DNA of 64,000 nucleotides from an uncultured Alphaproteobacteria bacterium (lineage in GTDB: Bacteria > Pseudomonadota > Alphaproteobacteria > HIMB59 > GCA-002718135). Shown here one piece after another: positions 1 through 64,000 of this stretch (positions are counted from its first letter, which is position 1; each line of letters opens with the position of its first letter). Under the pieces are notes generated by a model, which saw nothing but the letters and a program-made list of their open reading frames with translations, did no database searches and had not been told where the DNA came from. The position numbers were made by a program, and so were the translations under genes. The stretch lies in NCBI GenBank assembly GCA_902618015.1, contig CACMYX010000001.1, forward strand, positions 252,028-316,027, written 5' to 3'.

Positions 1-1865
1 TTAAAAAGAAAGATCTAAAGCAAATCTCAGAAGAATTGAGAGCTAAAACAATTGAGACTGTTTCAAAAACTGGTGGCCATCTAGGTGCAGGATTAGGTGT
101 TGTTGAATTAACTGTGGCAATCCACTATGTCTTTAACACTCCACATGATAAATTAATCTGGGATGTGGGACACCAAGCGTATCCTCATAAAATCATTACA
201 GGGAGGAAAAAAAATATAGGTACACTTAGAAAGAAAGATGGTGTTTATGGTTTTGTAAGAAGGTCAGAAAGTGAATATGATCCCTTTGGCACAGCCCATA
301 GTTCAACAGCAGTATCAGCAGGGTTAGGAATTAAAGCTGCAAAAGATATTAATAAAGACAACTCAAAAGTTATATGTGTTGTTGGAGACGGTGCCTTAAG
401 CGCAGGTTTAGCATATGAAGGATTAAACAACGCAGGCGCACAAAAAAAAGGTTTAATTGTCATTTTAAACGATAACAAAATGTCAATAGACAAACCAGTT
501 GGTGCTATGAGTACATATCTAACTAGGTTACTATCATCTAAATCTTACTCAAGTTTAAGAAATATAATTAAAAAAATATCTAAAACCTTACCATCAAATC
601 TATCAAAGACTCTTTATAGAACAGAAGAATATTCTAAAGGACTTATCACTGGCGGAACTCTATTTGAGGAATTGGGTTTTTATTATCTTGGCCCAATAGA
701 TGGTCACAATATAGACGATATGGTGTCAGTTCTTGAAAACATTAGAGATAATAAATTTGATAAACCAGTTTTTCTTCATTGTATAACCAAAAAAGGTAAA
801 GGATATAGTCCAGCAGAAAAATCAGAAGATAAATTTCACGGAGTTGAAAAGTTTGATATTAACACTGGGAACTCAGTAAAAAAAACAAATTTAAAATCCT
901 ATTCGAATGTTTTTGGTGAAACATTATCAAAACTTGCCGAAAATGATGAAAAAATTGTAGCAATAACAGCCGCTATGATGTCTGGAACAGGATTAAAATT
1001 ATTCCAAAAAAATTTTGAAAAAAGATTTTTTGATGTTGGTATTGCTGAACAACATGCTGTTACAATGGCAGCTGGATTGGCGACAGAGGGTTTCAAACCT
1101 TTTGTTGCAATTTATTCAACTTTTTTACAAAGAGCTTACGATCAAATAGTGCATGATGTAGCTATTCAAAAATTACCTGTTAGATTTGCAATTGATAGAG
1201 CAGGGTTAGTAGGATCAGATGGCCCTACTCATGCTGGTTCATTTGATATTACTTATTTAGCCACATTACCAAATTTTATAGTTATGGCACCTAGCAACCA
1301 AAGCGAGTTATCTAATATGATAGAGTTATCTTGCGAGATTAATGACACACCGTCTGCTTTTAGATTTCCAAGAGGAACAGGATCAGAGGAACTATTTAAT
1401 AATCAACCAACAGATATCAATATAGGTAAGGGATATATTCTTATTGAAGGTAATGATGTTGCAATCTTAAATTTAGGAACAAGACTTGAAAAATGTATTG
1501 AAGCTAGTAAGTTTCTTAATCAAAATAATATTTATCCTACAGTCGCAGATGCAAGATTTGCAAAACCATTAGACACACAATTAATAGATGACTTATTAAA
1601 TAATCATAAGTATATTTTAACTATAGAAGAAGGTTCTATAGGTGGATTTTCATCTCATGTTTTACATTATGTTCATAATATAAGATCAAAAAAGGATAAC
1701 GTTGTTATAAAAAATTTAATTTTTCCAGATCGTTTTGTTGAACATATGACACCGGATGAGCAATATCAAGATATTAAAATGGATACGGAATCAATAATCA
1801 GAGAAATTAATAATTTTTATGAAAATAAAATTGTTGATATAAAGAATTTTAAGTCAAAAGTTTAA
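1..1865 (+). CDS. dxs: 1-deoxy-D-xylulose-5-phosphate synthase (5'-truncated by window edge)
   Basis: Reading frame stays open upstream of the TTG at 36 (..KKDLKQISEELRAK..), so the N-terminus lies outside the window. Dxs hallmarks are GGHLG, the GDGALSAGLAYEGLNNAG TPP-binding motif, IAEQHAVT and DGPTHAG. Confidence 0.95.
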   Translation, partial: KKKDLKQISEELRAKTIETVSKTGGHLGAGLGVVELTVAIHYVFNTPHDKLIWDVGHQAYPHKIITGRKKNIGTLRKKDGVYGFVRRSESEYDPFGTAHSSTAVSAGLGIKAAKDINKDNSKVICVVGDGALSAGLAYEGLNNAGAQKKGLIVILNDNKMSIDKPVGAMSTYLTRLLSSKSYSSLRNIIKKISKTLPSNLSKTLYRTEEYSKGLITGGTLFEELGFYYLGPIDGHNIDDMVSVLENIRDNKFDKPVFLHCITKKGKGYSPAEKSEDKFHGVEKFDINTGNSVKKTNLKSYSNVFGETLSKLAENDEKIVAITAAMMSGTGLKLFQKNFEKRFFDVGIAEQHAVTMAAGLATEGFKPFVAIYSTFLQRAYDQIVHDVAIQKLPVRFAIDRAGLVGSDGPTHAGSFDITYLATLPNFIVMAPSNQSELSNMIELSCEINDTPSAFRFPRGTGSEELFNNQPTDINIGKGYILIEGNDVAILNLGTRLEKCIEASKFLNQNNIYPTVADARFAKPLDTQLIDDLLNNHKYILTIEEGSIGGFSSHVLHYVHNIRSKKDNVVIKNLIFPDRFVEHMTPDEQYQDIKMDTESIIREINNFYENKIVDIKNFKSKV

Positions 1866-1896
1866 TTGTTAAAAAAAGTTTAATTGAGATTTAAAA

Positions 1897-2682
1897 ATGA
1901 AGAAAATTAAAATTTTACACAAAAGTTTTTCTAAGCCTATAAGCTGTTTGACTGCATACTCTCCATCAATTGCAAATATTTTAGATGGAAAGGTTGATTT
2001 AATACTAGTTGGAGACTCTATTGGTTCAACACTCTATGGGATGAAGAATACTCAAGGAGTTACTATGGATATGATGAAAAATCATGGAGCAGCTGTAAAT
2101 AAAGCAATTAAGAAAAGTTTAAAAGTATTAGATATGCCTTATAAAACATATGATAATAAAATTGATGCATATAAAAATGCTAAAGTATTTTTAAATCACT
2201 GTAAGCCTGATTTATTAAAGATAGAAATTAGTAAAAAAAAATTAGTCGTTTTAAAACACTTAGTTGATAAAAAAGTAAATGTTATTTCTCATATAGGAGT
2301 AACACCTCAAAGTTATAAGAATTTTAATAAAATTAAAGTTTTAGGAAAAACTAATATAGAAAAACAAAATTTATTAAAGTTAGCAAAAGAATCTGAAGCA
2401 CTTGGAGCTAAAGCAGTATTGTTAGAGTGTGTTACAACCGATACAGCTAAACTAATTACAGAAAATATTTCGATTCCTACAATAGGTATAGGTGCTTCAA
2501 AATATTGTGATGGTCAAGTTTTGGTATTTGATGATTTAATAAATCTAACTACAAATGAAAAAAAACCAAAATTTGTAAAAAATTATTTTGATTTTAATAA
2601 AATTGCCCGCAATGTAGTTAGGAAATATAATCGAGAAGTTAAGCTTAAAAAATTTCCTAGTACTAAATTTACTTACAATTAA
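1897..2682 (+). CDS. panB: 3-methyl-2-oxobutanoate hydroxymethyltransferase
   Basis: 261 aa. LTAYS..DLILVGDSIG and IGIGAS..CDGQVLV patterns are typical of ketopantoate hydroxymethyltransferase. Confidence 0.88.
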   Translation: MKKIKILHKSFSKPISCLTAYSPSIANILDGKVDLILVGDSIGSTLYGMKNTQGVTMDMMKNHGAAVNKAIKKSLKVLDMPYKTYDNKIDAYKNAKVFLNHCKPDLLKIEISKKKLVVLKHLVDKKVNVISHIGVTPQSYKNFNKIKVLGKTNIEKQNLLKLAKESEALGAKAVLLECVTTDTAKLITENISIPTIGIGASKYCDGQVLVFDDLINLTTNEKKPKFVKNYFDFNKIARNVVRKYNREVKLKKFPSTKFTYN

Positions 2683-3311
2683 TCTAAATCTATAAAACTG
2701 TTATTATTATCTAAAAACTTTATTAAACCAGAATTAATTTGATACCACAAACCAACTACGTTAAGTTTATTTTCATTAATTAATTTATCTATAAAATCAT
2801 ATCCATGTAAATTTTTAATTGATTGTTTTATATTTTCCTGCTCAAAAAAAATTATTTTTTCAGTTTCTGGAAGATTATTAGGGATATTATTGTATGAATT
2901 TTTTAAACAACTTGTCCATTGATTTATGTATTCAAAATCATTTATATTTTTTTTATCTAAAAATGTTTTGTAAGAATACTCAACTCCACCACAATTTGAG
3001 TGGCCTAAAATAATTAAGTTTTGAATTTTTAGAACTTTTAATGCGTATTCTATAGCAGATAATGTTTGTATATTTTGATCCTTATCATCTTTGGAAGGTA
3101 CTATATTAGCGATATTTCTATGTATAAAATAATCTCCAACACTTCCACCAAATATCGTATTTTCAAGAATTCTAGAATCACAACAAGTAATAATCATTGC
3201 TATTGGTTTTTGTGCAGTTTTGGAAGCTTGTTCGTATATATCTTTGTAATCTTCAAAAGTATTCTTTTTCCAGAATTGATATCTTTCAATTAAAAATTTT
3301 GGTATTTCCAT
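2679..3311 (-). CDS. beta-class carbonic anhydrase
   Basis: Zinc-ligand motifs CCDSR and GHSNCGG. 210 aa. The 3' end overlaps the panB stop by 4 nt (convergent). Confidence 0.85.
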   Translation of the reverse strand: MEIPKFLIERYQFWKKNTFEDYKDIYEQASKTAQKPIAMIITCCDSRILENTIFGGSVGDYFIHRNIANIVPSKDDKDQNIQTLSAIEYALKVLKIQNLIILGHSNCGGVEYSYKTFLDKKNINDFEYINQWTSCLKNSYNNIPNNLPETEKIIFFEQENIKQSIKNLHGYDFIDKLINENKLNVVGLWYQINSGLIKFLDNNNSFIDLD

Positions 3312-3351
3312 AATATTATTATTTTTAAAATTATTTATATATCAAAATTAA

Positions 3352-4326
3352 ATGAAAAAGGAAATTAGTAGAAAGTTCTGTGTAGCTCCCATGATGGGAT
3401 ATACCACACCATACGCAAGGAAACTTTATAGAATTTTATCAAAGAACAGTTTTTTATTTAGTGAAATGATAGCAACAAAATCACTTATTAATTCAAAGAG
3501 TAGAGAGAATATTATTGATAATGACTTTAATAACCCTGTTGCTCTTCAGGTAGGTGGCTCTGAAATAGAGGATCTAACCAAGGCTTCAAAAATAGCAATA
3601 GATTATAATTATGATGAAATTAATTTAAATGTTGGTTGTCCAAGTAAAGCAGTACAAAAAGGAAGTTTTGGTGCATGTCTTATGAGAGATAAAATTCTAG
3701 TTAGGAATTGTATGGAAGCTTTACAGAATGATAAGATTGAGGCCACGTTAAAATGTAGATTGGGACTAGGTAAAGAATTAAATTATGAATTCTTTGAAGA
3801 GTTTATTGATGAAATATCAAAAACTGGAATTAAATTTATTTATGTGCATGCAAGAAATGCGATCCTCAGTGGTATTAGTCCACAAGGTAATAGAACAATC
3901 CCTCCTCTAAATTATGATTTTGTAAAAAAAATCAAAAATAAATATCCCAATATAACTTTTATCCTCAATGGAGGCATAAACGATCTTAATCAAGCAGAGA
4001 GTCTATTAAAAGAATTTGATGGAGTAATGGTTGGAAGATTAATTAAGAATAATCCTTTTATATTAAAAAGGGTTGATGAAAAAATTTTTAAAGGAAAAAA
4101 TAAGTTAATTGATGAATCTATTATTTATAATTACTTTGAGTATATAAAACCAAAATTAGATTTTGAATCAATTTTTAGATTGTTAAGTCCTCTACTAAAT
4201 ATATTTTTTTCTGTTCCTCATAGTAAAATTTACAAATCCAAAATTAATGATTACATGAAAAATCAAAAAATTAATTTAATTGAAGACTTGCTAATTAAAT
4301 TTATTAATGAAAAAAATTTAACTTAG
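3352..4326 (+). CDS. dusA: tRNA-dihydrouridine synthase A
   Basis: CVAPMMGYT N-terminus, NLNVGCPS and HARNA motifs of the Dus family. The 324 aa length is DusA-like. Confidence 0.85.
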   Translation: MKKEISRKFCVAPMMGYTTPYARKLYRILSKNSFLFSEMIATKSLINSKSRENIIDNDFNNPVALQVGGSEIEDLTKASKIAIDYNYDEINLNVGCPSKAVQKGSFGACLMRDKILVRNCMEALQNDKIEATLKCRLGLGKELNYEFFEEFIDEISKTGIKFIYVHARNAILSGISPQGNRTIPPLNYDFVKKIKNKYPNITFILNGGINDLNQAESLLKEFDGVMVGRLIKNNPFILKRVDEKIFKGKNKLIDESIIYNYFEYIKPKLDFESIFRLLSPLLNIFFSVPHSKIYKSKINDYMKNQKINLIEDLLIKFINEKNLT

Positions 4327-4328
4327 TT

Positions 4329-4859
4329 TTAAAAAGGAATATGATAAGAAAAACTTAATATTTCAACACCAGGATTTTTATCACCTAGATTCGCATTTGA
4401 AATATGGCTAAATGAAACACCAACTCTGTTATTATTTTTTAGTTCATAGCTTATTTCAAAGGAAGTTCTAAATTGTAAATCATTTCCCAGTTTTTTTCCT
4501 GAACCATCATCGTAAATACCAGCGCCAAAACTAGGTGTAAAAAAGTATTTGCTTTTATTTCCTTCAAATAATTCACCTAGATTATCTTCAAAATAAATTC
4601 CTGTTAAGAAATACGAAGCAGAGTCATTTGTAAACTCGAATCCAAAAAAAGGTTTCAAGAAGAAAAAATCATCTTCTGCTGGACCAATATCAAATAATGA
4701 TTCATTACTTCTATATTCATATCTGAAATCAACAGCTTGGTTTTTTTCAGAGCCATCAAATTTAATATCATAAATGCCTAGTCCAAAAATATTTGTACCT
4801 TTCGCATTTAATGAATATGAGAACAAAATAAATGTAGAGATAATTAAAATTCTAAACAC
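4329..4859 (-). CDS. PagL-like lipid A 3-O-deacylase / acyloxyacyl hydrolase family outer-membrane protein
   Basis: Signal peptide, beta-barrel-like alternating pattern, C-terminal SHISNANLG..NPGVE (His-x-Ser-Asn catalytic motif) and terminal F. Confidence 0.6.
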   Translation of the reverse strand: MFRILIISTFILFSYSLNAKGTNIFGLGIYDIKFDGSEKNQAVDFRYEYRSNESLFDIGPAEDDFFFLKPFFGFEFTNDSASYFLTGIYFEDNLGELFEGNKSKYFFTPSFGAGIYDDGSGKKLGNDLQFRTSFEISYELKNNNRVGVSFSHISNANLGDKNPGVEILSFSYHIPF

Positions 4860-4890
4860 TTAATTATCTTATAATTATTTAATTAAGCTA

Positions 4891-5757
4891 TCAAATAAAA
4901 AATTCTTTGTTTTGCTGAGAAATATCTAATAATGATTTTTTTAGTTTTTCTAATGCTTTGGTTTCAATTTGTCTAACTCTCTCTTTACTAATCTTAAGCT
5001 TACTTCCAAGCTCATCCAAAGTTATACTTTTCTCCCTAAATTTTCTTAGACGAATAATTGTCTTTTCTCTATCGTTTAAGGTGCCAATTGCTTGGTTGAT
5101 ATAGTCTTTCTTTATACTTTTATCGTTAAACTCTTCAAATGATTCTTCAGGGTTTTGACGTTCATCTGCTAATAAACTCATGAGATCATTTTCAGTATCA
5201 TTATCTACTTTTTGATTTAGATGCAAATCTCCACCTGTAAGTCTAGATTCCATATTTTGTACTTCTATGGACTTAACATTAAGCATATTGGAAACTTTAT
5301 TTAATTCATCTTGGCCCATAAACTCTCTTGAAACATCATTGATTTGTTGTTTAATTTTTTTTAAATTAAAAAATAAAGCTTTTTGTGATGCTGTAGATCC
5401 TGTTCTTACCACAGACCAATTTTTCAGAATATAATCCTGTATAGAAGCCCTTATCCACCAAGATGCATAAGTTGAAAGTCTAAAATCTCTAGAAGTATCA
5501 AATTTTTCCAAAGCATGCATTATGCCCAAAACACCTTCGTGAATTAAATCGTCAATAGGTAAACCATAGCTAGAATACTTTCTTGCATATGAGACTGCTA
5601 ATCTCAGATAAGAGTTTAGAATTTTTTGAAGCGATCTTGGAGTTTTATTATTTCTCCAATCATTGATTAGCTCAAATTCCTCATCTTTTTCAAGAATCGC
5701 TGCTTTTTTAGATAATTCTATGAGATTATTTGAAAAGAAAAAATTTTTAGAAACCAT
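4891..5757 (-). CDS. rpoH: RNA polymerase sigma-32 (heat-shock sigma factor)
   Basis: Sigma-70 regions 2-4 are present. The RpoH box is QKALFFNLKK. 288 aa. Confidence 0.9.
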   Translation of the reverse strand: MVSKNFFFSNNLIELSKKAAILEKDEEFELINDWRNNKTPRSLQKILNSYLRLAVSYARKYSSYGLPIDDLIHEGVLGIMHALEKFDTSRDFRLSTYASWWIRASIQDYILKNWSVVRTGSTASQKALFFNLKKIKQQINDVSREFMGQDELNKVSNMLNVKSIEVQNMESRLTGGDLHLNQKVDNDTENDLMSLLADERQNPEESFEEFNDKSIKKDYINQAIGTLNDREKTIIRLRKFREKSITLDELGSKLKISKERVRQIETKALEKLKKSLLDISQQNKEFFI

Positions 5758-5788
5758 ATATTAATATACGCTTAATAACTAAATTGGA

Positions 5789-6601
5789 TCATTTATTTTC
5801 AAATAAATCTAAAATATCCCCGTTTTCTGCAAAAATACCGCAAATTACACTTTTATTTGAAAGAGGTTGTTTGAATAAAGTACAAATAATATTATTACTT
5901 GATATTTCCGACTGATTTAAATGTTCAGATTCATATCCTCTTACAATTCTTAAAAAAGTTTTATACGGTTTTTGTGTTGTTGAAAAATTTTGAAAGCCCC
6001 ACCAAAAACAATCGTTTTGTGCTGATAATGGTCTAGTTGTATCAACTCCTCTATTAACAAATAAGATTTTTTTTGTATGTGAGTATGCGGCATGTTTTAA
6101 GTTCAAAAAATATTCTATATGACCAGGGTTTTTTTGTATAATCTGATTTAAATTTGATGTCCATTTTGATATATTTATTGTACCAGTTGAAGCAATATTT
6201 TTAAGTTCATCATCTGACAAACCATAGGATTTTATCGTTTGATCTACTCCATGATCAAACATCCATTCTATAATTTCACTTGGATTGGGTGCAAGTTGAA
6301 GTTGTAATAATTTATTAAACATCTCCTCTTGAGCGCCTCTTAAAAATACTATCGATTCAGGTTTAATTTGAAATTTTGACATCAGTTTGAATCTCAGATC
6401 AATCACACTACTCAAGGTTTCTTTTGAGTTGTTTCCAAGTCCAATAACATTACCAAGGAAGATTAGTTTATCAGTTTTCTCAAAATTATTTAAAATAAAT
6501 TTTTTTATTGAATTAAAGGATTTTAGATTTGAATGAATTGAACCAATAGCCCATATTTTTTTTGTTTTTTTTATTTCTACAAAATTACTGGTATTGTCCA
6601 A
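5789..6601 (-). CDS. calcineurin-like (PPP/ApaH-type) phosphoesterase-fold protein with degenerate metal-binding motifs
   Basis: Motif spacing matches PPP phosphatases, but the residues differ: GDxHG is GSIHS, GDxxDRG is GNVIGLG, and GNHE is GAQE. Confidence 0.55.
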   Translation of the reverse strand: MDNTSNFVEIKKTKKIWAIGSIHSNLKSFNSIKKFILNNFEKTDKLIFLGNVIGLGNNSKETLSSVIDLRFKLMSKFQIKPESIVFLRGAQEEMFNKLLQLQLAPNPSEIIEWMFDHGVDQTIKSYGLSDDELKNIASTGTINISKWTSNLNQIIQKNPGHIEYFLNLKHAAYSHTKKILFVNRGVDTTRPLSAQNDCFWWGFQNFSTTQKPYKTFLRIVRGYESEHLNQSEISSNNIICTLFKQPLSNKSVICGIFAENGDILDLFENK

Positions 6602-6605
6602 AATA

Positions 6606-7109
6606 TTATTTTTTACTCAATATTTGTTCTATTTTTTCAGTTGATTGAAAATAATCAGTTTTTTCAACTGCTGCAACTTCTCTAGCTAAACGTTCAATAG
6701 CAACTTGAAACATTTGCCTTTCACTATACGATTGTTCTGCTTGACTACTTTTTCTATACAAGTCTCTCACAACTTCTGCAATTTTTATAGGATCGCCTGA
6801 AAAAATTTTAGTTTCGTATTCTTGAGCTCTTCTACTCCACATAATTCTTCTTATTTTTGGTTTTAATTTCAAAGTAGAAAAAACTTCTTCTATTATCTTT
6901 TTTGAAGAAATTTTTCTTAAGCCTACCTCTTCTCTTTTATCAAGAGGAACTCTTATTGTTAACTTAGATTGTTCCATTTTAACAACATAAAAATTAGTTT
7001 TAATATTAGAAATTTCCATATTTTCTATTTTAATAATTTCTCCTACTCCATGTTTAGGATAAACCACTATTTCACCTATTTTAAATTCAACATTTTTTTT
7101 TGTTTTCAT
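6606..7109 (-). CDS. CarD/CdnL family RNA-polymerase-binding transcription regulator
   Basis: N-terminal FKIGEIVVYPKHGVGEI Tudor-like RNAP-interaction domain. 167 aa. Confidence 0.9.
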   Translation of the reverse strand: MKTKKNVEFKIGEIVVYPKHGVGEIIKIENMEISNIKTNFYVVKMEQSKLTIRVPLDKREEVGLRKISSKKIIEEVFSTLKLKPKIRRIMWSRRAQEYETKIFSGDPIKIAEVVRDLYRKSSQAEQSYSERQMFQVAIERLAREVAAVEKTDYFQSTEKIEQILSKK

Positions 7110-7442
7110 CTATTTTCCTGGTTTATCACTAAAATGATTAATAAATTTGTCATCTACATTTTGCCATTTATCAGCATCAGATGGAGGGGTTTTTTTCTCA
7201 CTGATATTAGGCCAAATTTCGGAGTATTTTCTATTAATTTCAGCCCATTTTTCTATACCATCTTCCGTATCAGGTAAAATTGCTTCAACAGGACATTCGG
7301 GTTCACAAACTCCACAGTCAATACATTCATCAGGGTGTATGACTAACATATTTTCACCTTCATAAAAACAATCAACAGGGCAAACCTCAACACAATCCAT
7401 ATGTTTACATTTTATACATTTTTCATCAACTACGTATGTCAT
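7110..7442 (-). CDS. fdxA: 7Fe ferredoxin (3Fe-4S + 4Fe-4S)
   Basis: CxxCxxxxCxxxCP and CxxCxxCxxxCP cysteine clusters ([37 protein letters not shown]). Abuts the CarD-family gene with no spacer. Confidence 0.9.
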
Positions 7443-7443
7443 A

Positions 7444-7893
7444 TTATTTAGAATTTTTATCTAGAGCTCTTTTTCTTGCATTTCCAGAGTTCACATCAGA
7501 AATATATAGTAATCCAGCTAGTCTCCTTATAAAATTTGACTCGTAATCGTGAACGTCTCCATCAGATAAAACAATTTCCCAAAGTGCTTCTATAAGCAAA
7601 AGTTTTTTTGCATCTGAAAAATTTTTATTAATAAATGAAGTGTAATGATAAAGAGAATTTGAGTTATTTTTATTTTTCAATGCCTGGGTCAAAACTAATT
7701 CAACTTCATTGGGATCCTCAGCAAAAGTATTGAGCAAGCTTGATTTAATTTTATTTGTTTCAATTTCATCTATTTGTCCGTCAGTGTAGGCAGCCTCAAT
7801 CATTAATCCACAAAGTAATTCGAGATTCTTGTTTTCTTCTATGTCTTTAGTAGAATTTTGATTATTTAAAATATTTTTTAATAAATTTATCAA
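7444..7893 (-). CDS. TerB-like / DjlA N-terminal-domain family protein
   Basis: 149 aa acidic helical protein with paired D..E metal-site-like repeats ([12 protein letters not shown] ; [11 protein letters not shown]), typical of the TerB fold. Confidence 0.5.
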
Positions 7894-7914
7894 TTTTTAC
7901 CTATGTATTTACTA

Positions 7915-10461
7915 TTAAAGAAGTTTCTCTAAAACTGCAAAGGGAGAATTAGGATCTCTTTTGTTTTTATTTATCGATGTCTTTTTGTTTATTTTCTTAT
8001 CTCCATTTTTATTAGCTTTTTTTGATTTTTTTTTATAATTATTTAGAAAATATAATTTTTTTCCATCACTAATAGTTAAGTGATCATAGCCACAAAACAC
8101 CATTATGTTTTTTAGTTGATCGCTATTACATCCAATTGGATTCATCAGATCAGAGGACTCTAAAAAAGGTCCTTTTTTTAATTTTTGCCTTGCTAAAAAA
8201 AAAATTTTTTCGAATACATCTATTCTAAATACGAAATTTTTAATGTTAATGTATCCAATTGATTGCCAATAACTATCAGGCATTTTTAGCTCTGATGTGA
8301 ATGAAACTCTTCCATTTTGTGGTAGAGGAAGAAAATCATTTACTTCACTCTGGTAAAATGTTTTCCATAAAACAGCACATAACTCTAAGGGTTTTTTCTT
8401 CAATAAATTTGGAATAAAAAAATATTTTGCCCCAATTCTAATTCCTAATTTAGAAAGTTGTAGTTTACTTTCTTCCGTAATGGTCTTTATGGAAGATTTA
8501 AATATTTCAATTGGATAATTTCCAAAATTTTCTAGACAGTTATAAACAATAGCCCTTATATCTGAATTCAACTCTTCGACATTTTTATTAAGAGGGTGTA
8601 TTGTGTCGTTAATTTCATTATCTAACCATTTTTGTAGTTTTGCAGAAATTAGAAGCTTATTTTCTGATGATAAATATTCAGAATTTAAAGCTTCCGCTGT
8701 AGGTCTATATATTGATTTACCTTTTCTAAGCTTGCCGATAGGCTCATCTCCCCAATAAAGGAATGTTTCATCTTTTATTTTAGATTTACCAATATCGCCA
8801 AAACAAATTGAATCCAATGGCGCATTCAAAAAATTTTCTACTTTTTCATCGATCATTTTTCTTACAGTTTTTTTTATATTACTAATTGAAAAAAGAGAGT
8901 GTGAAAATAATTTTTTATCCTCAATTAGATCAAATCCTGTTATAATCCCATATCTCGAGTTTTCTAATAAGATTTCGTTATTATTTTCTATTAATATATC
9001 CGCAAAATCACTAATTTTTGGTTTTCTAATAAAATATTTAGATGAATAGTCTATGAATTTTTTTGTAAGACTATTATGTAATTGGTCTGATAGTTCGTTT
9101 TCTATTTGTTGTGTTTTTTCTTTCCAATAAAATGAGTTCTTGCACCAATTATGGTTATTTGTAATATAAGTCCAAGTCCTAATTTGTGAAATTTTGATTG
9201 AAAGCTCAGGTATCCCAGTTCCAAAACTATTTAGTCGGCTTACTTTTTTATATATCCAATCTTCTGGTATATTGTAATTATTATCAATTAAAGTAAGAAA
9301 AATATTCTTCAAAAGTAAAAGGTAATTATCATTAAACAGTTTTTCAAAATCTGGTATTTGGCAAATATTCCATAATAGATTTAAATTTTTTTTTGATATT
9401 AAATGTTTTCTTATTTCATTATCATTGATTAAATTACGTAAATTAGTCTCATCCAACGCATTCTTTTTGTGTATAAAAAAATTATTTATAGGGTATTTCT
9501 TTAATGATGATAATAATAGTTCAATTGAATTAAAGTCTAGATCACTACTTCTCCAGTAAATTTTTTGAATATCTTCGAATTGATGGTTTTCTATTTGTTG
9601 TATTACTATTGGATCTAAATTTCCAGCTTCCTTAGTATAACTAAAAGTTCCATCTTGTTTATATCTTCCTGCCCTACCTGCGATTTGGCCAATTTCATTT
9701 GGGGCTAAATTACGATTATATCTACCATCAAATTTTTCTAATGATGAAAAACTTACGTGATTAATATTAAGATTCAAACCCATTCCGATTGCATCAGTTG
9801 CCACAAGGTAATCAACATTTTGATTTTCATATACTTCAACTTGAGCATTTCTAGTCCTTGGGCTAAGAGAACCTAAAACTACGGCAGCTCCACCTTTATG
9901 AATTCTTATATTTTCTGCTATTTCATAAACTTTATTTATATTGAAGGCAATTATTGCAGATCTAGGTTCAAGCTTAGAAAAATTTTGTTTCCTAAGAAAT
10001 GTAAGTTGAGAAAATCTATTTTTTTTTTCAATTATAATATTTGGATAAATTTTTTTTAATATATTTTCTATATTTAACGATCCTAAAAAAATAGTTTGGA
10101 AATTCCCTTTTAAATTCAAAATTTTATCAGTAAAAATATGTCCTCTTTCATAATCAGCTGCTAATTGGACTTCATCAATTATTACACAATCTACTGAAAT
10201 GTTGTTGGGCATTGACTCCACAGTGCAAAAAAAATACCTTGCTTCCTTTGGATAAATTTTTTCTTCACCAGTAATTAATGCTACCTTACTAAGTCCAACT
10301 TTTCTTACTGCCTTATCATAATTCTCTCTAGCTAGTAATCTTAGAGGAAAACCGAAAATTCCAGAAGAATATGAGAATAGTTTTTCAAATGCCGTGTATG
10401 TTTTACCAGTGTTAGTAGGCCCAAGTATGGCTAATAAATTTTCATCCTCATTGAACATCAA
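7915..10461 (-). CDS. SUV3-like superfamily-2 ATP-dependent RNA helicase
   Basis: Walker A GPTNTGKT, DEVQ box, VATDAIGMGLNLNI and QIAGRAGR motifs match the mitochondrial SUV3 helicase pattern. Long C-terminal extension with a basic tail. Confidence 0.75.
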   Translation of the reverse strand: MMFNEDENLLAILGPTNTGKTYTAFEKLFSYSSGIFGFPLRLLARENYDKAVRKVGLSKVALITGEEKIYPKEARYFFCTVESMPNNISVDCVIIDEVQLAADYERGHIFTDKILNLKGNFQTIFLGSLNIENILKKIYPNIIIEKKNRFSQLTFLRKQNFSKLEPRSAIIAFNINKVYEIAENIRIHKGGAAVVLGSLSPRTRNAQVEVYENQNVDYLVATDAIGMGLNLNINHVSFSSLEKFDGRYNRNLAPNEIGQIAGRAGRYKQDGTFSYTKEAGNLDPIVIQQIENHQFEDIQKIYWRSSDLDFNSIELLLSSLKKYPINNFFIHKKNALDETNLRNLINDNEIRKHLISKKNLNLLWNICQIPDFEKLFNDNYLLLLKNIFLTLIDNNYNIPEDWIYKKVSRLNSFGTGIPELSIKISQIRTWTYITNNHNWCKNSFYWKEKTQQIENELSDQLHNSLTKKFIDYSSKYFIRKPKISDFADILIENNNEILLENSRYGIITGFDLIEDKKLFSHSLFSISNIKKTVRKMIDEKVENFLNAPLDSICFGDIGKSKIKDETFLYWGDEPIGKLRKGKSIYRPTAEALNSEYLSSENKLLISAKLQKWLDNEINDTIHPLNKNVEELNSDIRAIVYNCLENFGNYPIEIFKSSIKTITEESKLQLSKLGIRIGAKYFFIPNLLKKKPLELCAVLWKTFYQSEVNDFLPLPQNGRVSFTSELKMPDSYWQSIGYINIKNFVFRIDVFEKIFFLARQKLKKGPFLESSDLMNPIGCNSDQLKNIMVFCGYDHLTISDGKKLYFLNNYKKKSKKANKNGDKKINKKTSINKNKRDPNSPFAVLEKLL

Positions 10462-10462
10462 G

Positions 10463-13105
10463 TTATGCTGCTTCTGAGATTATTTCATTTAATACGTAGT
10501 TTAAAATTCCTCCAGCTTTATAATATTCAAGTTCTTTATTGGTATCAATTCTACATTTTAAGTTTATGCTTCTACTTTCTCCAGAATTTATTTCACAGTT
10601 AAGTATTTTTCCAGGTTTTAATTCTGAAAACCCAGAAATAGATATTTGTTCATTACCTTTAATATTAAGATTTATTTTGTTTTCATTATTAATAAATTCA
10701 AGAGGCAAGACGCCCATTCCAATTAAATTAGACCTATGAATTCTCTCAAAACTTTCTGCAATTACTGCTCTAACACCTAAAAGCCTTGTTCCTTTTGCTG
10801 CCCAATCTCTAGAAGAACCTGTTCCATATTCTTTTCCAGCTATTATTACTGTATCAATATTATTTTTTAAATACTCTTGAGCTGCATCATAAATAGGCAT
10901 TTTTTTATTTGAGTGGAAAGATTTTGTATACCCACCTTCAATATTATCTAAAATTAAGTTCCTAATTCTTATGTTGGCAAACGTACCTCTCATCATAATT
11001 TCATGATTACCTCTTCTCGATCCATAGGAATTGAAATTACTAGAATTAATTTGTCTGTTAGTTAAATATAAACCTGCAGGACTATCTTCTTTAATATTTC
11101 CAGCAGGTGAAATATGATCAGTTGTAACGCTATCTCCTAATAATGCTAATATTCTTGCATTTTTTATATCTTTTAGTTCAAATTTATTTTTTGTATCAAA
11201 AAAAGGCGGATGCTTTATATAAGTACTAGTATCATTCCAATTATAAGTTGTATCTTTAGAATTGTTAATTGATTTCCAGTTATCATCTCCTTTGTAAATT
11301 TCTTTATATCTTTCTTTAAACATCTGTGGAGTTAAACACATACTAAGTACTTGATTTATTTCTTTATTTGATGGCCATATATCTTTCAAAAATATTTTTT
11401 TTCCAGACTTAGATTTACCAATGGGTTCAGTTGTAAGATTAACATTAATATTTCCTGCAATAGCATAAGCAACAACAAGAGGAGGTGAAGCAAGAAAATT
11501 AGCTTTTACTTCTTGATGAACTCTGCCTTCAAAGTTTCTATTTCCAGATAAAACAGAACAAACTGTTAAATTATTTTTTTCAACTTCATTAGACACCCAT
11601 TCATCTAATGGACCAGAATTACCAATACAAGTAGTACATCCATAGCCAACGGTATTGAAACCTAAAATATCAAGATATTCAGTTAATCCAGCTTTATCAA
11701 GATAATCACTAACAACCTTACTACCTGGAGCTAAACTTGTCTTCACCCAAGGCTTAACCTCTAAGCCAAAATCAATTGCCTTTTTAGCAATTAGCCCTGC
11801 TGCAATCATAACATTCGGATTAGATGTATTTGTACAACTGGTAATTGCTGCTATTACAATATCACCTGAATTTAATTTATTTTTATTTGAAATTTTTTTG
11901 TTGTCTATCTTGCTAAACTCATTTGGGACTTCCTTCAAAAGAATTTTATCTTGAGGTCTTTTTGGGCCAGCAACCGTAGGTTCGACTGTATCTAAATCTA
12001 ATAATATATTGTCAGAAAAATTAGGTGCGTAATTTTCATCTGCCCAAAGAGTTTGTTTTTTCGAATATTTTTCAACAATATTAAGGTGCTCGCTTTCTTT
12101 ACCAGTTAATTTAAGATAGTTTATAGTTTCATCATCTGTTGGAAAAAATCCACAAGTTGCTCCATACTCTGGAGCCATATTAGAAATTGTTGCTCTATCA
12201 GCTAGCGATAAATGTTTTAGACCTTTTCCGTAAAATTCTACAAACTTGCCCACAACACCTTTGTCTCTGAGAACTTTAGTAATCGATAATACTAGATCAG
12301 TTGCTGTAATCCCTTCCTTAAGTGACCCTTTAAGTTCAAAACCAATAACTTCTGGAATATTCATTGAAATTGCTTGACCTAACATAGCTGCTTCAGCTTC
12401 TATTCCTCCAACCCCCCATCCTAAAACAGAAAGAGAGTTAACCATTGTTGTGTGACTATCTGTTCCTACTACTGAGTCTGGGAATAAATAGTTTTGATTA
12501 TCAATTTTCTTCAGCCATACAGTCTTAGCTATGTTTTCTAAATTTACTTGATGACAAATTCCTGCTCCTGGAGGGACAAGATAGAAGTTATCAAATGAAC
12601 TTTGTCCCCATTTCAGAAATTCATATCTTTCTTTATTTCTCTCAAATTCCTTTCTTACATTTTCTTTTAAGGCGTTATTATCTCTATAATTATCTACCAT
12701 AACAGAGTGATCAATGACTAGGTCAACCCTGGATAATGGGTTTATTTTTTTTGGTTCTATACCTTGTGATTTTAATGCATTTCGCATTGCAGCGAGGTCG
12801 GCAACAGCAGGCACTCCAGTAAAATCTTGCATTAGAACACGTGTTGGGAAAAAAGCTATTTCAATTTTTTCTGCACTTTTGTTAATTTGATTCAAAGAAG
12901 AGAAAATTCTAGAAATCATATCTTTAGTAACATTCTCTCCATCTTCATTTCTAAGAAGATTTTCAATTATTATTTTAATTGAAATTGGAGTTTTACTAAT
13001 ATCGACACTTAGATACTCAGCCGCCTTATTTAAATCAAAATATTTGAATTTTTTATCATTTATTTCAATTATATCTGCCGAATTAAAAGAATTTTTATTT
13101 TTCAT
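10463..13105 (-). CDS. acnA: aconitate hydratase A
   Basis: 880 aa. Fe-S ligand contexts TSCTNTSNP and GCTTCIGNSG, and the swivel-domain GKEYGTGSSRDWAAKG motif. Confidence 0.95.
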   Translation of the reverse strand: MKNKNSFNSADIIEINDKKFKYFDLNKAAEYLSVDISKTPISIKIIIENLLRNEDGENVTKDMISRIFSSLNQINKSAEKIEIAFFPTRVLMQDFTGVPAVADLAAMRNALKSQGIEPKKINPLSRVDLVIDHSVMVDNYRDNNALKENVRKEFERNKERYEFLKWGQSSFDNFYLVPPGAGICHQVNLENIAKTVWLKKIDNQNYLFPDSVVGTDSHTTMVNSLSVLGWGVGGIEAEAAMLGQAISMNIPEVIGFELKGSLKEGITATDLVLSITKVLRDKGVVGKFVEFYGKGLKHLSLADRATISNMAPEYGATCGFFPTDDETINYLKLTGKESEHLNIVEKYSKKQTLWADENYAPNFSDNILLDLDTVEPTVAGPKRPQDKILLKEVPNEFSKIDNKKISNKNKLNSGDIVIAAITSCTNTSNPNVMIAAGLIAKKAIDFGLEVKPWVKTSLAPGSKVVSDYLDKAGLTEYLDILGFNTVGYGCTTCIGNSGPLDEWVSNEVEKNNLTVCSVLSGNRNFEGRVHQEVKANFLASPPLVVAYAIAGNINVNLTTEPIGKSKSGKKIFLKDIWPSNKEINQVLSMCLTPQMFKERYKEIYKGDDNWKSINNSKDTTYNWNDTSTYIKHPPFFDTKNKFELKDIKNARILALLGDSVTTDHISPAGNIKEDSPAGLYLTNRQINSSNFNSYGSRRGNHEIMMRGTFANIRIRNLILDNIEGGYTKSFHSNKKMPIYDAAQEYLKNNIDTVIIAGKEYGTGSSRDWAAKGTRLLGVRAVIAESFERIHRSNLIGMGVLPLEFINNENKINLNIKGNEQISISGFSELKPGKILNCEINSGESRSINLKCRIDTNKELEYYKAGGILNYVLNEIISEAA

Positions 13106-13292
13106 GGTAAAATTGATAAATAATTATAACTAATAAATAGTATGAAGATAAATTTTTGTATAGCAAAATGTTTATTTATTATAAGTTTTCTGCGAAAAAA
13201 TAAAAAGTTAAGTTAATATTTTATATATTAAGTTTTTTAAAAAGTTTTAAATTAAACATAAATCAAATTAATTTTAAAATATTGGTATATTG

Positions 13293-13323
13293 TTGACTTT
13301 AAGCGTAAGTTTTGGGAATAAAT
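13293..13323 (+). promoter_or_regulatory. candidate sigma-70 promoter for the Lys/Ala-repeat gene
   Basis: TTGACT at 13293-13298, about 18 nt spacer, then an A/T hexamer (AATAAA). This would give a ~70 nt leader containing the hairpins ATCAC-tta-GTGAT (13342-13354) and GGAGG-gaggtt-CCTCC (13358-13373). Confidence 0.3.
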
Positions 13324-13400
13324 GATCAGCCTTTTATAATTATCACTTAGTGATGATGGAGGGAGGTTCCTCCGGGGTAACAAAATACAAGGAGTATTTT

Positions 13401-13577
13401 ATGGCTAAGAAGAAAAAGAAAGCTGCTCCAAAGAAAAAGAAAAAAGCAGCTACTAAGAAAAAGAAAAAAGCAGCTCCTAAAAAGAAAAAGAAAAAAGCTG
13501 CTCCTAAGAAAAAGAAAAAAGCAGCTCCTAAAAAGAAAAAGAAAAAAGCTGCTAAGAAGAAGAAGAAAAGAAGATAG
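13401..13577 (+). CDS. Lys/Ala-rich repeat protein, histone H1-like / AlgP-like nucleoid-associated candidate
   Basis: ATG at 13401 sits 6 nt after AAGGAG (13389-13394). The 58 aa product is MAKKKKKAAPKKKKKAATKKKKKAAP.. made of KKKKK(K)AA(P/T) units. The track ORF start at 13350 lacks an RBS. Confidence 0.75.
   Translation: MAKKKKKAAPKKKKKAATKKKKKAAPKKKKKKAAPKKKKKAAPKKKKKKAAKKKKKRR
13404..13570 (+). repeat. in-frame 24/27-nt tandem repeat (aagaaaaagaaaaaagc[at]gctcct)
   Basis: Seven imperfect units are directly visible. They encode the KKKKKAAP repeats. Confidence 0.85.
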
Positions 13578-13595
13578 TAATACTTCGATTTTTCA

Positions 13596-13671
13596 AGAAA
13601 ACTTTAAATTAAAGTTTTCTTTTTCTTATCTTTTTCAAAAAGATAAAACGGGGTTCTGCCCCGTTTTTTTT
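13596..13671 (+). terminator. three consecutive hairpins, the last a canonical intrinsic terminator
   Basis: 13596-13620 is AGAAAACTTTA-aat-TAAAGTTTTCT. 13626-13646 is the palindrome TTATCTTTTT/AAAAAGATAA. 13645-13671 is AAAACGGGG-ttctg-CCCCGTTTT followed by a T-run. Confidence 0.7.
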
Positions 13672-13706
13672 ATTGTTTTAAATCAAAAAGTAATTAGATC
13701 TAAAGA

Positions 13707-14312
13707 ATGATACTCGTCAAAGATTTATCTATAGAAAGATCAGATAAAAAAATATTTGAGAATATTAATCTATCTCTTGGATCTGGAAAAATAATTCTAT
13801 TAAAAGGTAAAAATGGTTCTGGAAAAACTACATTGTTAAAAGCAATACTTAACTTAATAGAACCCTCCTCTGGTGCTATATACTGGAAAGGAAAATTATT
13901 AAAAAAACATTTATATGATTTTTTTAATCATGTTACATTTATTGCTGATAAAACATCAAGTTTAAGCAAATTATCAGTTCATGAAAATATTAATATTTGG
14001 AAAAAAATCTTTTCATCAAAAATTAGCAATTCTCAGATTGAGAATATTTTACAAACTTTAAAATTAGATACTTTTGTAAATCAAAAAGTTAATTCATTAT
14101 CATTTGGGGAAACAAAGAAATTAGAGTTATTAAGATTAATTATAGAGAACAAAAAAATTTGGATTTTAGACGAACCACTTTCTAACTTAGATGATGAAAC
14201 AATTGATGTAATAGGGCAGACTTTTGAAGATCATCGCTCTAAGGAAGGTTCTATAATATATAGCTCTCATCAAGAATCAGAAATCAATGTATCAGAAGAA
14301 GTTATACTATAA
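13707..14312 (+). CDS. ccmA: heme exporter ATP-binding protein CcmA
   Basis: ABC ATPase (GKNGSGKTT Walker A, LSFGETKKL signature, ILDEP Walker B). First gene of the ccm cluster. Confidence 0.88.
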   Translation: MILVKDLSIERSDKKIFENINLSLGSGKIILLKGKNGSGKTTLLKAILNLIEPSSGAIYWKGKLLKKHLYDFFNHVTFIADKTSSLSKLSVHENINIWKKIFSSKISNSQIENILQTLKLDTFVNQKVNSLSFGETKKLELLRLIIENKKIWILDEPLSNLDDETIDVIGQTFEDHRSKEGSIIYSSHQESEINVSEEVIL

Positions 14313-14317
14313 ATAAA

Positions 14318-14989
14318 ATGATAATTTTAAATAAAATAATTTCATTTTATTACAGAGAGTACAAATTAAATTTAAGTGGCTTTCAGGATATTTTAACAAA
14401 TATCATTTTTTTCTTTGTATCAATATTTATATTTATTTTTTCTATTGGGCCAGATAAGGAAAAAATTTCAGTTTTAGGAGTAGGAATTGTTTGGACATTA
14501 TTATTATTAAGTTCAACTTTATCTTTAAGGAAATTTTATCAAGATGATTTTGATAATGGTAATTTGTTGATTATGCATTTAAATGGCTTTAGTTTTGGTT
14601 TTATAGCTATTTTAAAAACTTTTTCTCATTTTTTATTTGTTCAAGTACCATTTTTGATATCTATACCGATAGCATGTGTCTTGTTAAATATTTCAAATGA
14701 TAAGCTTATCTACCTGTTTTTCAGTTTTGTAGTAGGGTCTTTTATTTTATCATGTCTAGGTTCAATTTCATCTTCAATGAACCTAATGAATCAAAGAAAT
14801 TTTCTGCTAGGCAGTGTCATAGTTATGATATTTAGTGTTCCAATAATTATTTTTTCTATTGGTATTATTAATATGGAAGAAAATTTTAATTCTCTTATAA
14901 GTATATTATTTGGAATACTTTTAATAGTTTTTGCTATAAATCCTTGGGCAAGTGGTTTGTGTCTTAAACTTTCAATAGAAAATAATTGA
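14318..14989 (+). CDS. ccmB: heme exporter membrane protein CcmB
   Basis: 223 aa polytopic membrane protein between ccmA and ccmC. Confidence 0.85.
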   Translation: MIILNKIISFYYREYKLNLSGFQDILTNIIFFFVSIFIFIFSIGPDKEKISVLGVGIVWTLLLLSSTLSLRKFYQDDFDNGNLLIMHLNGFSFGFIAILKTFSHFLFVQVPFLISIPIACVLLNISNDKLIYLFFSFVVGSFILSCLGSISSSMNLMNQRNFLLGSVIVMIFSVPIIIFSIGIINMEENFNSLISILFGILLIVFAINPWASGLCLKLSIENN

Positions 14990-14990
14990 T

Positions 14991-15689
14991 ATGAAGTTTT
15001 TAATTAATCCAAGTAAATTTAATGAGATAGCTGATTATATATTTAAACCAGTACTGATTTTATCAATGCTATTGTTTGCATTAGGATTATTGTTTTCTTT
15101 TTATCTTTCACCAAATGATTATCAACAAGGATCAACGGTAAGAATAATGTACGTACATGTCCCAAGCGCATGGTTAGCTCTATTAACTTTTGCTATAATG
15201 ACTCTTTATAGTATTATAGCACTTGCTTTTAGAATACCTTTTGGTTTTATTTTTAATACTGCAGTTGCTCCAATAGGGGCAGTCTTTACCTTAATATGTA
15301 TAATAAGTGGTTCTTTATGGGGAAAACCAATGTGGGGTACTTGGTGGGTATGGGATGCGCGTTTAACTTCTGTTGCAATTCTTTTTATTATTTATTTAAT
15401 TATAATTTTTATGAATTTGTCTTTTGAAAATAGGATTGTAAGAGAAAAAGTTGTTGCAATATTTATCCTTGTTGGGTCAGTAAACCTACCAATAGTTAAA
15501 TTTTCTGTAGATTGGTGGAATACACTACATCAACCAGCAACAATAAGTAAATTATCAAAACCTAGTATCGATCCTTCAATGATGACACCTTTAATTATTA
15601 TGACATTTGCATTTATGATGATTGGAATAGCAATAGCCATTTTAAGAATAAAAACAGAGATAATTTCAAGAAAATCTAATTTAAGTTAA
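14991..15689 (+). CDS. ccmC: heme exporter / heme lyase component CcmC
   Basis: WWD motif WGTWWVWDARLT and flanking histidines. Confidence 0.9.
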   Translation: MKFLINPSKFNEIADYIFKPVLILSMLLFALGLLFSFYLSPNDYQQGSTVRIMYVHVPSAWLALLTFAIMTLYSIIALAFRIPFGFIFNTAVAPIGAVFTLICIISGSLWGKPMWGTWWVWDARLTSVAILFIIYLIIIFMNLSFENRIVREKVVAIFILVGSVNLPIVKFSVDWWNTLHQPATISKLSKPSIDPSMMTPLIIMTFAFMMIGIAIAILRIKTEIISRKSNLS

Positions 15690-15750
15690 TTTGTGACTTT
15701 TAGTCCATTGGATTAAGTATCATTCCTAAGTATTTTTGTTATTAGAAACT

Positions 15751-15855
15751 ATGTATTTTTGGTATATTTTAGGATCTTATATCACTGCCTTTCTTTTAAT
15801 TTTTTTGTTATTATTTTTTAGTTACTTAAAACTTAGAAGAATAAGAAATAAATGA
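15751..15855 (+). CDS. ccmD: heme exporter protein CcmD (34 aa, below ORF-track cutoff)
   Basis: Own translation gives MYFWYILGSYITAFLLIFLLLFFSYLKLRRIRNK, one TM helix plus a basic tail. It lies in the ccmC-ccmE gap, and its TGA overlaps the ccmE ATG (ATGA). Confidence 0.7.
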   Translation: MYFWYILGSYITAFLLIFLLLFFSYLKLRRIRNK

Positions 15856-16292
15856 GCCTACGATTTCAAAGATTGCTATTTATATTACTTACTTTGGTAA
15901 TTATACTAAGTGCAGTCTTGCTTATTTTGTATAATACAAGAGAAAATGTGTCGTATTTTTATACACCATCTGAAATTAATAAATCAGAAATCATAATAGA
16001 TAAAATAATAAGAATAGGCGGTTTTGTAGAAAATAATAGTTTTAATAAAATTTCTTCAAGTTCATTTAAATTTAAAATTACTGATGAAAAAGCATCTATA
16101 CTTGTTACTTTCAAAGGTATTCTTCCTGATCTATTTAGAGAAGGGCAAGGTGCAGTGATAGAGGGTGCTTTTGTTAATAAAAATATATTTAATGCAACCA
16201 ATGTTTTTGCAAAACATGATGAAAATTATATGCCAGCATCAATAAAAGAGGATCTGAAAGATACAGGTTATTGGAATAAAAAATATAAATGA
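15852..16292 (+). CDS. ccmE: cytochrome c-type biogenesis heme chaperone CcmE
   Basis: N-terminal anchor plus OB fold. Heme-binding motif AKHDENYMP. Confidence 0.9.
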   Translation: MSLRFQRLLFILLTLVIILSAVLLILYNTRENVSYFYTPSEINKSEIIIDKIIRIGGFVENNSFNKISSSSFKFKITDEKASILVTFKGILPDLFREGQGAVIEGAFVNKNIFNATNVFAKHDENYMPASIKEDLKDTGYWNKKYK

Positions 16293-18151
16293 GTTCATTA
16301 GTTGGTTTTTTAAGCTTAGTTTTTGCCATAGGTATTAATTTTTACTTATTTTTATCTAGATACATATTTAAATTTCAAAAACAAAAATTTAATTTTTTCA
16401 TCCGTTTTTCATCATTATTAACTTTGTTATCTTTTTTTTCATTGATGTATGCCTATGTGGTATCCGATTTCTCAAATTATAATGTCTTTCAAAACTCTCA
16501 CTCAAATAAACCCTTAATATATAAAATTTCAGGCACTTGGGGGAATCATGAAGGTTCGATGCTTTTGTGGTTAAGTATATTATCTATTTTTAGTTTCTTT
16601 TTTTCTTTTACAAAAAATATTGACAAAAGTTTTCAAAGATTAACATTAATTATCCAATCTTTACTTCATATTTTATTTGGTCTCTTTATCGTCTTTACAT
16701 CAAATCCATTTCTAGTTAATTCAATTTTAGTGAATGAAGGTTTAGGTTTAAATCCAATTTTACAAGATCCAGGTTTGGCTGTTCACCCTCCTATTTTATA
16801 TGGAGGCTACGTTGGCTATTCAATAGTTTTTAGCATTGCTATTGCAGGTTTATTTCAAAATACAGATGATGAATGGCTTTATGTTGCAAAAAAGTGGTCA
16901 TTGATCAGTTGGACTTTGTTAACTGGTGGAATAGCCCTAGGTTCATATTGGGCATATTATGAATTAGGATGGGGTGGTTGGTGGTTTTGGGATCCAGTTG
17001 AAAATATTTCACTGATGCCATGGATTGCTGGACTTGCATTAGTTCATTCACTCATGATGGTAAGAGGTGAGCAAGCTATTAAAAAATGGATAGTTTTTTT
17101 ATCAATTCTATGCTTTTCATTAAGTGTTTTTGGAACATTTTTGGTAAGATCTGGAATCTTAACAAGTGTACATTCATTTGCAGCAGATGCATCCAGAGGC
17201 ATATTTATATTACTAATTTTTTTTATTGTAACTGGATTTGGTTTTTTAGTTTTCTTGTTAAAAGAACCAAAAAAATCAAATGATTTAAACTTATTATTTA
17301 TCAATAAGGTTTCAGCACTTGTGATAAATAATATTTTAATGATTATAGCAACCTTAACTATTCTTTTAGGAACTATATACCCAATTATAATTGAGGTTAT
17401 GTATAATAAGAGAATATCGGTTGGGGGCCCTTATTTTAATGCAACAGTAATTCCTATAATGATCCCGGGTTTTTTATTAATGAGCATTGCACCAATTTTA
17501 TCCTGGCAAACAAATAAAATACAAAATTCAAAAAAATATGTACTAGGTTTTATTATCTTAAGTATTTTAGTTTCAATTCAATCATATTTTTTAGATTTTA
17601 ATACATGGGGTTTTGTTGGGCTACTTTTAGGTTTTTGGATAATATTAGCCTCAATTATTGCGATCTTTTCTTCTTACAAAGTTAAATTTACTATTAGGTT
17701 TATCCAAATAATTAATCCTCATATAGCGCATATTGGGGTCGGTATAGCTATAGTTGGTATCACTTGTTCTAGTGTTTTTCAAAATGAGCTAGATTTTAAC
17801 CTTAATGAGGGAGATAAGTTTAATGTAAATGGAAAAATTGTTTTGTTTGAAAAAATAGAAACAACTAATCAAATTAATTTCCAATCTTTAAGAGGAAAAT
17901 TTTTGTTTGATATTGAAAAAAATCAATCAAAAGAAATACAGGCTGGAAAAAATTTTTATCCTGTTTCTAAGATGATTACATCTGAAGCTGGTATTTTACA
18001 TCAGTGGAATAAGGATATATATTTAATCCTTGGTGATCAAAAAAATAATGAGTGGTTTGTAAAAGTTTTAATAAATCCATTTGTTAGCTTTATATGGCTT
18101 GGAGTGATAATAATGATTTATTCAGGTTTAATAGCAGTTTCTAGAAGATGA
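16289..18151 (+). CDS. ccmF: cytochrome c heme lyase subunit CcmF
   Basis: 620 aa polytopic protein with WWD motif WGGWWFWDPVEN. ATGA overlap with ccmE. Confidence 0.92.
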   Translation: MSSLVGFLSLVFAIGINFYLFLSRYIFKFQKQKFNFFIRFSSLLTLLSFFSLMYAYVVSDFSNYNVFQNSHSNKPLIYKISGTWGNHEGSMLLWLSILSIFSFFFSFTKNIDKSFQRLTLIIQSLLHILFGLFIVFTSNPFLVNSILVNEGLGLNPILQDPGLAVHPPILYGGYVGYSIVFSIAIAGLFQNTDDEWLYVAKKWSLISWTLLTGGIALGSYWAYYELGWGGWWFWDPVENISLMPWIAGLALVHSLMMVRGEQAIKKWIVFLSILCFSLSVFGTFLVRSGILTSVHSFAADASRGIFILLIFFIVTGFGFLVFLLKEPKKSNDLNLLFINKVSALVINNILMIIATLTILLGTIYPIIIEVMYNKRISVGGPYFNATVIPIMIPGFLLMSIAPILSWQTNKIQNSKKYVLGFIILSILVSIQSYFLDFNTWGFVGLLLGFWIILASIIAIFSSYKVKFTIRFIQIINPHIAHIGVGIAIVGITCSSVFQNELDFNLNEGDKFNVNGKIVLFEKIETTNQINFQSLRGKFLFDIEKNQSKEIQAGKNFYPVSKMITSEAGILHQWNKDIYLILGDQKNNEWFVKVLINPFVSFIWLGVIIMIYSGLIAVSRR

Positions 18152-18672
18152 ACAGGGTATTTATTTTAACACCATTAATGGTACTTTTAATCATATGTGT
18201 TTTTTCACTAGCTTATTTATTGAGTGGTAAAGACCCAAATAAACCACCGAGTGCACTCTTAAATAAAGATGTTCCTATTTTTGAAAGTAGTTCTCTTTAC
18301 AATTCAAAGGATATAATCAAATCAAAAGATATAAAAAATAAGAAGACCTTAATTAATTTTTTTGCTTCTTGGTGTAGTCCTTGTAAAATAGAGCATCCAC
18401 TTTTTTTTGAAATACGTAAAAAACATCCTGAGCTATATTTGTTGGGATTTAATCACAAAGATCTAACTTCTGATGCAAAAAAATATTTAGAGGATGATGG
18501 AAATCCATACGATTTTGTTGGCGTAGACTCTGATGGATTAATTGCATTAGAATTTGGTGTCTTTGGTCTACCAGAAACATATTTAATTAATGAGGATGGT
18601 AAGATTATCTATAAATTTATGGGTCCAATAACAATGGATGTTCTAAAAAATGAAATTGAACCACTTCTATAA
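18148..18672 (+). CDS. ccmG: thiol:disulfide oxidoreductase CcmG/DsbE
   Basis: Membrane anchor plus thioredoxin fold with WCSPC active site and GVFGLPETY motif. Confidence 0.9.
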   Translation: MNRVFILTPLMVLLIICVFSLAYLLSGKDPNKPPSALLNKDVPIFESSSLYNSKDIIKSKDIKNKKTLINFFASWCSPCKIEHPLFFEIRKKHPELYLLGFNHKDLTSDAKKYLEDDGNPYDFVGVDSDGLIALEFGVFGLPETYLINEDGKIIYKFMGPITMDVLKNEIEPLL

Positions 18673-19036
18673 ATTATCACATATAATAATTTTTAGTTTT
18701 GTATTTTTTACTTTTAAAATATTTGCAGTTGAAAATATCGATGAGAGAGTAAAAAAATTAACCTTAGAGTTACGATGCATGACTTGTCAAAATCAAAGCA
18801 TTTATGACTCAGATGCAGAATTCTCAAATGATATAAAAAAAATAGTTAAAAATAAGTTGAAAAATGGAGAAAGTGAGCGAGATATTAAGAAATTTTTAGT
18901 TGAAAGATATGGAGAATACATTCTTTTTAGACCATTAATGAATTATAATAATATCTTTCTTTGGAGTTTTCCTTTTATATTACTAATAATTGGCTTGTTT
19001 TTTGTATTAATTAAGAGCAAAGGAAATAAGGTTTGA
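18650..19036 (+). CDS. ccmH: cytochrome c-type biogenesis protein CcmH
   Basis: LRCMTCQNQS (LRCxxCQ) motif and C-terminal TM helix. Overlaps the ccmG end. Confidence 0.85.
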   Translation: MKLNHFYKLSHIIIFSFVFFTFKIFAVENIDERVKKLTLELRCMTCQNQSIYDSDAEFSNDIKKIVKNKLKNGESERDIKKFLVERYGEYILFRPLMNYNNIFLWSFPFILLIIGLFFVLIKSKGNKV

Positions 19037-19112
19037 ACAATTTATTTTGTTTTTTTTTATTTAGATTATATGGTTCTCATATAATTTAGAAATACTTCTT
19101 CAAGGAGGAAAA

Positions 19113-19946
19113 GTGAAAAAAATTTTAATATACTTATTATCAATTGGTATTTTTGGATTTGCCTCAATTGCAAATTCACAAACAATAAGAATTGGTACAG
19201 AAGGTGCTTACCCACCATGGAATAATCTTAATTCTGCAGGTGAGCTGGAAGGTGCAGAAATAGATTTTGGTAATGAAGCTTGTAAGCGCATGGGTGTTAC
19301 TTGTGAATGGGTAACTCAAGATTGGGATGGTATAATACCTGCTCTTCTTCAAGGTAAATATGACATTATTATTGCTGGAATGTCTATTACCGAAGAAAGA
19401 AAAGAAAAAGTTAACTTTACTACTGGATATATGACTGATGGAGCAAGATTTGCTGTTTTAAAAAATAGCGGTTTAGCAAATTTAAATATTGCAGGTATGG
19501 CTAAAGTTAACCTTAATAATGCAGGTGGAAAGGAACAAGCTGCAATAGGTCAATTAATTGCTGCAATGGATGGTAAAACTGTCTGTGTTCAATCTTCAAC
19601 AATTCACCAAAATTTTTTAGAAAAACATATGTCTGGTGCAGTCGATGTTAAACTGTATCAAGCAGTTGACGATCACAATTTAGATTTAGCCGCTGGAAGA
19701 TGTGATGCTGTTCTAGCTGATGTAGGATCAATTATTGATTTTATGGAATCCGATGGAGGTGTTGATGTTGCGTTTACTGGTCCAACTTTTTCGGGTGGAG
19801 TCTTTGGTGATGGTGTTGGCGGAGCAGTTAGAAAAGAAGATACAAATATCTTAGAAATGTGGAATGCTGCCATTGCAGAAATGTCGAAAGATGGAACTAC
19901 TGCAGAGATTACTAAGGAATGGTTTGGTAGAGATATTTCTATGTAA
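19113..19946 (+). CDS. periplasmic amino-acid-binding protein (family 3 SBP; His/Lys/Arg/Orn/opine type)
   Basis: GTG start 6 nt after AAGGAGG. Signal peptide, then IRIGTEGAYPPWN and the GKYDIIIAGMSITEERK pattern of polar amino-acid SBPs. No permease or ATPase gene is adjacent. Confidence 0.8.
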   Translation: MKKILIYLLSIGIFGFASIANSQTIRIGTEGAYPPWNNLNSAGELEGAEIDFGNEACKRMGVTCEWVTQDWDGIIPALLQGKYDIIIAGMSITEERKEKVNFTTGYMTDGARFAVLKNSGLANLNIAGMAKVNLNNAGGKEQAAIGQLIAAMDGKTVCVQSSTIHQNFLEKHMSGAVDVKLYQAVDDHNLDLAAGRCDAVLADVGSIIDFMESDGGVDVAFTGPTFSGGVFGDGVGGAVRKEDTNILEMWNAAIAEMSKDGTTAEITKEWFGRDISM

Positions 19947-19965
19947 TTTAAGAATTAATTAATTT

Positions 19966-19994
19966 AAAAGCGGTCTTATAAGACCGCTTTTTTT
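19966..19994 (+). terminator. intrinsic terminator
   Basis: AAAAGCGGTCTT-ata-AAGACCGCTTTT followed by a T-run that ends at the next ATG (19995). Confidence 0.75.
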
Positions 19995-20654
19995 ATGAGT
20001 AAAAATTATCCTTCAAAAGAGTATTACAAAAATTTAGATTTTTACAAAGACATGCATCAAAATGGTTATCATTTGATTGATGGCAGAAAAAGACAAGCAA
20101 AAAATGCCTACGATGGAAAAAGTACTCTGGCCTACGCACCAATTATTAAAAATATAATTCAAAATGAAAAAGTTAAAAATATGATTGATTATGGGTGTGG
20201 AAAGGGGAATTTTTATAATAATGGTTTTAGTCTTGGAGGTAATAGTATTCCACCTCTTAGAGATTACTGGGGTATTAAAATAAAACTCTATGATCCATGT
20301 TATGAAAAATATTCAAAATTTGAAAAAAACGAAATTTTTGATTTATTAATTTGTATCGATGTTTTAGAGCATATTCCTGAAGACGATATTGACTGGATAT
20401 TAAAAAGATTTTTTTCTATTTCAAATAAATTTATATTTATTAATGTTGCTTGTTATGAAGCTATTGCTTTATTACCTGATGGGAAAAATGCACATATAAA
20501 TGTGCAAAAACCAATTTGGTGGTCAAATAAAATTCAAAAATTGTTAAAAAATCAAAATCAGATAAAATTAATATGTGTTTGTACCATCAAAGATAATGGC
20601 AAAATAAAACATATTCCTTTAGAATATGGTTGTAAAATTAAAGACTATTTATAA
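19995..20654 (+). CDS. class I SAM-dependent methyltransferase
   Basis: Motif I IDYGCGKG and post-II LICIDVLEHIPEDD. Clear paralogue of ORF 48896-49471. Confidence 0.65.
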   Translation: MSKNYPSKEYYKNLDFYKDMHQNGYHLIDGRKRQAKNAYDGKSTLAYAPIIKNIIQNEKVKNMIDYGCGKGNFYNNGFSLGGNSIPPLRDYWGIKIKLYDPCYEKYSKFEKNEIFDLLICIDVLEHIPEDDIDWILKRFFSISNKFIFINVACYEAIALLPDGKNAHINVQKPIWWSNKIQKLLKNQNQIKLICVCTIKDNGKIKHIPLEYGCKIKDYL

Positions 20655-20939
20655 ATGAATTCACTGTTATATTTAATCATTCAAATTATTAATTTATTTC
20701 AATTTGTCCTTATTGTTTACATAATATTAACATGGCTTGTGAACTTTAATATAATCAATACAAGTAATCGATTAGTTTATCTTATTCTTGATAGTTTGTA
20801 TAGAATGTGCGAACCAAGTTTAAATTTTGTTAGAAGTTACTTGCCTAGTCTTGGAGCAATAGATTTATCACCTATTATTGTATATCTTGGCTTATGGTTT
20901 ATTAAGAGTCTATTAATTGAATATTGGCCAACATACTAA
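20655..20939 (+). CDS. yggT: YggT family membrane protein
   Basis: 94 aa with two TM segments. YggT-like L..W.....N and DLSPII pattern. Confidence 0.7.
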   Translation: MNSLLYLIIQIINLFQFVLIVYIILTWLVNFNIINTSNRLVYLILDSLYRMCEPSLNFVRSYLPSLGAIDLSPIIVYLGLWFIKSLLIEYWPTY

Positions 20940-21817
20940 TGACTTATATTTTAGATGGAAAAAAAGTAGCTAAGAAACTTAAAGATAATTTAAAGGGAGA
21001 AATTGAAAATTTAAAAAATAAATATAACCGTGTTCCTGGGTTAGCCGTTGTTCAAGTAGGGAATGTAGCGGCAAGTAGTATTTATGTAAATGCAAAAACA
21101 AAAGCTGCTAAAGAAGTTGGTATTAATGTTTTTGATCATCACTTACAAGATAATATTAAACAAAAAGACCTCATAGATTTGATAGAACAATTAAACTACA
21201 ATGATGAAGTTGATGGAATTCTTGTTCAACTCCCCTTACCTAAAACTTTTAATGAACAAGAGATTTTAGATTGTATAACTCCCAAAAAAGATGCAGATGG
21301 TTTTCATCCAATAAATGTTGGAAAACTATCAATAAGTCAAAAAAATGATGAAAATTTACTTATACCCTGCACCCCTTTTGGATGTTTATTATTATTGAGA
21401 GAACTTGATGTAAGTTTAGCCGGTAAAAATGCTGTTATAATTGGAAGATCAAATATTGTTGGTAAACCAATGGCTCAATTATTATTAAAAGAATCTTGCA
21501 CTGTTACAATTGTACATTCCAAAACCGTTGAAATTGAAAAAATTTGTAAAAGTGCAGATATATTAGTTGCTGCAATAGGTAAGCCTGAGTTAGTAAAAGA
21601 GGATTGGGTCAAAGATGGAGCAATTATTATTGATGTTGGTATAAATAGAGTTCAAATTAATCAACAGAAATCAAAAATAGTTGGTGATGTTAACTTTGAA
21701 GAAGTTAAAAGAAAAGCATTTGCGATTTCTCCTGTACCTGGAGGTGTTGGACCTATGACTATTGCATGCCTTTTAAGAAATACTTTTATTTCGTGCAAAA
21801 AAAAATTATTAGTCTGA
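20939..21817 (+). CDS. folD: bifunctional methylenetetrahydrofolate dehydrogenase / methenyl-THF cyclohydrolase
   Basis: The ATG at 20939 (TAATG overlap with the yggT stop) gives MTYILDGKK.., a typical FolD N-terminus. Also VQLPLP, GRSNIVGKP and PVPGGVGPMT motifs. Confidence 0.92.
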   Translation: MTYILDGKKVAKKLKDNLKGEIENLKNKYNRVPGLAVVQVGNVAASSIYVNAKTKAAKEVGINVFDHHLQDNIKQKDLIDLIEQLNYNDEVDGILVQLPLPKTFNEQEILDCITPKKDADGFHPINVGKLSISQKNDENLLIPCTPFGCLLLLRELDVSLAGKNAVIIGRSNIVGKPMAQLLLKESCTVTIVHSKTVEIEKICKSADILVAAIGKPELVKEDWVKDGAIIIDVGINRVQINQQKSKIVGDVNFEEVKRKAFAISPVPGGVGPMTIACLLRNTFISCKKKLLV

Positions 21818-22660
21818 AGTAATTTTTTTAATATGTTTTAGGAATACATCTACAGTAATTTCTTTTCTAGCTTCTGCACAATGATTACATAAATTTTTAT
21901 ATTCTCCACAGGGTGAGAATTCATTTTGATAATATATATTTTCATGAAAATCATAACTCATAGTTTCTGGTGAAATCCAACCTCCACAATATATAACTGC
22001 TTTTTTATTTAAAGCAGCTGCTACATGACCAAATCCACCATGAGGACCAATAAAGAAATCTGTTTCATTTAATACTGCACAAGCTAGTCGAAAATCAAGT
22101 TTGTCTGGTGTGTAGACATCAAAAGAATTTTTTGTTTCTTGATGAACAGATTGAATTATTAAATAATCTTTTTTAATTATATTAATTAGTTTTTTCCAAT
22201 TATAGAATCCCCAATCTAAATTCTTCTGTTTAATTCCAAACTGCTTATCATTAATCTTAGTAGATGATGTTTCTAAAAAAATTATATTTCTAAATTTTTT
22301 ATCATTTTTATCATTCCAATAAATCTTAGCTTGAGTAATTATATCTTTAGCGATGTTTATTTCTTTATTAGAAAAATATAATTTTCCAGGCTCTGGTTTA
22401 AATTTTCTCCAAATATATTTACTATTAGTACTATTTTTATAATCAATGTAAGGTCTATTATGGGGGTGATAATTAATTAAATGCGTTGGTTTATTTTTGT
22501 TTAGGTTTCTACAATCAGATATATTTGGATTATTATCATAAACAGGTGAGTGGAAAGCCGTATTTTCATTTACATTACCAATTATGATCTGTCTATCAGG
22601 ATATTTTTCCTTAATTTTTGATGCATAAGTGGTAATTAGTAAGTCGTCACCATAACCCAT
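21809..22660 (-). CDS. GT9-like glycosyltransferase (heptosyltransferase family-like)
   Basis: N-terminal GYGDDLL and C-terminal FIGPHGGFGHVAAALNKKAVIY resemble the GT9 DSGxMHLAAAxGxP region. Confidence 0.5.
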   Translation of the reverse strand: MGYGDDLLITTYASKIKEKYPDRQIIIGNVNENTAFHSPVYDNNPNISDCRNLNKNKPTHLINYHPHNRPYIDYKNSTNSKYIWRKFKPEPGKLYFSNKEINIAKDIITQAKIYWNDKNDKKFRNIIFLETSSTKINDKQFGIKQKNLDWGFYNWKKLINIIKKDYLIIQSVHQETKNSFDVYTPDKLDFRLACAVLNETDFFIGPHGGFGHVAAALNKKAVIYCGGWISPETMSYDFHENIYYQNEFSPCGEYKNLCNHCAEARKEITVDVFLKHIKKITSD

Positions 22661-22663
22661 AAA

Positions 22664-23854
22664 CTATCTATCGTTTTTTTTTAATCTTATTGAATTTATT
22701 TTTATAAATCCTTCTGCATCTTTTTGATTATAATCACCAACTTCATCAAATGATACTAAGGAGTTATCATAAAGACTATTTTTAGATTTCCGACCAAGTA
22801 TTATTACATTTCCCTTAAGAATTTTTAGTTTCACTTCTCCATTCACATTATGTTGAGTAGAATCAATTAGATTTTGCATAGATAATCTTTCAGATGAAAA
22901 CCATAATCCATTATAAATTGTTTCCGCATACTTTGGCATTATCTCGTCTTTAAGATGGGCCTCTCCTTTGTCCAAAGTTATACTTTCAACTGCCCTTCTA
23001 GCTTGTAATAATATTGTTCCTCCTGGTGTTTCATAAACACCTCTTGATTTCATTCCGACAAACCTGTTTTCCACAATATCAATTCTTCCAACGCCATGAT
23101 TTCCTGCAATGGAATTTAACTTTGCTAAAATTTTATGAGGCTTTAAATTTTCCTCATTAACTGAAATTGGGTCTCCATTCTTAAATGCAATTGTTAATAT
23201 TTCAGCTTTGTTTGGAGCATTTTCAATACTATTTGTTCTTGAAAATACGTACTCAGGAGGTTCTATCCATGGATCTTCTAAAAGCTTTCCTTCTGAAGAA
23301 GTATGTAAAAGATTTGAATCGGTACTAAACGGTGGTTCACCCATTTTATCTTTTGGAACTGTTATTTGATTTTTTTTTGCGTATTCAATTAAATCTTTTC
23401 TACTAACAAACTCCCAATCTCTCCATGGAGCAATGACTTCAATGTTAGGATTATTTGCATAATAGCCTAACTCAAATCTCACTTGATCATTTCCCTTCCC
23501 TGTGGCTCCATGAGCAACAGCATCGGCACCTACAAATTTTGCAATTTCAATTTGTCTTTTAGCTATTAAAGGTCTTGCTATAGCAGTTCCTAATAAATAT
23601 GAACCTTCATAAAGAGTATTTGCTCTGAACATTGGAAAAACATATTCTCTTACAAATTCCTCTTGTAAGTCTTCAATGAAGATTTCTTCTACACCTAAAG
23701 TTTTAGCCTTTGTTTCAATTGGTGATAGCTCATCTCCCTGACCAATATCAGCTGTAAAAGTTACAACTGGACAATTATATTTATTTTGAAGCCATTTAAG
23801 AATGACACTTGTATCTAATCCGCCAGAATAAGCTAGAACAATTTTTTTAGGCAT
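22664..23854 (-). CDS. argG: argininosuccinate synthase
   Basis: [12 protein letters not shown]-binding motif and [13 protein letters not shown]. 396 aa. Confidence 0.95.
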
Positions 23855-24328
23855 TCAGCATTCTTCATTTAATTTATTATAAGCTGCTGTAAATCCATTA
23901 AGCGTATATATATCATTTGTAACAGTGCCTCTAGAAGACTCGCCTGTAACTTTAAGTTCAAGTCCTTTTTTCATTGCGAAAATAACTTTGCTATCTTCTT
24001 CAGTCCATGCAGCAGTTGGCAAATCTTCAGTTGTATAAAATTGATAATCTCCTTTATCTATATTTACAATTATGTCAGAAGGCACCTTGTAGTTATAACC
24101 GGCTTCGATTTGAACTACAGTTTCTGGATTACCAATATTTTTGTAGACTAAAACATAAAAATTACCTCTTTTCTTATCACTTGGCAAATCTGTTTCTGTA
24201 GCTAAACTACCGATATAACAATACTCATCCGCTTTCTCAAAAGACCACTTTCCTGCTTCTAATGCCATCAGTGTACTAGGAAGTGCTACATATAGCACTA
24301 TTAAAAATATAAGAAAATTTTTCATCAA
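23855..24328 (-). CDS. secreted protein, possibly IalB-like (invasion-associated locus B family)
   Basis: Signal peptide. C-terminal ..LNGFTAAYNKL resembles the IalB-family sL.GF..A..L ending. The assignment is tentative. Confidence 0.4.
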   Translation of the reverse strand: MMKNFLIFLIVLYVALPSTLMALEAGKWSFEKADEYCYIGSLATETDLPSDKKRGNFYVLVYKNIGNPETVVQIEAGYNYKVPSDIIVNIDKGDYQFYTTEDLPTAAWTEEDSKVIFAMKKGLELKVTGESSRGTVTNDIYTLNGFTAAYNKLNEEC

Positions 24329-24397
24329 TTCCTTCTTTTAGTATATCTTATGCAATTAGTTAAGAACGTTTAATCAATGTTAGAATCTTTTTGAATT

Positions 24398-24934
24398 ATG
24401 GATAAATTAAAACTAAATGATTTGATGAAAAGAATTCAAAAAGACCGCGACGAAATGGCCTTTTCACAAATTTTTGATTTATTTGCACCAAAAGTTAACT
24501 CATATTTTATTCAAAATAGGATCAACTTAGAAAGCTCTGAAGAGCTTACACAAGAAGTTTTAAGTACTGTTTGGGTAAAATCAAACCTATATGATTCAAA
24601 AAAATCAGCCCTTTCAACATGGATATTTACTATCGCAAGAAACAAAAAAATAGACTTTTTAAGGAAAAATTCAAAAATAAATTTTAAAGAAGAAGATATA
24701 CGAGAGTTTTTATACCAAGATAGAGAGATTGATTTGATTGAAGAAAATGAGGCAAAAAAACAAATTGAAAGAATAAATAATGAGCTGGATGAGCAACAGA
24801 AAATAATCATAAAAATGAACTTTTTTGAAAATAAAAGTCATAAAAAAATTGCAGATGAGCTTGAAATTCCTTTAGGGACAGTTAAATCAAGAATAAGGCA
24901 TATTTTAACAAAAATGCATGGATTTTTAAGATGA
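24398..24934 (+). CDS. rpoE: ECF-type sigma-70 family sigma factor (RpoE-ChrR type)
   Basis: Region 2 (TWIFTIARNKKIDFLR) and region 4 (HKKIADELEIPLGTVKSRI). ATGA-coupled to a ChrR-like gene. Confidence 0.8.
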   Translation: MDKLKLNDLMKRIQKDRDEMAFSQIFDLFAPKVNSYFIQNRINLESSEELTQEVLSTVWVKSNLYDSKKSALSTWIFTIARNKKIDFLRKNSKINFKEEDIREFLYQDREIDLIEENEAKKQIERINNELDEQQKIIIKMNFFENKSHKKIADELEIPLGTVKSRIRHILTKMHGFLR

Positions 24935-25560
24935 ACGGAACAGCAGTAAAAAACCAACTTATATTTGATTTTGCTTCGGGTATACTAGGCCCGGCAAAGT
25001 CTCTCTTTGCATCAACATACCTACATTTAAATTCAAATGCCTCTAGAATTGGCAGCGTATTTGAGAATGTGCTTGGCGAAAATCTAATGGATAATGAAAA
25101 CATTCTTCCTAAAAGTTTGAAGTATACAGACTGCATGAATAATGAAAACAGCAAACCTATTTCAAATCTTAAAGATCCGGTAACTACTTTCTTTGGTGAC
25201 TTAAACAATTTAAAATGGAAACAAGTTTATAAAGGCTTCAAAGAGTATGCAGCCCCAATTAATGATAAAGATGAATTAAAATTAATAAAAATGGATCCTG
25301 GAGTCTCAGTACCAATTCATTCTCACGGTGGGAAAGAGTATATACTGGTTTTGGAAGGTAGTTTCTGCGATGAATATGGCGAATACTCTAAAGGAGATAT
25401 TCAGATAAACGACCAAAAAATAAAACATACTCCAATTGCATCAAATAATTCGGGATGTGTATGTTTGAGCATAACTGAAAAAGATGTAATATTTTTTGGT
25501 AGGTATGGCTCTTTCTTAAATTTATTTACATTTATTAAATCTTTTTTTAAGCAAAAATAG
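24931..25560 (+). CDS. chrR: ChrR-like anti-sigma factor with C-terminal cupin domain
   Basis: N-terminal LIFDFASG..A.SLFASTYL matches the ChrR anti-sigma domain. The cupin motif is PIHSHGGKEYILVLEG...IKHTP. Confidence 0.7.
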   Translation: MNGTAVKNQLIFDFASGILGPAKSLFASTYLHLNSNASRIGSVFENVLGENLMDNENILPKSLKYTDCMNNENSKPISNLKDPVTTFFGDLNNLKWKQVYKGFKEYAAPINDKDELKLIKMDPGVSVPIHSHGGKEYILVLEGSFCDEYGEYSKGDIQINDQKIKHTPIASNNSGCVCLSITEKDVIFFGRYGSFLNLFTFIKSFFKQK

Positions 25561-25584
25561 TTTCATTATTATATATTATTCTAC

Positions 25585-26580
25585 GTGTCTAAAATTTACG
25601 TGGATTTCATTAGAGGTAAAGTAATTGAGAGTACTCACCAAGTTAAAGCATTAGTAACAAATATTAATGGTAAGATTCTGTTATCTACAAATAATGATAA
25701 TGAATTTTTTTTTCCTAGATCATCAATTAAAATATTTCAGGCTATTCCTTTTTCAATGTCAAATGCAATTAAAAATTATAAGTTGAATAATAAACAAATA
25801 GCTTTAGCATGTGCGTCACATAAAGGAGAAAAATTTCATATAAGGGAACTGAAAAAATGGGTCTCAAAAATTAACTTAAAAGCAGAAAATTTACAATGTG
25901 GTATTCATGGGCCGTTAGATAAAAAAGCTTGTGAAAAAATAATATATTCAAGAAAAAAATTTAATGAACTACACAACAATTGTGCTGGAAAACACTTAGC
26001 TATGTTAACAAGCTGTTTGGTGAATAATCAGAGCATTAAAAACTATCTGGATTATAATCATACACATCAAAAAAATATTAGAAAAATTTTTAATAAATTT
26101 ACAGAGACCAAACTATCAAAGAAAAATTTCTCTCTAGATGGATGTAGTGCCCCACAATATTCATTTAAATTTAAATCTATTTCAAATGCATTAAATAATT
26201 TGATTAAAAGTTATAAAAATAACTATCATTATACTAAGCAAGTAAGAACTTTGGTTAATTCAGTTTTAGAAAATCCTGAGTTTATTGGTGGAACATCAAG
26301 CTTTGACACTAAAGTGATGAAAGCTTCAAAAGGAAAAATATTTTGTAAAAGTGGAGCAGAAGGTGTTTTTATATTTGTTGATATTCAAAAAGAAATTAGT
26401 GGTGTAATAAAAATTTCAGATGGAAATGAAAGAGCTATTGCAATTACTATACTAAATATTTTTAAAAAGACAAAAATCATGAATAAAAAAGAATTAAAAA
26501 ATTTAGAAAAAAAAGAAAAATTTGATCTACAAAATCATGCGGGGAAAAAAATTGGTCGCATCAGCTTTACAATGAAATAA
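25585..26580 (+). CDS. asparaginase II family protein
   Basis: GTG start. 331 aa with RSS.K..QA, ASH.GE..H, CSGKH-like NCAGKHLAML and DGCSAP motifs of the asparaginase_II (PF06089-type) family. Confidence 0.7.
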   Translation: MSKIYVDFIRGKVIESTHQVKALVTNINGKILLSTNNDNEFFFPRSSIKIFQAIPFSMSNAIKNYKLNNKQIALACASHKGEKFHIRELKKWVSKINLKAENLQCGIHGPLDKKACEKIIYSRKKFNELHNNCAGKHLAMLTSCLVNNQSIKNYLDYNHTHQKNIRKIFNKFTETKLSKKNFSLDGCSAPQYSFKFKSISNALNNLIKSYKNNYHYTKQVRTLVNSVLENPEFIGGTSSFDTKVMKASKGKIFCKSGAEGVFIFVDIQKEISGVIKISDGNERAIAITILNIFKKTKIMNKKELKNLEKKEKFDLQNHAGKKIGRISFTMK

Positions 26581-26998
26581 AAAACAAAAATATGATAATT
26601 AAAGCCGTTAAGGGAAATCTGAGGTAGTAAAATGCCTTTTTATTTGTTTCGTTTGCAAATAAAATAATATAATCGAAAAATAATTGGGTTAATAACAATA
26701 AAATTATTATAATAAAAATTATTAAAAAATCTATATTAAGAAGATTTAAAATAATTATAATAACAGCAAATAAGCTTGGTAAGAAACCGTATATAACTAA
26801 GTGAGTTGGTGGATTATTTTTTAAATTCCAATTTATTGATCCAATAAAAACAATTATAATTAGACTGTAGTAAGTAATAAAATTAATTAGATCTTCTTCC
26901 TTAACTATTAAAAAATAGTATTTATCTAAAAAAGTTAAAACATATGGTATTAATCCAAAATATGAAATTAGAAATTGAAAATTAATGTTTTTGGACAT
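26567..26998 (-). CDS. small 4-TM integral membrane protein (DUF3429-like)
   Basis: 143 aa, four hydrophobic segments. Convergent 14-nt overlap with the upstream gene. Confidence 0.5.
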   Translation of the reverse strand: MSKNINFQFLISYFGLIPYVLTFLDKYYFLIVKEEDLINFITYYSLIIIVFIGSINWNLKNNPPTHLVIYGFLPSLFAVIIIILNLLNIDFLIIFIIIILLLLTQLFFDYIILFANETNKKAFYYLRFPLTALIIIFLFFISL

Positions 26999-27003
26999 TT
27001 GGT

Positions 27004-27879
27004 ATGATCGAACAAAGTAGCATTTTAGAAATTGAAAAACTTTTAGATAATAAAAAAATTATAGATAGCAAGTTATTATCTAACTCTTTTGGTATTAATT
27101 GTTTAAAAATTGTTACAAGTGATAGTAAGGAGTTTATTGTCAAATATTATTTCAAAAATAATGATAAATTTAACGCTATAAAATCTGAAACAGATAATCT
27201 TATTTTTTTTAATAAACAAAAGTTTAATTATTTTCCAAGTATTATTAACTATAATGATAAATTTCTAATAATGTCATTCATAGATAATAATGAAGATCAG
27301 CCAAAAGAAACAAATGATGATTTGTTAAATGCTATAATTTCTATTCATTCATTAAAGAGTAAAGATTATGGTTTTGTTTTTGATACACAGATTGGTGGTT
27401 TAAAACAGATTAATTCTCAAGCAAAGAATTGGGAAGAATTCTATACAGATAGAAGACTGTATTACATATTTAATTTAATTAATAAAAATAACCCTATGGA
27501 TAAAGCAATTAACACTAAAATTGATTTATTGATTAAAAAGATAGGTAATTTTATTCCAAACAATCCAGTTCCATCATTATTACACGGTGACTTATGGGAA
27601 GGAAATATACTTTTTAAAAACAAAAAATTTGCAGGTTTTATTGACCCAGGATCATTTTATGGTCACAATGAATTGGAAGTATCCTATTTAAGATGGTTTA
27701 ACCCAAAATTCATTGATGATAGTTTTTTAGATAAGTACAACGATCACATAAAGATTGATAAATATTACTTAGAATATGAGCCAATTTATCAATTATATTA
27801 TTCATTATTAAATGTTTATTTATGGGATAGGGTTTACGTTAAGGATGTTCATAATTTATTAAGTAAAATTAAAATATAA
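27004..27879 (+). CDS. fructosamine/ketosamine-3-kinase family protein
   Basis: Kinase-like LLHGDLWEGN..F..FIDP catalytic and Mg-binding motifs. 291 aa. Confidence 0.8.
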   Translation: MIEQSSILEIEKLLDNKKIIDSKLLSNSFGINCLKIVTSDSKEFIVKYYFKNNDKFNAIKSETDNLIFFNKQKFNYFPSIINYNDKFLIMSFIDNNEDQPKETNDDLLNAIISIHSLKSKDYGFVFDTQIGGLKQINSQAKNWEEFYTDRRLYYIFNLINKNNPMDKAINTKIDLLIKKIGNFIPNNPVPSLLHGDLWEGNILFKNKKFAGFIDPGSFYGHNELEVSYLRWFNPKFIDDSFLDKYNDHIKIDKYYLEYEPIYQLYYSLLNVYLWDRVYVKDVHNLLSKIKI

Positions 27880-27883
27880 AAGA

Positions 27884-28936
27884 TTAAACACAAGGATTTG
27901 GATCAGATAAATGAATTTCTTCAATTTCTTTTAATGTTTCTTTTGATAAAGATATTTCTATACTATCTATATTTTCTTTAAGTTGTTTCATATTTGTAGC
28001 CCCAATGATATTACTGGTTACAAATGGTCGATTATTCACAAAAGCGTTAGCAAATGTAGATGGTGGAATGCCAAGTTTATTTGCAAGATTAAAGTATTTT
28101 TCAATAGCTATTTCTCCTCTTTCAGTATGATGTCTAGAAAATCTTCTCGGCCATAGAGTATACCTAGCATTTTTTGGATTTTTTCCTCCAATATATTTTC
28201 CACTTAACCTTCCACCTGCTAGTGGTGAGTATGCAAGCAAGCCACAATTTTCTCTGATAGAAACTTCGGAATTATGAATGTCAAATACTCGGTTAACCAA
28301 ACTATATACATTCTGAATTGACATCATGCGCGGTAAGTTTTTTTCTTTAGATGTTTGCAAATATTTCATAACACCCCATGGTGTTTCATTGGATAAGCCA
28401 GCATATCTGATTTTGCCTGCCTTAACAAGTTGATCAAGATTGTATAAAACCTCTTCAATAGTGGTCCAATTGTTATCACTAGCATCATATTCAAAATCTA
28501 AAACTCCAAATTTAGGAACATTTCTTTCTGGCCAATGTAGTTGGTATAAATCTATATAATCTGTTTTTAGTCTTCTGAGACTTTCATCTATTGCGGCATT
28601 CATATTTTTTTTATCAAAACCAAGTGTCTTAGATCCTTTTCTTATCCATTCAAGACCATCTGATTTCGAAGCTACTTTTGATGCCAATATTATCTTATCT
28701 CTATTTTTTCTTTCCTTAATCCAATTACCAACTATTTCTTCAGTTTTTCCATATGTTTCCTTTCTAGGCATGATTGCATAAAGCTCAGCTGTATCAAAAA
28801 AATTTACACCCTTTTCTTCTGCATAGTTCATTTGATCAAAACCATCTTGTTGACTATTTTGTTCACCAAAAGTCATAGTTCCCAAACAAATAACGCTTAC
28901 ATCAATATCTGTATTCCCTAATTTTCTATACTTCAT
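27884..28936 (-). CDS. aldo/keto reductase (Tas-like)
   Basis: MKYRKLGNTDIDVS..LGTMTFG, DTAE.Y and YQLHWPER motifs. 350 aa. Confidence 0.88.
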   Translation of the reverse strand: MKYRKLGNTDIDVSVICLGTMTFGEQNSQQDGFDQMNYAEEKGVNFFDTAELYAIMPRKETYGKTEEIVGNWIKERKNRDKIILASKVASKSDGLEWIRKGSKTLGFDKKNMNAAIDESLRRLKTDYIDLYQLHWPERNVPKFGVLDFEYDASDNNWTTIEEVLYNLDQLVKAGKIRYAGLSNETPWGVMKYLQTSKEKNLPRMMSIQNVYSLVNRVFDIHNSEVSIRENCGLLAYSPLAGGRLSGKYIGGKNPKNARYTLWPRRFSRHHTERGEIAIEKYFNLANKLGIPPSTFANAFVNNRPFVTSNIIGATNMKQLKENIDSIEISLSKETLKEIEEIHLSDPNPCV

Positions 28937-29006
28937 ACTATTTTTACAAAATGCCTTGAAATTGTCGGATTTATAGCGATATTAATTATAATTAAAAGGA
29001 GAAATT

Positions 29007-29759
29007 ATGGCTTTAGACTTTAATCAACGATCTTTTACTAAATCAGTAGATCAGGCGGCAATCGATGAAGGCTTAAGAGCGTATATGCTTAAAGTCTACA
29101 ATTATATGACAATTGGCTTGTTACTTACTGGATTTATTGCTTACTTCTTTGGAAAAGCGTCAATAGTAACGAACGAGATGGGGCAAATTGTGGGAGTAAC
29201 CCAAGTAGGTGCATTACTTTTTGGATCTCCACTAAAATGGGTTGTCATGTTGGCTCCATTAGGTTTTGTATTTTATTTGAGTGCAAGAATAAATAGAATG
29301 TCAGTATCTGCAGCTCAAATAACATTTTGGTTATTTGCAAGTATAATGGGTCTATCATTAGCTTCAGTATTTATTGAATTTACTCAAACTTCTATAGCTA
29401 GAGTATTTTTTATTACAGCAAGCACATTTGGAGCAATGAGTTTATATGGTTATACTACAAAAAGAGACTTAACAAAACTTGGTGGTTTCTTATTTATGGG
29501 GCTAATCGGAATTATTATTGCAAGTGTAGTTAATATTTTTGTTGGTTCCACAGCATTGCAGTTTGCAATCTCTGTTATTGGTGTTCTAGTTTTTGTAGGA
29601 CTAACAGCATATGATACGCAAAATATCAAAAATATGTATTATGGTGGTGATAGTGAAGAGATAGGATCAAAAAAAGCACTGATGGGAGCATTAAAATTGT
29701 ATTTGGACTTCATCAACCTATTCATTTTATTACTACAATTATTTGGTCAAAGAAGATAA
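29007..29759 (+). CDS. Bax inhibitor-1 / YccA family membrane protein
   Basis: Seven TM segments. ..AYDTQ.IK.. motif, LYLDFINLF and charged C-terminus. RBS AAAGGAG upstream. Confidence 0.88.
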   Translation: MALDFNQRSFTKSVDQAAIDEGLRAYMLKVYNYMTIGLLLTGFIAYFFGKASIVTNEMGQIVGVTQVGALLFGSPLKWVVMLAPLGFVFYLSARINRMSVSAAQITFWLFASIMGLSLASVFIEFTQTSIARVFFITASTFGAMSLYGYTTKRDLTKLGGFLFMGLIGIIIASVVNIFVGSTALQFAISVIGVLVFVGLTAYDTQNIKNMYYGGDSEEIGSKKALMGALKLYLDFINLFILLLQLFGQRR

Positions 29760-29790
29760 TTCTTTTAAAAACTCAATATCTTTTTATTAT

Positions 29791-29819
29791 ACCCAGTCTT
29801 TTAAAGACTGGGTTTTTTT
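29791..29819 (+). terminator. intrinsic terminator
   Basis: ACCCAGTCTT-tta-AAGACTGGGT followed by TTTTTT, ending 1 nt before the next ATG. Confidence 0.75.
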
Positions 29820-31625
29820 ATGTCTAGCGTAGAGAATAAACTTAACAGAATTATCAATACATTTAACAATGTAGATAAAGTAGTCGCTTACAAAGACATA
29901 AAAAATCTATCAGCAAAATATAATAAAAACATAAGCGTTCAAAATGTTTTATTTCAAATAGCTAAAAAAGTAGGAGATATAGATACAGCAATTAATGCTT
30001 TAAGAAAAATTCTGTTAGTCGAAAAAAATAATACTTCGTACCTTTCTCAATTATATAAATTACTTTTGGGAAAAGGTTTGTTTGATCAAGCATTAGAAAT
30101 AATAGGTATTATTCTTGAAATAGATAATAAAAACTATGATGCTTTACGTGATAAATCTTATATTTTTTTTCTAAAGAATGATTATATTAATGCAAAGAAG
30201 TTTATAGATAAAATTATAAATTTTAAAGACGATGATTACTTTGGATACAATATTAAAGGCTTAATTCATCTTAAAAATAACAACTTCTACGAAGCAAAAA
30301 ATCATTTTGAACAAGCGATTAAGATAAATAGTAAATATATAGATAGTTATAATAATTTAGGTGTTTGTCTGCTTGAGTTAGAAAAATTAAATGAAGCATA
30401 TAAAGTATTTAAAGATGCTCATGATATTGACTCTGATAATGTTAAAACTCTAATGAACTTGGGTAATGTTTTAAGTCTTCAAGATAATATTTTAGAAGCA
30501 ATAAAAATTTACAACAAAGCATTAGCTTTAGATGCAAACAATCAAGAAATTCTATCAAATATAGCGATATGTTATTGTAGAGAGGGTAAAGATAAAGAAG
30601 CTAAAATTTACTACGATAAAGCAATTAAAATTAATCCAAATGATTATAAATTAAAATATGCATATTGTACTTTACAGTTAAAATTAAATAAATTTTTTAC
30701 TTCATGGAAATTATTTGACTCAAGACTTTTGATTGAAAAAAATAAAATCAAATTAAATAATTTTGAATTCGTTAAGAATAATCTATTTGACAATTTGAAA
30801 GTAGATCCAAAAAAAAAGTTGCTAATATTAAGAGAACAAGGGATTGGTGAAGAAATCTTGTTTAGCTCTATATATCAAGATATTATTGATAATTATAAAG
30901 ATATTAAAATTGAAGCTGATAAAAGACTAATACCAATTTTTACACGTTCGTTTCAAAACAATAATTTTGTTGAGGATGGATTCTATTCAAAAAATTCGAA
31001 GATATCTGAATTTGATAATGTAGTATACGCTGGAAGTATGATTCGGTTCTTTAGAAAAAGAAAAACCGACTTTACTAACAAAAATTATTTATCAGCTAGA
31101 AATGACATTATTGATGAATATAAGAAGAGATTATCAAGTTACAAAGAAAAACTGAAAGTAGGTATTTCATGGAAAAGTATCATAAATATTTATGGAAGTT
31201 TGAAATCATTATCCATCAAAGATTTTGAACCACTATTTACTAGTGATAGACTTATTATAAATTTACAGTATGGAAATGTTGACAACGATAAAGAATATTT
31301 ATCAAGTCAAAATAAGTATTTAAAAATATTTAATGATTTAGATCTATTCAATGATATCGAATCTTGTATGGGCTTACTAAAAAACTTAGATTTGTTTATA
31401 ACAGTAAGTAACTCAACAGCTCATTTTGCAGGAGCTCTAGGAATACCTACAATATTAATTTGTCCAAAAAAATCATCTACATATTTCTACTGGAATACTA
31501 GTAGCGGATCATCAATATGGTATAAAAATATTAAAGTATTAGGAATAGAAAACTCAGTAACTAAAACTATTATGCAAATAAATAACATTGTAGATAAAAA
31601 TAATGAATTTAATTTCTCAAATTAA
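29820..31625 (+). CDS. TPR-repeat protein with C-terminal GT9-like (GT-B) domain
   Basis: N-terminal ~300 aa of TPR repeats (..A...Y.KAL..DPNN..). C-terminal LILREQGIGEEILFSSIY and VSNSTAHFAGALGIPT resemble heptosyltransferase-family motifs. Confidence 0.6.
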   Translation: MSSVENKLNRIINTFNNVDKVVAYKDIKNLSAKYNKNISVQNVLFQIAKKVGDIDTAINALRKILLVEKNNTSYLSQLYKLLLGKGLFDQALEIIGIILEIDNKNYDALRDKSYIFFLKNDYINAKKFIDKIINFKDDDYFGYNIKGLIHLKNNNFYEAKNHFEQAIKINSKYIDSYNNLGVCLLELEKLNEAYKVFKDAHDIDSDNVKTLMNLGNVLSLQDNILEAIKIYNKALALDANNQEILSNIAICYCREGKDKEAKIYYDKAIKINPNDYKLKYAYCTLQLKLNKFFTSWKLFDSRLLIEKNKIKLNNFEFVKNNLFDNLKVDPKKKLLILREQGIGEEILFSSIYQDIIDNYKDIKIEADKRLIPIFTRSFQNNNFVEDGFYSKNSKISEFDNVVYAGSMIRFFRKRKTDFTNKNYLSARNDIIDEYKKRLSSYKEKLKVGISWKSIINIYGSLKSLSIKDFEPLFTSDRLIINLQYGNVDNDKEYLSSQNKYLKIFNDLDLFNDIESCMGLLKNLDLFITVSNSTAHFAGALGIPTILICPKKSSTYFYWNTSSGSSIWYKNIKVLGIENSVTKTIMQINNIVDKNNEFNFSN

Positions 31626-33396
31626 TAATATTCTCAAAAAATTTGAAACAGGTGATAGATTAAAGAGTTACAAAGAGCTTAAAAAAATTTTTTTAAAAAA
31701 TAAAAATAATAATTTATTACGTTATAACTTAGCAGTTATACAAAAAAATCTAAACTTTAATAAAGAGGCAAGGATAAATTACAATTATTTAATAAAAGTT
31801 GAAAAAAATCTTAAAGCAATGATTAATCTTTATAATATGGATATTGAAGAAGCAAATTATTTTGAAGCACTAAACATGATAGAAAATATTTTAAAAATAA
31901 AAACAATAGAAAATGTGAATAGAGATAAAGCTTTCGTTCTATACAAATTAAATAGAATTGAAGAAGCAAAAAAAATTTGTATATTTTATCTCAAGAAAAA
32001 TAATAAAGACTTAGGTTTTCTGGGTGTAATAGGTCAATGCTTATTTCATGAAGGGAGCTATGATAAAGCAATAAAAATATTTAAAAGTATATTAAAAGTA
32101 GATTCGAAAAACCTCTCAGCATTAAATTCTTTAGCAAGAACCTACCAAGAGAAAAATGAAAAAATTAAAGCAGAAGAATATTATCTAAGAGCTTTAGCAA
32201 TAGATAATTTATCTTTTTATTTATTAAATAATATTGCTGGTTTTTATAGAGAGGAATTGGCTTATGATAAAGCTATTGATTACTATAAACAGGCTCTATC
32301 AGTAAATCCAAATAATGCTTATATATATAACAATTTAGCGAAGATTTATTTTGATTTAGATAATCATAAACAAGCCATGAAGAATAGCTTTAAAGCTCTA
32401 GAAATGAAAAGGAATGATGGTGATATTCAAAAAACAATTTCTTTTATATATCTTAAGGATCATGATTTTGAAAATGGCTGGAATTACTTTGATGGAAGAT
32501 TAGATTTAGAAGATTTTAAGGAAAAAAGTAGCTATGTTAAAAAATTAAATAAAAAATTATATAGATCAAGTAATCTAAATTACAAAAGAGATAAATTTTT
32601 AGTTGTAAGAGAACAAGGTATTGGAGATGAAATACTGTATAGTTCAATGTATGAAGATCTTTTAAATGATATTGATAATACAGTTATAGAATGCGATCTA
32701 CGTTTATTAAATCTCTACAAAAGATCATTTCCAAAATATAGTGAAAAATTTGTAGGTCTTGGTACTATTACAAATAATGATGAGAAGTTTAAAGCAATTG
32801 ATAATATTATTTATGCAGGAAGCTTAGGTAGATATTATCGTAAAAATATTAAAGATTTTAAAAATAATTCTTATTTAAAAGTAAACCAAAAATATTTTGA
32901 TGATATGAAAAAAAAGTTATCAATTTATAAAAAAAAATACAAAATCGGATTATCATGGAAAAGTTTTAATAATAAATTTGCAACAGACAAATCTCTAAAT
33001 CTCAAAGATCTTAATAGGATTTTTAAACTTACCGACTGTGATATCTTTAATCTACAATATGGTAATGTTAAGGATGAAATTAATAGTTTCAATAATTTAA
33101 CTAAAAATAAACTACTAAATATAGAAGGTCTTGATTTGTACAACGATTTTGAAGGCATCGCTTCATTGTTAAAATCACTTGATGTCTTTATTACTATCAG
33201 TAATAGCACTGCACATCTAGCTGGTGCATTGGGTGTGAATACAATTTTAATTAAGCCAGAGAATTATGCCATTTTTCACTATTGGAATCAAAAAACAGAT
33301 AGTACACCTTGGTATGCTTCGATTAGATTAATTGATAAAAAAAAATTTTTAAACGATTCTAAATTTTTAGATAATATTTTTAAAAATTTGAGCTAA
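31603..33396 (+). CDS. TPR-repeat protein with C-terminal GT9-like domain (tandem paralogue)
   Basis: Same architecture and collinear motifs as the upstream gene (LVVREQGIGDEILYSSMY ; ISNSTAHLAGALGVNT). 23-nt overlap with that gene. Confidence 0.6.
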   Translation: MNLISQINNILKKFETGDRLKSYKELKKIFLKNKNNNLLRYNLAVIQKNLNFNKEARINYNYLIKVEKNLKAMINLYNMDIEEANYFEALNMIENILKIKTIENVNRDKAFVLYKLNRIEEAKKICIFYLKKNNKDLGFLGVIGQCLFHEGSYDKAIKIFKSILKVDSKNLSALNSLARTYQEKNEKIKAEEYYLRALAIDNLSFYLLNNIAGFYREELAYDKAIDYYKQALSVNPNNAYIYNNLAKIYFDLDNHKQAMKNSFKALEMKRNDGDIQKTISFIYLKDHDFENGWNYFDGRLDLEDFKEKSSYVKKLNKKLYRSSNLNYKRDKFLVVREQGIGDEILYSSMYEDLLNDIDNTVIECDLRLLNLYKRSFPKYSEKFVGLGTITNNDEKFKAIDNIIYAGSLGRYYRKNIKDFKNNSYLKVNQKYFDDMKKKLSIYKKKYKIGLSWKSFNNKFATDKSLNLKDLNRIFKLTDCDIFNLQYGNVKDEINSFNNLTKNKLLNIEGLDLYNDFEGIASLLKSLDVFITISNSTAHLAGALGVNTILIKPENYAIFHYWNQKTDSTPWYASIRLIDKKKFLNDSKFLDNIFKNLS

Positions 33397-34081
33397 ATTT
33401 TTTAGAGAGATATTCATCTCTTTCTAATATCCATTCTCTTGCAAACTCAACATCTTGCCATTCTGAAAACCAAGGTCCGCCTCGTGTATAATGAACTGCA
33501 TAAGGTTTTTTATTATTGTGACCTGAGGTCCAACCCTCTAACCAATTCCATCTTTCATCTAATGAACCAATTTCATCGTCTTTGCACCATTTAAATTGAT
33601 GAAGATATTTTCCAGTTTCATTATTTACTTTTTCCACTGTAAGATTTTTTGTGCTAGGATGAGAACAATTGTATAAAATAAAACTAGACCAATTTTTTCT
33701 AGGATATATAGTTTGTTTTTGTCCATCCATTTTATGTTTTTCTTTGGGTGTGTAGTCATGCTGAACACAATAAGCAGCTTTAGATTCGTCTAGATTATTT
33801 AATAAATTTGCAACATCTCCTAAAAAAATAAAATCACAATCACAAAAAACTGCCCATCCTTGATAATTCATAAGTTTAGGAACTAAAAACCTAGAATAAG
33901 TAAATTGTGTAGAAGCCAGTGGATCAACATTTCTAGTATATAGATTTTTGGCTATGAGTTCATCTAATTTTAAAGAAACAACATCTACATTAATACTAGA
34001 ACGCTTTAAAAGTGAGTGTTTGCAGACTCTGTAAGCAATGTCCTCTTTAGAGTCATATCCTATAAAAAAATGTAGCTTCAT
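33380..34081 (-). CDS. GT8-like glycosyltransferase
   Basis: TQFTYSRFLVP.. and AVFCDCDFIFLGD (DxD-type) patterns of family-8-like nucleotide-sugar transferases. 233 aa. Confidence 0.5.
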   Translation of the reverse strand: MKLHFFIGYDSKEDIAYRVCKHSLLKRSSINVDVVSLKLDELIAKNLYTRNVDPLASTQFTYSRFLVPKLMNYQGWAVFCDCDFIFLGDVANLLNNLDESKAAYCVQHDYTPKEKHKMDGQKQTIYPRKNWSSFILYNCSHPSTKNLTVEKVNNETGKYLHQFKWCKDDEIGSLDERWNWLEGWTSGHNNKKPYAVHYTRGGPWFSEWQDVEFAREWILERDEYLSKKFSSNF

Positions 34082-34082
34082 A

Positions 34083-35384
34083 TTAATTATCTTTTTGTCT
34101 TAACATTTTATGAGATGTCCAAACAAGAGAATTATAATTTCCAGAATTAGATACAGAAGTCCATTCATCTTGGGATTGATTTGTAATTTTACAAATCCAC
34201 GTATTTTCGATGCTAGCATTTTCGGCTCTCATGATCCAAGCATCACTTTTTTGTTTGTCATTATTTTCTCCAAGTTCTATATCAGACATGAAATAACATA
34301 TTTCTTTTGATGGATTAGATCCGATCATTCCTGAAATGTTTTCTCTAGCTAATTCCCAGTTAAGATTTTTTATCGCAAAATAAATTAAAAGTTTTTTTGA
34401 TTCTTCTAAGTTTAGATTATTTTTAACTAAATCTTTTATAAATTTCATTTCACTTAAATTATTTTCAATTAATATTTTAGTTATAATAGATCTGAGTAAA
34501 TAATTTGGGTTTAAATTCCAATACTTCTTAATTAATTTAATCAATACCTTTTTATCAGCAAGATTGGCAGAAATCTCTAAATGATATTTTATATATGGAG
34601 GAAAGTTTTTCTTTAACTCTACTGCTTTAAGAATATTTTTTAGAGCATCTTTTGGATCACTATCAAATTTGATTTTTGCAATTTCATAATAACCAACTGA
34701 TTTATTTTCATTAAGATCATTCTTATCAATAATTCTATGTGAAAAAGCTTTGTCTGATAATGAAATTAGTTGGTTCCAATTCTTAGTTTTTGCAGAAATG
34801 AATATTAGTGTTTTATAGAGTTTTTCAATCTTTGGATTTAGGGAAAACAATTTTTCTCCATATAAAAAAGCATGATGGTAATCGTGATTTTTCAAATTTT
34901 GTTCCATTAATCCTCTATATCCAAGTGTTTCTGTTTTCTTTGATTTAATCATATCTTCATAGACATTGTTTAGTTCTGGAAATTTTTTTTCTATCTTTAA
35001 AACCTCAGATTTTAATAAAAGAGATAAAGATGGATCATCTTTTAAATAGGAAGTCATTTTTTTATGTGATTTTATTGCAGTCTTATTATCTTTGTTAGCA
35101 ATAGCAATCATTGCGTCGACAAAATACAAATATCCTTTTTCAATTTTTTTATATTTGTTTTTTAGTAAATATTGCCGCAATGATAATCTTGAACGAAAAA
35201 ATAAATAAAACATTAAATATAATATAAAAACTAGAGAAATAAAAATTACAGAAAATAAATTTGATGAAAATGTATATTTTAAATTGCCAATATCCAAAGA
35301 TATAATAAATGGATTAGTAAAAATAAATGTCAAAATTATTATTAAAAGTAATAATTGTATTATAAATATAGAAAATCTGAACAT
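34083..35384 (-). CDS. HemY N-terminal-domain / TPR membrane protein (HemY-like)
   Basis: Two N-terminal TM helices followed by a TPR-like helical region. Adjacent to a HemX-like coiled-coil gene, as in alphaproteobacterial hem loci. Confidence 0.6.
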   Translation of the reverse strand: MFRFSIFIIQLLLLIIILTFIFTNPFIISLDIGNLKYTFSSNLFSVIFISLVFILYLMFYLFFRSRLSLRQYLLKNKYKKIEKGYLYFVDAMIAIANKDNKTAIKSHKKMTSYLKDDPSLSLLLKSEVLKIEKKFPELNNVYEDMIKSKKTETLGYRGLMEQNLKNHDYHHAFLYGEKLFSLNPKIEKLYKTLIFISAKTKNWNQLISLSDKAFSHRIIDKNDLNENKSVGYYEIAKIKFDSDPKDALKNILKAVELKKNFPPYIKYHLEISANLADKKVLIKLIKKYWNLNPNYLLRSIITKILIENNLSEMKFIKDLVKNNLNLEESKKLLIYFAIKNLNWELARENISGMIGSNPSKEICYFMSDIELGENNDKQKSDAWIMRAENASIENTWICKITNQSQDEWTSVSNSGNYNSLVWTSHKMLRQKDN

Positions 35385-36262
35385 TATTTAATTTTTGATA
35401 TTTCTTTTATAAAGCTATTATAATTTGTCATTTCATTTGAAGAGACTTGGAAAAAATCTTCATATCTTTCAATTTTTCTCAGGCTATCATATGCTTTATC
35501 AATTTTTCTATTTTTTATATAATATTTAATTTCATTTAATAATAAAACTTTTTTATCGATAATTATATTTTCTGAACTAGGTGAAAGATTTATATACGGT
35601 AAAATAATTTTATTGATAAAATTATTATTTTCATTCATGATTTTTTTTAAATATAAATCTACTTCATCTTTAAATTGATTTTCCAAAAAAATATGGCCTT
35701 TATATTTGTTATTTTTTAAAATTGAAATTTTTTCTAAAACTGCATTATTGTTATCTGCTTTAATTTTTTCAATATATTTTAATTCTTTATCAAAACTTAA
35801 ATTATTTTCGTATTTAATTTTTATTAATTCAACTATTTCATTTATTGAATGATTGATTAATTCTGGATTACTTTTTGATAAATTCTGAAGATTTTGATTT
35901 TCAATTGAAACTATTTTAGAATTTAAGTTTTTAAAATTCTTATTTAATATATCGATACTTTTATTAATTGCAGCTAAATCAATATCAGCTTTTCTATCTG
36001 AGTTTTCTTTAATAATTTTCTCAATATTTAACAAAGTTGTTTTTGTTTCAACTATTTCCTTAGAAATATTTTTTATATATTCGCTATTTTCATTAATATT
36101 TGCTCTCAATTTATTTTCTAATTCATATTGATTTTCAACAATCACATCTTCATTACGATAGTTAATGTAAATTATATAAATTAAGAAAAAAACAGATATT
36201 AAAAGAATAAAGTTTAAGGAATATTTAGTGAAAACATAAAAACTATTAAAAAATTTTTTCAT
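35384..36262 (-). CDS. membrane-anchored coiled-coil protein (HemX-like / alphaproteobacterial Mic60-like candidate)
   Basis: One N-terminal TM helix, then a long coiled-coil-prone K/E/N-rich region. 1-nt junction overlap with the HemY-like gene. Confidence 0.45.
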   Translation of the reverse strand: MKKFFNSFYVFTKYSLNFILLISVFFLIYIIYINYRNEDVIVENQYELENKLRANINENSEYIKNISKEIVETKTTLLNIEKIIKENSDRKADIDLAAINKSIDILNKNFKNLNSKIVSIENQNLQNLSKSNPELINHSINEIVELIKIKYENNLSFDKELKYIEKIKADNNNAVLEKISILKNNKYKGHIFLENQFKDEVDLYLKKIMNENNNFINKIILPYINLSPSSENIIIDKKVLLLNEIKYYIKNRKIDKAYDSLRKIERYEDFFQVSSNEMTNYNSFIKEISKIK

Positions 36263-36323
36263 TTTCTTTTTTTAGCATTATTAGTTTGTTGTTTAACAGA
36301 GTAAAATACTATACCAAAAAATT

Positions 36324-37334
36324 ATGCTTATTTTTGCTACAGAATCTTCATGCGACGAAACATCAATATGTCTAATGAAAGACAAGAAAATTTTGGAACA
36401 TAAGACTTTTTCTCAGGAGATTCATAAAATACATGGTGGCGTTGTTCCTGAGCTAGCATCTAGAGCCCATTTAGAAAAAATTCAAACTATGACAGAAAAT
36501 CTATTCAATAAGACAAATATAGAACCAAATAAAATAGATGCATTTACTGCTACTTGTGGTCCAGGGCTTATAGGAAGTTTATTAGTAGGATCAACTTTCA
36601 CTAAATCTTTAGCAATTTCATTTCAAAAACCATTTATTCCAGTCAATCATCTAGAAGGGCATATCCTTTCCACAAGTTTTAACAATGATATTAAATTCCC
36701 AAGTTTGATATTGCTTTTAACAGGAGGGCATACTCAGGTATATTTAATGGAAGATGAAAGAAAAATAGAGCTTTTGGGACAAAGTGTTGATGACGCAATA
36801 GGAGAAGCTTTTGATAAAACAGCAAAACTACTTGGACTTTCATATCCAGGTGGAGCTGAGATTGAAAGAGAGGCGATGGATGGAGATGAAGACAAATTTA
36901 TTTTACCAAAACCATTAGTAAATGAAAAAAATTTTAACTTTTCATTTTCTGGAATTAAAACTCATATAAATCTTTTAACAAAAAAAAATAAAGTTAATAA
37001 AAAATTTATTAAAGATTTATCTGCATCCTTTCAAAAAAGTATTACAGAATTACTAATAAAGAAAATTGCAAGAGGATTAGAAAGACTTAAATTAGAAAAA
37101 AAAGACATAAGATCTATTTCAGTAGTTGGTGGTGTATCAAATAACAAATATATGAAAAATAAAATTGAGAATTATTTTTTTAATAAAAATATTGAAATAT
37201 ATTATCCGTTAAAGGAAATGATGATTGATAATGCTGCAATGATTGCTTGGGCATGTATAAAATTTTATAACAAAGAAAAAAACGATTTGTTTTTTAAACC
37301 AAAACCTAGATTAAGTGTAAGAAGTATATTATAA
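36324..37334 (+). CDS. tsaD: tRNA N6-adenosine threonylcarbamoyltransferase
   Basis: ESSCDETS, GPGLIGSLLVG, NHLEGH and GGVSNN motifs of Kae1/TsaD. Confidence 0.92.
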   Translation: MLIFATESSCDETSICLMKDKKILEHKTFSQEIHKIHGGVVPELASRAHLEKIQTMTENLFNKTNIEPNKIDAFTATCGPGLIGSLLVGSTFTKSLAISFQKPFIPVNHLEGHILSTSFNNDIKFPSLILLLTGGHTQVYLMEDERKIELLGQSVDDAIGEAFDKTAKLLGLSYPGGAEIEREAMDGDEDKFILPKPLVNEKNFNFSFSGIKTHINLLTKKNKVNKKFIKDLSASFQKSITELLIKKIARGLERLKLEKKDIRSISVVGGVSNNKYMKNKIENYFFNKNIEIYYPLKEMMIDNAAMIAWACIKFYNKEKNDLFFKPKPRLSVRSIL

Positions 37335-37372
37335 ATTAATTAATTAAATAATTTCTGATAATAAGTAATATA

Positions 37373-37780
37373 ATGAAATATTGGTTATTAAAATCTGAAC
37401 CAGATACTTGGTCATGGGATGATCAGGTTAAAGAAGGTCCATCAATGTGGGAGGGTGTAAGAAATTATCAAGCTAGAAATAATTTAATGAAAATGAAAAG
37501 AGGCGATTTATGTTTTTTTTATCACTCTGTTTCAGAAAAAAAAATTATAGGTATAGTTGAGGTTGTAAAAGAATATTATCGTGATCCAACTGATGAAACT
37601 GGAAAATTTGTAGTTGTCGATGTGAAAGTTAAATATAAACTAAAAAATACAGTTTCTTTAGAACAGATTAAATTGAATAAAAAACTAAATCAAATAGCGC
37701 TTGTTAAACAAAGTAGATTATCTGTAATGCCAATATTAAAATCAGAATGGACAGAGATATTAAAAATTTCCAACAAATAG
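37373..37780 (+). CDS. EVE domain protein
   Basis: MKYWLLKSEP..W.W and GD..FFYHS patterns of the EVE (PUA-like) fold. 135 aa. Confidence 0.8.
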   Translation: MKYWLLKSEPDTWSWDDQVKEGPSMWEGVRNYQARNNLMKMKRGDLCFFYHSVSEKKIIGIVEVVKEYYRDPTDETGKFVVVDVKVKYKLKNTVSLEQIKLNKKLNQIALVKQSRLSVMPILKSEWTEILKISNK

Positions 37781-38665
37781 ATGAGTAAACATATTTTTTG
37801 GTTAGCTTCATATCCAAAAAGCGGAAACACACTTATGAGAGCTATAATATCATCTCTGTTTTTTACTGAAAATGGTATTTTTGATCTAAAATTACTTGAA
37901 TCAATTAGTCAATTTGAATCGACTTATAATATTTATAAAATAAAAAAAAATATAGGAGATGATTTATATAAATTAAATAACATTTCAATTTTTTATAAAT
38001 ACTTATTAAAAATACAAGAGAAAAACAATCTAAACTTTAAAGAAGATTTTAAATTTTATAAAAGTCATTCTGGTAATTTCAGCATTGAAAACAATCCTTT
38101 TACTTCAGATAAAAATATAAGGGGTGTAATATATGTTATTAGAGACCCAAGAGATGTTTGTGTTTCTTGGGCAAACCATAGTGGATGTTCATATGATCAA
38201 AGTATAGATTTTATGACTAATGAGTTACAATCATTATTATGGATAAAAGGAAAAAATAATATTTTTGAAGATCATAATATGCCACTATCTTTTCTCTCGA
38301 GTTGGGATAAGCATGTAACTTCTTGGACTGCTAATAATTGGACGTTTCCTTTATTAATAATTAAATTTGAAGATTTGATAGATAACAAAGAAGAATCAAT
38401 AAGAATTATAGCAAATTTTTTTACAGAAAAGTTTGGTTTTCAGTTTCAAAATTTAGATGAAAAGATAGTAAATATTCTGAAAACTACAAAATTTGAAAAG
38501 TTAAAAGAAAAGGAGTTGAAAGATGGTTTTGATGAAGCACAAAAAGATAGGCAATTTTTTAAAAGCGGAAGAAAAGAACAGTGGATAAATAAATTAAATA
38601 AAAGCCAAATATTAAAGATAAAAGAAAAATTTAAAATTGTTATGAACAAATTTAACTATAAATAA
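37781..38665 (+). CDS. sulfotransferase domain protein
   Basis: 5'-PSB motif SYPKSGNTL and 3'-PB motif IRDPRDVCVSW (PAPS binding). The start codon directly abuts the EVE gene stop. Confidence 0.75.
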   Translation: MSKHIFWLASYPKSGNTLMRAIISSLFFTENGIFDLKLLESISQFESTYNIYKIKKNIGDDLYKLNNISIFYKYLLKIQEKNNLNFKEDFKFYKSHSGNFSIENNPFTSDKNIRGVIYVIRDPRDVCVSWANHSGCSYDQSIDFMTNELQSLLWIKGKNNIFEDHNMPLSFLSSWDKHVTSWTANNWTFPLLIIKFEDLIDNKEESIRIIANFFTEKFGFQFQNLDEKIVNILKTTKFEKLKEKELKDGFDEAQKDRQFFKSGRKEQWINKLNKSQILKIKEKFKIVMNKFNYK

Positions 38666-38703
38666 GTTGAAGTTTTAATTTTTTAGAAATACTCTAACAA
38701 ATA

Positions 38704-40626
38704 ATGAAAATTAAAGAAAATTGGATTATAGAAAGCAAGATAAATAAAGATGATTATTCTACACTTTATAAAGAATCAATTGATAATGGTGATGAGTTTT
38801 GGAGTAAACAGGGTGATAGGCTAAGTTGGTTTAAAAAATATAATGAAATTAAAAATGTTAAGTACTCAAGTAATGAAGTAAATATTAAATGGTATGAAGA
38901 TGGCAAACTAAACGTATCGTATAATTGTGTTGATAGACATGCTAAAAATGATCCTAACAAAGTAGCAATCATTTGGGAAGGTGATGACCCTGAAGATACA
39001 AAAAAAATAACATATAAAGAACTTCTAATAAATGTATCAAAGGCGGCTAACGTATTAAAAAAAATTGGTGTTCAAAAAGGTGACAGGGTAACAATTTATT
39101 TAACGATGATACCTGAGCTTGCATATATAATGTTAGCATGTTCGAGAATAGGGGCCATTCATTCAATTATATTTGGTGGTTTTTCTGCAGAATCTATTTC
39201 AGGAAGAATACAAGATTGTGGATCAAAATATATTATTACTGCAGACGAAGGTGTTAGGGGTGGGAAAAAAATTCCTTTAAAGCTTACTACAGATAAAGCA
39301 TTAGAATCATGTCCTGATGTAGAAAAATGTTTGATTATTAAAAGGACTAATAAAAAAATAGAGTTGAAGAAGGGCAGAGATTTTTATTATAACGAACTTG
39401 TTAAAGATGTGAGTGATCATTGTGAACCAGAAGTTTTAAATTCTGAAGATCCGCTATTCATATTGTATACTTCAGGTTCAACAGGTAAACCAAAAGGTGT
39501 AATGCATACTTCTGGAGGATATTTAGTTTATGCATCGATGACACATGAATATATTTTTAATTATAAGCCTGGAGACATTTATTGGTGTACAGCAGATATT
39601 GGTTGGATAACAGGTCACAGTTACATAATTTATGGACCACTTTCTAATGGAGCTACTACACTAATGTTTGAAGGTGTTCCAAATTATCCTGATTTTTCTA
39701 GGTTTTGGCAAATTGTAGATAAACATCAGGTTAATATTTTTTACACAGCACCAACCGCGATTAGAGCGCTTATGCGTGAAGGAGATGAATATGTTAACAA
39801 AACAGATAGATCATCTTTAAAACTATTAGGTAGTGTTGGTGAGCCTATAAATCCAGAAGCTTGGAAGTGGTATTTTGAAATTCCGGGAAAATCAAATTGT
39901 CCTATAGTTGATACATGGTGGCAAACTGAAACTGGTGGTATTATGATTTCCCCACAAACAGGAGCAATGGAATTAAAACCAGGCTCTGCATCAAAACCAT
40001 TTTTTGGAATTGAGCCTTGTATAGTTGATAAAGATGGAAAAGAATTAGAAGGTGAATGTGAAGGTATGCTATGTATGAAAAGATCATGGCCAGGTCAAAT
40101 GCGAACTGTGTATGGTGATCACGAGAGATTTATTAATACTTATTTTTCACAATTTGATGGCAAGTATTTTACTGGTGATGGATGCAAAAGAGATAAAGAT
40201 GGTTATTACTGGATTACAGGAAGAGTTGATGATGTTATAATTGTATCTGGACACAACTTAGGTACTGCAGAAATAGAAAGTGCTTTTGTATCTCATAAAG
40301 ATGTATCTGAAGCAGCTGTGGTTGGTTACCCTCATGAAATAAAAGGAAGTGGTTTATATTGTTATGTGTCTTTAAAAGTCGGAGTTAATGAAACAGATGA
40401 ATTAGTGAGAGAATTAAAAAATACTATTAGAGAGAAAATTGGGCCTATTGCTTCACCTGATTTTATACATATTACTTCTGGCCTACCTAAAACCAGATCA
40501 GGAAAGATAATGAGAAGAATTTTGAGAAAAATAGCTTGTAATGATTTTGAAAACTTAGGGGATACGTCAACTCTAGCAGATCCTTCTGTCGTTAATGATT
40601 TAGTTGGGAATAGGAAAAATAAATAA
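38704..40626 (+). CDS. acs: acetyl-CoA synthetase
   Basis: 640 aa. [14 protein letters not shown]-binding motif, WWQTETGG, and C-terminal [11 protein letters not shown]. Confidence 0.95.
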
Positions 40627-41178
40627 TTATCTAGGTTGCCAATGTTTAAGGCATCGTGGTTCATAAATATTAGCGGCACCAACCTGAGTTCTTTCACCGC
40701 CCTCAGTTTTTCTAAATGTTTTAGTAGCTTCCAATCCACAAACGTTACAAAAACCATATATTTTTATAATTTTATCAGATAAGCCAAGTAACATTGAAGA
40801 AGTTTCCCAAGGCTTTCCTCTTGAGTCTTGATCAAGTCCAGCACAAACAACATCTATACCTCTGCTTAAAATTGTTTCTACGTTGCTAAGAGTATCTTTT
40901 GTATCCATAAACTGAATTTCATCTAGAAAAACCATGTCAACTTCACTTTTCTCAAAAACAAATTTTTGTAAAGTTGTTTCCCAGTCATTCATTGCATAAC
41001 ATTCATGACTGAGATCATTATGAGTAATAATTTTTTCATTCGAATATCTATTATCGATACTTGGTTTGATTACTATAATTCTTTTATTTTGGTGTTTAGC
41101 CCAAAGAATTCTTTTTAGAAGCTCACTTGTTTTGCCCGCAAACATAGCGCCGACTATAGTTTCTAAATTTCCTCGCAT
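40627..41178 (-). CDS. tdk: thymidine kinase
   Basis: GAMFAGKTSEL P-loop, FLDEIQF, and zinc cysteines C.VCG...C..H. Its stop abuts the acs stop with no spacer. Confidence 0.9.
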   Translation of the reverse strand: MRGNLETIVGAMFAGKTSELLKRILWAKHQNKRIIVIKPSIDNRYSNEKIITHNDLSHECYAMNDWETTLQKFVFEKSEVDMVFLDEIQFMDTKDTLSNVETILSRGIDVVCAGLDQDSRGKPWETSSMLLGLSDKIIKIYGFCNVCGLEATKTFRKTEGGERTQVGAANIYEPRCLKHWQPR

Positions 41179-41247
41179 AAGTCAATATATTTTATTTTTA
41201 TTATTTATTATATAATTATTTAAAATAAATATAGATAATTTGCTATA

Positions 41248-42516
41248 ATGATAAAAGGGGAGAAAATTAGATTTGAAATACACAATATATTATTTTCAAT
41301 TTATAAATTTAATAAAACACTAAACAATCCTTCAATTAAAAAAATTATTGATAAACAAGATAAAGAAAATATTTCTTTTTTGTATAATGTAACATTAAAT
41401 TCCATGAGATATCACTTACATTGTATCAGGATTATAAATAATTATATAAAAAAAAAATTGAGAGATCAGGAAAAAATCTTGTTAATCAGTGCAATAACTC
41501 AAATAGTTTTTTTAAATTTTAAAGAATATGCTGTAATTAATTGTTCAGTTGAAATAGCTAAGAAATTAAAACTTTATCCGGGTTTAATAAATGCAACATT
41601 GAAAAAGATTGCTAAAAATAAAAATAAATTAAAAGAAATAAAAATACAATTTAGTGACTTTCCATCATGGTTTCAAAAAGAAACTGCATTTTTATCAGAT
41701 AATAAAAAGAGAGAATTTATAAATAATTTTTATAAAGAACCTGATATTCATATTGTTTTTAAAAATGAAGAAAAGTTTAAAAATTTTGAAGAAAAGTTAA
41801 TTAAAACATCAAGTATATCTGGTTTTTTATTAGATAAAAAAATAATTAAAAATAAAAAATCATTTATTGATGGGGACTGGTGGGTGCAGGATTTTAGTTC
41901 TTTCTTTCCATTACATAACTACAAAGTTAAAAATAGAAATATGAGATTTTTAGATGCTTGTGCAGCTCCAGGAGGGAAGTCATTTCAATTGTTATCAAAA
42001 AACTGTGAAGTTGTTCTTAATGATAAAAATCAAAATCGAATTAAGATACTTAAATCTAATTTGAAAAGATTAAAATTTAACTCTAAAATATTGAATAAAG
42101 ACTTCCTAAAATTTGATGAAAAGGAAAAATTTGATGTAATTATAATTGATGCTCCATGCTCATCAATAGGTACAATAAGAAGAAATCCCGAGATATTCTT
42201 TAAAAATAAAAATCCAAATTTTAGACAGCTTATTACATTACAAGAAAATATGTTAAAAAAAGGATCACATTTACTAAACAAAGACGGTTGTATAATCTAT
42301 ATGACGTGCTCATTTTTAAAAATTGAAACATTGGATCAAATATCTAAGTTTCTCAAGCAAAATAGTAACTTCATACTTTCTAATTTTAAATTAATAAGTA
42401 ATCCTTTTAATTACTCAAAACTAATAAAAAATGACTTCATGATTACTTTGCCAAATAATATATTTGATAAAAATATAGATGGGTATTTTGCTGCTTATCT
42501 AAATAAAATAAAATGA
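41248..42516 (+). CDS. rsmB: 16S rRNA (cytosine-C5) methyltransferase RsmB/Sun family
   Basis: NusB-like N-terminal region. LDACAAPGGKS SAM motif, DAPCSS and TCS catalytic cysteines. Confidence 0.8.
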   Translation: MIKGEKIRFEIHNILFSIYKFNKTLNNPSIKKIIDKQDKENISFLYNVTLNSMRYHLHCIRIINNYIKKKLRDQEKILLISAITQIVFLNFKEYAVINCSVEIAKKLKLYPGLINATLKKIAKNKNKLKEIKIQFSDFPSWFQKETAFLSDNKKREFINNFYKEPDIHIVFKNEEKFKNFEEKLIKTSSISGFLLDKKIIKNKKSFIDGDWWVQDFSSFFPLHNYKVKNRNMRFLDACAAPGGKSFQLLSKNCEVVLNDKNQNRIKILKSNLKRLKFNSKILNKDFLKFDEKEKFDVIIIDAPCSSIGTIRRNPEIFFKNKNPNFRQLITLQENMLKKGSHLLNKDGCIIYMTCSFLKIETLDQISKFLKQNSNFILSNFKLISNPFNYSKLIKNDFMITLPNNIFDKNIDGYFAAYLNKIK

Positions 42517-44045
42517 TATTAATATTTAAGAAAATATTATTTATATTTATTTTTTACAGATTTAGATCAAAAAAAAATTTATCATATTTGGATCTAAATT
42601 TTCGAAAAATAGATTTTACAAATTATAATCTAGTAAAATCATTTATTTTCAAAAAAAATTTTTATAAAAATAAAAATAAAAATATTCATGGTTTTGATTT
42701 TTTAAATTTCTCAAATAAACTTGGTGGTAAAATAGGAATTAATTTATCAAAAGAAGCTGTATTTGGTTGGTATAAAATATACAAAAATAAATTAGGTTTT
42801 CCTTGGTCAGATGATTTGTCATCCAAAAGACTAATAAATCTTTTATATAATTATGAATATATAAAATCTTCATCAAAAAAAGATGATATAAAAAAATTAG
42901 ATTTAATTATTTATAAACATATTCAAAGAATATTATTTGATTTTAATACAAAAAAAATAAGTGAATTTACCTCATTTGATCTTATTGCATACTTATTATC
43001 AAATTTAATTTTAAAAAAAACAAATGCAAAAGAAATTGACTACATAAAATTCATTGTTGACAATCAGGTTGATAAATTGGGAATGCATAAAAGTTACAAC
43101 ATACTGGAGCATTCTAAATTTATAAATAATTTAAATGAGATAAGAAATATTTTACTCTTTTTTAATTCAGAAAAAATAGGCTTATTTGATGAGCAAATTC
43201 TTAAAATGACTTCTATTTTGAAAGAATATTTTCATGTTGATGGAACTATACCTTTATTTAATGGATCAAATAATATTTACACAAGAAGTATTTACAACTC
43301 TTTGAATAAAGAAAACTATTTGAAAAAGAGAGAATTTTTAAATATTAAAAATGGAATTGCATTTTACTCAGATAAAAATAGAAAAGTTTTCTTTGATGTA
43401 GTGCAACCAAATAGTGATTTAATAAGCTCTAATTTAAGTTCCGGAACTTTATCTTTTGAATTAAGTGGTTTTGGAGAAAAGGTAATTACTAACTGCGGAT
43501 CATCAGAAAGTTTTGGTAAAAACCCGGAATATTTAAGATATAGTGCCGCTCACTCAACAATTATTATTCAAAATACTAATATAAGTGAGATTAAAGAAGG
43601 CAATCCACACATAAAGTTTCCTCAATCAGTTGTTTTTCAGAAAGAAACAGATAATGAGAAAGAAATATTTGAAGGATCTCACAACGGATATCAAAAAAAA
43701 TTTAACAAAATTATTAAAAGAAAATTAATTATCCATAAGAATTCAAACAAAATAGAAGGCGAAGATAGTATTATTTCATACAAAGAAATTAAAAATAGAT
43801 TAATTTATCATATAAGATTTCACTTAACTGATGGAATGGTTCTTAATTTTACAAATAATAAAAAAAATATAATACTTAAAACAAAATTAAATAATATTTG
43901 GATATTTAGATGCGATACTGAATTAATAATTGAAAATAGTATTTCAGTTGACAATAATACCACAAAACCTACTAAACAAATAGTAATTAAAGGTATACTG
44001 TCAGATAAAAAAATTATAACAAAATGGGCTTTAGAAAAAATTTAA
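42513..44045 (+). CDS. heparinase II/III-like family protein
   Basis: GTLSFELS..G...I.N.G, AAHSTIII and GSHNGY patterns. Position between rsmB and purH is as in many alphaproteobacteria (recalled synteny). Confidence 0.55.
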   Translation: MILIFKKILFIFIFYRFRSKKNLSYLDLNFRKIDFTNYNLVKSFIFKKNFYKNKNKNIHGFDFLNFSNKLGGKIGINLSKEAVFGWYKIYKNKLGFPWSDDLSSKRLINLLYNYEYIKSSSKKDDIKKLDLIIYKHIQRILFDFNTKKISEFTSFDLIAYLLSNLILKKTNAKEIDYIKFIVDNQVDKLGMHKSYNILEHSKFINNLNEIRNILLFFNSEKIGLFDEQILKMTSILKEYFHVDGTIPLFNGSNNIYTRSIYNSLNKENYLKKREFLNIKNGIAFYSDKNRKVFFDVVQPNSDLISSNLSSGTLSFELSGFGEKVITNCGSSESFGKNPEYLRYSAAHSTIIIQNTNISEIKEGNPHIKFPQSVVFQKETDNEKEIFEGSHNGYQKKFNKIIKRKLIIHKNSNKIEGEDSIISYKEIKNRLIYHIRFHLTDGMVLNFTNNKKNIILKTKLNNIWIFRCDTELIIENSISVDNNTTKPTKQIVIKGILSDKKIITKWALEKI

Positions 44046-44629
44046 AGAAAAAGTTTGCATTAATTTCTGTATTTGAAAAAAAAAATTTAAATTATCTTTG
44101 TTCATACCTAGACAAATTTAATTATAGTTTTCTATCTAGCGGTTCAACTGGAAATAAAATACGAGGTATGGGATTCAAATGCAAAGATGTTTCTAAACTA
44201 ACTAACTTTAAGGAAATGTTTGAAGGAAGAGTAAAGACATTAAATCCTTTAATATATAGTTCATTACTTTATATTAGAGATAACGAAAATCATAAAAAAG
44301 AATTTTTATCATTAAATGTGCCAGAAATAGATATTGTAGTTGTTAATTTATATCCATTTAAAAAGTATATGAAAAAAAATAGAAATGATGATGTTTTAGA
44401 AATGATAGATATCGGTGGGCCTAGTTTATTAAGGGCTGCGGGTAAAAATTTTAGATATATAACTCCAATAATGGACACAAAAGATTATAAGAAATTAATT
44501 GAAAATTTAAAAAAAAATAATGGTGTAACTGATATTAATTTTAGAAAAAAAATGTCTTTTAAGGTTTTTAGTGAAACTTCCAAATACGATAAACTAGTAT
44601 CTAAGTGGCTAAATGAAAAATATAAATAA
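44024..44629 (+). CDS. purH: IMP cyclohydrolase (MGS-like N-terminal PurH domain) as separate ORF
   Basis: ALISVFEK, GRVKTLNP, VVVNLYPF and IDIGGPSLLRAAGKN correspond to PurH residues ~1-200. The ORF ends at TAA 44627-44629. Confidence 0.8.
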   Translation: MGFRKNLKKKFALISVFEKKNLNYLCSYLDKFNYSFLSSGSTGNKIRGMGFKCKDVSKLTNFKEMFEGRVKTLNPLIYSSLLYIRDNENHKKEFLSLNVPEIDIVVVNLYPFKKYMKKNRNDDVLEMIDIGGPSLLRAAGKNFRYITPIMDTKDYKKLIENLKKNNGVTDINFRKKMSFKVFSETSKYDKLVSKWLNEKYK

Positions 44630-45530
44630 AAAAATTAAGTTAAGGTATGGTGAAAATCCAAATCAAACAGCATTTATAAAAAATAATTCTAATAAATCTA
44701 TATTTGATTATCAAATAAGTGGTAAAAAAATAAGCTACAATAATTTAATTGATATAGATAGTGGTTTAAAGTGTTTAAAAGAATTTAAGGAGCCTACTTC
44801 AATTATTATAAAACACACAAATCCTTGTGGAGTAGCTTCTGCAACCAACATAGGTAAGGCTTTTTTAAATTGTTACAATTGTGATCCTAAAAGTGCATTT
44901 GGTGGTATAATTTTTTTAAATAGAAAATTAAACTCAATATTAGCCAAGAAAATTTCTAAGAAGTTTTTTGAAATGGTTGTTGCATCTGATTTTGAAAGTG
45001 AAGCTATAAATATTTTAAAAAAGAAAAAAAATTTAATCTTATTAAAAATACCTTTTTTAAAAAAAACATTTGTTGAGTATAAATCTACTCTTTTCGGTGA
45101 ACTTTATCAAACAAGAGACATTACCCCTGTAAATAGAAAATTTATACAACTTGTATCTACCAAAAAAACATCAAAAAAATCAATTGATGACTTAATTTTT
45201 TCGCTAAAAGTAGTAAAACATTTAAAATCTAACGCAGTGGTATTAGCAAGAAATAAACAAACCTTAGGTTTGGGTCATGGACAGACGAACAGAATAGATG
45301 CATTAAATTTTGCCATAAAAAATAAAAAAAAATATTTTAAAAAAAGAAACTTTGTTTGTGCTTCAGATGGTTTTTTCCCATTTACAGATAGTATAAATTT
45401 ACTTTTTAAAAATGGATGTAATATTGTAGCTCAACCAAATGGGTCTATTAACGATAAAAAAATAATATCTTTCGCTATCAAAAATAAAATATCTTTATAT
45501 TTTACTAAAAATAGGCTTTTTAAACATTGA
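44613..45530 (+). CDS. purH: AICAR formyltransferase (C-terminal PurH domain) as separate ORF
   Basis: LRYGENPNQ, KHTNPCGVA, SAFGGII, ASDGFFPF and the C-terminal ..F.H ending correspond to the PurH AICARFT domain. Its ATG lies inside the upstream ORF (17-nt overlap, different frame). Confidence 0.8.
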   Translation: MKNINKKIKLRYGENPNQTAFIKNNSNKSIFDYQISGKKISYNNLIDIDSGLKCLKEFKEPTSIIIKHTNPCGVASATNIGKAFLNCYNCDPKSAFGGIIFLNRKLNSILAKKISKKFFEMVVASDFESEAINILKKKKNLILLKIPFLKKTFVEYKSTLFGELYQTRDITPVNRKFIQLVSTKKTSKKSIDDLIFSLKVVKHLKSNAVVLARNKQTLGLGHGQTNRIDALNFAIKNKKKYFKKRNFVCASDGFFPFTDSINLLFKNGCNIVAQPNGSINDKKIISFAIKNKISLYFTKNRLFKH

Positions 45531-45754
45531 TTAAAAAAGAAAAAATTCCCAAGTATTTAATACATTTAATTAAAAAATATCCAAAAATTACTTCAGGAAG
45601 AAAAAATTTTCTTCAGCACCATACTAGAATTACAAATACTCTTAAGATAGTAAAAAAATATTTTAATCATAAAGAATAGATTAGAAAAAGATTTAAAAAA
45701 CTTAATTTATTTAGTTTTGTTTACTGTAAATAAAATTTGATATAAACATATATT

Positions 45755-46348
45755 ATGAACAAACCTAATCTTCTTTTCCCTACGCCTGTTTGGACTTCTC
45801 AAATAGATGACTATAAAAAATTAAATGAAACTATGTATACTTATATAAAAGAAGCTCAAACTAAAGATCAAAAAGGTATTAATAAAAGTAATATAAAAGG
45901 CTGGCATTCAAAAGACTTTGATTTGAAAGATAAAGAACCTAAAAACTTTATTAATTGTATTTCACCTTCCATTAAAAAAGTAATGATAGATATGAATTGG
46001 GAAAACGAAAGACAAACTATTAAGATTAGTAATATGTGGGCTATTATAAACATTGGGGGATCAACAAACACAAGACACCAACACGGTAATAGTACAATTA
46101 GTGGTGCATATTATGTAAAAGCTCCAAAAAATTGTGGTGATATTATATTTTATGATCCAAGACCTGCTCCTGTATTCTATTACCCAACTGCGACAAGTTC
46201 AAATTTTTTGAATGCTCAAGTTAATGGAATTACGCCCAAAGAAGGTGCCTTAATTTTATTTCCTAGTTATGTAGATCATTCAGTTAATGAAAATTTATCT
46301 AATAACGAAAGAATAGTTATAAGCTTTAATATTACTATTCAAGTGTGA
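45755..46348 (+). CDS. 2OG-Fe(II) oxygenase-like protein (TIGR02466-type)
   Basis: LLFPTPVW N-terminus, H.HGNSTISGAYYV and LFPSYVDHSV motifs. Confidence 0.65.
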   Translation: MNKPNLLFPTPVWTSQIDDYKKLNETMYTYIKEAQTKDQKGINKSNIKGWHSKDFDLKDKEPKNFINCISPSIKKVMIDMNWENERQTIKISNMWAIINIGGSTNTRHQHGNSTISGAYYVKAPKNCGDIIFYDPRPAPVFYYPTATSSNFLNAQVNGITPKEGALILFPSYVDHSVNENLSNNERIVISFNITIQV

Positions 46349-46363
46349 ATAAAATAAAATATA

Positions 46364-47125
46364 CTAAATAATATTTTTTGAGAGATTTTCCCAAGCTTCA
46401 CCAGTTTCAATTTCTTTGAGTGTCCACTGTCCATAAGCAAGATTATTAAATATGTTATAATTTATAATAGGTCTTTCGATGTCCTGAATTTTACCAATAT
46501 GGTTTAGATTGTTATCTGTAAAATATGATGGGACTCCATTTAACATTGCCATGAAACCAGCAGTAGATTGTAGACTTACAAATGCCCAAGCATTTTTTAA
46601 CAATATTGTAAGTGGTTCCTTTGCAAACTTATTATGAATAATGAGTTTTCTATCTGTATATTTTTTTAATAATTTAATTGTATCATCGGTCCAGCTAGGT
46701 ACATTATAAACTTTTTTCATAGTTTCTGATGGTTCTGATAAAATAATATAATCTCCAGATTTTTTTTGATCAAGAATTTTAAGATTTAAATTCTTTAATC
46801 TGTCACTCGGGTAATTACCTTCACCATTATGAACAAAATTATTATACACTATTCTAAAATAACCATCTAAATTAATAATACTAGTACGATTATTTTCAAA
46901 AGATCTTTTTGATTGGTTAAAATACCCATGATCCATATAGTAATAATTTTTAACTTTTTTTATAATATCAAGAGTTCCTCTTAAGACACCATAAGTTGCA
47001 ATTGTTTTGTCATATTCTCTAAATTTATTAACATGACATAAAAGTGAATCTGAACCTTTGGCAAAATTATAACATAGAGTTTTATTAACTATATGATCCG
47101 TATAAATAACAATAGGTTTATTCAT
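46364..47125 (-). CDS. hypothetical protein (possible GT-B-like transferase)
   Basis: 253 aa with no confident motif. The C-terminal ..VSLQSTAGFMAMLNGVP.. weakly resembles a nucleotide-sugar-binding loop. Confidence 0.3.
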   Translation of the reverse strand: MNKPIVIYTDHIVNKTLCYNFAKGSDSLLCHVNKFREYDKTIATYGVLRGTLDIIKKVKNYYYMDHGYFNQSKRSFENNRTSIINLDGYFRIVYNNFVHNGEGNYPSDRLKNLNLKILDQKKSGDYIILSEPSETMKKVYNVPSWTDDTIKLLKKYTDRKLIIHNKFAKEPLTILLKNAWAFVSLQSTAGFMAMLNGVPSYFTDNNLNHIGKIQDIERPIINYNIFNNLAYGQWTLKEIETGEAWENLSKNII

Positions 47126-47206
47126 TTAATAGTATTATAAACTAATAAGTCACTTTATAAATATAATCATTTCTGTTATTTATATTTAAAATATATTTTT
47201 ATTAAT

Positions 47207-47968
47207 ATGTATAGTGTTTTACAAAATAGAAAAAATATCAAATTTAGATTTGAAAAATTTCCTTACTTAATTATTGATGATGCCTTACCTAATGAATTAT
47301 ATGAAAAATTAAGTAACACTTTCCCAAAATATGAAAAAATTATTGGAAATAATGAGTATAAGGAGAATTTTGCGTATAGATATAACGCATTCAATTCGCT
47401 AAGAGACAGTGAGATAGATTCTGAATGGAGAGAATTCATAAAATTTCACACCAGCTATGAATTTTTAGAAGAATTTTATAATGTTTTTGGCGATGCAATA
47501 AAAAAAATTTACAAAGTAGAAAAAGAAAGATTATTTACAAAAGATAATATTGGAGTTCGTTTCGAAAAAAATAATTATTTAAATCTTGATTGTCAGTTTG
47601 TTATAAATACACCCACAAGTGGGGAAACTAAAGTAATTGAACCACACTTAGATAACCCTGTAGAATTATATGCAGCTTTATTATATATGAAGGATTCTGA
47701 TGATAACTCTGAAGGAGGAAATCTTACTACTCATACTTTTAAAGATAAACCCAGTTTTTATGGTAAATCAAGAGTAAGAGAAGATAAAATAAATTTAATT
47801 GAAGAAATAGAATACAAAAGAAATAGATTAGTTATGTTTTTAAATTCTCCATATTCTATTCATGGAGTAACAAAAAGGTCCAAAACTAATTTTTATAGAA
47901 AATATATAAATATAATTGGAGATTATAATTTTGAGTTATTTAATTATAGGAATTTTTTAGAAGAGTAA
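47207..47968 (+). CDS. 2OG-Fe(II) oxygenase-like protein
   Basis: HxD...H arrangement (EPHLDNP ... SIHGV) with beta-rich spacing. 253 aa. Confidence 0.45.
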   Translation: MYSVLQNRKNIKFRFEKFPYLIIDDALPNELYEKLSNTFPKYEKIIGNNEYKENFAYRYNAFNSLRDSEIDSEWREFIKFHTSYEFLEEFYNVFGDAIKKIYKVEKERLFTKDNIGVRFEKNNYLNLDCQFVINTPTSGETKVIEPHLDNPVELYAALLYMKDSDDNSEGGNLTTHTFKDKPSFYGKSRVREDKINLIEEIEYKRNRLVMFLNSPYSIHGVTKRSKTNFYRKYINIIGDYNFELFNYRNFLEE

Positions 47969-47975
47969 GATCAAT

Positions 47976-48821
47976 TTATTTTCTTTTATTGTTATCTGAA
48001 ATCTGATTTGCTGCATCTGCACTTCCACCTTCTTGGGAGCTGTATTCTGTTTTATAGCTTGCTACATCACTTAAGTATTTGCCCTGAAGAGGTATCTTAA
48101 AATTAACATTTTGTAATTTTCTTGTTGCAACAACAAGAAGAATATTTTTTCCTATTTTTTCTTTTGCAATTTCAATCATTTTTGCAAATTTAGAATTATT
48201 TCTATGTGGTTTAATTTGCTCAAATAGTATTGAAAAGTCATCTCCATCTAGTTTAAGTTCAGCCCCATCTCTATTTGCAAGAGATATTTTTATAATTTCA
48301 TATTTGTTTGAAGCAGCTAAATCACCAAAGAAAATTGGATTAAAATTGTAAAATCCATGGTTTATCCAGTCAATAAAAGGAAGTATATTAAGCATTATTC
48401 CATTAACTTTTGTTAAATTATGAAAATTTAAAAATAAAGAAAATTGATTAAAAACATGTTCACCAGTGCCATTATTAATGACAAGATCATACTTTTGATT
48501 AAAATTATATGTTTCTAAAATATTTTTATTTAAATCAAATTGATAACTGTCATAAGCACCATTTAAATCTATAGATTTGTATTCATTAAACCCAATAGAT
48601 ATAAAATAATCCTTAGTTGTAAAACTTTTTTTACTAGATAATTTTTCTAAACTTTCTTTTTGATTAACAGTTAAGGGTTTGTTTTGATTGATTAAATTTT
48701 TGATAAAAATATTATTTATAGAAGAGGTTTGAGATCCTAAATCAATTGCACTAGCATTTTTAGTAGGAATAATATTCCTACATTCCAAAACATTTAACGC
48801 TGCAACAGGATTGAAAGTCAT
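47976..48821 (-). CDS. SAM-dependent methyltransferase-like protein
   Basis: Motif I-like AIDLGSQ and YDLVINNGTGEHV pattern. 281 aa. Confidence 0.45.
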   Translation of the reverse strand: MTFNPVAALNVLECRNIIPTKNASAIDLGSQTSSINNIFIKNLINQNKPLTVNQKESLEKLSSKKSFTTKDYFISIGFNEYKSIDLNGAYDSYQFDLNKNILETYNFNQKYDLVINNGTGEHVFNQFSLFLNFHNLTKVNGIMLNILPFIDWINHGFYNFNPIFFGDLAASNKYEIIKISLANRDGAELKLDGDDFSILFEQIKPHRNNSKFAKMIEIAKEKIGKNILLVVATRKLQNVNFKIPLQGKYLSDVASYKTEYSSQEGGSADAANQISDNNKRK

Positions 48822-48895
48822 AATATTTAATTTTTGTAATATTTATTATTTAGATTAATATCTATAATTAATTTGGTATATTATAGTAAATAGAG

Positions 48896-49471
48896 ATGAG
48901 TAAATATTCAGATAATTATTATGAAATTATTGAAAAATATAAGTTGTTTCATAAAAATGGGATTAAAAATCAACCAGGAATTAGTACTTTTTTAGGATAT
49001 TCTCTCACAAAATGGATTGTTAGAATAAAAGACATAATTAAGACAAATAATTGTCAATCTTTAATTGATTTTGGATGTGGTAAAGCTTTTTTATATAATA
49101 ATAATTTTAAAATTAAGGATGAGGAATTTTCAGGTTTATCTGATTTTTGGAAAATAAATAATATTTATCTATATGATCCAGGTGTAGAAAAATATTCAAA
49201 ATTTCCTCAGATTAAATATGATGGTTTAATTTGTACTGATGTTGTTGAGCATATACCTGAAGATGATGTAATTAATTTTATAGATGGTCTATTTAAATTA
49301 TCTAATAAATTTATATTTGTTGTAATAGCGACTATTCCAGCCACAAAATTCTTTGATGATGGTTCTAATATTCACCTTAGTTTAAAAAACGAAAGTGTTT
49401 GGAAAGATATCTTTGAAAGTTTCAAAAAAAAATATCCTGAAGTTAATCAATATATATATTTTAATGATTAA
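48896..49471 (+). CDS. class I SAM-dependent methyltransferase (paralogue of 19995-20654)
   Basis: IDFGCGKA, LYDPGVEKYSKF, LICTDVVEHIPEDD and SNKFIF are collinear with IDYGCGKG, LYDPCYEKYSKF, LICIDVLEHIPEDD and SNKFIF in the core copy. Confidence 0.65.
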   Translation: MSKYSDNYYEIIEKYKLFHKNGIKNQPGISTFLGYSLTKWIVRIKDIIKTNNCQSLIDFGCGKAFLYNNNFKIKDEEFSGLSDFWKINNIYLYDPGVEKYSKFPQIKYDGLICTDVVEHIPEDDVINFIDGLFKLSNKFIFVVIATIPATKFFDDGSNIHLSLKNESVWKDIFESFKKKYPEVNQYIYFND

Positions 49472-49521
49472 TGTGTTTAAAATAAAAATTTAAAATAATG
49501 TGGATTTGCAAAAAAACTTAA

Positions 49522-51279
49522 ATGTGTGGTATATTTGGAATAACTGAAAAAAATGAAAGTTTAATAAAAAATTTAATAAACAGGTGTAATCATAGAGGTC
49601 CTGACGCTAGTTCAATTTGGTCAAATCAGCATCTTACCCTAGGTCATAATCTTCTATCTATTACCTCTAAGGTACAAGATGGTATTCAGCCGTATGTAAC
49701 ACAAAAAGGAAATATTCTAACATACAACGGTGAGATATTTAATTATGATGATCTCTTAAAAAAATTTAAAAATAAATTTATTCCTAAAACATCATGTGAC
49801 ACAGAGCTACTAGGTTGGTTATTGGACAATTATAATTATTATGATGTAATATGTAATACAATCGATAGCATGCATTCTTTTGTTTTTTTTAATAAAAAAA
49901 ATAATGAAATTGTTTTGTCAAGAGATCATGCAGGCATCAAACCGATGTATTTTACTGAAATAAAAAACGGTATAGTATTTTCCTCTGAAATTAAGTGTTT
50001 ATTAGATATAGCAGTTAATTCTAAAAAAATAGATAGGCTTGCATTAGCATGTACGTGCTTACTTGGTGTGAATGTTTTGAGACAAACATTGTTTAATGGT
50101 ATCTATAAAGTACTTCCAGGTGAAACTATAATATATGATTTATATAAAAAAAAAGTAAAATCTACGTTCAGAAATCTAGTAAAGCCAAATTCAAGAATAA
50201 ACTTTAATGCTGAAGAATTTTATGAAAGATCAATGTTGGCGATTAATAACTCTACGCTTGGCAAAAGAAATTTTGGAATATTTTTATCAGGGGGGCTAGA
50301 TTCATCTTTAATTGCACTTGGTTTAAAAAATAAATTAGGATCACTGAATTCTTTTACAACAATAATGGAACCAAACATACTTGGTAAGGAAGATTATAAT
50401 AGTGATGCTAAAATTGCTAAGCAATTTGCAAAAGACATTAATTTAAATCATAAGGAAATTAAGATAACTCCCAAAACATTTATTGAAAATTGGAATGACT
50501 CTATAAAATTTATTGAAGAGCCAAGGTATAATTGGTGCTTACCAATGTATTATTTTACAAATAAAGTTTTATCTCAAAACAATACTGTTGTTACAATGGC
50601 CGGTGATGTAGGTGATGAAATTTTTGGTGGGTATAGTAAATATTTAAAAATGTTTCATTTAGAAACTAAACCACAAAACTGGGGTGACTTCATTAAAATG
50701 TGGATGAAAAAATTTAGGGCACCTGTTTTACTTAATATGAATTTTAATTATGAAGACTTACACTCTGTTTTAATTAAATCTCTGCCAGAAGAAATATGGA
50801 ATCCTGAAGATATTTCTAACTCTGCAATGGCACTTGATTGTATAACTACTGTTTCTGAAGATTTTTTTTCGAGAAATGATAGATTTGGTATGGCATTTTC
50901 TATGGAAGGAAGGTTTCCTCTATCATCAAAAGAATTCATGAACTATTGCTTAGACATTAAATCTGCATATAAATTTGGCTTAGATTTAAAAGAAACTAAA
51001 TATGTTGTTAAGAATGCATATATGAACAAACTTCCTAAATACATTTTAAACAAATCAAAAACAGGTTGGTCAGCGCCAATAATGGAATGGTTGAAGACTG
51101 ATAAAACTTTAAAAAATAAGTTTGATAATGACATTGGTAGAGATGATGGAATTAAAAAAATAATAATGAAAGAAAACTTTTTGTATAATTCGAATCTTGG
51201 AGATGAATTATCTGGCAAAAGAAAGATTATTTCATGGATGCTAAGATCTTGGTCTCAGGAATTTGACATGTTTTTATAG
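49522..51279 (+). CDS. asparagine synthase (glutamine-hydrolysing)-like amidotransferase
   Basis: MCGI N-terminal nucleophile (Ntn GATase) and SGGLDSS PP-loop. 585 aa. The glycan-cluster context suggests a sugar amidotransferase rather than housekeeping AsnB. Confidence 0.8.
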   Translation: MCGIFGITEKNESLIKNLINRCNHRGPDASSIWSNQHLTLGHNLLSITSKVQDGIQPYVTQKGNILTYNGEIFNYDDLLKKFKNKFIPKTSCDTELLGWLLDNYNYYDVICNTIDSMHSFVFFNKKNNEIVLSRDHAGIKPMYFTEIKNGIVFSSEIKCLLDIAVNSKKIDRLALACTCLLGVNVLRQTLFNGIYKVLPGETIIYDLYKKKVKSTFRNLVKPNSRINFNAEEFYERSMLAINNSTLGKRNFGIFLSGGLDSSLIALGLKNKLGSLNSFTTIMEPNILGKEDYNSDAKIAKQFAKDINLNHKEIKITPKTFIENWNDSIKFIEEPRYNWCLPMYYFTNKVLSQNNTVVTMAGDVGDEIFGGYSKYLKMFHLETKPQNWGDFIKMWMKKFRAPVLLNMNFNYEDLHSVLIKSLPEEIWNPEDISNSAMALDCITTVSEDFFSRNDRFGMAFSMEGRFPLSSKEFMNYCLDIKSAYKFGLDLKETKYVVKNAYMNKLPKYILNKSKTGWSAPIMEWLKTDKTLKNKFDNDIGRDDGIKKIIMKENFLYNSNLGDELSGKRKIISWMLRSWSQEFDMFL

Positions 51280-51322
51280 AGAGAAATTAATAATAAGATA
51301 AATTGAAAAAATTAAATCATAA

Positions 51323-52234
51323 ATGTTTAATATAGGCCTGTCACTATTTACACCATCTCCATGGAATGATCGTATTAGGGATGTCATGTTCAATGCATTA
51401 AATGAAAACGATAAGGTTCATTGTGAGAAAATAAACAATTATCCAGAAAAAAAATTTGATATTTTAATTCTTTGTGGGATCAGGGTTATTTCGAAAAAAA
51501 AATTAGATATTAATCGTCTCAGGCAGAATGCTAAGATTTTAATTGAAATAGGTGATGATGGTATAGATCCTGCAAGGACTTTCGAAGATTACTATTTTTA
51601 TTTTATTCCAACCAATGAACCTCGCTTTGAGCACTACATATATTTACCAAAATTTGTAGATGAAAATTATTTATACCCAGAGCAAACAAATAGAATATCA
51701 GTTTTTGTTGATCATTATAAAAATCAAACAGAACCTGAGAGACAAATTTCAATTAGATCGCTTTTATATATTTTTGAAAATTTAAAAAAATTTAGAGATA
51801 GAATTGATGTATATTTTCACTCGTCTAACGGAATTGAGTTAAATCCTAATGAAATTACAATACCGAGAGATAAAAAAAGTAATTTTAAATTTCTTGAATA
51901 TGCTGAAATAACAAAGTTTTATAGAAGATGTCACATTTTTTTTCCAACCCACAGAGAAACCCAAGGTATGTTAGCACAAGAAATAGGAGCTTGTGGTGGA
52001 TTAACTATTATGCAAGAATGGATGTATCCATTTGAAACGCATCACCAATTCGAACATTTAATATATAATTTTGAAAAATTTGTTGATTTTGAAGCAGTAT
52101 TGGAAAATTGCTTAAAGAAAGAATTTATAAACAAAAATAGAAATAGAGTAATTAAACATTGCTCAATTTCTGTATTTAATAAGATTTTTAATTTTGAAAT
52201 AAATCGAATTCTCAAAAATCATTTTAAAATTTAA
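51323..52234 (+). CDS. hypothetical protein, possible GT4-like glycosyltransferase C-terminal domain
   Basis: FFPTHRETQGMLAQEIGACGGLTI resembles the E..G....EA.A.G.P loop of GT-B enzymes. Confidence 0.35.
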   Translation: MFNIGLSLFTPSPWNDRIRDVMFNALNENDKVHCEKINNYPEKKFDILILCGIRVISKKKLDINRLRQNAKILIEIGDDGIDPARTFEDYYFYFIPTNEPRFEHYIYLPKFVDENYLYPEQTNRISVFVDHYKNQTEPERQISIRSLLYIFENLKKFRDRIDVYFHSSNGIELNPNEITIPRDKKSNFKFLEYAEITKFYRRCHIFFPTHRETQGMLAQEIGACGGLTIMQEWMYPFETHHQFEHLIYNFEKFVDFEAVLENCLKKEFINKNRNRVIKHCSISVFNKIFNFEINRILKNHFKI

Positions 52235-53351
52235 TAACATTCTTTTTAAAATAAACATAGATTCTATTTAGAAAATATCCTGAACATATAATCATAAAAG
52301 GATATAATGGTAACACGAATCTTGCATCAGGATCTAAAAAAGATACTAAAGAAGCTAAGAAATTAAAACATACATAAATTAATAAAAAATTAAAAAAATA
52401 ATCACTCCATAATTTTTTATAAATTCTATATAAAATTTCATAGATAGTTGGAATTAACATTAATGGAATAGTTATATATAGAAATAAATTATGTAAAAAA
52501 GAATACCCAGGTCTCACTCCAAATATATATAAAAAAAATTTTTTTGACATATATTCTATTGTATAAAGTGGATTAGATATCATTACTTTTAGTAAAGCAA
52601 ATAAATTTTTTATTTCGGTTTCAGAATTTATGCCATCAATTCCATATTCGTAATTTCCCCATATAAATTTTCCTGAGACATAGGAAAGTGTAATATAGTT
52701 TATTATCCAACTTGATAAATAATTCAAAATAAAAATGAATATTAATAATAAAATAATTAAAATTAAGTAAAAATATTTTTTTTTATAAGAAGTAAAAGTC
52801 AAATGAAAAAAATAAATGATACAGGTAAAAAATAAAAAAACTGAATGTGCTCTAATTAAAGAAGAAAATATAATTAAAATTATAACTAGTGGCATATATT
52901 TTTTTTTTGCGAATACTAATAGAAATAAAGAAATTATTGATAAATGAACATTTAAAGAGTCAGTAAGTAAATAAAAATCCCAAAATAAAAGAGGTGGATA
53001 AAAAAGATATGATGCTGCGATAAGAATACATATTATCGTATCGAAATTTTTGTAGTGAAAATAAAAATATAAACAACATGCGGCTATAGAATGAACACAG
53101 AATTGAATAAAATAAATTAAATTTACTGATATACCTATCTCTTTAATTAAAAAAATTATTAGAACATATGAAGATGAACAAAAGGCTTTTAAATTTGTAA
53201 ATAATTCATTTAAATTGTTAGAGTAACGGATATATCTCTGAGAATCTGAGCCAACTTTGTAACCATATGTTTCACCAATAAAATAAACAATTACATAAAA
53301 TATTATTAATAAAAAAATTAAATAAATAGATTTGAAATGTTTAGTTATCAA
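52224..53351 (-). CDS. polytopic membrane protein (GT-C / O-antigen polymerase-like)
   Basis: 375 aa with about 10 or more hydrophobic segments. ATGA-type overlap with the upstream GT2 gene. Confidence 0.5.
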   Translation of the reverse strand: MITKHFKSIYLIFLLIIFYVIVYFIGETYGYKVGSDSQRYIRYSNNLNELFTNLKAFCSSSYVLIIFLIKEIGISVNLIYFIQFCVHSIAACCLYFYFHYKNFDTIICILIAASYLFYPPLLFWDFYLLTDSLNVHLSIISLFLLVFAKKKYMPLVIILIIFSSLIRAHSVFLFFTCIIYFFHLTFTSYKKKYFYLILIILLLIFIFILNYLSSWIINYITLSYVSGKFIWGNYEYGIDGINSETEIKNLFALLKVMISNPLYTIEYMSKKFFLYIFGVRPGYSFLHNLFLYITIPLMLIPTIYEILYRIYKKLWSDYFFNFLLIYVCFNFLASLVSFLDPDARFVLPLYPFMIICSGYFLNRIYVYFKKNVIKF

Positions 53352-54043
53352 ACTTTATAAAATCTCCATTTTATTATTGAAATTAAAGCCTTAAAAAAAT
53401 CTATCCACTTAACTTTTTTTCCATCTGTTTTTTTTCTTGGATAGTACTCGACAGGTATTTCAATAACGTCTTTAGCTAATCTTGCTAATTTCCCACAAAT
53501 TTCATTTTCAATATCGAACGCGTTAGATTTTAATTTAAGGTCTTGTAATGTGTTTTTTTTAAATGCTTTAACACCAGTTTCTACATCAGAATAATTCTTA
53601 TTGAATAAAATATTAGTAAACATAGTCAATATTACATTAGCAATATAAAAAATTAATCCATGTGTTGGTTTATACTTTATATTTATGAATCTACTTGCAA
53701 ATACAGTATCTGGATTAAATTTATCAAAACATTCTAAAATATCTGGAATAACATTAACGTTGTATTCTAGATCTGAGTCAAAGAATATAATAATCTCACC
53801 GGTAGCAATTTTTATACATTCTTTCAGATTGCCGCCCTTACCTTTATTGTAATTATTGAAGTTTATTTTTAATTTATCAGATTTATAATTTTCTAATATT
53901 TCCTTTGTTCCATCATCTGAAGCATTATCTGAAACTACTATTTCATAATCTTGGTTCAGTTCTTCTAATTGACTAATACAATTATCTAGAGTCTTAGATA
54001 TATATTTTTTTTCATTAAATACTGGGATTAGTAACGATATCAT
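53348..54043 (-). CDS. family 2 glycosyltransferase (polyprenol-phosphate glycosyltransferase-like)
   Basis: SLLIPVFNE start, VVSDNASDDGT, and DSD (DxD) in IIFFDSDLEY. 231 aa. Confidence 0.8.
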   Translation of the reverse strand: MISLLIPVFNEKKYISKTLDNCISQLEELNQDYEIVVSDNASDDGTKEILENYKSDKLKINFNNYNKGKGGNLKECIKIATGEIIIFFDSDLEYNVNVIPDILECFDKFNPDTVFASRFINIKYKPTHGLIFYIANVILTMFTNILFNKNYSDVETGVKAFKKNTLQDLKLKSNAFDIENEICGKLARLAKDVIEIPVEYYPRKKTDGKKVKWIDFFKALISIIKWRFYKV

Positions 54044-54794
54044 TTAAATAAATTTTTTCTAAATTATTTATAGTATAAATAAATTCTTTTGAGAAATATA
54101 CATTTTCATTCTTCTTTGTAATTAAATTAACAATTGCTCTATTTGATATTAATTTTTTTTTAACAACTATTCTTCTACTTGAGTGGTTATTGGTTGATAT
54201 TATATTTTTTATTTTTCTGAACAAAAAATATATTGGCGTATAATTTCTCATAGAATTTAAATTGTCTATGATTAATTTTTTATTTTGAATATAACTAAAC
54301 ATATATTTGTGAATAAAATTTATATCCTCAAATTTATTATTTTTTGAAAGTACGCCAAATATATTCCCTAAATATATTATTGAAGATTTTTGATATTTTT
54401 TTAAAAATATGTTGTCTACTTTATTGTAAAATTTGGCATAATTCGAAACTTCATTATTAACAGCATGTATTGTTGAGAGTTTATAAATCCAAATATTTTT
54501 TGTTTTTACAATATTAAATACTTGATTTAAATATTTTGTGTATCTTCTATATGAGTTATCGAAATTATTTTGACATTGCGATCTGTTTGGACCATACAAA
54601 AAGAATAGTGTTGTAATATTATTATTATCATTAATAATTTTTTTTAAATTTTCTATGTCTGTAAATATAAAACAATCATTATTAAAAAATTCTTTTATGC
54701 AACTATAGATATATCCATTATTACCTAGAAAAACTGTTTTATATTTTTTGGTGTTTCTTAAATTCATTTTTATCGTGATAATAATTTTGAGCAC
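54015..54794 (-). CDS. hypothetical protein, possibly a divergent SDR-type sugar reductase
   Basis: VFLGNNGYIYSCI resembles a degenerate Rossmann GxxGxxG. Position after the dehydratase and cupin genes fits a 4-reductase. An alternative ATG at 54767 is possible. Extremely N/K/I-rich. Confidence 0.3.
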   Translation of the reverse strand: MLKIIITIKMNLRNTKKYKTVFLGNNGYIYSCIKEFFNNDCFIFTDIENLKKIINDNNNITTLFFLYGPNRSQCQNNFDNSYRRYTKYLNQVFNIVKTKNIWIYKLSTIHAVNNEVSNYAKFYNKVDNIFLKKYQKSSIIYLGNIFGVLSKNNKFEDINFIHKYMFSYIQNKKLIIDNLNSMRNYTPIYFLFRKIKNIISTNNHSSRRIVVKKKLISNRAIVNLITKKNENVYFSKEFIYTINNLEKIYLNDIVTNPSI

Positions 54795-55122
54795 ATAATA
54801 ATAAGTTTTTCTGATTTTTTTTTACTAGAATTTTAAACCATGTTTTTGAATTTATAATTAATAAATGTTTATTTTTTGTATTAATATTAAGTTTAGTATA
54901 TTTTTTATTATAGAATAACGTGAAAAAAAAATTTCCTTGTAGAGGAAAAAAGAGAACTTTATTTTTTTTATGATAAATCCAATTTTTTTCTTTTTTAACA
55001 TTATTCAAATAAAGCTCTTTTATTTGAAAATTTTTTATTTTTTTATTTATAATTTTATAAATTTCAGTCTTATCATTTTTTACAGTCTCAATTTTAATTA
55101 TTTTAAATTTATTACTAGCCAA
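54739..55122 (-). CDS. small cupin-like protein (sugar 3,5-epimerase / ketoisomerase-like)
   Basis: 127 aa. IKELY.. / F.PLQG.F / W.. / LLLCAQNYYHDKNEF spacing resembles FdtA/WxcM/RmlC-type cupins. Low confidence. Confidence 0.3.
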   Translation of the reverse strand: MASNKFKIIKIETVKNDKTEIYKIINKKIKNFQIKELYLNNVKKEKNWIYHKKNKVLFFPLQGNFFFTLFYNKKYTKLNINTKNKHLLIINSKTWFKILVKKNQKNLLLCAQNYYHDKNEFKKHQKI

Positions 55123-56149
55123 AGTATTCCTCTATTTGAGAAATGGAAATTAAATCTGTCTTATTTTTATTTCTATAATAATTTTTATACCAATCAACAG
55201 TTACATTTACTGACTTATCAAACTTATACTTAACCTTCCATTTAAGATATTTATATGCTTTATTTGCGTTAAGTTGCAGCAGTTTATCTTCTTTTATTTT
55301 ATTTTTAATAAATTTGATATTCCCTGTACCCCAATATTCAACAATTTTCTCTGCTAAAATTTCAACTGTTTTATTATTATCTACATTTGGTCCAAAGTTC
55401 CAACTACCACTTATTTTTTTATCTTTATAAAGATACATATTTAACAATAGGTAACCGTTAATTACATCTAAAACATGTTGCCATGGTCTTGTTGCATAAC
55501 GATTCCTAATCTTAATTGATTTTTTTTTATTTAATGCGCTAACACAATCTGGCACAATTCTATATTTTGAAAAATCGTTTCCACCAATGACATTTCCTGC
55601 CCTTGCAGTAGCAACCTTCATATTGAAAGATTCTCTGTATGCATTAATCATGATTTCTGTACAAGCTTTGGATGCACTGTAAGGATCTTTTCCACCTAAA
55701 ATATCTCCTTCTTTATATCCTCTAGACAAAGACATATTCTCATATGCTTTATCTGATGTAATAAAAAGAGATGTTGTATTGCTATTTATATTTTTTAAAG
55801 ACTCTAATAGTTTTAATGAAATATTAAAGTTTGTTTTAAATGTATTGTATGGAGAATGATATGATAGAGGTAAATTTGATTGGGCGGCAAGATGAAATAT
55901 TAAATCAGGTTTAAATTCTCTCAATATTTTTTTAATATTAACAAGATTTAAATCTCTATAAGATTGCCTAAAGTGTTTATTTTTTTTTAAATTTAAAAAA
56001 TTATATTTATTGTATACTTTATCACTGATACCATAAACTTTAGCACCAAAAAATATCAAAGATTGAGTTAGCCAATATCCCTTAAAGCCACTATGCCCAG
56101 AAATAAATATTTTTTTATTTTTATAAAAATTTTTTAAAACAGTTTCCAA
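55115..56149 (-). CDS. rfbG: CDP-glucose 4,6-dehydratase
   Basis: FISGHSGFKGYWL Rossmann motif and YSASKACTE catalytic YxxxK. 344 aa. Follows the cytidylyltransferase gene. Confidence 0.85.
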   Translation of the reverse strand: METVLKNFYKNKKIFISGHSGFKGYWLTQSLIFFGAKVYGISDKVYNKYNFLNLKKNKHFRQSYRDLNLVNIKKILREFKPDLIFHLAAQSNLPLSYHSPYNTFKTNFNISLKLLESLKNINSNTTSLFITSDKAYENMSLSRGYKEGDILGGKDPYSASKACTEIMINAYRESFNMKVATARAGNVIGGNDFSKYRIVPDCVSALNKKKSIKIRNRYATRPWQHVLDVINGYLLLNMYLYKDKKISGSWNFGPNVDNNKTVEILAEKIVEYWGTGNIKFIKNKIKEDKLLQLNANKAYKYLKWKVKYKFDKSVNVTVDWYKNYYRNKNKTDLISISQIEEYFG

Positions 56150-56889
56150 AAAATTTTTCCTTTTTTAAAGATTTCATTAATAATTTTGTAGTCTCTTGGA
56201 TTATCAACACAAAACCATTTTTTTTTATGAATAAAAGTAACTACTTGTTTTTTCTTTACTAGTTTTTTAATTGGTTTTTGTTCAAAAGTACAATCTTTAT
56301 TATTATCTAAATAACTAAATATTTTTTGGTTACAAACAAAAAATCCTCCTGATATCCAACCTTCATCAGTTTGTAACTTTTCATTAAATTTTCTTACATA
56401 ATGTTTATCGTCAAACTGAATATGACCAAACCTAGCTGGAGGTTTAACAGATGTAATAGTGAGCAGCTTTTTTTTCTTAATATGATAATTTTTTAATTCA
56501 TTCATATTTATATTAGATAATCCATCTCCATAAGTAAGAAAAAAATTCTCATTTTTTTTAATATACTTTTCCAAAGATTTTAGTCTAAATCCAGTATTAG
56601 AATGTTTCCCAGAATTAATAATCTTAATATTTAGTTTTCTAATTAGTATTTTAGTTTTGCTATCAATATTTGGATTTCTAAATTTATTTATATTATTAAA
56701 ATAATTTCTGATTTTGTCTATTTTATAACCAGCTAGTAAATAAAATTCTGTATAACCAAAACTTGCGTAATGTAAAATTATATGTAAGAGAATTGGCATT
56801 GGTCCAATTTTTAACATGGGCTTCGGAAGATCTGTATTGATAGAACTAATTCTTTCTCCTAATCCGCCACAAAAAATTACAACTTTCAT
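56134..56889 (-). CDS. rfbF: glucose-1-phosphate cytidylyltransferase
   Basis: MKVVIFCGGLGERIS...KPMLKIGPMPIL.HI matches the RfbF N-terminus. 251 aa. Confidence 0.85.
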   Translation of the reverse strand: MKVVIFCGGLGERISSINTDLPKPMLKIGPMPILLHIILHYASFGYTEFYLLAGYKIDKIRNYFNNINKFRNPNIDSKTKILIRKLNIKIINSGKHSNTGFRLKSLEKYIKKNENFFLTYGDGLSNINMNELKNYHIKKKKLLTITSVKPPARFGHIQFDDKHYVRKFNEKLQTDEGWISGGFFVCNQKIFSYLDNNKDCTFEQKPIKKLVKKKQVVTFIHKKKWFCVDNPRDYKIINEIFKKGKIFWKLF

Positions 56890-56991
56890 TTAATAGCTCA
56901 GATAATAAATTTAAAATATAAATAAAACTAAAAAACTGTATTGTAAATTCACTTCAAATGGAATTTAAAAATTAAAAATGGGATTTGGTTT

Positions 56992-57042
56992 TGGAGCGGG
57001 CGAAGGGATTCGAACCCTCGACTTCAACCTTGGCAAGGTTGC
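56992..57042 (-). repeat. tRNA-Gly(GCC) 3' fragment, att-like copy 1 (51 nt, anticodon arm to CCA)
   Basis: Read as identical to 58105-58155 and 59618-59668 (tggagcgggcgaagggattcgaaccctcgacttcaaccttggcaaggttgc). Lacks the D-arm and 5' acceptor strand. Confidence 0.9.
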
Positions 57043-57130
57043 CGAGTACGAATTACCTTAACCTTTTCTTAAGTTTTAAATAACATAACTTAATGTTTTG
57101 TAAACCAAGTGTCCCGCTACTGTCCCGCAA

Positions 57131-57187
57131 AGAGAGATGGCTGAGCGGTTGAAAGCACCGGTCTTGAAAACCGGCAATGGGGCAACT
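57131..57187 (+). pseudogene. tRNA-Ser(UGA) 5' fragment (acceptor 5' strand, D-arm, anticodon arm; no T-arm)
   Basis: AGAGAGA-TG-GCTGAGCGGTTGAAAGC-A-CCGGTCTTGAAAACCGG.. closely matches bacterial tRNA-Ser(UGA) through the anticodon arm (to ~57175), after which the similarity ends. Confidence 0.75.
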
Positions 57188-57207
57188 CTTTTTTATCTTA
57201 TATAATT

Positions 57208-58008
57208 TTAATAACCATAGCCCAATGGGGGCATTTTACCGTGGTCCATCATGTATTGAAATGTCTTCATTTGTTTTTGTGTATTTTCAAATTTTTGAAG
57301 TCTTAATTGTTTTTCCATAATTCTATTTTGTTCATTCATTGCGCTAACCATTGCGCTATTATCCACTGTTGTTGTTGATGCACCTTGATTTTCTTGGAGC
57401 ATTAATTGAAGAATACAATTTGACATATCTTCAGTTTCGTTTGCAAAACCAATATTTAAACAAACTTCTCTTTTGGTGTTTATTGAAACCAAAAGTGCTT
57501 CTTGTCTTTTGTCTTGCTCTTCTTTCATTTTAGCAATTCTTTTTTCTTCTTTTATTTTTTTAATATTTGACTCAACTTTTGGACACACTACTTTTCCCTT
57601 GTTATATCCTCTACCACCCCAAAATCCTTCTTTAAATACCTTAATATCGGAATCAAATTTAACTTCAGCGTCCTCACAAATATCTTTTGAGATTGTACTC
57701 ATAAAACTTGATACTGGGCTTTGTGTTTTGTAACTATTATAAAGATAAAATGCTACACTCTTACAGTTATCTTCATTGAAGTAACCACTTGAGTCAAGGT
57801 CAAAACATAACTCTTCGTAAAATGTTGCATTAATTTTATTACTTTGATCAGTAATTGTAATATATTCTGAGACGTATCCCCATCCATCATCATATTTAGT
57901 TTTTACAAATTCAACATTAGAAGTTTTACCACTTTGTGTTGTGTAAGTTGTGGTTGCACAATTAGCTAAAAAAAGAGTCAGTAACAATATGGATATTTTT
58001 TTAACCAT
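57208..58008 (-). CDS. predicted lipoprotein of unknown function
   Basis: Signal peptide ending LFLANC (lipobox-like). Cys-containing N-terminal half and coiled-coil-prone K/E/Q-rich C-terminal half. Confidence 0.6.
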   Translation of the reverse strand: MVKKISILLLTLFLANCATTTYTTQSGKTSNVEFVKTKYDDGWGYVSEYITITDQSNKINATFYEELCFDLDSSGYFNEDNCKSVAFYLYNSYKTQSPVSSFMSTISKDICEDAEVKFDSDIKVFKEGFWGGRGYNKGKVVCPKVESNIKKIKEEKRIAKMKEEQDKRQEALLVSINTKREVCLNIGFANETEDMSNCILQLMLQENQGASTTTVDNSAMVSAMNEQNRIMEKQLRLQKFENTQKQMKTFQYMMDHGKMPPLGYGY

Positions 58009-58104
58009 ACTAATTATTTACCATCTAAAAGAAAAAAAATAAACTTGAACTGTCCCGTAAGTGTCCCACTACTTTTCAAGTTATTTAAATTTTGGGAGAA
58101 TTAC

Positions 58105-58155
58105 TGGAGCGGGCGAAGGGATTCGAACCCTCGACTTCAACCTTGGCAAGGTTGC
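58105..58155 (-). repeat. tRNA-Gly(GCC) 3' fragment, att-like copy 2
   Basis: Same 51-mer. Copies 1 and 2 also share the next 2 nt (cg), which differ from the intact tRNA. Confidence 0.9.
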
Positions 58156-59617
58156 CGTGCACAATTGAGATCGGCCTTTTCTTAGAAAAACTATATCCTA
58201 TTTTATCTCTTAATGAAATATGAGTTGGTGCGTGAGTGCTGCGTAAAGTTGATAGAAAAATAAAAAATTTAATCGATTTACAAAATATTTTTACTTAAGT
58301 TTTGTAAATCTTCTTACTACAATAAGGAAAGTAGAAAATATCAAAATCCATAAAAAAGAAATAGCTATTACATTAAAGTGTATACTGTAAATTTCTGATG
58401 TGTATCCAATCATAGCAGGGCCTAATAGAAAACCTAAGAAGCCTAATGTGATCAAATTAGCTGAAGCTGTATTTACATTTTCAGTGGTCGATTTTAAAGC
58501 TAATCTAACAATTATAGGTACAAAATTGGCTGTAGCAACTCCCAAGATAAATAAACCTACCAAGATAAAATAATAATTACCAATCAAAACAATGATAAGA
58601 TAAATAATAGATCCAAATAAAGGTAAGTAACAACCAATTACTCTTTCATTGAATTTTTCAATCAAAGTAGCACCAAGAAATTTAGATATTGTTTCACCAC
58701 TAAACCAACATACAATTGTTAAACTAGCAATTAAGCTAGTTGTGAATAATTCTTTCTCAAACCACAGTGGTGCCCAATCAACAATAGCGGTTACAGTTGC
58801 AAAAAAAACAAATAAATACAGACTGTAAATTAATAGTTTATTTTCGGGGAATTTAAATTTTTTAGTTGTTTCAATTTCATCATATTGTTTTTTTAATCCA
58901 AGGCTAAAGACAAATATACTCGAAATTAATCCAAAAAAAATAAGTATAAAGAATAACACGTAAGAGTTTAATTCTAAAAATCTATATAATCCTGAACACA
59001 AACCACCACATAAAATACCAAGACTAAAAAAAGCGCTATAATATGTTTGCAGGATTTTATTTGTTTTATTTTCTGCCACACTTGTTACAGCAGTGGCAGT
59101 GGTGTTTATTATACCAAAACCTATTCCCGCAGGAACTGAGGCAAATAAAAAAAAAGTTATACTATTCGAAAAGACAAAGAATATAGGCGTGGAAGAAAAA
59201 ACTACTAAACCTATTACCAAAGAAATTCTTGATCCAAGATTAGGAATAATAAATCTTCCTGATAATTGAGAAAAAAATAATTGAACTAATGAGAAAATCA
59301 TGAACAAGTATCCTAGAGTAGAATTATTCATATGTAATTTCTGAAAAATCCAAGGAATATGAGATAGTGTATTACCCCAAATAAATAGTGGAACAAAAAC
59401 CGCGATCGAGGCAGAGAAAAAACTATTTAAATAAATTTTTTTATCCACTTAATAAGACTATATTTTTCTATAAGATTTTAAATACTGAAAGTTACTAACA
59501 AAACTTGATTACAATTAATATTAATTTTAAATTTAGTTTTAATTAAATTAAAAAAAATTTAATTTGTTTATGATTTGGTAATTATTTGGTGCGTTTAAGT
59601 CTAAATAGCATTTTTCT
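58156..59617 (-). mobile_element. att-bounded single-gene module 2 (integrase-less island cassette)
   Basis: 1,462 bp between att copy 2 and the intact tRNA-Gly. Holds one MFS gene. GGTGCGT-type motifs sit near both ends. Confidence 0.5.
58291..59448 (-). CDS. major facilitator superfamily transporter
   Basis: 385 aa with about 12 TM segments. MFS-like loop G.L.GRF..P.LGSR between TM2 and TM3. Confidence 0.75.
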   Translation of the reverse strand: MDKKIYLNSFFSASIAVFVPLFIWGNTLSHIPWIFQKLHMNNSTLGYLFMIFSLVQLFFSQLSGRFIIPNLGSRISLVIGLVVFSSTPIFFVFSNSITFFLFASVPAGIGFGIINTTATAVTSVAENKTNKILQTYYSAFFSLGILCGGLCSGLYRFLELNSYVLFFILIFFGLISSIFVFSLGLKKQYDEIETTKKFKFPENKLLIYSLYLFVFFATVTAIVDWAPLWFEKELFTTSLIASLTIVCWFSGETISKFLGATLIEKFNERVIGCYLPLFGSIIYLIIVLIGNYYFILVGLFILGVATANFVPIIVRLALKSTTENVNTASANLITLGFLGFLLGPAMIGYTSEIYSIHFNVIAISFLWILIFSTFLIVVRRFTKLK

Positions 59618-59692
59618 TGGAGCGGGCGAAGGGATTCGAACCCTCGACTTCAACCTTGGCAAGGTTGCGCTCTACCCCTGAGCTACGCCCGC
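59618..59692 (-). tRNA. tRNA-Gly (anticodon GCC), CCA encoded
   Basis: The reverse complement GCGGGCG-TA-GCTC-AGGGGTA-GAGC-G-CAACC-TTGCCAA-GGTTG-AAGTC-GAGGG-TTCGAAT-CCCTT-CGCCCGC-T-CCA folds as a canonical cloverleaf. Confidence 0.93.
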
Positions 59693-59746
59693 TTTAATTA
59701 CACAATTACCACTTTGAATTCATAAGTCAATATTTGTGAAAACTAT

Positions 59747-60565
59747 TCATTTAAATCTTTTTCTGTACACAATATCAACAAGCAACATATGAGGAAGAGT
59801 TAGTGCGGCAAGTCCAATAAAAATTACTTTTAATATCGACTCGTATAATGATAAATTTTGAACTAAATAATAGACAATTCCTAAACCGCCAACCCATGAA
59901 ATTACAGTAAAAATTAATGTTGAGTAAATAACAAATTTTTTATTATTTAAGTTTAAATAAATATTTTTAATCAAATGTTTAAGATGCTTATAGGTATGAA
60001 AAAAACAAAAATATATTGCAAAACTAAGAAGTGGATCAAAAAAATAAAAAATAAATAAAAGAAAAAAAATTTCAACCACGCCTTTTCTTAATTTTTTTTC
60101 AAAAACAGATAGGTAAATGAAATATAATATAGATATTAAAGTTAAAGAATATGGGATATAAAAATATTTTTGAAGTAAATAAATTTTATTATTAGTCAGA
60201 TATTCAAATATTAAAAATGATTGATTTTCGTTAAAAAATATTATTCCAAAAATAATAGTCATTCCATAAGTAAAACTTACTGAATATTTGTATTTGTTTA
60301 TCCTAAAATTTGTCCAATCACATAATCCAAAGTGAGCAATAGTCATCATAATAAAAATAAATAAAGCTAAAATTGGAAAATATAACCAAAAAATAATGAC
60401 TATAAAAAACAAAGCTAAGTAATAAAAAAGAAATTGTAAAAATTGAATTCTATTATTGAATCCTACCAATGAAGCAACTGCACCATCAAATGAACCGTGG
60501 GGAAGTCCAATAAAAAAAATTAATAAAAATGAAATGATATTTAAAATTGTAAGATCGGCAATCAT
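59747..60565 (-). CDS. blh: Brp/Blh family beta-carotene 15,15'-dioxygenase
   Basis: Polytopic 272 aa protein with GLPHGSFD near the N-terminus and conserved His in TM helices (AHFG, FHTYKH, PHM). Last gene of the crt operon. Confidence 0.85.
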   Translation of the reverse strand: MIADLTILNIISFLLIFFIGLPHGSFDGAVASLVGFNNRIQFLQFLFYYLALFFIVIIFWLYFPILALFIFIMMTIAHFGLCDWTNFRINKYKYSVSFTYGMTIIFGIIFFNENQSFLIFEYLTNNKIYLLQKYFYIPYSLTLISILYFIYLSVFEKKLRKGVVEIFFLLFIFYFFDPLLSFAIYFCFFHTYKHLKHLIKNIYLNLNNKKFVIYSTLIFTVISWVGGLGIVYYLVQNLSLYESILKVIFIGLAALTLPHMLLVDIVYRKRFK

Positions 60566-60566
60566 C

Positions 60567-61649
60567 TTATTTAAATAATACTTTTATAAATGGTAACTTG
60601 GGCATACTTTTAATAATCTTTAACTTAGTAAATAAATTAGACTCTCCCATCATAAAGCTTTGAAATTCATTTCCATTCAAATTAGAAGCAAGCTTAATAA
60701 AGGATTTTCCATTTTCATTATTATTTTTCAAAAAATTAATAAAAATTTTATCCATCTTTCTTTCTAAAAATTTATGAGTGTTTACATAATTTTTTTTTGA
60801 CTTTTTTAATAATTGAATTTGTTTTATGAGAAACGAGAATGCATAACCAGTTGAAGGTTTGCAAGCACCTCCTCTAATTCCAATATTAAAAATATTGGGA
60901 TTGGATGGTCTTTTTTCTTCTACAAAAAACATTGGTATAATTCCTTTTTCTGTGCTGCTTTCTTCGAATTTACATATGTTTTTTTGACTTAAATATTCAA
61001 TTATTTTCTCTCTGTACCATGAGATTTTAAATATCTCTTTTGAAAATACTGTGGACTCAACAAGAGCCCTGTTATGACTAAATGGTAAAATATAAATAAA
61101 ATGCAAAAGATTTTTTTCTTCAGTAAAATGCATTAAAGTTAGTTTGTTTTCGTTAAATGTGTTGTCTGCTACAGTGATATTAATTCCAAAGAAATGTTGA
61201 ATCAACTCACCTGTTTTTTCTTTAGTAGATCTTGAATCATATATTTTTTCAGCATAATATTCATTTTTGTCAGCGGTAATTATTTTAAAATAATTTTGTT
61301 TAGCAAAATATTGAATAACTTTTTTATTTTTTATTTCTAATTTATTTTTTGTATCTAGACAGTGATTTTTCCACTTTTTAAAACTAACAACACAATAAGG
61401 TCTATCACTACTAGTATGTGTTATATTAATTTTTTTGTCTCCAATTGTCCATTTGTACCATTTTTTTTCAATAATATTTTCGAATGGTTTCATCCAATCA
61501 GTTAGCCAAAATCCAAAAAAATTATCTCTATTATTTATATCTTCATTTTCAAATGCAATAATTTCACTAGAACTATCTCCATAAAGAATTTTATTAACAG
61601 CCAGACCGCTTGGTCCTAAACCAATTATTGCAGCTTTATAAATTTTCAT
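60567..61649 (-). CDS. crtY: lycopene beta-cyclase
   Basis: N-terminal FAD-binding fold IIGLGPSGLA. 360 aa. Position is between crtB and blh. Confidence 0.8.
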   Translation of the reverse strand: MKIYKAAIIGLGPSGLAVNKILYGDSSSEIIAFENEDINNRDNFFGFWLTDWMKPFENIIEKKWYKWTIGDKKINITHTSSDRPYCVVSFKKWKNHCLDTKNKLEIKNKKVIQYFAKQNYFKIITADKNEYYAEKIYDSRSTKEKTGELIQHFFGINITVADNTFNENKLTLMHFTEEKNLLHFIYILPFSHNRALVESTVFSKEIFKISWYREKIIEYLSQKNICKFEESSTEKGIIPMFFVEEKRPSNPNIFNIGIRGGACKPSTGYAFSFLIKQIQLLKKSKKNYVNTHKFLERKMDKIFINFLKNNNENGKSFIKLASNLNGNEFQSFMMGESNLFTKLKIIKSMPKLPFIKVLFK

Positions 61650-62517
61650 TTGGAAGACTGTCTCTTATTTTTTGGTATTGATAATTCCTCAAAGGAATAA
61701 AAATAAAAAGTAAAACGGATTTCATCGTGATTAGAATTTTTTCGAATGAATTTAAGTAGACTCTTTCTCTAAGATATTTTTTTTTATAAGATTTTATCTT
61801 GGTGCCGATACCTCTATAAACATTAGCTGCGATGTATATTCCCAGTCTGCTAGATAAAGGGATATATTTCAAACCAGCAAAACCGTTTTCATAAAACTTG
61901 TCAGATAGACTTATTAAATTATGAATTGCGTTTGATATTCTTTCATCTTTTTCTAAACTAATATCATTTAAATTATTTAAATTTTTTAGTGATATATTGG
62001 GGATCCAATTCGCAGGTATATATATTCTATTCATTTTTGAATCTTCATAAACATCGCGCGCTATGTTGGTTAGCTGCATAGCTATGCCTAAATCGATTGC
62101 AGATTGTGATGCTTTCTCATGTTTTACTCCAATGATTTTAGACATCATTAATCCAACAGTACCAGCTACATGATATGAGTATTTTATTAGCTCTTCTGTA
62201 TTTTGAATTCTAATTTGTCTCTGGTCCAAAATTAACCCCTCAATCAAATCAATGAAAATTGAGTTGTTAATTTTATTTTTTTGTAAAAAAAGATTTACTT
62301 TGTTATTTTTATTATTTCTAATTTCGTTAATTGATTTTTTGAGATAAGTAGTTTTATCTTCAATATTTTTATCAGCAATATCATCAAAATATCTACAGAT
62401 TGAATATAAAATGCCTGCATTTTTTTTTGACGTTTTTGGTAAAAAAAAACTAGCCCAATAAAAGCTTTTACCTTCTTTTCGAAGAACTGTAGTTGGGCTA
62501 AGTTCTAAATCAATCAT
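61636..62517 (-). CDS. crtB: phytoene synthase
   Basis: KSFYWAS.FLP, YxxCRxxDDIAD-type Asp-rich motif (YSICRYFDDIAD) and a second motif NIARDVYED. Confidence 0.9.
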   Translation of the reverse strand: MIDLELSPTTVLRKEGKSFYWASFFLPKTSKKNAGILYSICRYFDDIADKNIEDKTTYLKKSINEIRNNKNNKVNLFLQKNKINNSIFIDLIEGLILDQRQIRIQNTEELIKYSYHVAGTVGLMMSKIIGVKHEKASQSAIDLGIAMQLTNIARDVYEDSKMNRIYIPANWIPNISLKNLNNLNDISLEKDERISNAIHNLISLSDKFYENGFAGLKYIPLSSRLGIYIAANVYRGIGTKIKSYKKKYLRERVYLNSFEKILITMKSVLLFIFIPLRNYQYQKIRDSLPNENL

Positions 62518-62519
62518 TA

Positions 62520-63995
62520 TTATTTTAATTCAGCCTTAATGATATTTTCAACAACTTTTGCTGAGGAAAGTACTCCTGGTATACCTGCTCCTGGATGGGA
62601 ACCTGCAGCAGAAAAATAAAGGTTTTTGATTTTTTTATCTTTATTGTGGTATCTGAACCAAGCTGATTGGGTAAAGATTGGAGCTATAGAAAACCCAGCG
62701 CCGTGCATTGAATTATAATCATTTTTAAAATCTTTAGGATTCATCCAAAACACATCTGTGATATTTTTCTCTAAATTTGGCATGATTGTTTTTGATAATT
62801 CTTTAACTATTTTATCTTTAAGATTTTCTGATTCACTATCCCAATCCACGTTACCTTGTAAATTAGGAACTGGACATAAAACATAAAAACTATCACATCC
62901 TTCAGGAGCAAAAGACTTATCTGTTGCAGTAGGTCTATGTATATATAAAGAAAAATCTTCAGATAAAATTTTATTTTTAAATATATCATTTAATAAAGAT
63001 TTAAATCTTTCTGTCATCCAAATGGTATGGTGAGCAATATTATGATATTGTTTTTTTGTACCAAAAAAAAGAACAAAGAGACCCATCGAATACAACAAGT
63101 TTTTTTCTCTCAACACAGGCCTGCTTAAATTTTGTTTTTTTAAAAGTTTCGAATAAACCATAGGTGGATCAGCATTACAAACAACTAAGTCTAGGTTTGT
63201 AATTTCTTCATTATCTGTTAATATTTTTGTGATTTTATTATTTTCAACAATAAACTCTTTTGCTTCAGTACTAGTTTTAATCTTAATACCAGAGTTAATC
63301 ATTAATTTTTTTAATTCAGATACAATCTTTCCTGTACCGCCCATACAAAAAAACACTCCCCACTTTCTCTCTAAATAATGAATTAAAGCATAAATCGATG
63401 TAGTTGTGTGAGGGTCGCCTCCAACTAAAAGTGGATGAATTGAAAATGCCTTTCTCAGGTATGGGTTTTTTAAATAACTGTTAACAAGTTGAGATACAGT
63501 AAAGTAACTTTTTAAGATTATTAAATTAGGGATAACAGCTAACATTTTAAAAAAAGATATAAAGGGTTTATCTGCTAGTTGTGTGAAACCCACGTCAAAT
63601 ATTTTTTTTGATTGATTTAAAAGTCTGAAATATCCTCTGATATCTCTCTTATCAAATTTACTTATTTCATTATTTGTTTCTTCAATCGTTGAACAATAAT
63701 CAAAAGTCTTGCCGTCGTGAAAATAATATCTATACCATGGTTCAAGAGGAACAAAATTTAGATGATCTTCCCTTTTTTTTCCAAATAAGCTAAATAATTC
63801 ATCAAAAAGGAATGGTGCAGTTATGACTGTTGGGCCAGCATCATGCTTAAACCCATTTACTTCAAAAACTCTTGCTCTTCCTCCGATATCATCTAATTTC
63901 TCAATAATTGTTGTGTCATAGCCAAGTTTTTTTAATCTTAAACTGATAGCTATGCCCCCAAAACCACTTCCTATAACTACTGCTTTTTTTCCCAT
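62520..63995 (-). CDS. crtI: phytoene desaturase
   Basis: VIGSGFGG..ISLRL FAD motif. 491 aa. C-terminal GAGIPGVLSSAK. Confidence 0.92.
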   Translation of the reverse strand: MGKKAVVIGSGFGGIAISLRLKKLGYDTTIIEKLDDIGGRARVFEVNGFKHDAGPTVITAPFLFDELFSLFGKKREDHLNFVPLEPWYRYYFHDGKTFDYCSTIEETNNEISKFDKRDIRGYFRLLNQSKKIFDVGFTQLADKPFISFFKMLAVIPNLIILKSYFTVSQLVNSYLKNPYLRKAFSIHPLLVGGDPHTTTSIYALIHYLERKWGVFFCMGGTGKIVSELKKLMINSGIKIKTSTEAKEFIVENNKITKILTDNEEITNLDLVVCNADPPMVYSKLLKKQNLSRPVLREKNLLYSMGLFVLFFGTKKQYHNIAHHTIWMTERFKSLLNDIFKNKILSEDFSLYIHRPTATDKSFAPEGCDSFYVLCPVPNLQGNVDWDSESENLKDKIVKELSKTIMPNLEKNITDVFWMNPKDFKNDYNSMHGAGFSIAPIFTQSAWFRYHNKDKKIKNLYFSAAGSHPGAGIPGVLSSAKVVENIIKAELK

Positions 63996-64000
63996 TATTA

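Follow-up and report, generated by a model that had tools for sequence, protein, structure and literature searches.

Tandem cargo-only modules at a tRNA-Gly(GCC) locus in SAR11 and their probable kinship to a family of small integrative elements

Introduction

How do two short DNA segments, each with a single long open reading frame and no integrase, come to lie in tandem between partial copies of a tRNA gene, and could they still move? No bacterial group is more abundant in the ocean than SAR11, which was long described as almost free of mobile elements and yet has an open pangenome. The blh/tRNA-Gly locus of a SAR11 genome affords a base-pair view of one route by which single genes appear to enter and leave such a genome, made up of a tRNA-Gly landing site, small integrase-bearing elements, and minimal cargo-only derivatives of them.

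Three copies of a tRNA-Gly 3′ end

The 51-mer TGGAGCGGGCGAAGGGATTCGAACCCTCGACTTCAACCTTGGCAAGGTTGC is present in three exact copies (56992-57042, 58105-58155, and 59618-59668; all on the + strand, 0 mismatches) in the window, i.e., the whole 64-kb stretch of DNA analyzed here, and no copy is expected by chance (100 shuffles). An earlier note on this DNA had described three copies in one orientation, of which only the third belongs to an intact tRNA, and both points stand. Copy 3 (59618-59668) is the 3′ 51 nt of an intact tRNA-Gly(GCC) gene of 75 nt (59618..59692, minus strand), recognized by ARAGORN and by Rfam (tRNA, 70.9 bits), and forms the tRNA-proximal junction of the array. The other two are fragments that score below threshold as tRNA: copy 2 (58105..58155, minus strand) is an att scar separating module 2 from module 1, and copy 1 (56992..57042, minus strand) is the distal att scar, proposed to be the tRNA gene's own former 3′ part, displaced by insertion. 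Both diverge from the tRNA at one same base and have the next two bases (CG) in common, again as the note had reported. Rfam matches to HPnc0260, Plastid-ycf2, and mir-254 over the repeats were set aside as spurious, with scores far under threshold; the 3′ end of the HPnc0260 alignment is a tRNA-like T-arm/acceptor segment, and the Plastid-ycf2 match overlies the tRNA gene itself. A view of the window as the big hypervariable region was likewise rejected, as it holds mostly core housekeeping genes.

Beyond copy 1 lies the chromosomal flank of the empty site (56945..56991), whose homologue in unoccupied loci comes directly after the intact tRNA; in three related single-cell genomes (SAGs; L012, L006, and L049) this flank abuts the intact tRNA. 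Such a structure might in principle be an artefact of SAG assembly or amplification, or reflect chromosomal DNA that was duplicated as a segment together with the tRNA end, given that single-cell assemblies are prone to chimeras, that repeats break short-read assemblies, and that many metagenome contigs stop at the repeat. However, the window corresponds to SAG contig CACMAL010000001.1 (GCA_902611665.1), and its junctions are reproduced by independent contigs: L192 (Tara) contains complete module 1 between two repeats, L193 (Tara) runs from the MFS arm through the repeat and across the lipoprotein module, and in metagenome contig L110 module 2 (95% identity) borders the chromosomal flank with no module 1 in between. 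Because of these contigs both explanations are already contradicted, and either would now be exceedingly improbable. The same architecture is found in dozens of independent SAGs, and the repeat is of att length only, followed on the element side by related arm sequence and not by duplicated chromosome. The repeats do not extend into longer duplicated segments, an outcome that the earlier note had named as fatal to its reading.

Two integrase-less modules

Module 2 (58156..59617, minus strand; 1,462 bp), which adjoins the tRNA, carries one MFS transporter gene (58291..59448, minus strand; 385 aa; Pfam MFS_1, 1.6e-22). Module 1 (57043..58104, minus strand; 1,062 bp) carries a lipoprotein-like gene (57208..58008, minus strand; 266 aa), whose product has an N-terminal signal peptide and Cys and no Pfam match. 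An exact-protein look-up of the MFS transporter returned the source genome only, and an 86%-identical homologue of its gene lies deeper within the island of L003; the identical lipoprotein-like protein occurs on 13 contigs. The sizes of the two segments and their single long open reading frames on the tRNA strand agree with the earlier note, but its count of exactly one gene each misses a tRNA remnant in module 1. This is a tRNA-Ser(UGA)-like 5′ part of ~58 nt (57131..57188, plus strand; Rfam tRNA, 36.3 bits), which runs from the acceptor strand to the variable arm, ends before the T arm, and abuts the right-arm repeats described below. Near-complete copies of it are found on related sulfotransferase cassettes, and its breakpoint is common to module 1, L045.1, and L053.1, beyond which the cargo differs. 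The note's statement that the 64 kb hold no integrase was upheld, in that neither a profile built from the integrase family that relatives carry at this locus nor tblastn with family members gave a match in the window.

The non-coding ends of the modules are structured. A conserved core-proximal box, CCTTTTCTT, lies 20 nt from the repeat in module 1 (57062..57070) and recurs in module 2 (58175-58183), and each module has matched motifs in both of its arms. In module 1, of the GGGACA class, the left-arm repeats (58050..58068) are CTGTCCCG (58050-58057) and GTGTCCCA (58061-58068), the reverse complement of GGGACA, 11 bp apart, and the right-arm repeats (57109..57127) are GTGTCCCG (57109-57116) and CTGTCCCG (57120-57127), so that the full set of the class is kept. 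In module 2, of the ACGCNCC class, the right-arm repeats (58227..58244) are GGTGCGT (58227-58233) and GCTGCGT (58238-58244), also 11 bp apart. Its left arm (59577..59594) has an intact GGTGCGT (59588-59594) with a degenerate partner 11 bp away, GGTAATT (59577-59583), which makes one of its four repeats degenerate; by comparison, L014.1 has ACGCTCC..ACGATCC, and L181 has ACGCACC twice.

Both modules have relatives that bear, or once bore, an integrase. Both arms of module 1 match the attP arms of the integrase-bearing contig L151, and also those of the integrase-less L045.1, L003.1, and L021.1, whose cargo is different. The right arm of module 2 (58156-58195) matches the integrase-bearing L060.1 and the integrase-remnant elements L014.1, L031.1, and L038.1, and its left arm aligns with the L014-type arm, which precedes a truncated integrase. 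Integrases of the ACGCTCC class were truncated in nine of nine cases among the SAGs.

Variation among related genomes

The locus was compared across 67 related SAR11 SAGs, in all of which blh is followed by the same tRNA-Gly. Fragments of the anticodon type numbered none in 27 loci, one in 29, two in eight, three in two, and four in one, and the modules (0.5–7.5 kb) had both ends at the repeat. Module number and content vary precisely at the repeat, which was the comparison that the earlier note had proposed, and its fear of one identical three-copy structure in all relatives is not borne out. The same cassettes recur at different array positions, and their strand varies, with c10 and c23-24-35 lying opposite to the tRNA and c8 on the tRNA strand. 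Cargo at the locus includes transporters, lipoproteins, sulfotransferases, an alternative oxidase, and restriction and McrB-like defence genes.

This variation could be read in a second way, namely that the modules are immobile remnants of once-autonomous elements whose integrases were deleted, and that their number, order, and neighbours now vary by homologous recombination and deletion only, with homology supplied by the 51-bp repeats and by the sequence on the tRNA/blh and island sides. The SAR11 lineage has very high recombination. A single ancestral array that lost DNA only through deletion between its 51-bp repeats could have given rise to the presence/absence patterns of the window, L110, and L196/L197 (in which module 1 follows the intact tRNA). 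In addition, erosion is frequent in distal fragments, integrases at the locus form a truncation series of 11–169 aa, and one arm site of module 2 is degenerate. However, integrase-less cassettes are 96–99.6% identical between SAGs at the nucleotide level, non-coding arms included, whereas the core sequence next to them (1.44 kb, blh and the 3′ end of crtY) is 83–94% identical between the same SAGs; this difference shows that the cassettes spread horizontally. Module 1 was found in Tara contigs at 99.15–100% identity behind at least four different upstream neighbours (intact tRNA in L196 and L197; other modules in L191, L192, L194, and L195), and in L191 before an unrelated downstream flank. 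Furthermore, integrase-less cassettes of many classes keep matched arm repeats on both sides. Immobile remnants are weakened by these observations and appear rather unlikely as a full account, although homologous recombination could still be the vehicle of cassette spread.

Integrases and free forms in relatives

A tyrosine integrase (cluster c12; Phage_integrase, 5.9e-17, with a weak Arm-DNA-bind_4 match) stands at full length beside the tRNA or a tRNA fragment in five SAGs (L048, L060, L068, L033, and L064), and remnants of integrases occur in nine SAG loci. With variation at the repeat and a cognate integrase at the site in relatives, the earlier note's interpretation is borne out, namely that integrase-less modules were left in tandem by site-specific integration at the 3′ part of a tRNA gene, with the recombinase elsewhere. 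The integrase is accompanied by a DUF5906/primase-like gene in L068.1 and L119, and by cargo in L048.1, L060.1, and L199. One set of autonomous and non-autonomous elements with shared arms descends in size from L119 (5.8 kb) through L132.1 (2.76 kb, integrase cut to 169 aa) to L075.1 (1.3 kb, sulfotransferase only), and also includes L125.1.

Circular or attP forms were recovered for integrase-bearing relatives (L119, L109, L152, and L188), together with head-to-tail concatemers in L202-L205 (period 7,339 bp, with a 72-nt tRNA-Gly att). The terminal redundancy of L119 (253 bp, 252/253 identical) gives a circle of ~5.79 kb with one att, which encodes an integrase, an 895-aa DUF5906/primase-like protein, and HTH_17/HTH_38 proteins; L109 gives a circle of ~6.73 kb, likewise with integrase, primase, and HTH genes. 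The search for empty sites and circular junctions suggested by the earlier note was therefore fruitful for the former and for integrase-bearing elements, but among at least 120 att-bearing metagenome contigs there was no circle or attP-type junction of any integrase-less cassette, the two window modules included, a result that favours immobile remnants. Its suggestion of a recombinase next to the same site was likewise answered in part, by the c12 integrase at the locus in relatives and not by a pelagiphage or virome (IMG/VR) counterpart. Among GenBank phages neither the 51-mer, as a candidate pelagiphage attP, nor the whole region had a pelagiphage match, and only phage tRNA-Gly genes were hit. 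In IMG/VR, two fragment-specific patterns gave no match, no close relative of the integrase or the att was found, and the integrase match was only 27% identical; the one exact 51-mer match there, a high-GC alphaproteobacterial prophage beside an intact tRNA, was discarded as irrelevant. The nearest phage integrases (33–37% identity) belong to Ralstonia and Burkholderia podophages.

Arm repeats and the integrase N-terminal domain

Paired repeats with 11-bp spacing occur in both arms of every element, whether or not it has an integrase. A left-arm motif recurs in the right arm of its own module in 19 of 31 motif classes, compared with 33 of 930 comparisons with the arms of other modules. Integrases that share a motif are 96–99% identical over the N-terminal 70 aa, whereas those with different motifs are 62–84% identical there and 79–99% identical in the catalytic part (92–99% in the L060-like group). 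Since the sequence of the repeats co-varies with the N-terminal domain of the integrase, they are probably arm-type sites of that enzyme.

These data would fit a two-tier cassette economy at the SAR11 tRNA-Gly, which is put forward tentatively and as a somewhat doubtful generalization. A dozen or more orthogonal classes would share one core site (the anticodon arm), and each would comprise autonomous integrase-primase elements and parasitic, cargo-only mini-cassettes of 0.5–1.5 kb moved in trans. What sets a class apart may be an arm-repeat “code” that corresponds to the N-terminal domain of its integrase and is kept by the mini-cassettes on both arms, so that an integrase may be able to choose its own element in a tandem array with identical cores; by analogy, mini-cassettes may be to autonomous elements what MITEs are to transposons. 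No description of many arm-repeat/integrase N-domain classes on one core was found in the literature. If the code is real, it would explain how many related elements can share one core in tandem without scrambling one another, and the integrase that moves a given cassette could be predicted by a simple sequence rule, which would aid the reading of marine metagenomes and of vesicle and virus-fraction DNA.

Proposed mechanism

Taken as a whole, the locus is probably a SAR11 tRNA-Gly(GCC) integration hotspot, with the window modules as non-autonomous, cargo-only members of a family of small elements. The attP of such an element would consist of the tRNA sequence from the anticodon stem through CCA (51 nt), with element-specific arms on either side. 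Its tyrosine integrase would recombine attP with the tRNA gene, the crossover probably falling within the anticodon loop, and would thereby rebuild a tRNA from the chromosomal 5′ part and the 3′ part of the element, while the 51-nt 3′ part that is displaced would remain at the distal end of the insert. Repeated insertion at the rebuilt tRNA would push earlier inserts outward and produce a tandem array. By this serial-insertion model, module 2 would be the last insert because it adjoins the tRNA, and would have been inserted after module 1.

The window modules would have lost the integrase (and the primase/HTH core where present) and kept both att copies, the core-proximal boxes, and the paired arm repeats on both sides, such that the cognate integrase of a co-resident or incoming autonomous element could still excise or insert them. 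For module 1, such trans-mobilisation is given slightly less than even odds. For module 2 it is rated lower, because one left-arm site has decayed and the genomes sampled have only truncated integrases of its class; module 2 could be just a dead remnant.

Comparison with known systems

The earlier note had offered two analogies, an integron-like cassette array and extremely reduced, tycheposon-like islands. An integron-like system proper would have a dedicated chromosomal recombinase that inserts promoterless cassettes at a tRNA-derived site under a common promoter. Its resemblance to the locus is functional only: the units are small and mostly single-gene, they are bounded by a constant site, their order varies among genomes, and both window cargo genes are co-directional with the tRNA. 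However, there is no tyrosine recombinase in the 64 kb, nor a resident intI, attI, Pc, or attC, and the array begins at a tRNA gene; the site is a direct repeat of the tRNA 3′ part and not a folded attC, cassettes lie in either orientation in relatives, and the integrases are element-borne, inside circles and concatemers. This reading is already contradicted on its defining features and has very little probability left. The second analogy fits better: the locus has neither a resident integrase nor an attC-type site, and the cassettes of relatives do not share one orientation.

The same note was aware of no description of such an architecture for genomes of this type, a claim of novelty that is overstated in view of several precedents (PMC11796062, PMC11876622, PMC9618062, PMC3146451). 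In SAR11, partial tRNA repeats mark cassette insertion in four islands, a point made in one sentence of a report whose text does not name those islands; the same report found no canonical mobile elements in SAR11 islands and a single integrase, in GI-35 (PMC11796062). Tyrosine-recombinase elements occur near Pelagibacter tRNAs (PMC11876622, PMC9618062), and the preprint “Pelagibacter, resolved” treats the tRNA-anchored HVR2 (Phe/His, Arg) and not the tRNA-Gly locus. Additive flexible genomic islands with 20-bp tRNA-Lys repeats were described in “Ca. Methylopumilus” (PMC10872708). Both these islands and those of SAR11 resemble the locus in their growth by cassette insertion beside a tRNA and in recurring tRNA 3′-end repeats, but neither report gives an integrase, arms, or free forms (PMC10872708, PMC11796062).

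Tycheposons of Prochlorococcus (bioRxiv 10.1101/2020.12.28.424599) and “tycheposon-like” elements in Pelagibacter (PMC11876622) are small, with an inward-facing terminal tyrosine recombinase, an optional primase/replication module, and cargo. They share with the locus island-associated tRNA targets, partial tRNA repeats, tandem elements split by partial tRNAs, and fragmented integrases and stray partial tRNAs as remnants. In contrast, the window units are cargo-only and single-gene, without an integrase and with complete arms. The target here is Gly(GCC), which may be among the seven tRNAs that Prochlorococcus tycheposons use. VEIMEs, virion-encapsidated integrative mobile elements, are small, integrase-bearing marine phage satellites that form head-to-tail concatemers and carry AlpA/HTH and replication genes, with Pelagibacter as a main host (PMC9618062). 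The relatives at the same att site resemble them in their 7.3-kb concatemers (L202-L205) and 5.8–6.7-kb circles, while the window modules have no VEIME gene.

CIMEs have lost integration and transfer genes but kept attL and attR, and they share one site with related autonomous elements, next to which they lie in tandem (PMC6323972, PMC5704250). Similarly, the window modules have no integration or transfer genes and have perfect 51-mers, predicted to function as att, on both sides of each. However, CIMEs ride conjugative ICEs in Firmicutes, whereas the autonomous partners here are 5–7-kb integrase-primase elements without conjugation genes, and the units, at 0.5–1.5 kb, are far smaller than CIMEs. 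In the streamlined genome of Dehalococcoides, multiple ssrA islands follow a single-copy t(m)RNA gene in tandem, each bounded by a direct repeat of the 3′ end of that gene, and about half of them have no integration module and were proposed by the authors to be cis-mobilizable (PMC3146451). They differ in their serine recombinase, 20-bp repeat at the tmRNA T-loop, and multi-gene rdhA islands. Among the features of tRNA-targeting elements in general, the window modules lack an integrase of their own and have the tRNA, the direct repeat of its 3′ end at their ends, presence or absence exactly at that repeat, and empty sites. Overall, the architecture is of a known kind (tycheposons/VEIMEs, CIMEs, Dehalococcoides ssrA islands), here in an unusually minimal form.

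The tRNA-Gly Array in the Window

The 3′ 51 nt of tRNA-Gly(GCC) (the 51-mer) occur exactly three times on the + strand of the window (copies 1 to 3, at 56992, 58105, and 59618), where chance would produce none, and the tRNA is complete only at 59618–59692 (−), as the earlier note had claimed on both counts. It was also right that copies 1 and 2 depart from the tRNA at an identical base, with the next two bases (CG) in common. The first enclosed segment, module 1 (57043–58104; 1,062 bp), encodes a 266-aa lipoprotein-like ORF without family assignment, and module 2 (58156–59617; 1,462 bp) a 385-aa MFS transporter ORF, both on the tRNA strand. The reading of one gene per module holds for long ORFs, each module having a single one, but overlooked a tRNA-Ser remnant in module 1. 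Neither an integrase of the c12 cluster found at related loci nor a relative of it is present within the 64-kb window, in line with the reported absence of integrases. The window junctions recur in three independent Tara contigs (L192, L193, and L110), which rules out an assembly artefact.

GC content in this region is ~18–34%. The array is flanked on one side by blh, crtY, crtB, and crtI and on the other by sugar-nucleotide and glycosyltransferase genes; the remaining window consists mostly of core housekeeping genes. The sugar-nucleotide/glycosyltransferase stretch (~46000–56900; rfbF/rfbG-like, FdtA-like, GT2, and asparagine-synthase-like genes) separates the array from the conserved core and varies in content among single-cell genomes (SAGs); it constitutes a surface-polysaccharide island of the replacement type, directly beside the additive array.

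Variation Among Related Genomes

The modules are tandem and att-bounded, and variation in the population is exact at the site. The comparison across relatives suggested in the earlier note was made with 68 SAR11-type SAGs retrieved with the blh protein, 67 of which provided a locus having the tRNA; in these, blh and the tRNA are constant and the downstream content is variable. Downstream anticodon-type tRNA-Gly fragments (42–54 nt) number zero in 27 loci, one in 29, two in 8, three in 2, and four in 1 (n = 67), and the spacing between successive repeats corresponds to modules of ~0.5 to 7.5 kb. Empty sites occur in L012, L006, and L049, where the sequence found beyond copy 1 in the window comes immediately after the tRNA. 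The same cassettes are found at differing array positions among the SAG loci; recurring ones encode an 86-aa ORF (~507 or ~529 bp), a sulfotransferase (~1,235 or ~1,269 bp), a flavodoxin-like/ABM/alternative-oxidase trio, a restriction-modification pair (3.1 kb), or an exonuclease with a McrB-N/NOV_C protein. Fragments distal to the tRNA are often eroded across the 67 loci, which fits new inserts landing at the tRNA and older ones being displaced outward.

Defense genes are common as cargo (the 3,107-bp modules of L022 and L039; also L018, L026, and L056). The L022/L039 type comprises a 605-aa protein annotated by eye as N6-methylase-like and a 332-aa partner, and other defense cargo combines an exonuclease (RNase_T) with the McrB-N/NOV_C protein (Pfam). 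Two SAGs with 92% identical flanks have restriction-modification pairs that are 99.6% identical.

A second type of tRNA-Gly repeat contains the T arm and acceptor end only (23–33 nt; L013 13189–13220 and 15521–15543, L015 13291–13899, L049 11712–11742, and also L025 and L036). After every such repeat comes a copy of the chromosomal flank of the empty site, and the repeats delimit arrays of small paralogous genes (protein clusters c27, c28, c32, c52, and c53).

The Integrase Family and Its Free Forms

A cognate integrase family exists, with circular and concatemeric attP forms. The c12 protein is a tyrosine recombinase (Phage_integrase, 5.9e-17; weak Arm-DNA-bind_4 match at residues 31–51), found adjoining the tRNA or a fragment at full length (314–339 aa) in 5 SAGs and truncated in 9. 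A metagenome scan for the fragment-type site yielded at least 120 contigs, and in many of those listed a full-length integrase lies directly behind the 51-nt fragment. In three contigs (L119, L152, and L188) the fragment sits between the right and left arms of one same element and thus represents an attP junction; L132.1 is the integrated form of this element. L119 has a 253-bp terminal redundancy (252/253 identical) and therefore represents a ~5.79-kb circle, which contains one att, the integrase, an 895-aa DUF5906/primase-like protein, and HTH_17 and HTH_38 proteins. L109 is a ~6.73-kb circle.

Related integrases use the same tRNA. P0054, a 51%-identical integrase, is present on dozens of contigs and is carried by head-to-tail concatemers with a period of 7,339 bp and a 72-nt tRNA-Gly fragment as att. 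This third att class, 72–73 nt of the tRNA, was located in L202–L205 (~4841–4912), L033 (17383–17455), L047 (13428–13499), and L058 (12919–12990). In L047, L058, and the concatemers the att begins at nt 4 of the tRNA and is preceded by the right arm acggaaaaaataatcaac; the right arm of L033 differs. The 7.3-kb elements of this class encode an integrase, a primase, and HTH proteins; assembled as concatemers, they look like VEIME-type satellites. P0063 is encoded on L199 (4839–10600), a 71-kb SAR11-type contig whose upstream synteny is different, where an intact tRNA-Gly precedes the integrase and the cargo after it comprises a ribose-type ABC transporter, a 2-hydroxyacid dehydrogenase, and RbsD; this is a cargo-bearing autonomous element at the same tRNA-Gly. 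The integrase family is abundant in marine metagenomes, and known phage integrases are only 33–37% identical to it.

Arm Repeats and Predicted Specificity Classes

Every element contains direct 7–8-mers paired at 11-bp spacing: one pair lies ~25–65 nt inside the left arm, and its motif recurs in the right arm, in most cases two times, at ~70–95 nt. The motifs include GGGACA, CGTCTCC, ATCGACA, ATCGGCA, TGTCCAA, GTAGCC, GTTGCCC, TCCGACA, ACGCTCC, GTCCCAC, and GCAGTAG, among others. The left-arm motif is present in an element's own right arm in 19 of 31 motif classes, compared with 33 of 930 comparisons with right arms of other modules. Arm repeats also co-vary with the integrase N-domain: the N-terminal 70 residues are 96–99% identical when elements have the same motif and 62–84% identical when motifs differ, while the catalytic part is 79–99% identical between differing motifs and 92–99% identical within the L060-like group. 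Because of this co-variation, the paired repeats are predicted to be arm-type integrase sites and the motif classes to represent distinct specificities. Right arms terminate in GTACWYG directly before the 51-mer, resembling GTAGAGC at that spot in the tRNA, and many otherwise differing right arms share a box at a distance of 20 nt from the 51-mer, AAGAAAAGG (+ strand: CCTTTTCTT; window 57062–57070 and 58175–58183). The box and the GTACWYG ends are likely core-type and accessory-protein sites.

Both window modules match such classes. Module 1 has two GGGACA-class sites per arm (57109–57127 and 58050–58068), and both its arms align with the attP arms of L151, a contig with a GGGACA-class integrase (the L119 integrase is of the CGTCTCC class). 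Behind the left-arm repeats follows the integrase start codon in L151 and the lipoprotein gene in module 1. Module 2 has two ACGCNCC-class sites in its right arm (58227–58244) and one good and one degenerate site in its left arm (59577–59594), which aligns with the L014-type arm located before a truncated integrase. The two classes meet precisely at copy 2. The predicted circular junctions are TTTTGGGAGAATTAC + 51-mer + CGAGTACGAATTACC for module 1 and AGCATTTTTCT + 51-mer + CGTGCACAATTGAG for module 2.

The tRNA-Ser remnant of module 1 (57131–57188, +) corresponds to the 5′-most ~58 nt of a tRNA-Ser(UGA)-like sequence that adjoins the right-arm repeats in many cassettes. Copies occur in L025 (12617–12706), L045 (14902–14991), L051 (12598–12687), and others; those on sulfotransferase cassettes are near-complete (~90 nt), and ARAGORN calls them although pairing in the acceptor stem is poor. 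The piece ends at an identical nucleotide in window module 1, L045.1, and L053.1, beyond which the cargo differs, and metagenome contigs break or branch at it. The piece is a candidate for a second recombination site or for a joint at which cargo is exchanged.

Decay and Spread of Integrase-Less Modules

Both decay and horizontal spread of integrase-less modules are visible. That these modules are decay products of integrase-bearing elements agrees with the ACGCTCC class, in which all nine SAG integrases, sited just after the tRNA or a fragment, are truncated (11–130 aa; L014, L018, L026, L029, L031, L033, L038, L043, and L047) and none is full-length. They end at different points, with good conservation of the first ~30 residues and of the left arms. 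A 2.76-kb form that has a 169-aa stump of the integrase, along with other genes, likewise shares its arms with the 5.8-kb L119 circle, as do 1.3-kb forms holding only a sulfotransferase or two small lipoproteins, which retain ~70–190 bp of the left end and ~110–125 bp of the right end.

Horizontal spread is supported by the identity of integrase-less copies across SAGs, 96–99.6% over their full length, compared with 83–94% for the 1.44 kb of neighboring core (blh and the 3′ end of crtY) in the same genome pairs. Module 1 is 99.15–100% identical in Tara contigs, where its upstream neighbor is the intact tRNA (L196 and L197), a “...catg” arm (L191, L194, and L195), an L060-type arm (L192), or the MFS module (L193), and in L191 the flank beyond it is unrelated to that of the window. 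Module 2, at 95% identity, sits directly on the chromosomal flank in L110. These comparisons show cargo-only cassettes spreading horizontally as integrase-less units. Among the 120 att-bearing metagenome contigs listed, none was a free circle of an integrase-less cassette, and homologous recombination via the repeats and flanks is a possible vehicle of spread. A cognate integrase acting in trans, or in cis by accretion, could excise and insert cargo-only modules. By analogy with tRNA-targeting tyrosine integrases, crossover would take place in the anticodon loop, with the anticodon-stem inverted repeat on either side, insertion would proceed serially at the rebuilt tRNA, and modules would be lost through recombination between repeats.

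Relation to Known Systems

We found no prior description of reduction to single-gene units with complete arms, of such units recurring as a near-identical cassette population, or of a single shared core serving many classes of arm repeat and integrase N-domain. A study of SAR11 islands noted partial tRNA repeats as marks of cassette insertion there, and reported no canonical mobile elements and a single integrase (PMC11796062). The architecture itself belongs to a known kind. Tycheposons integrate at tRNAs and form tandem elements separated by partial tRNAs, with fragmented integrases and stray partial tRNAs (bioRxiv 10.1101/2020.12.28.424599), and for Pelagibacter, tycheposon-like elements, VEIME satellites, and 585 mobilized regions associated with tyrosine recombinases, often near tRNAs, have been reported (PMC11876622, PMC9618062). 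Elements that have lost their integration genes but retain attL and attR are known as CIMEs (PMC6323972, PMC5704250). In Dehalococcoides, roughly half of the tandem ssrA islands lack an integration module (PMC3146451), and in Methylophilaceae additive islands are marked by tRNA-end repeats (PMC10872708).
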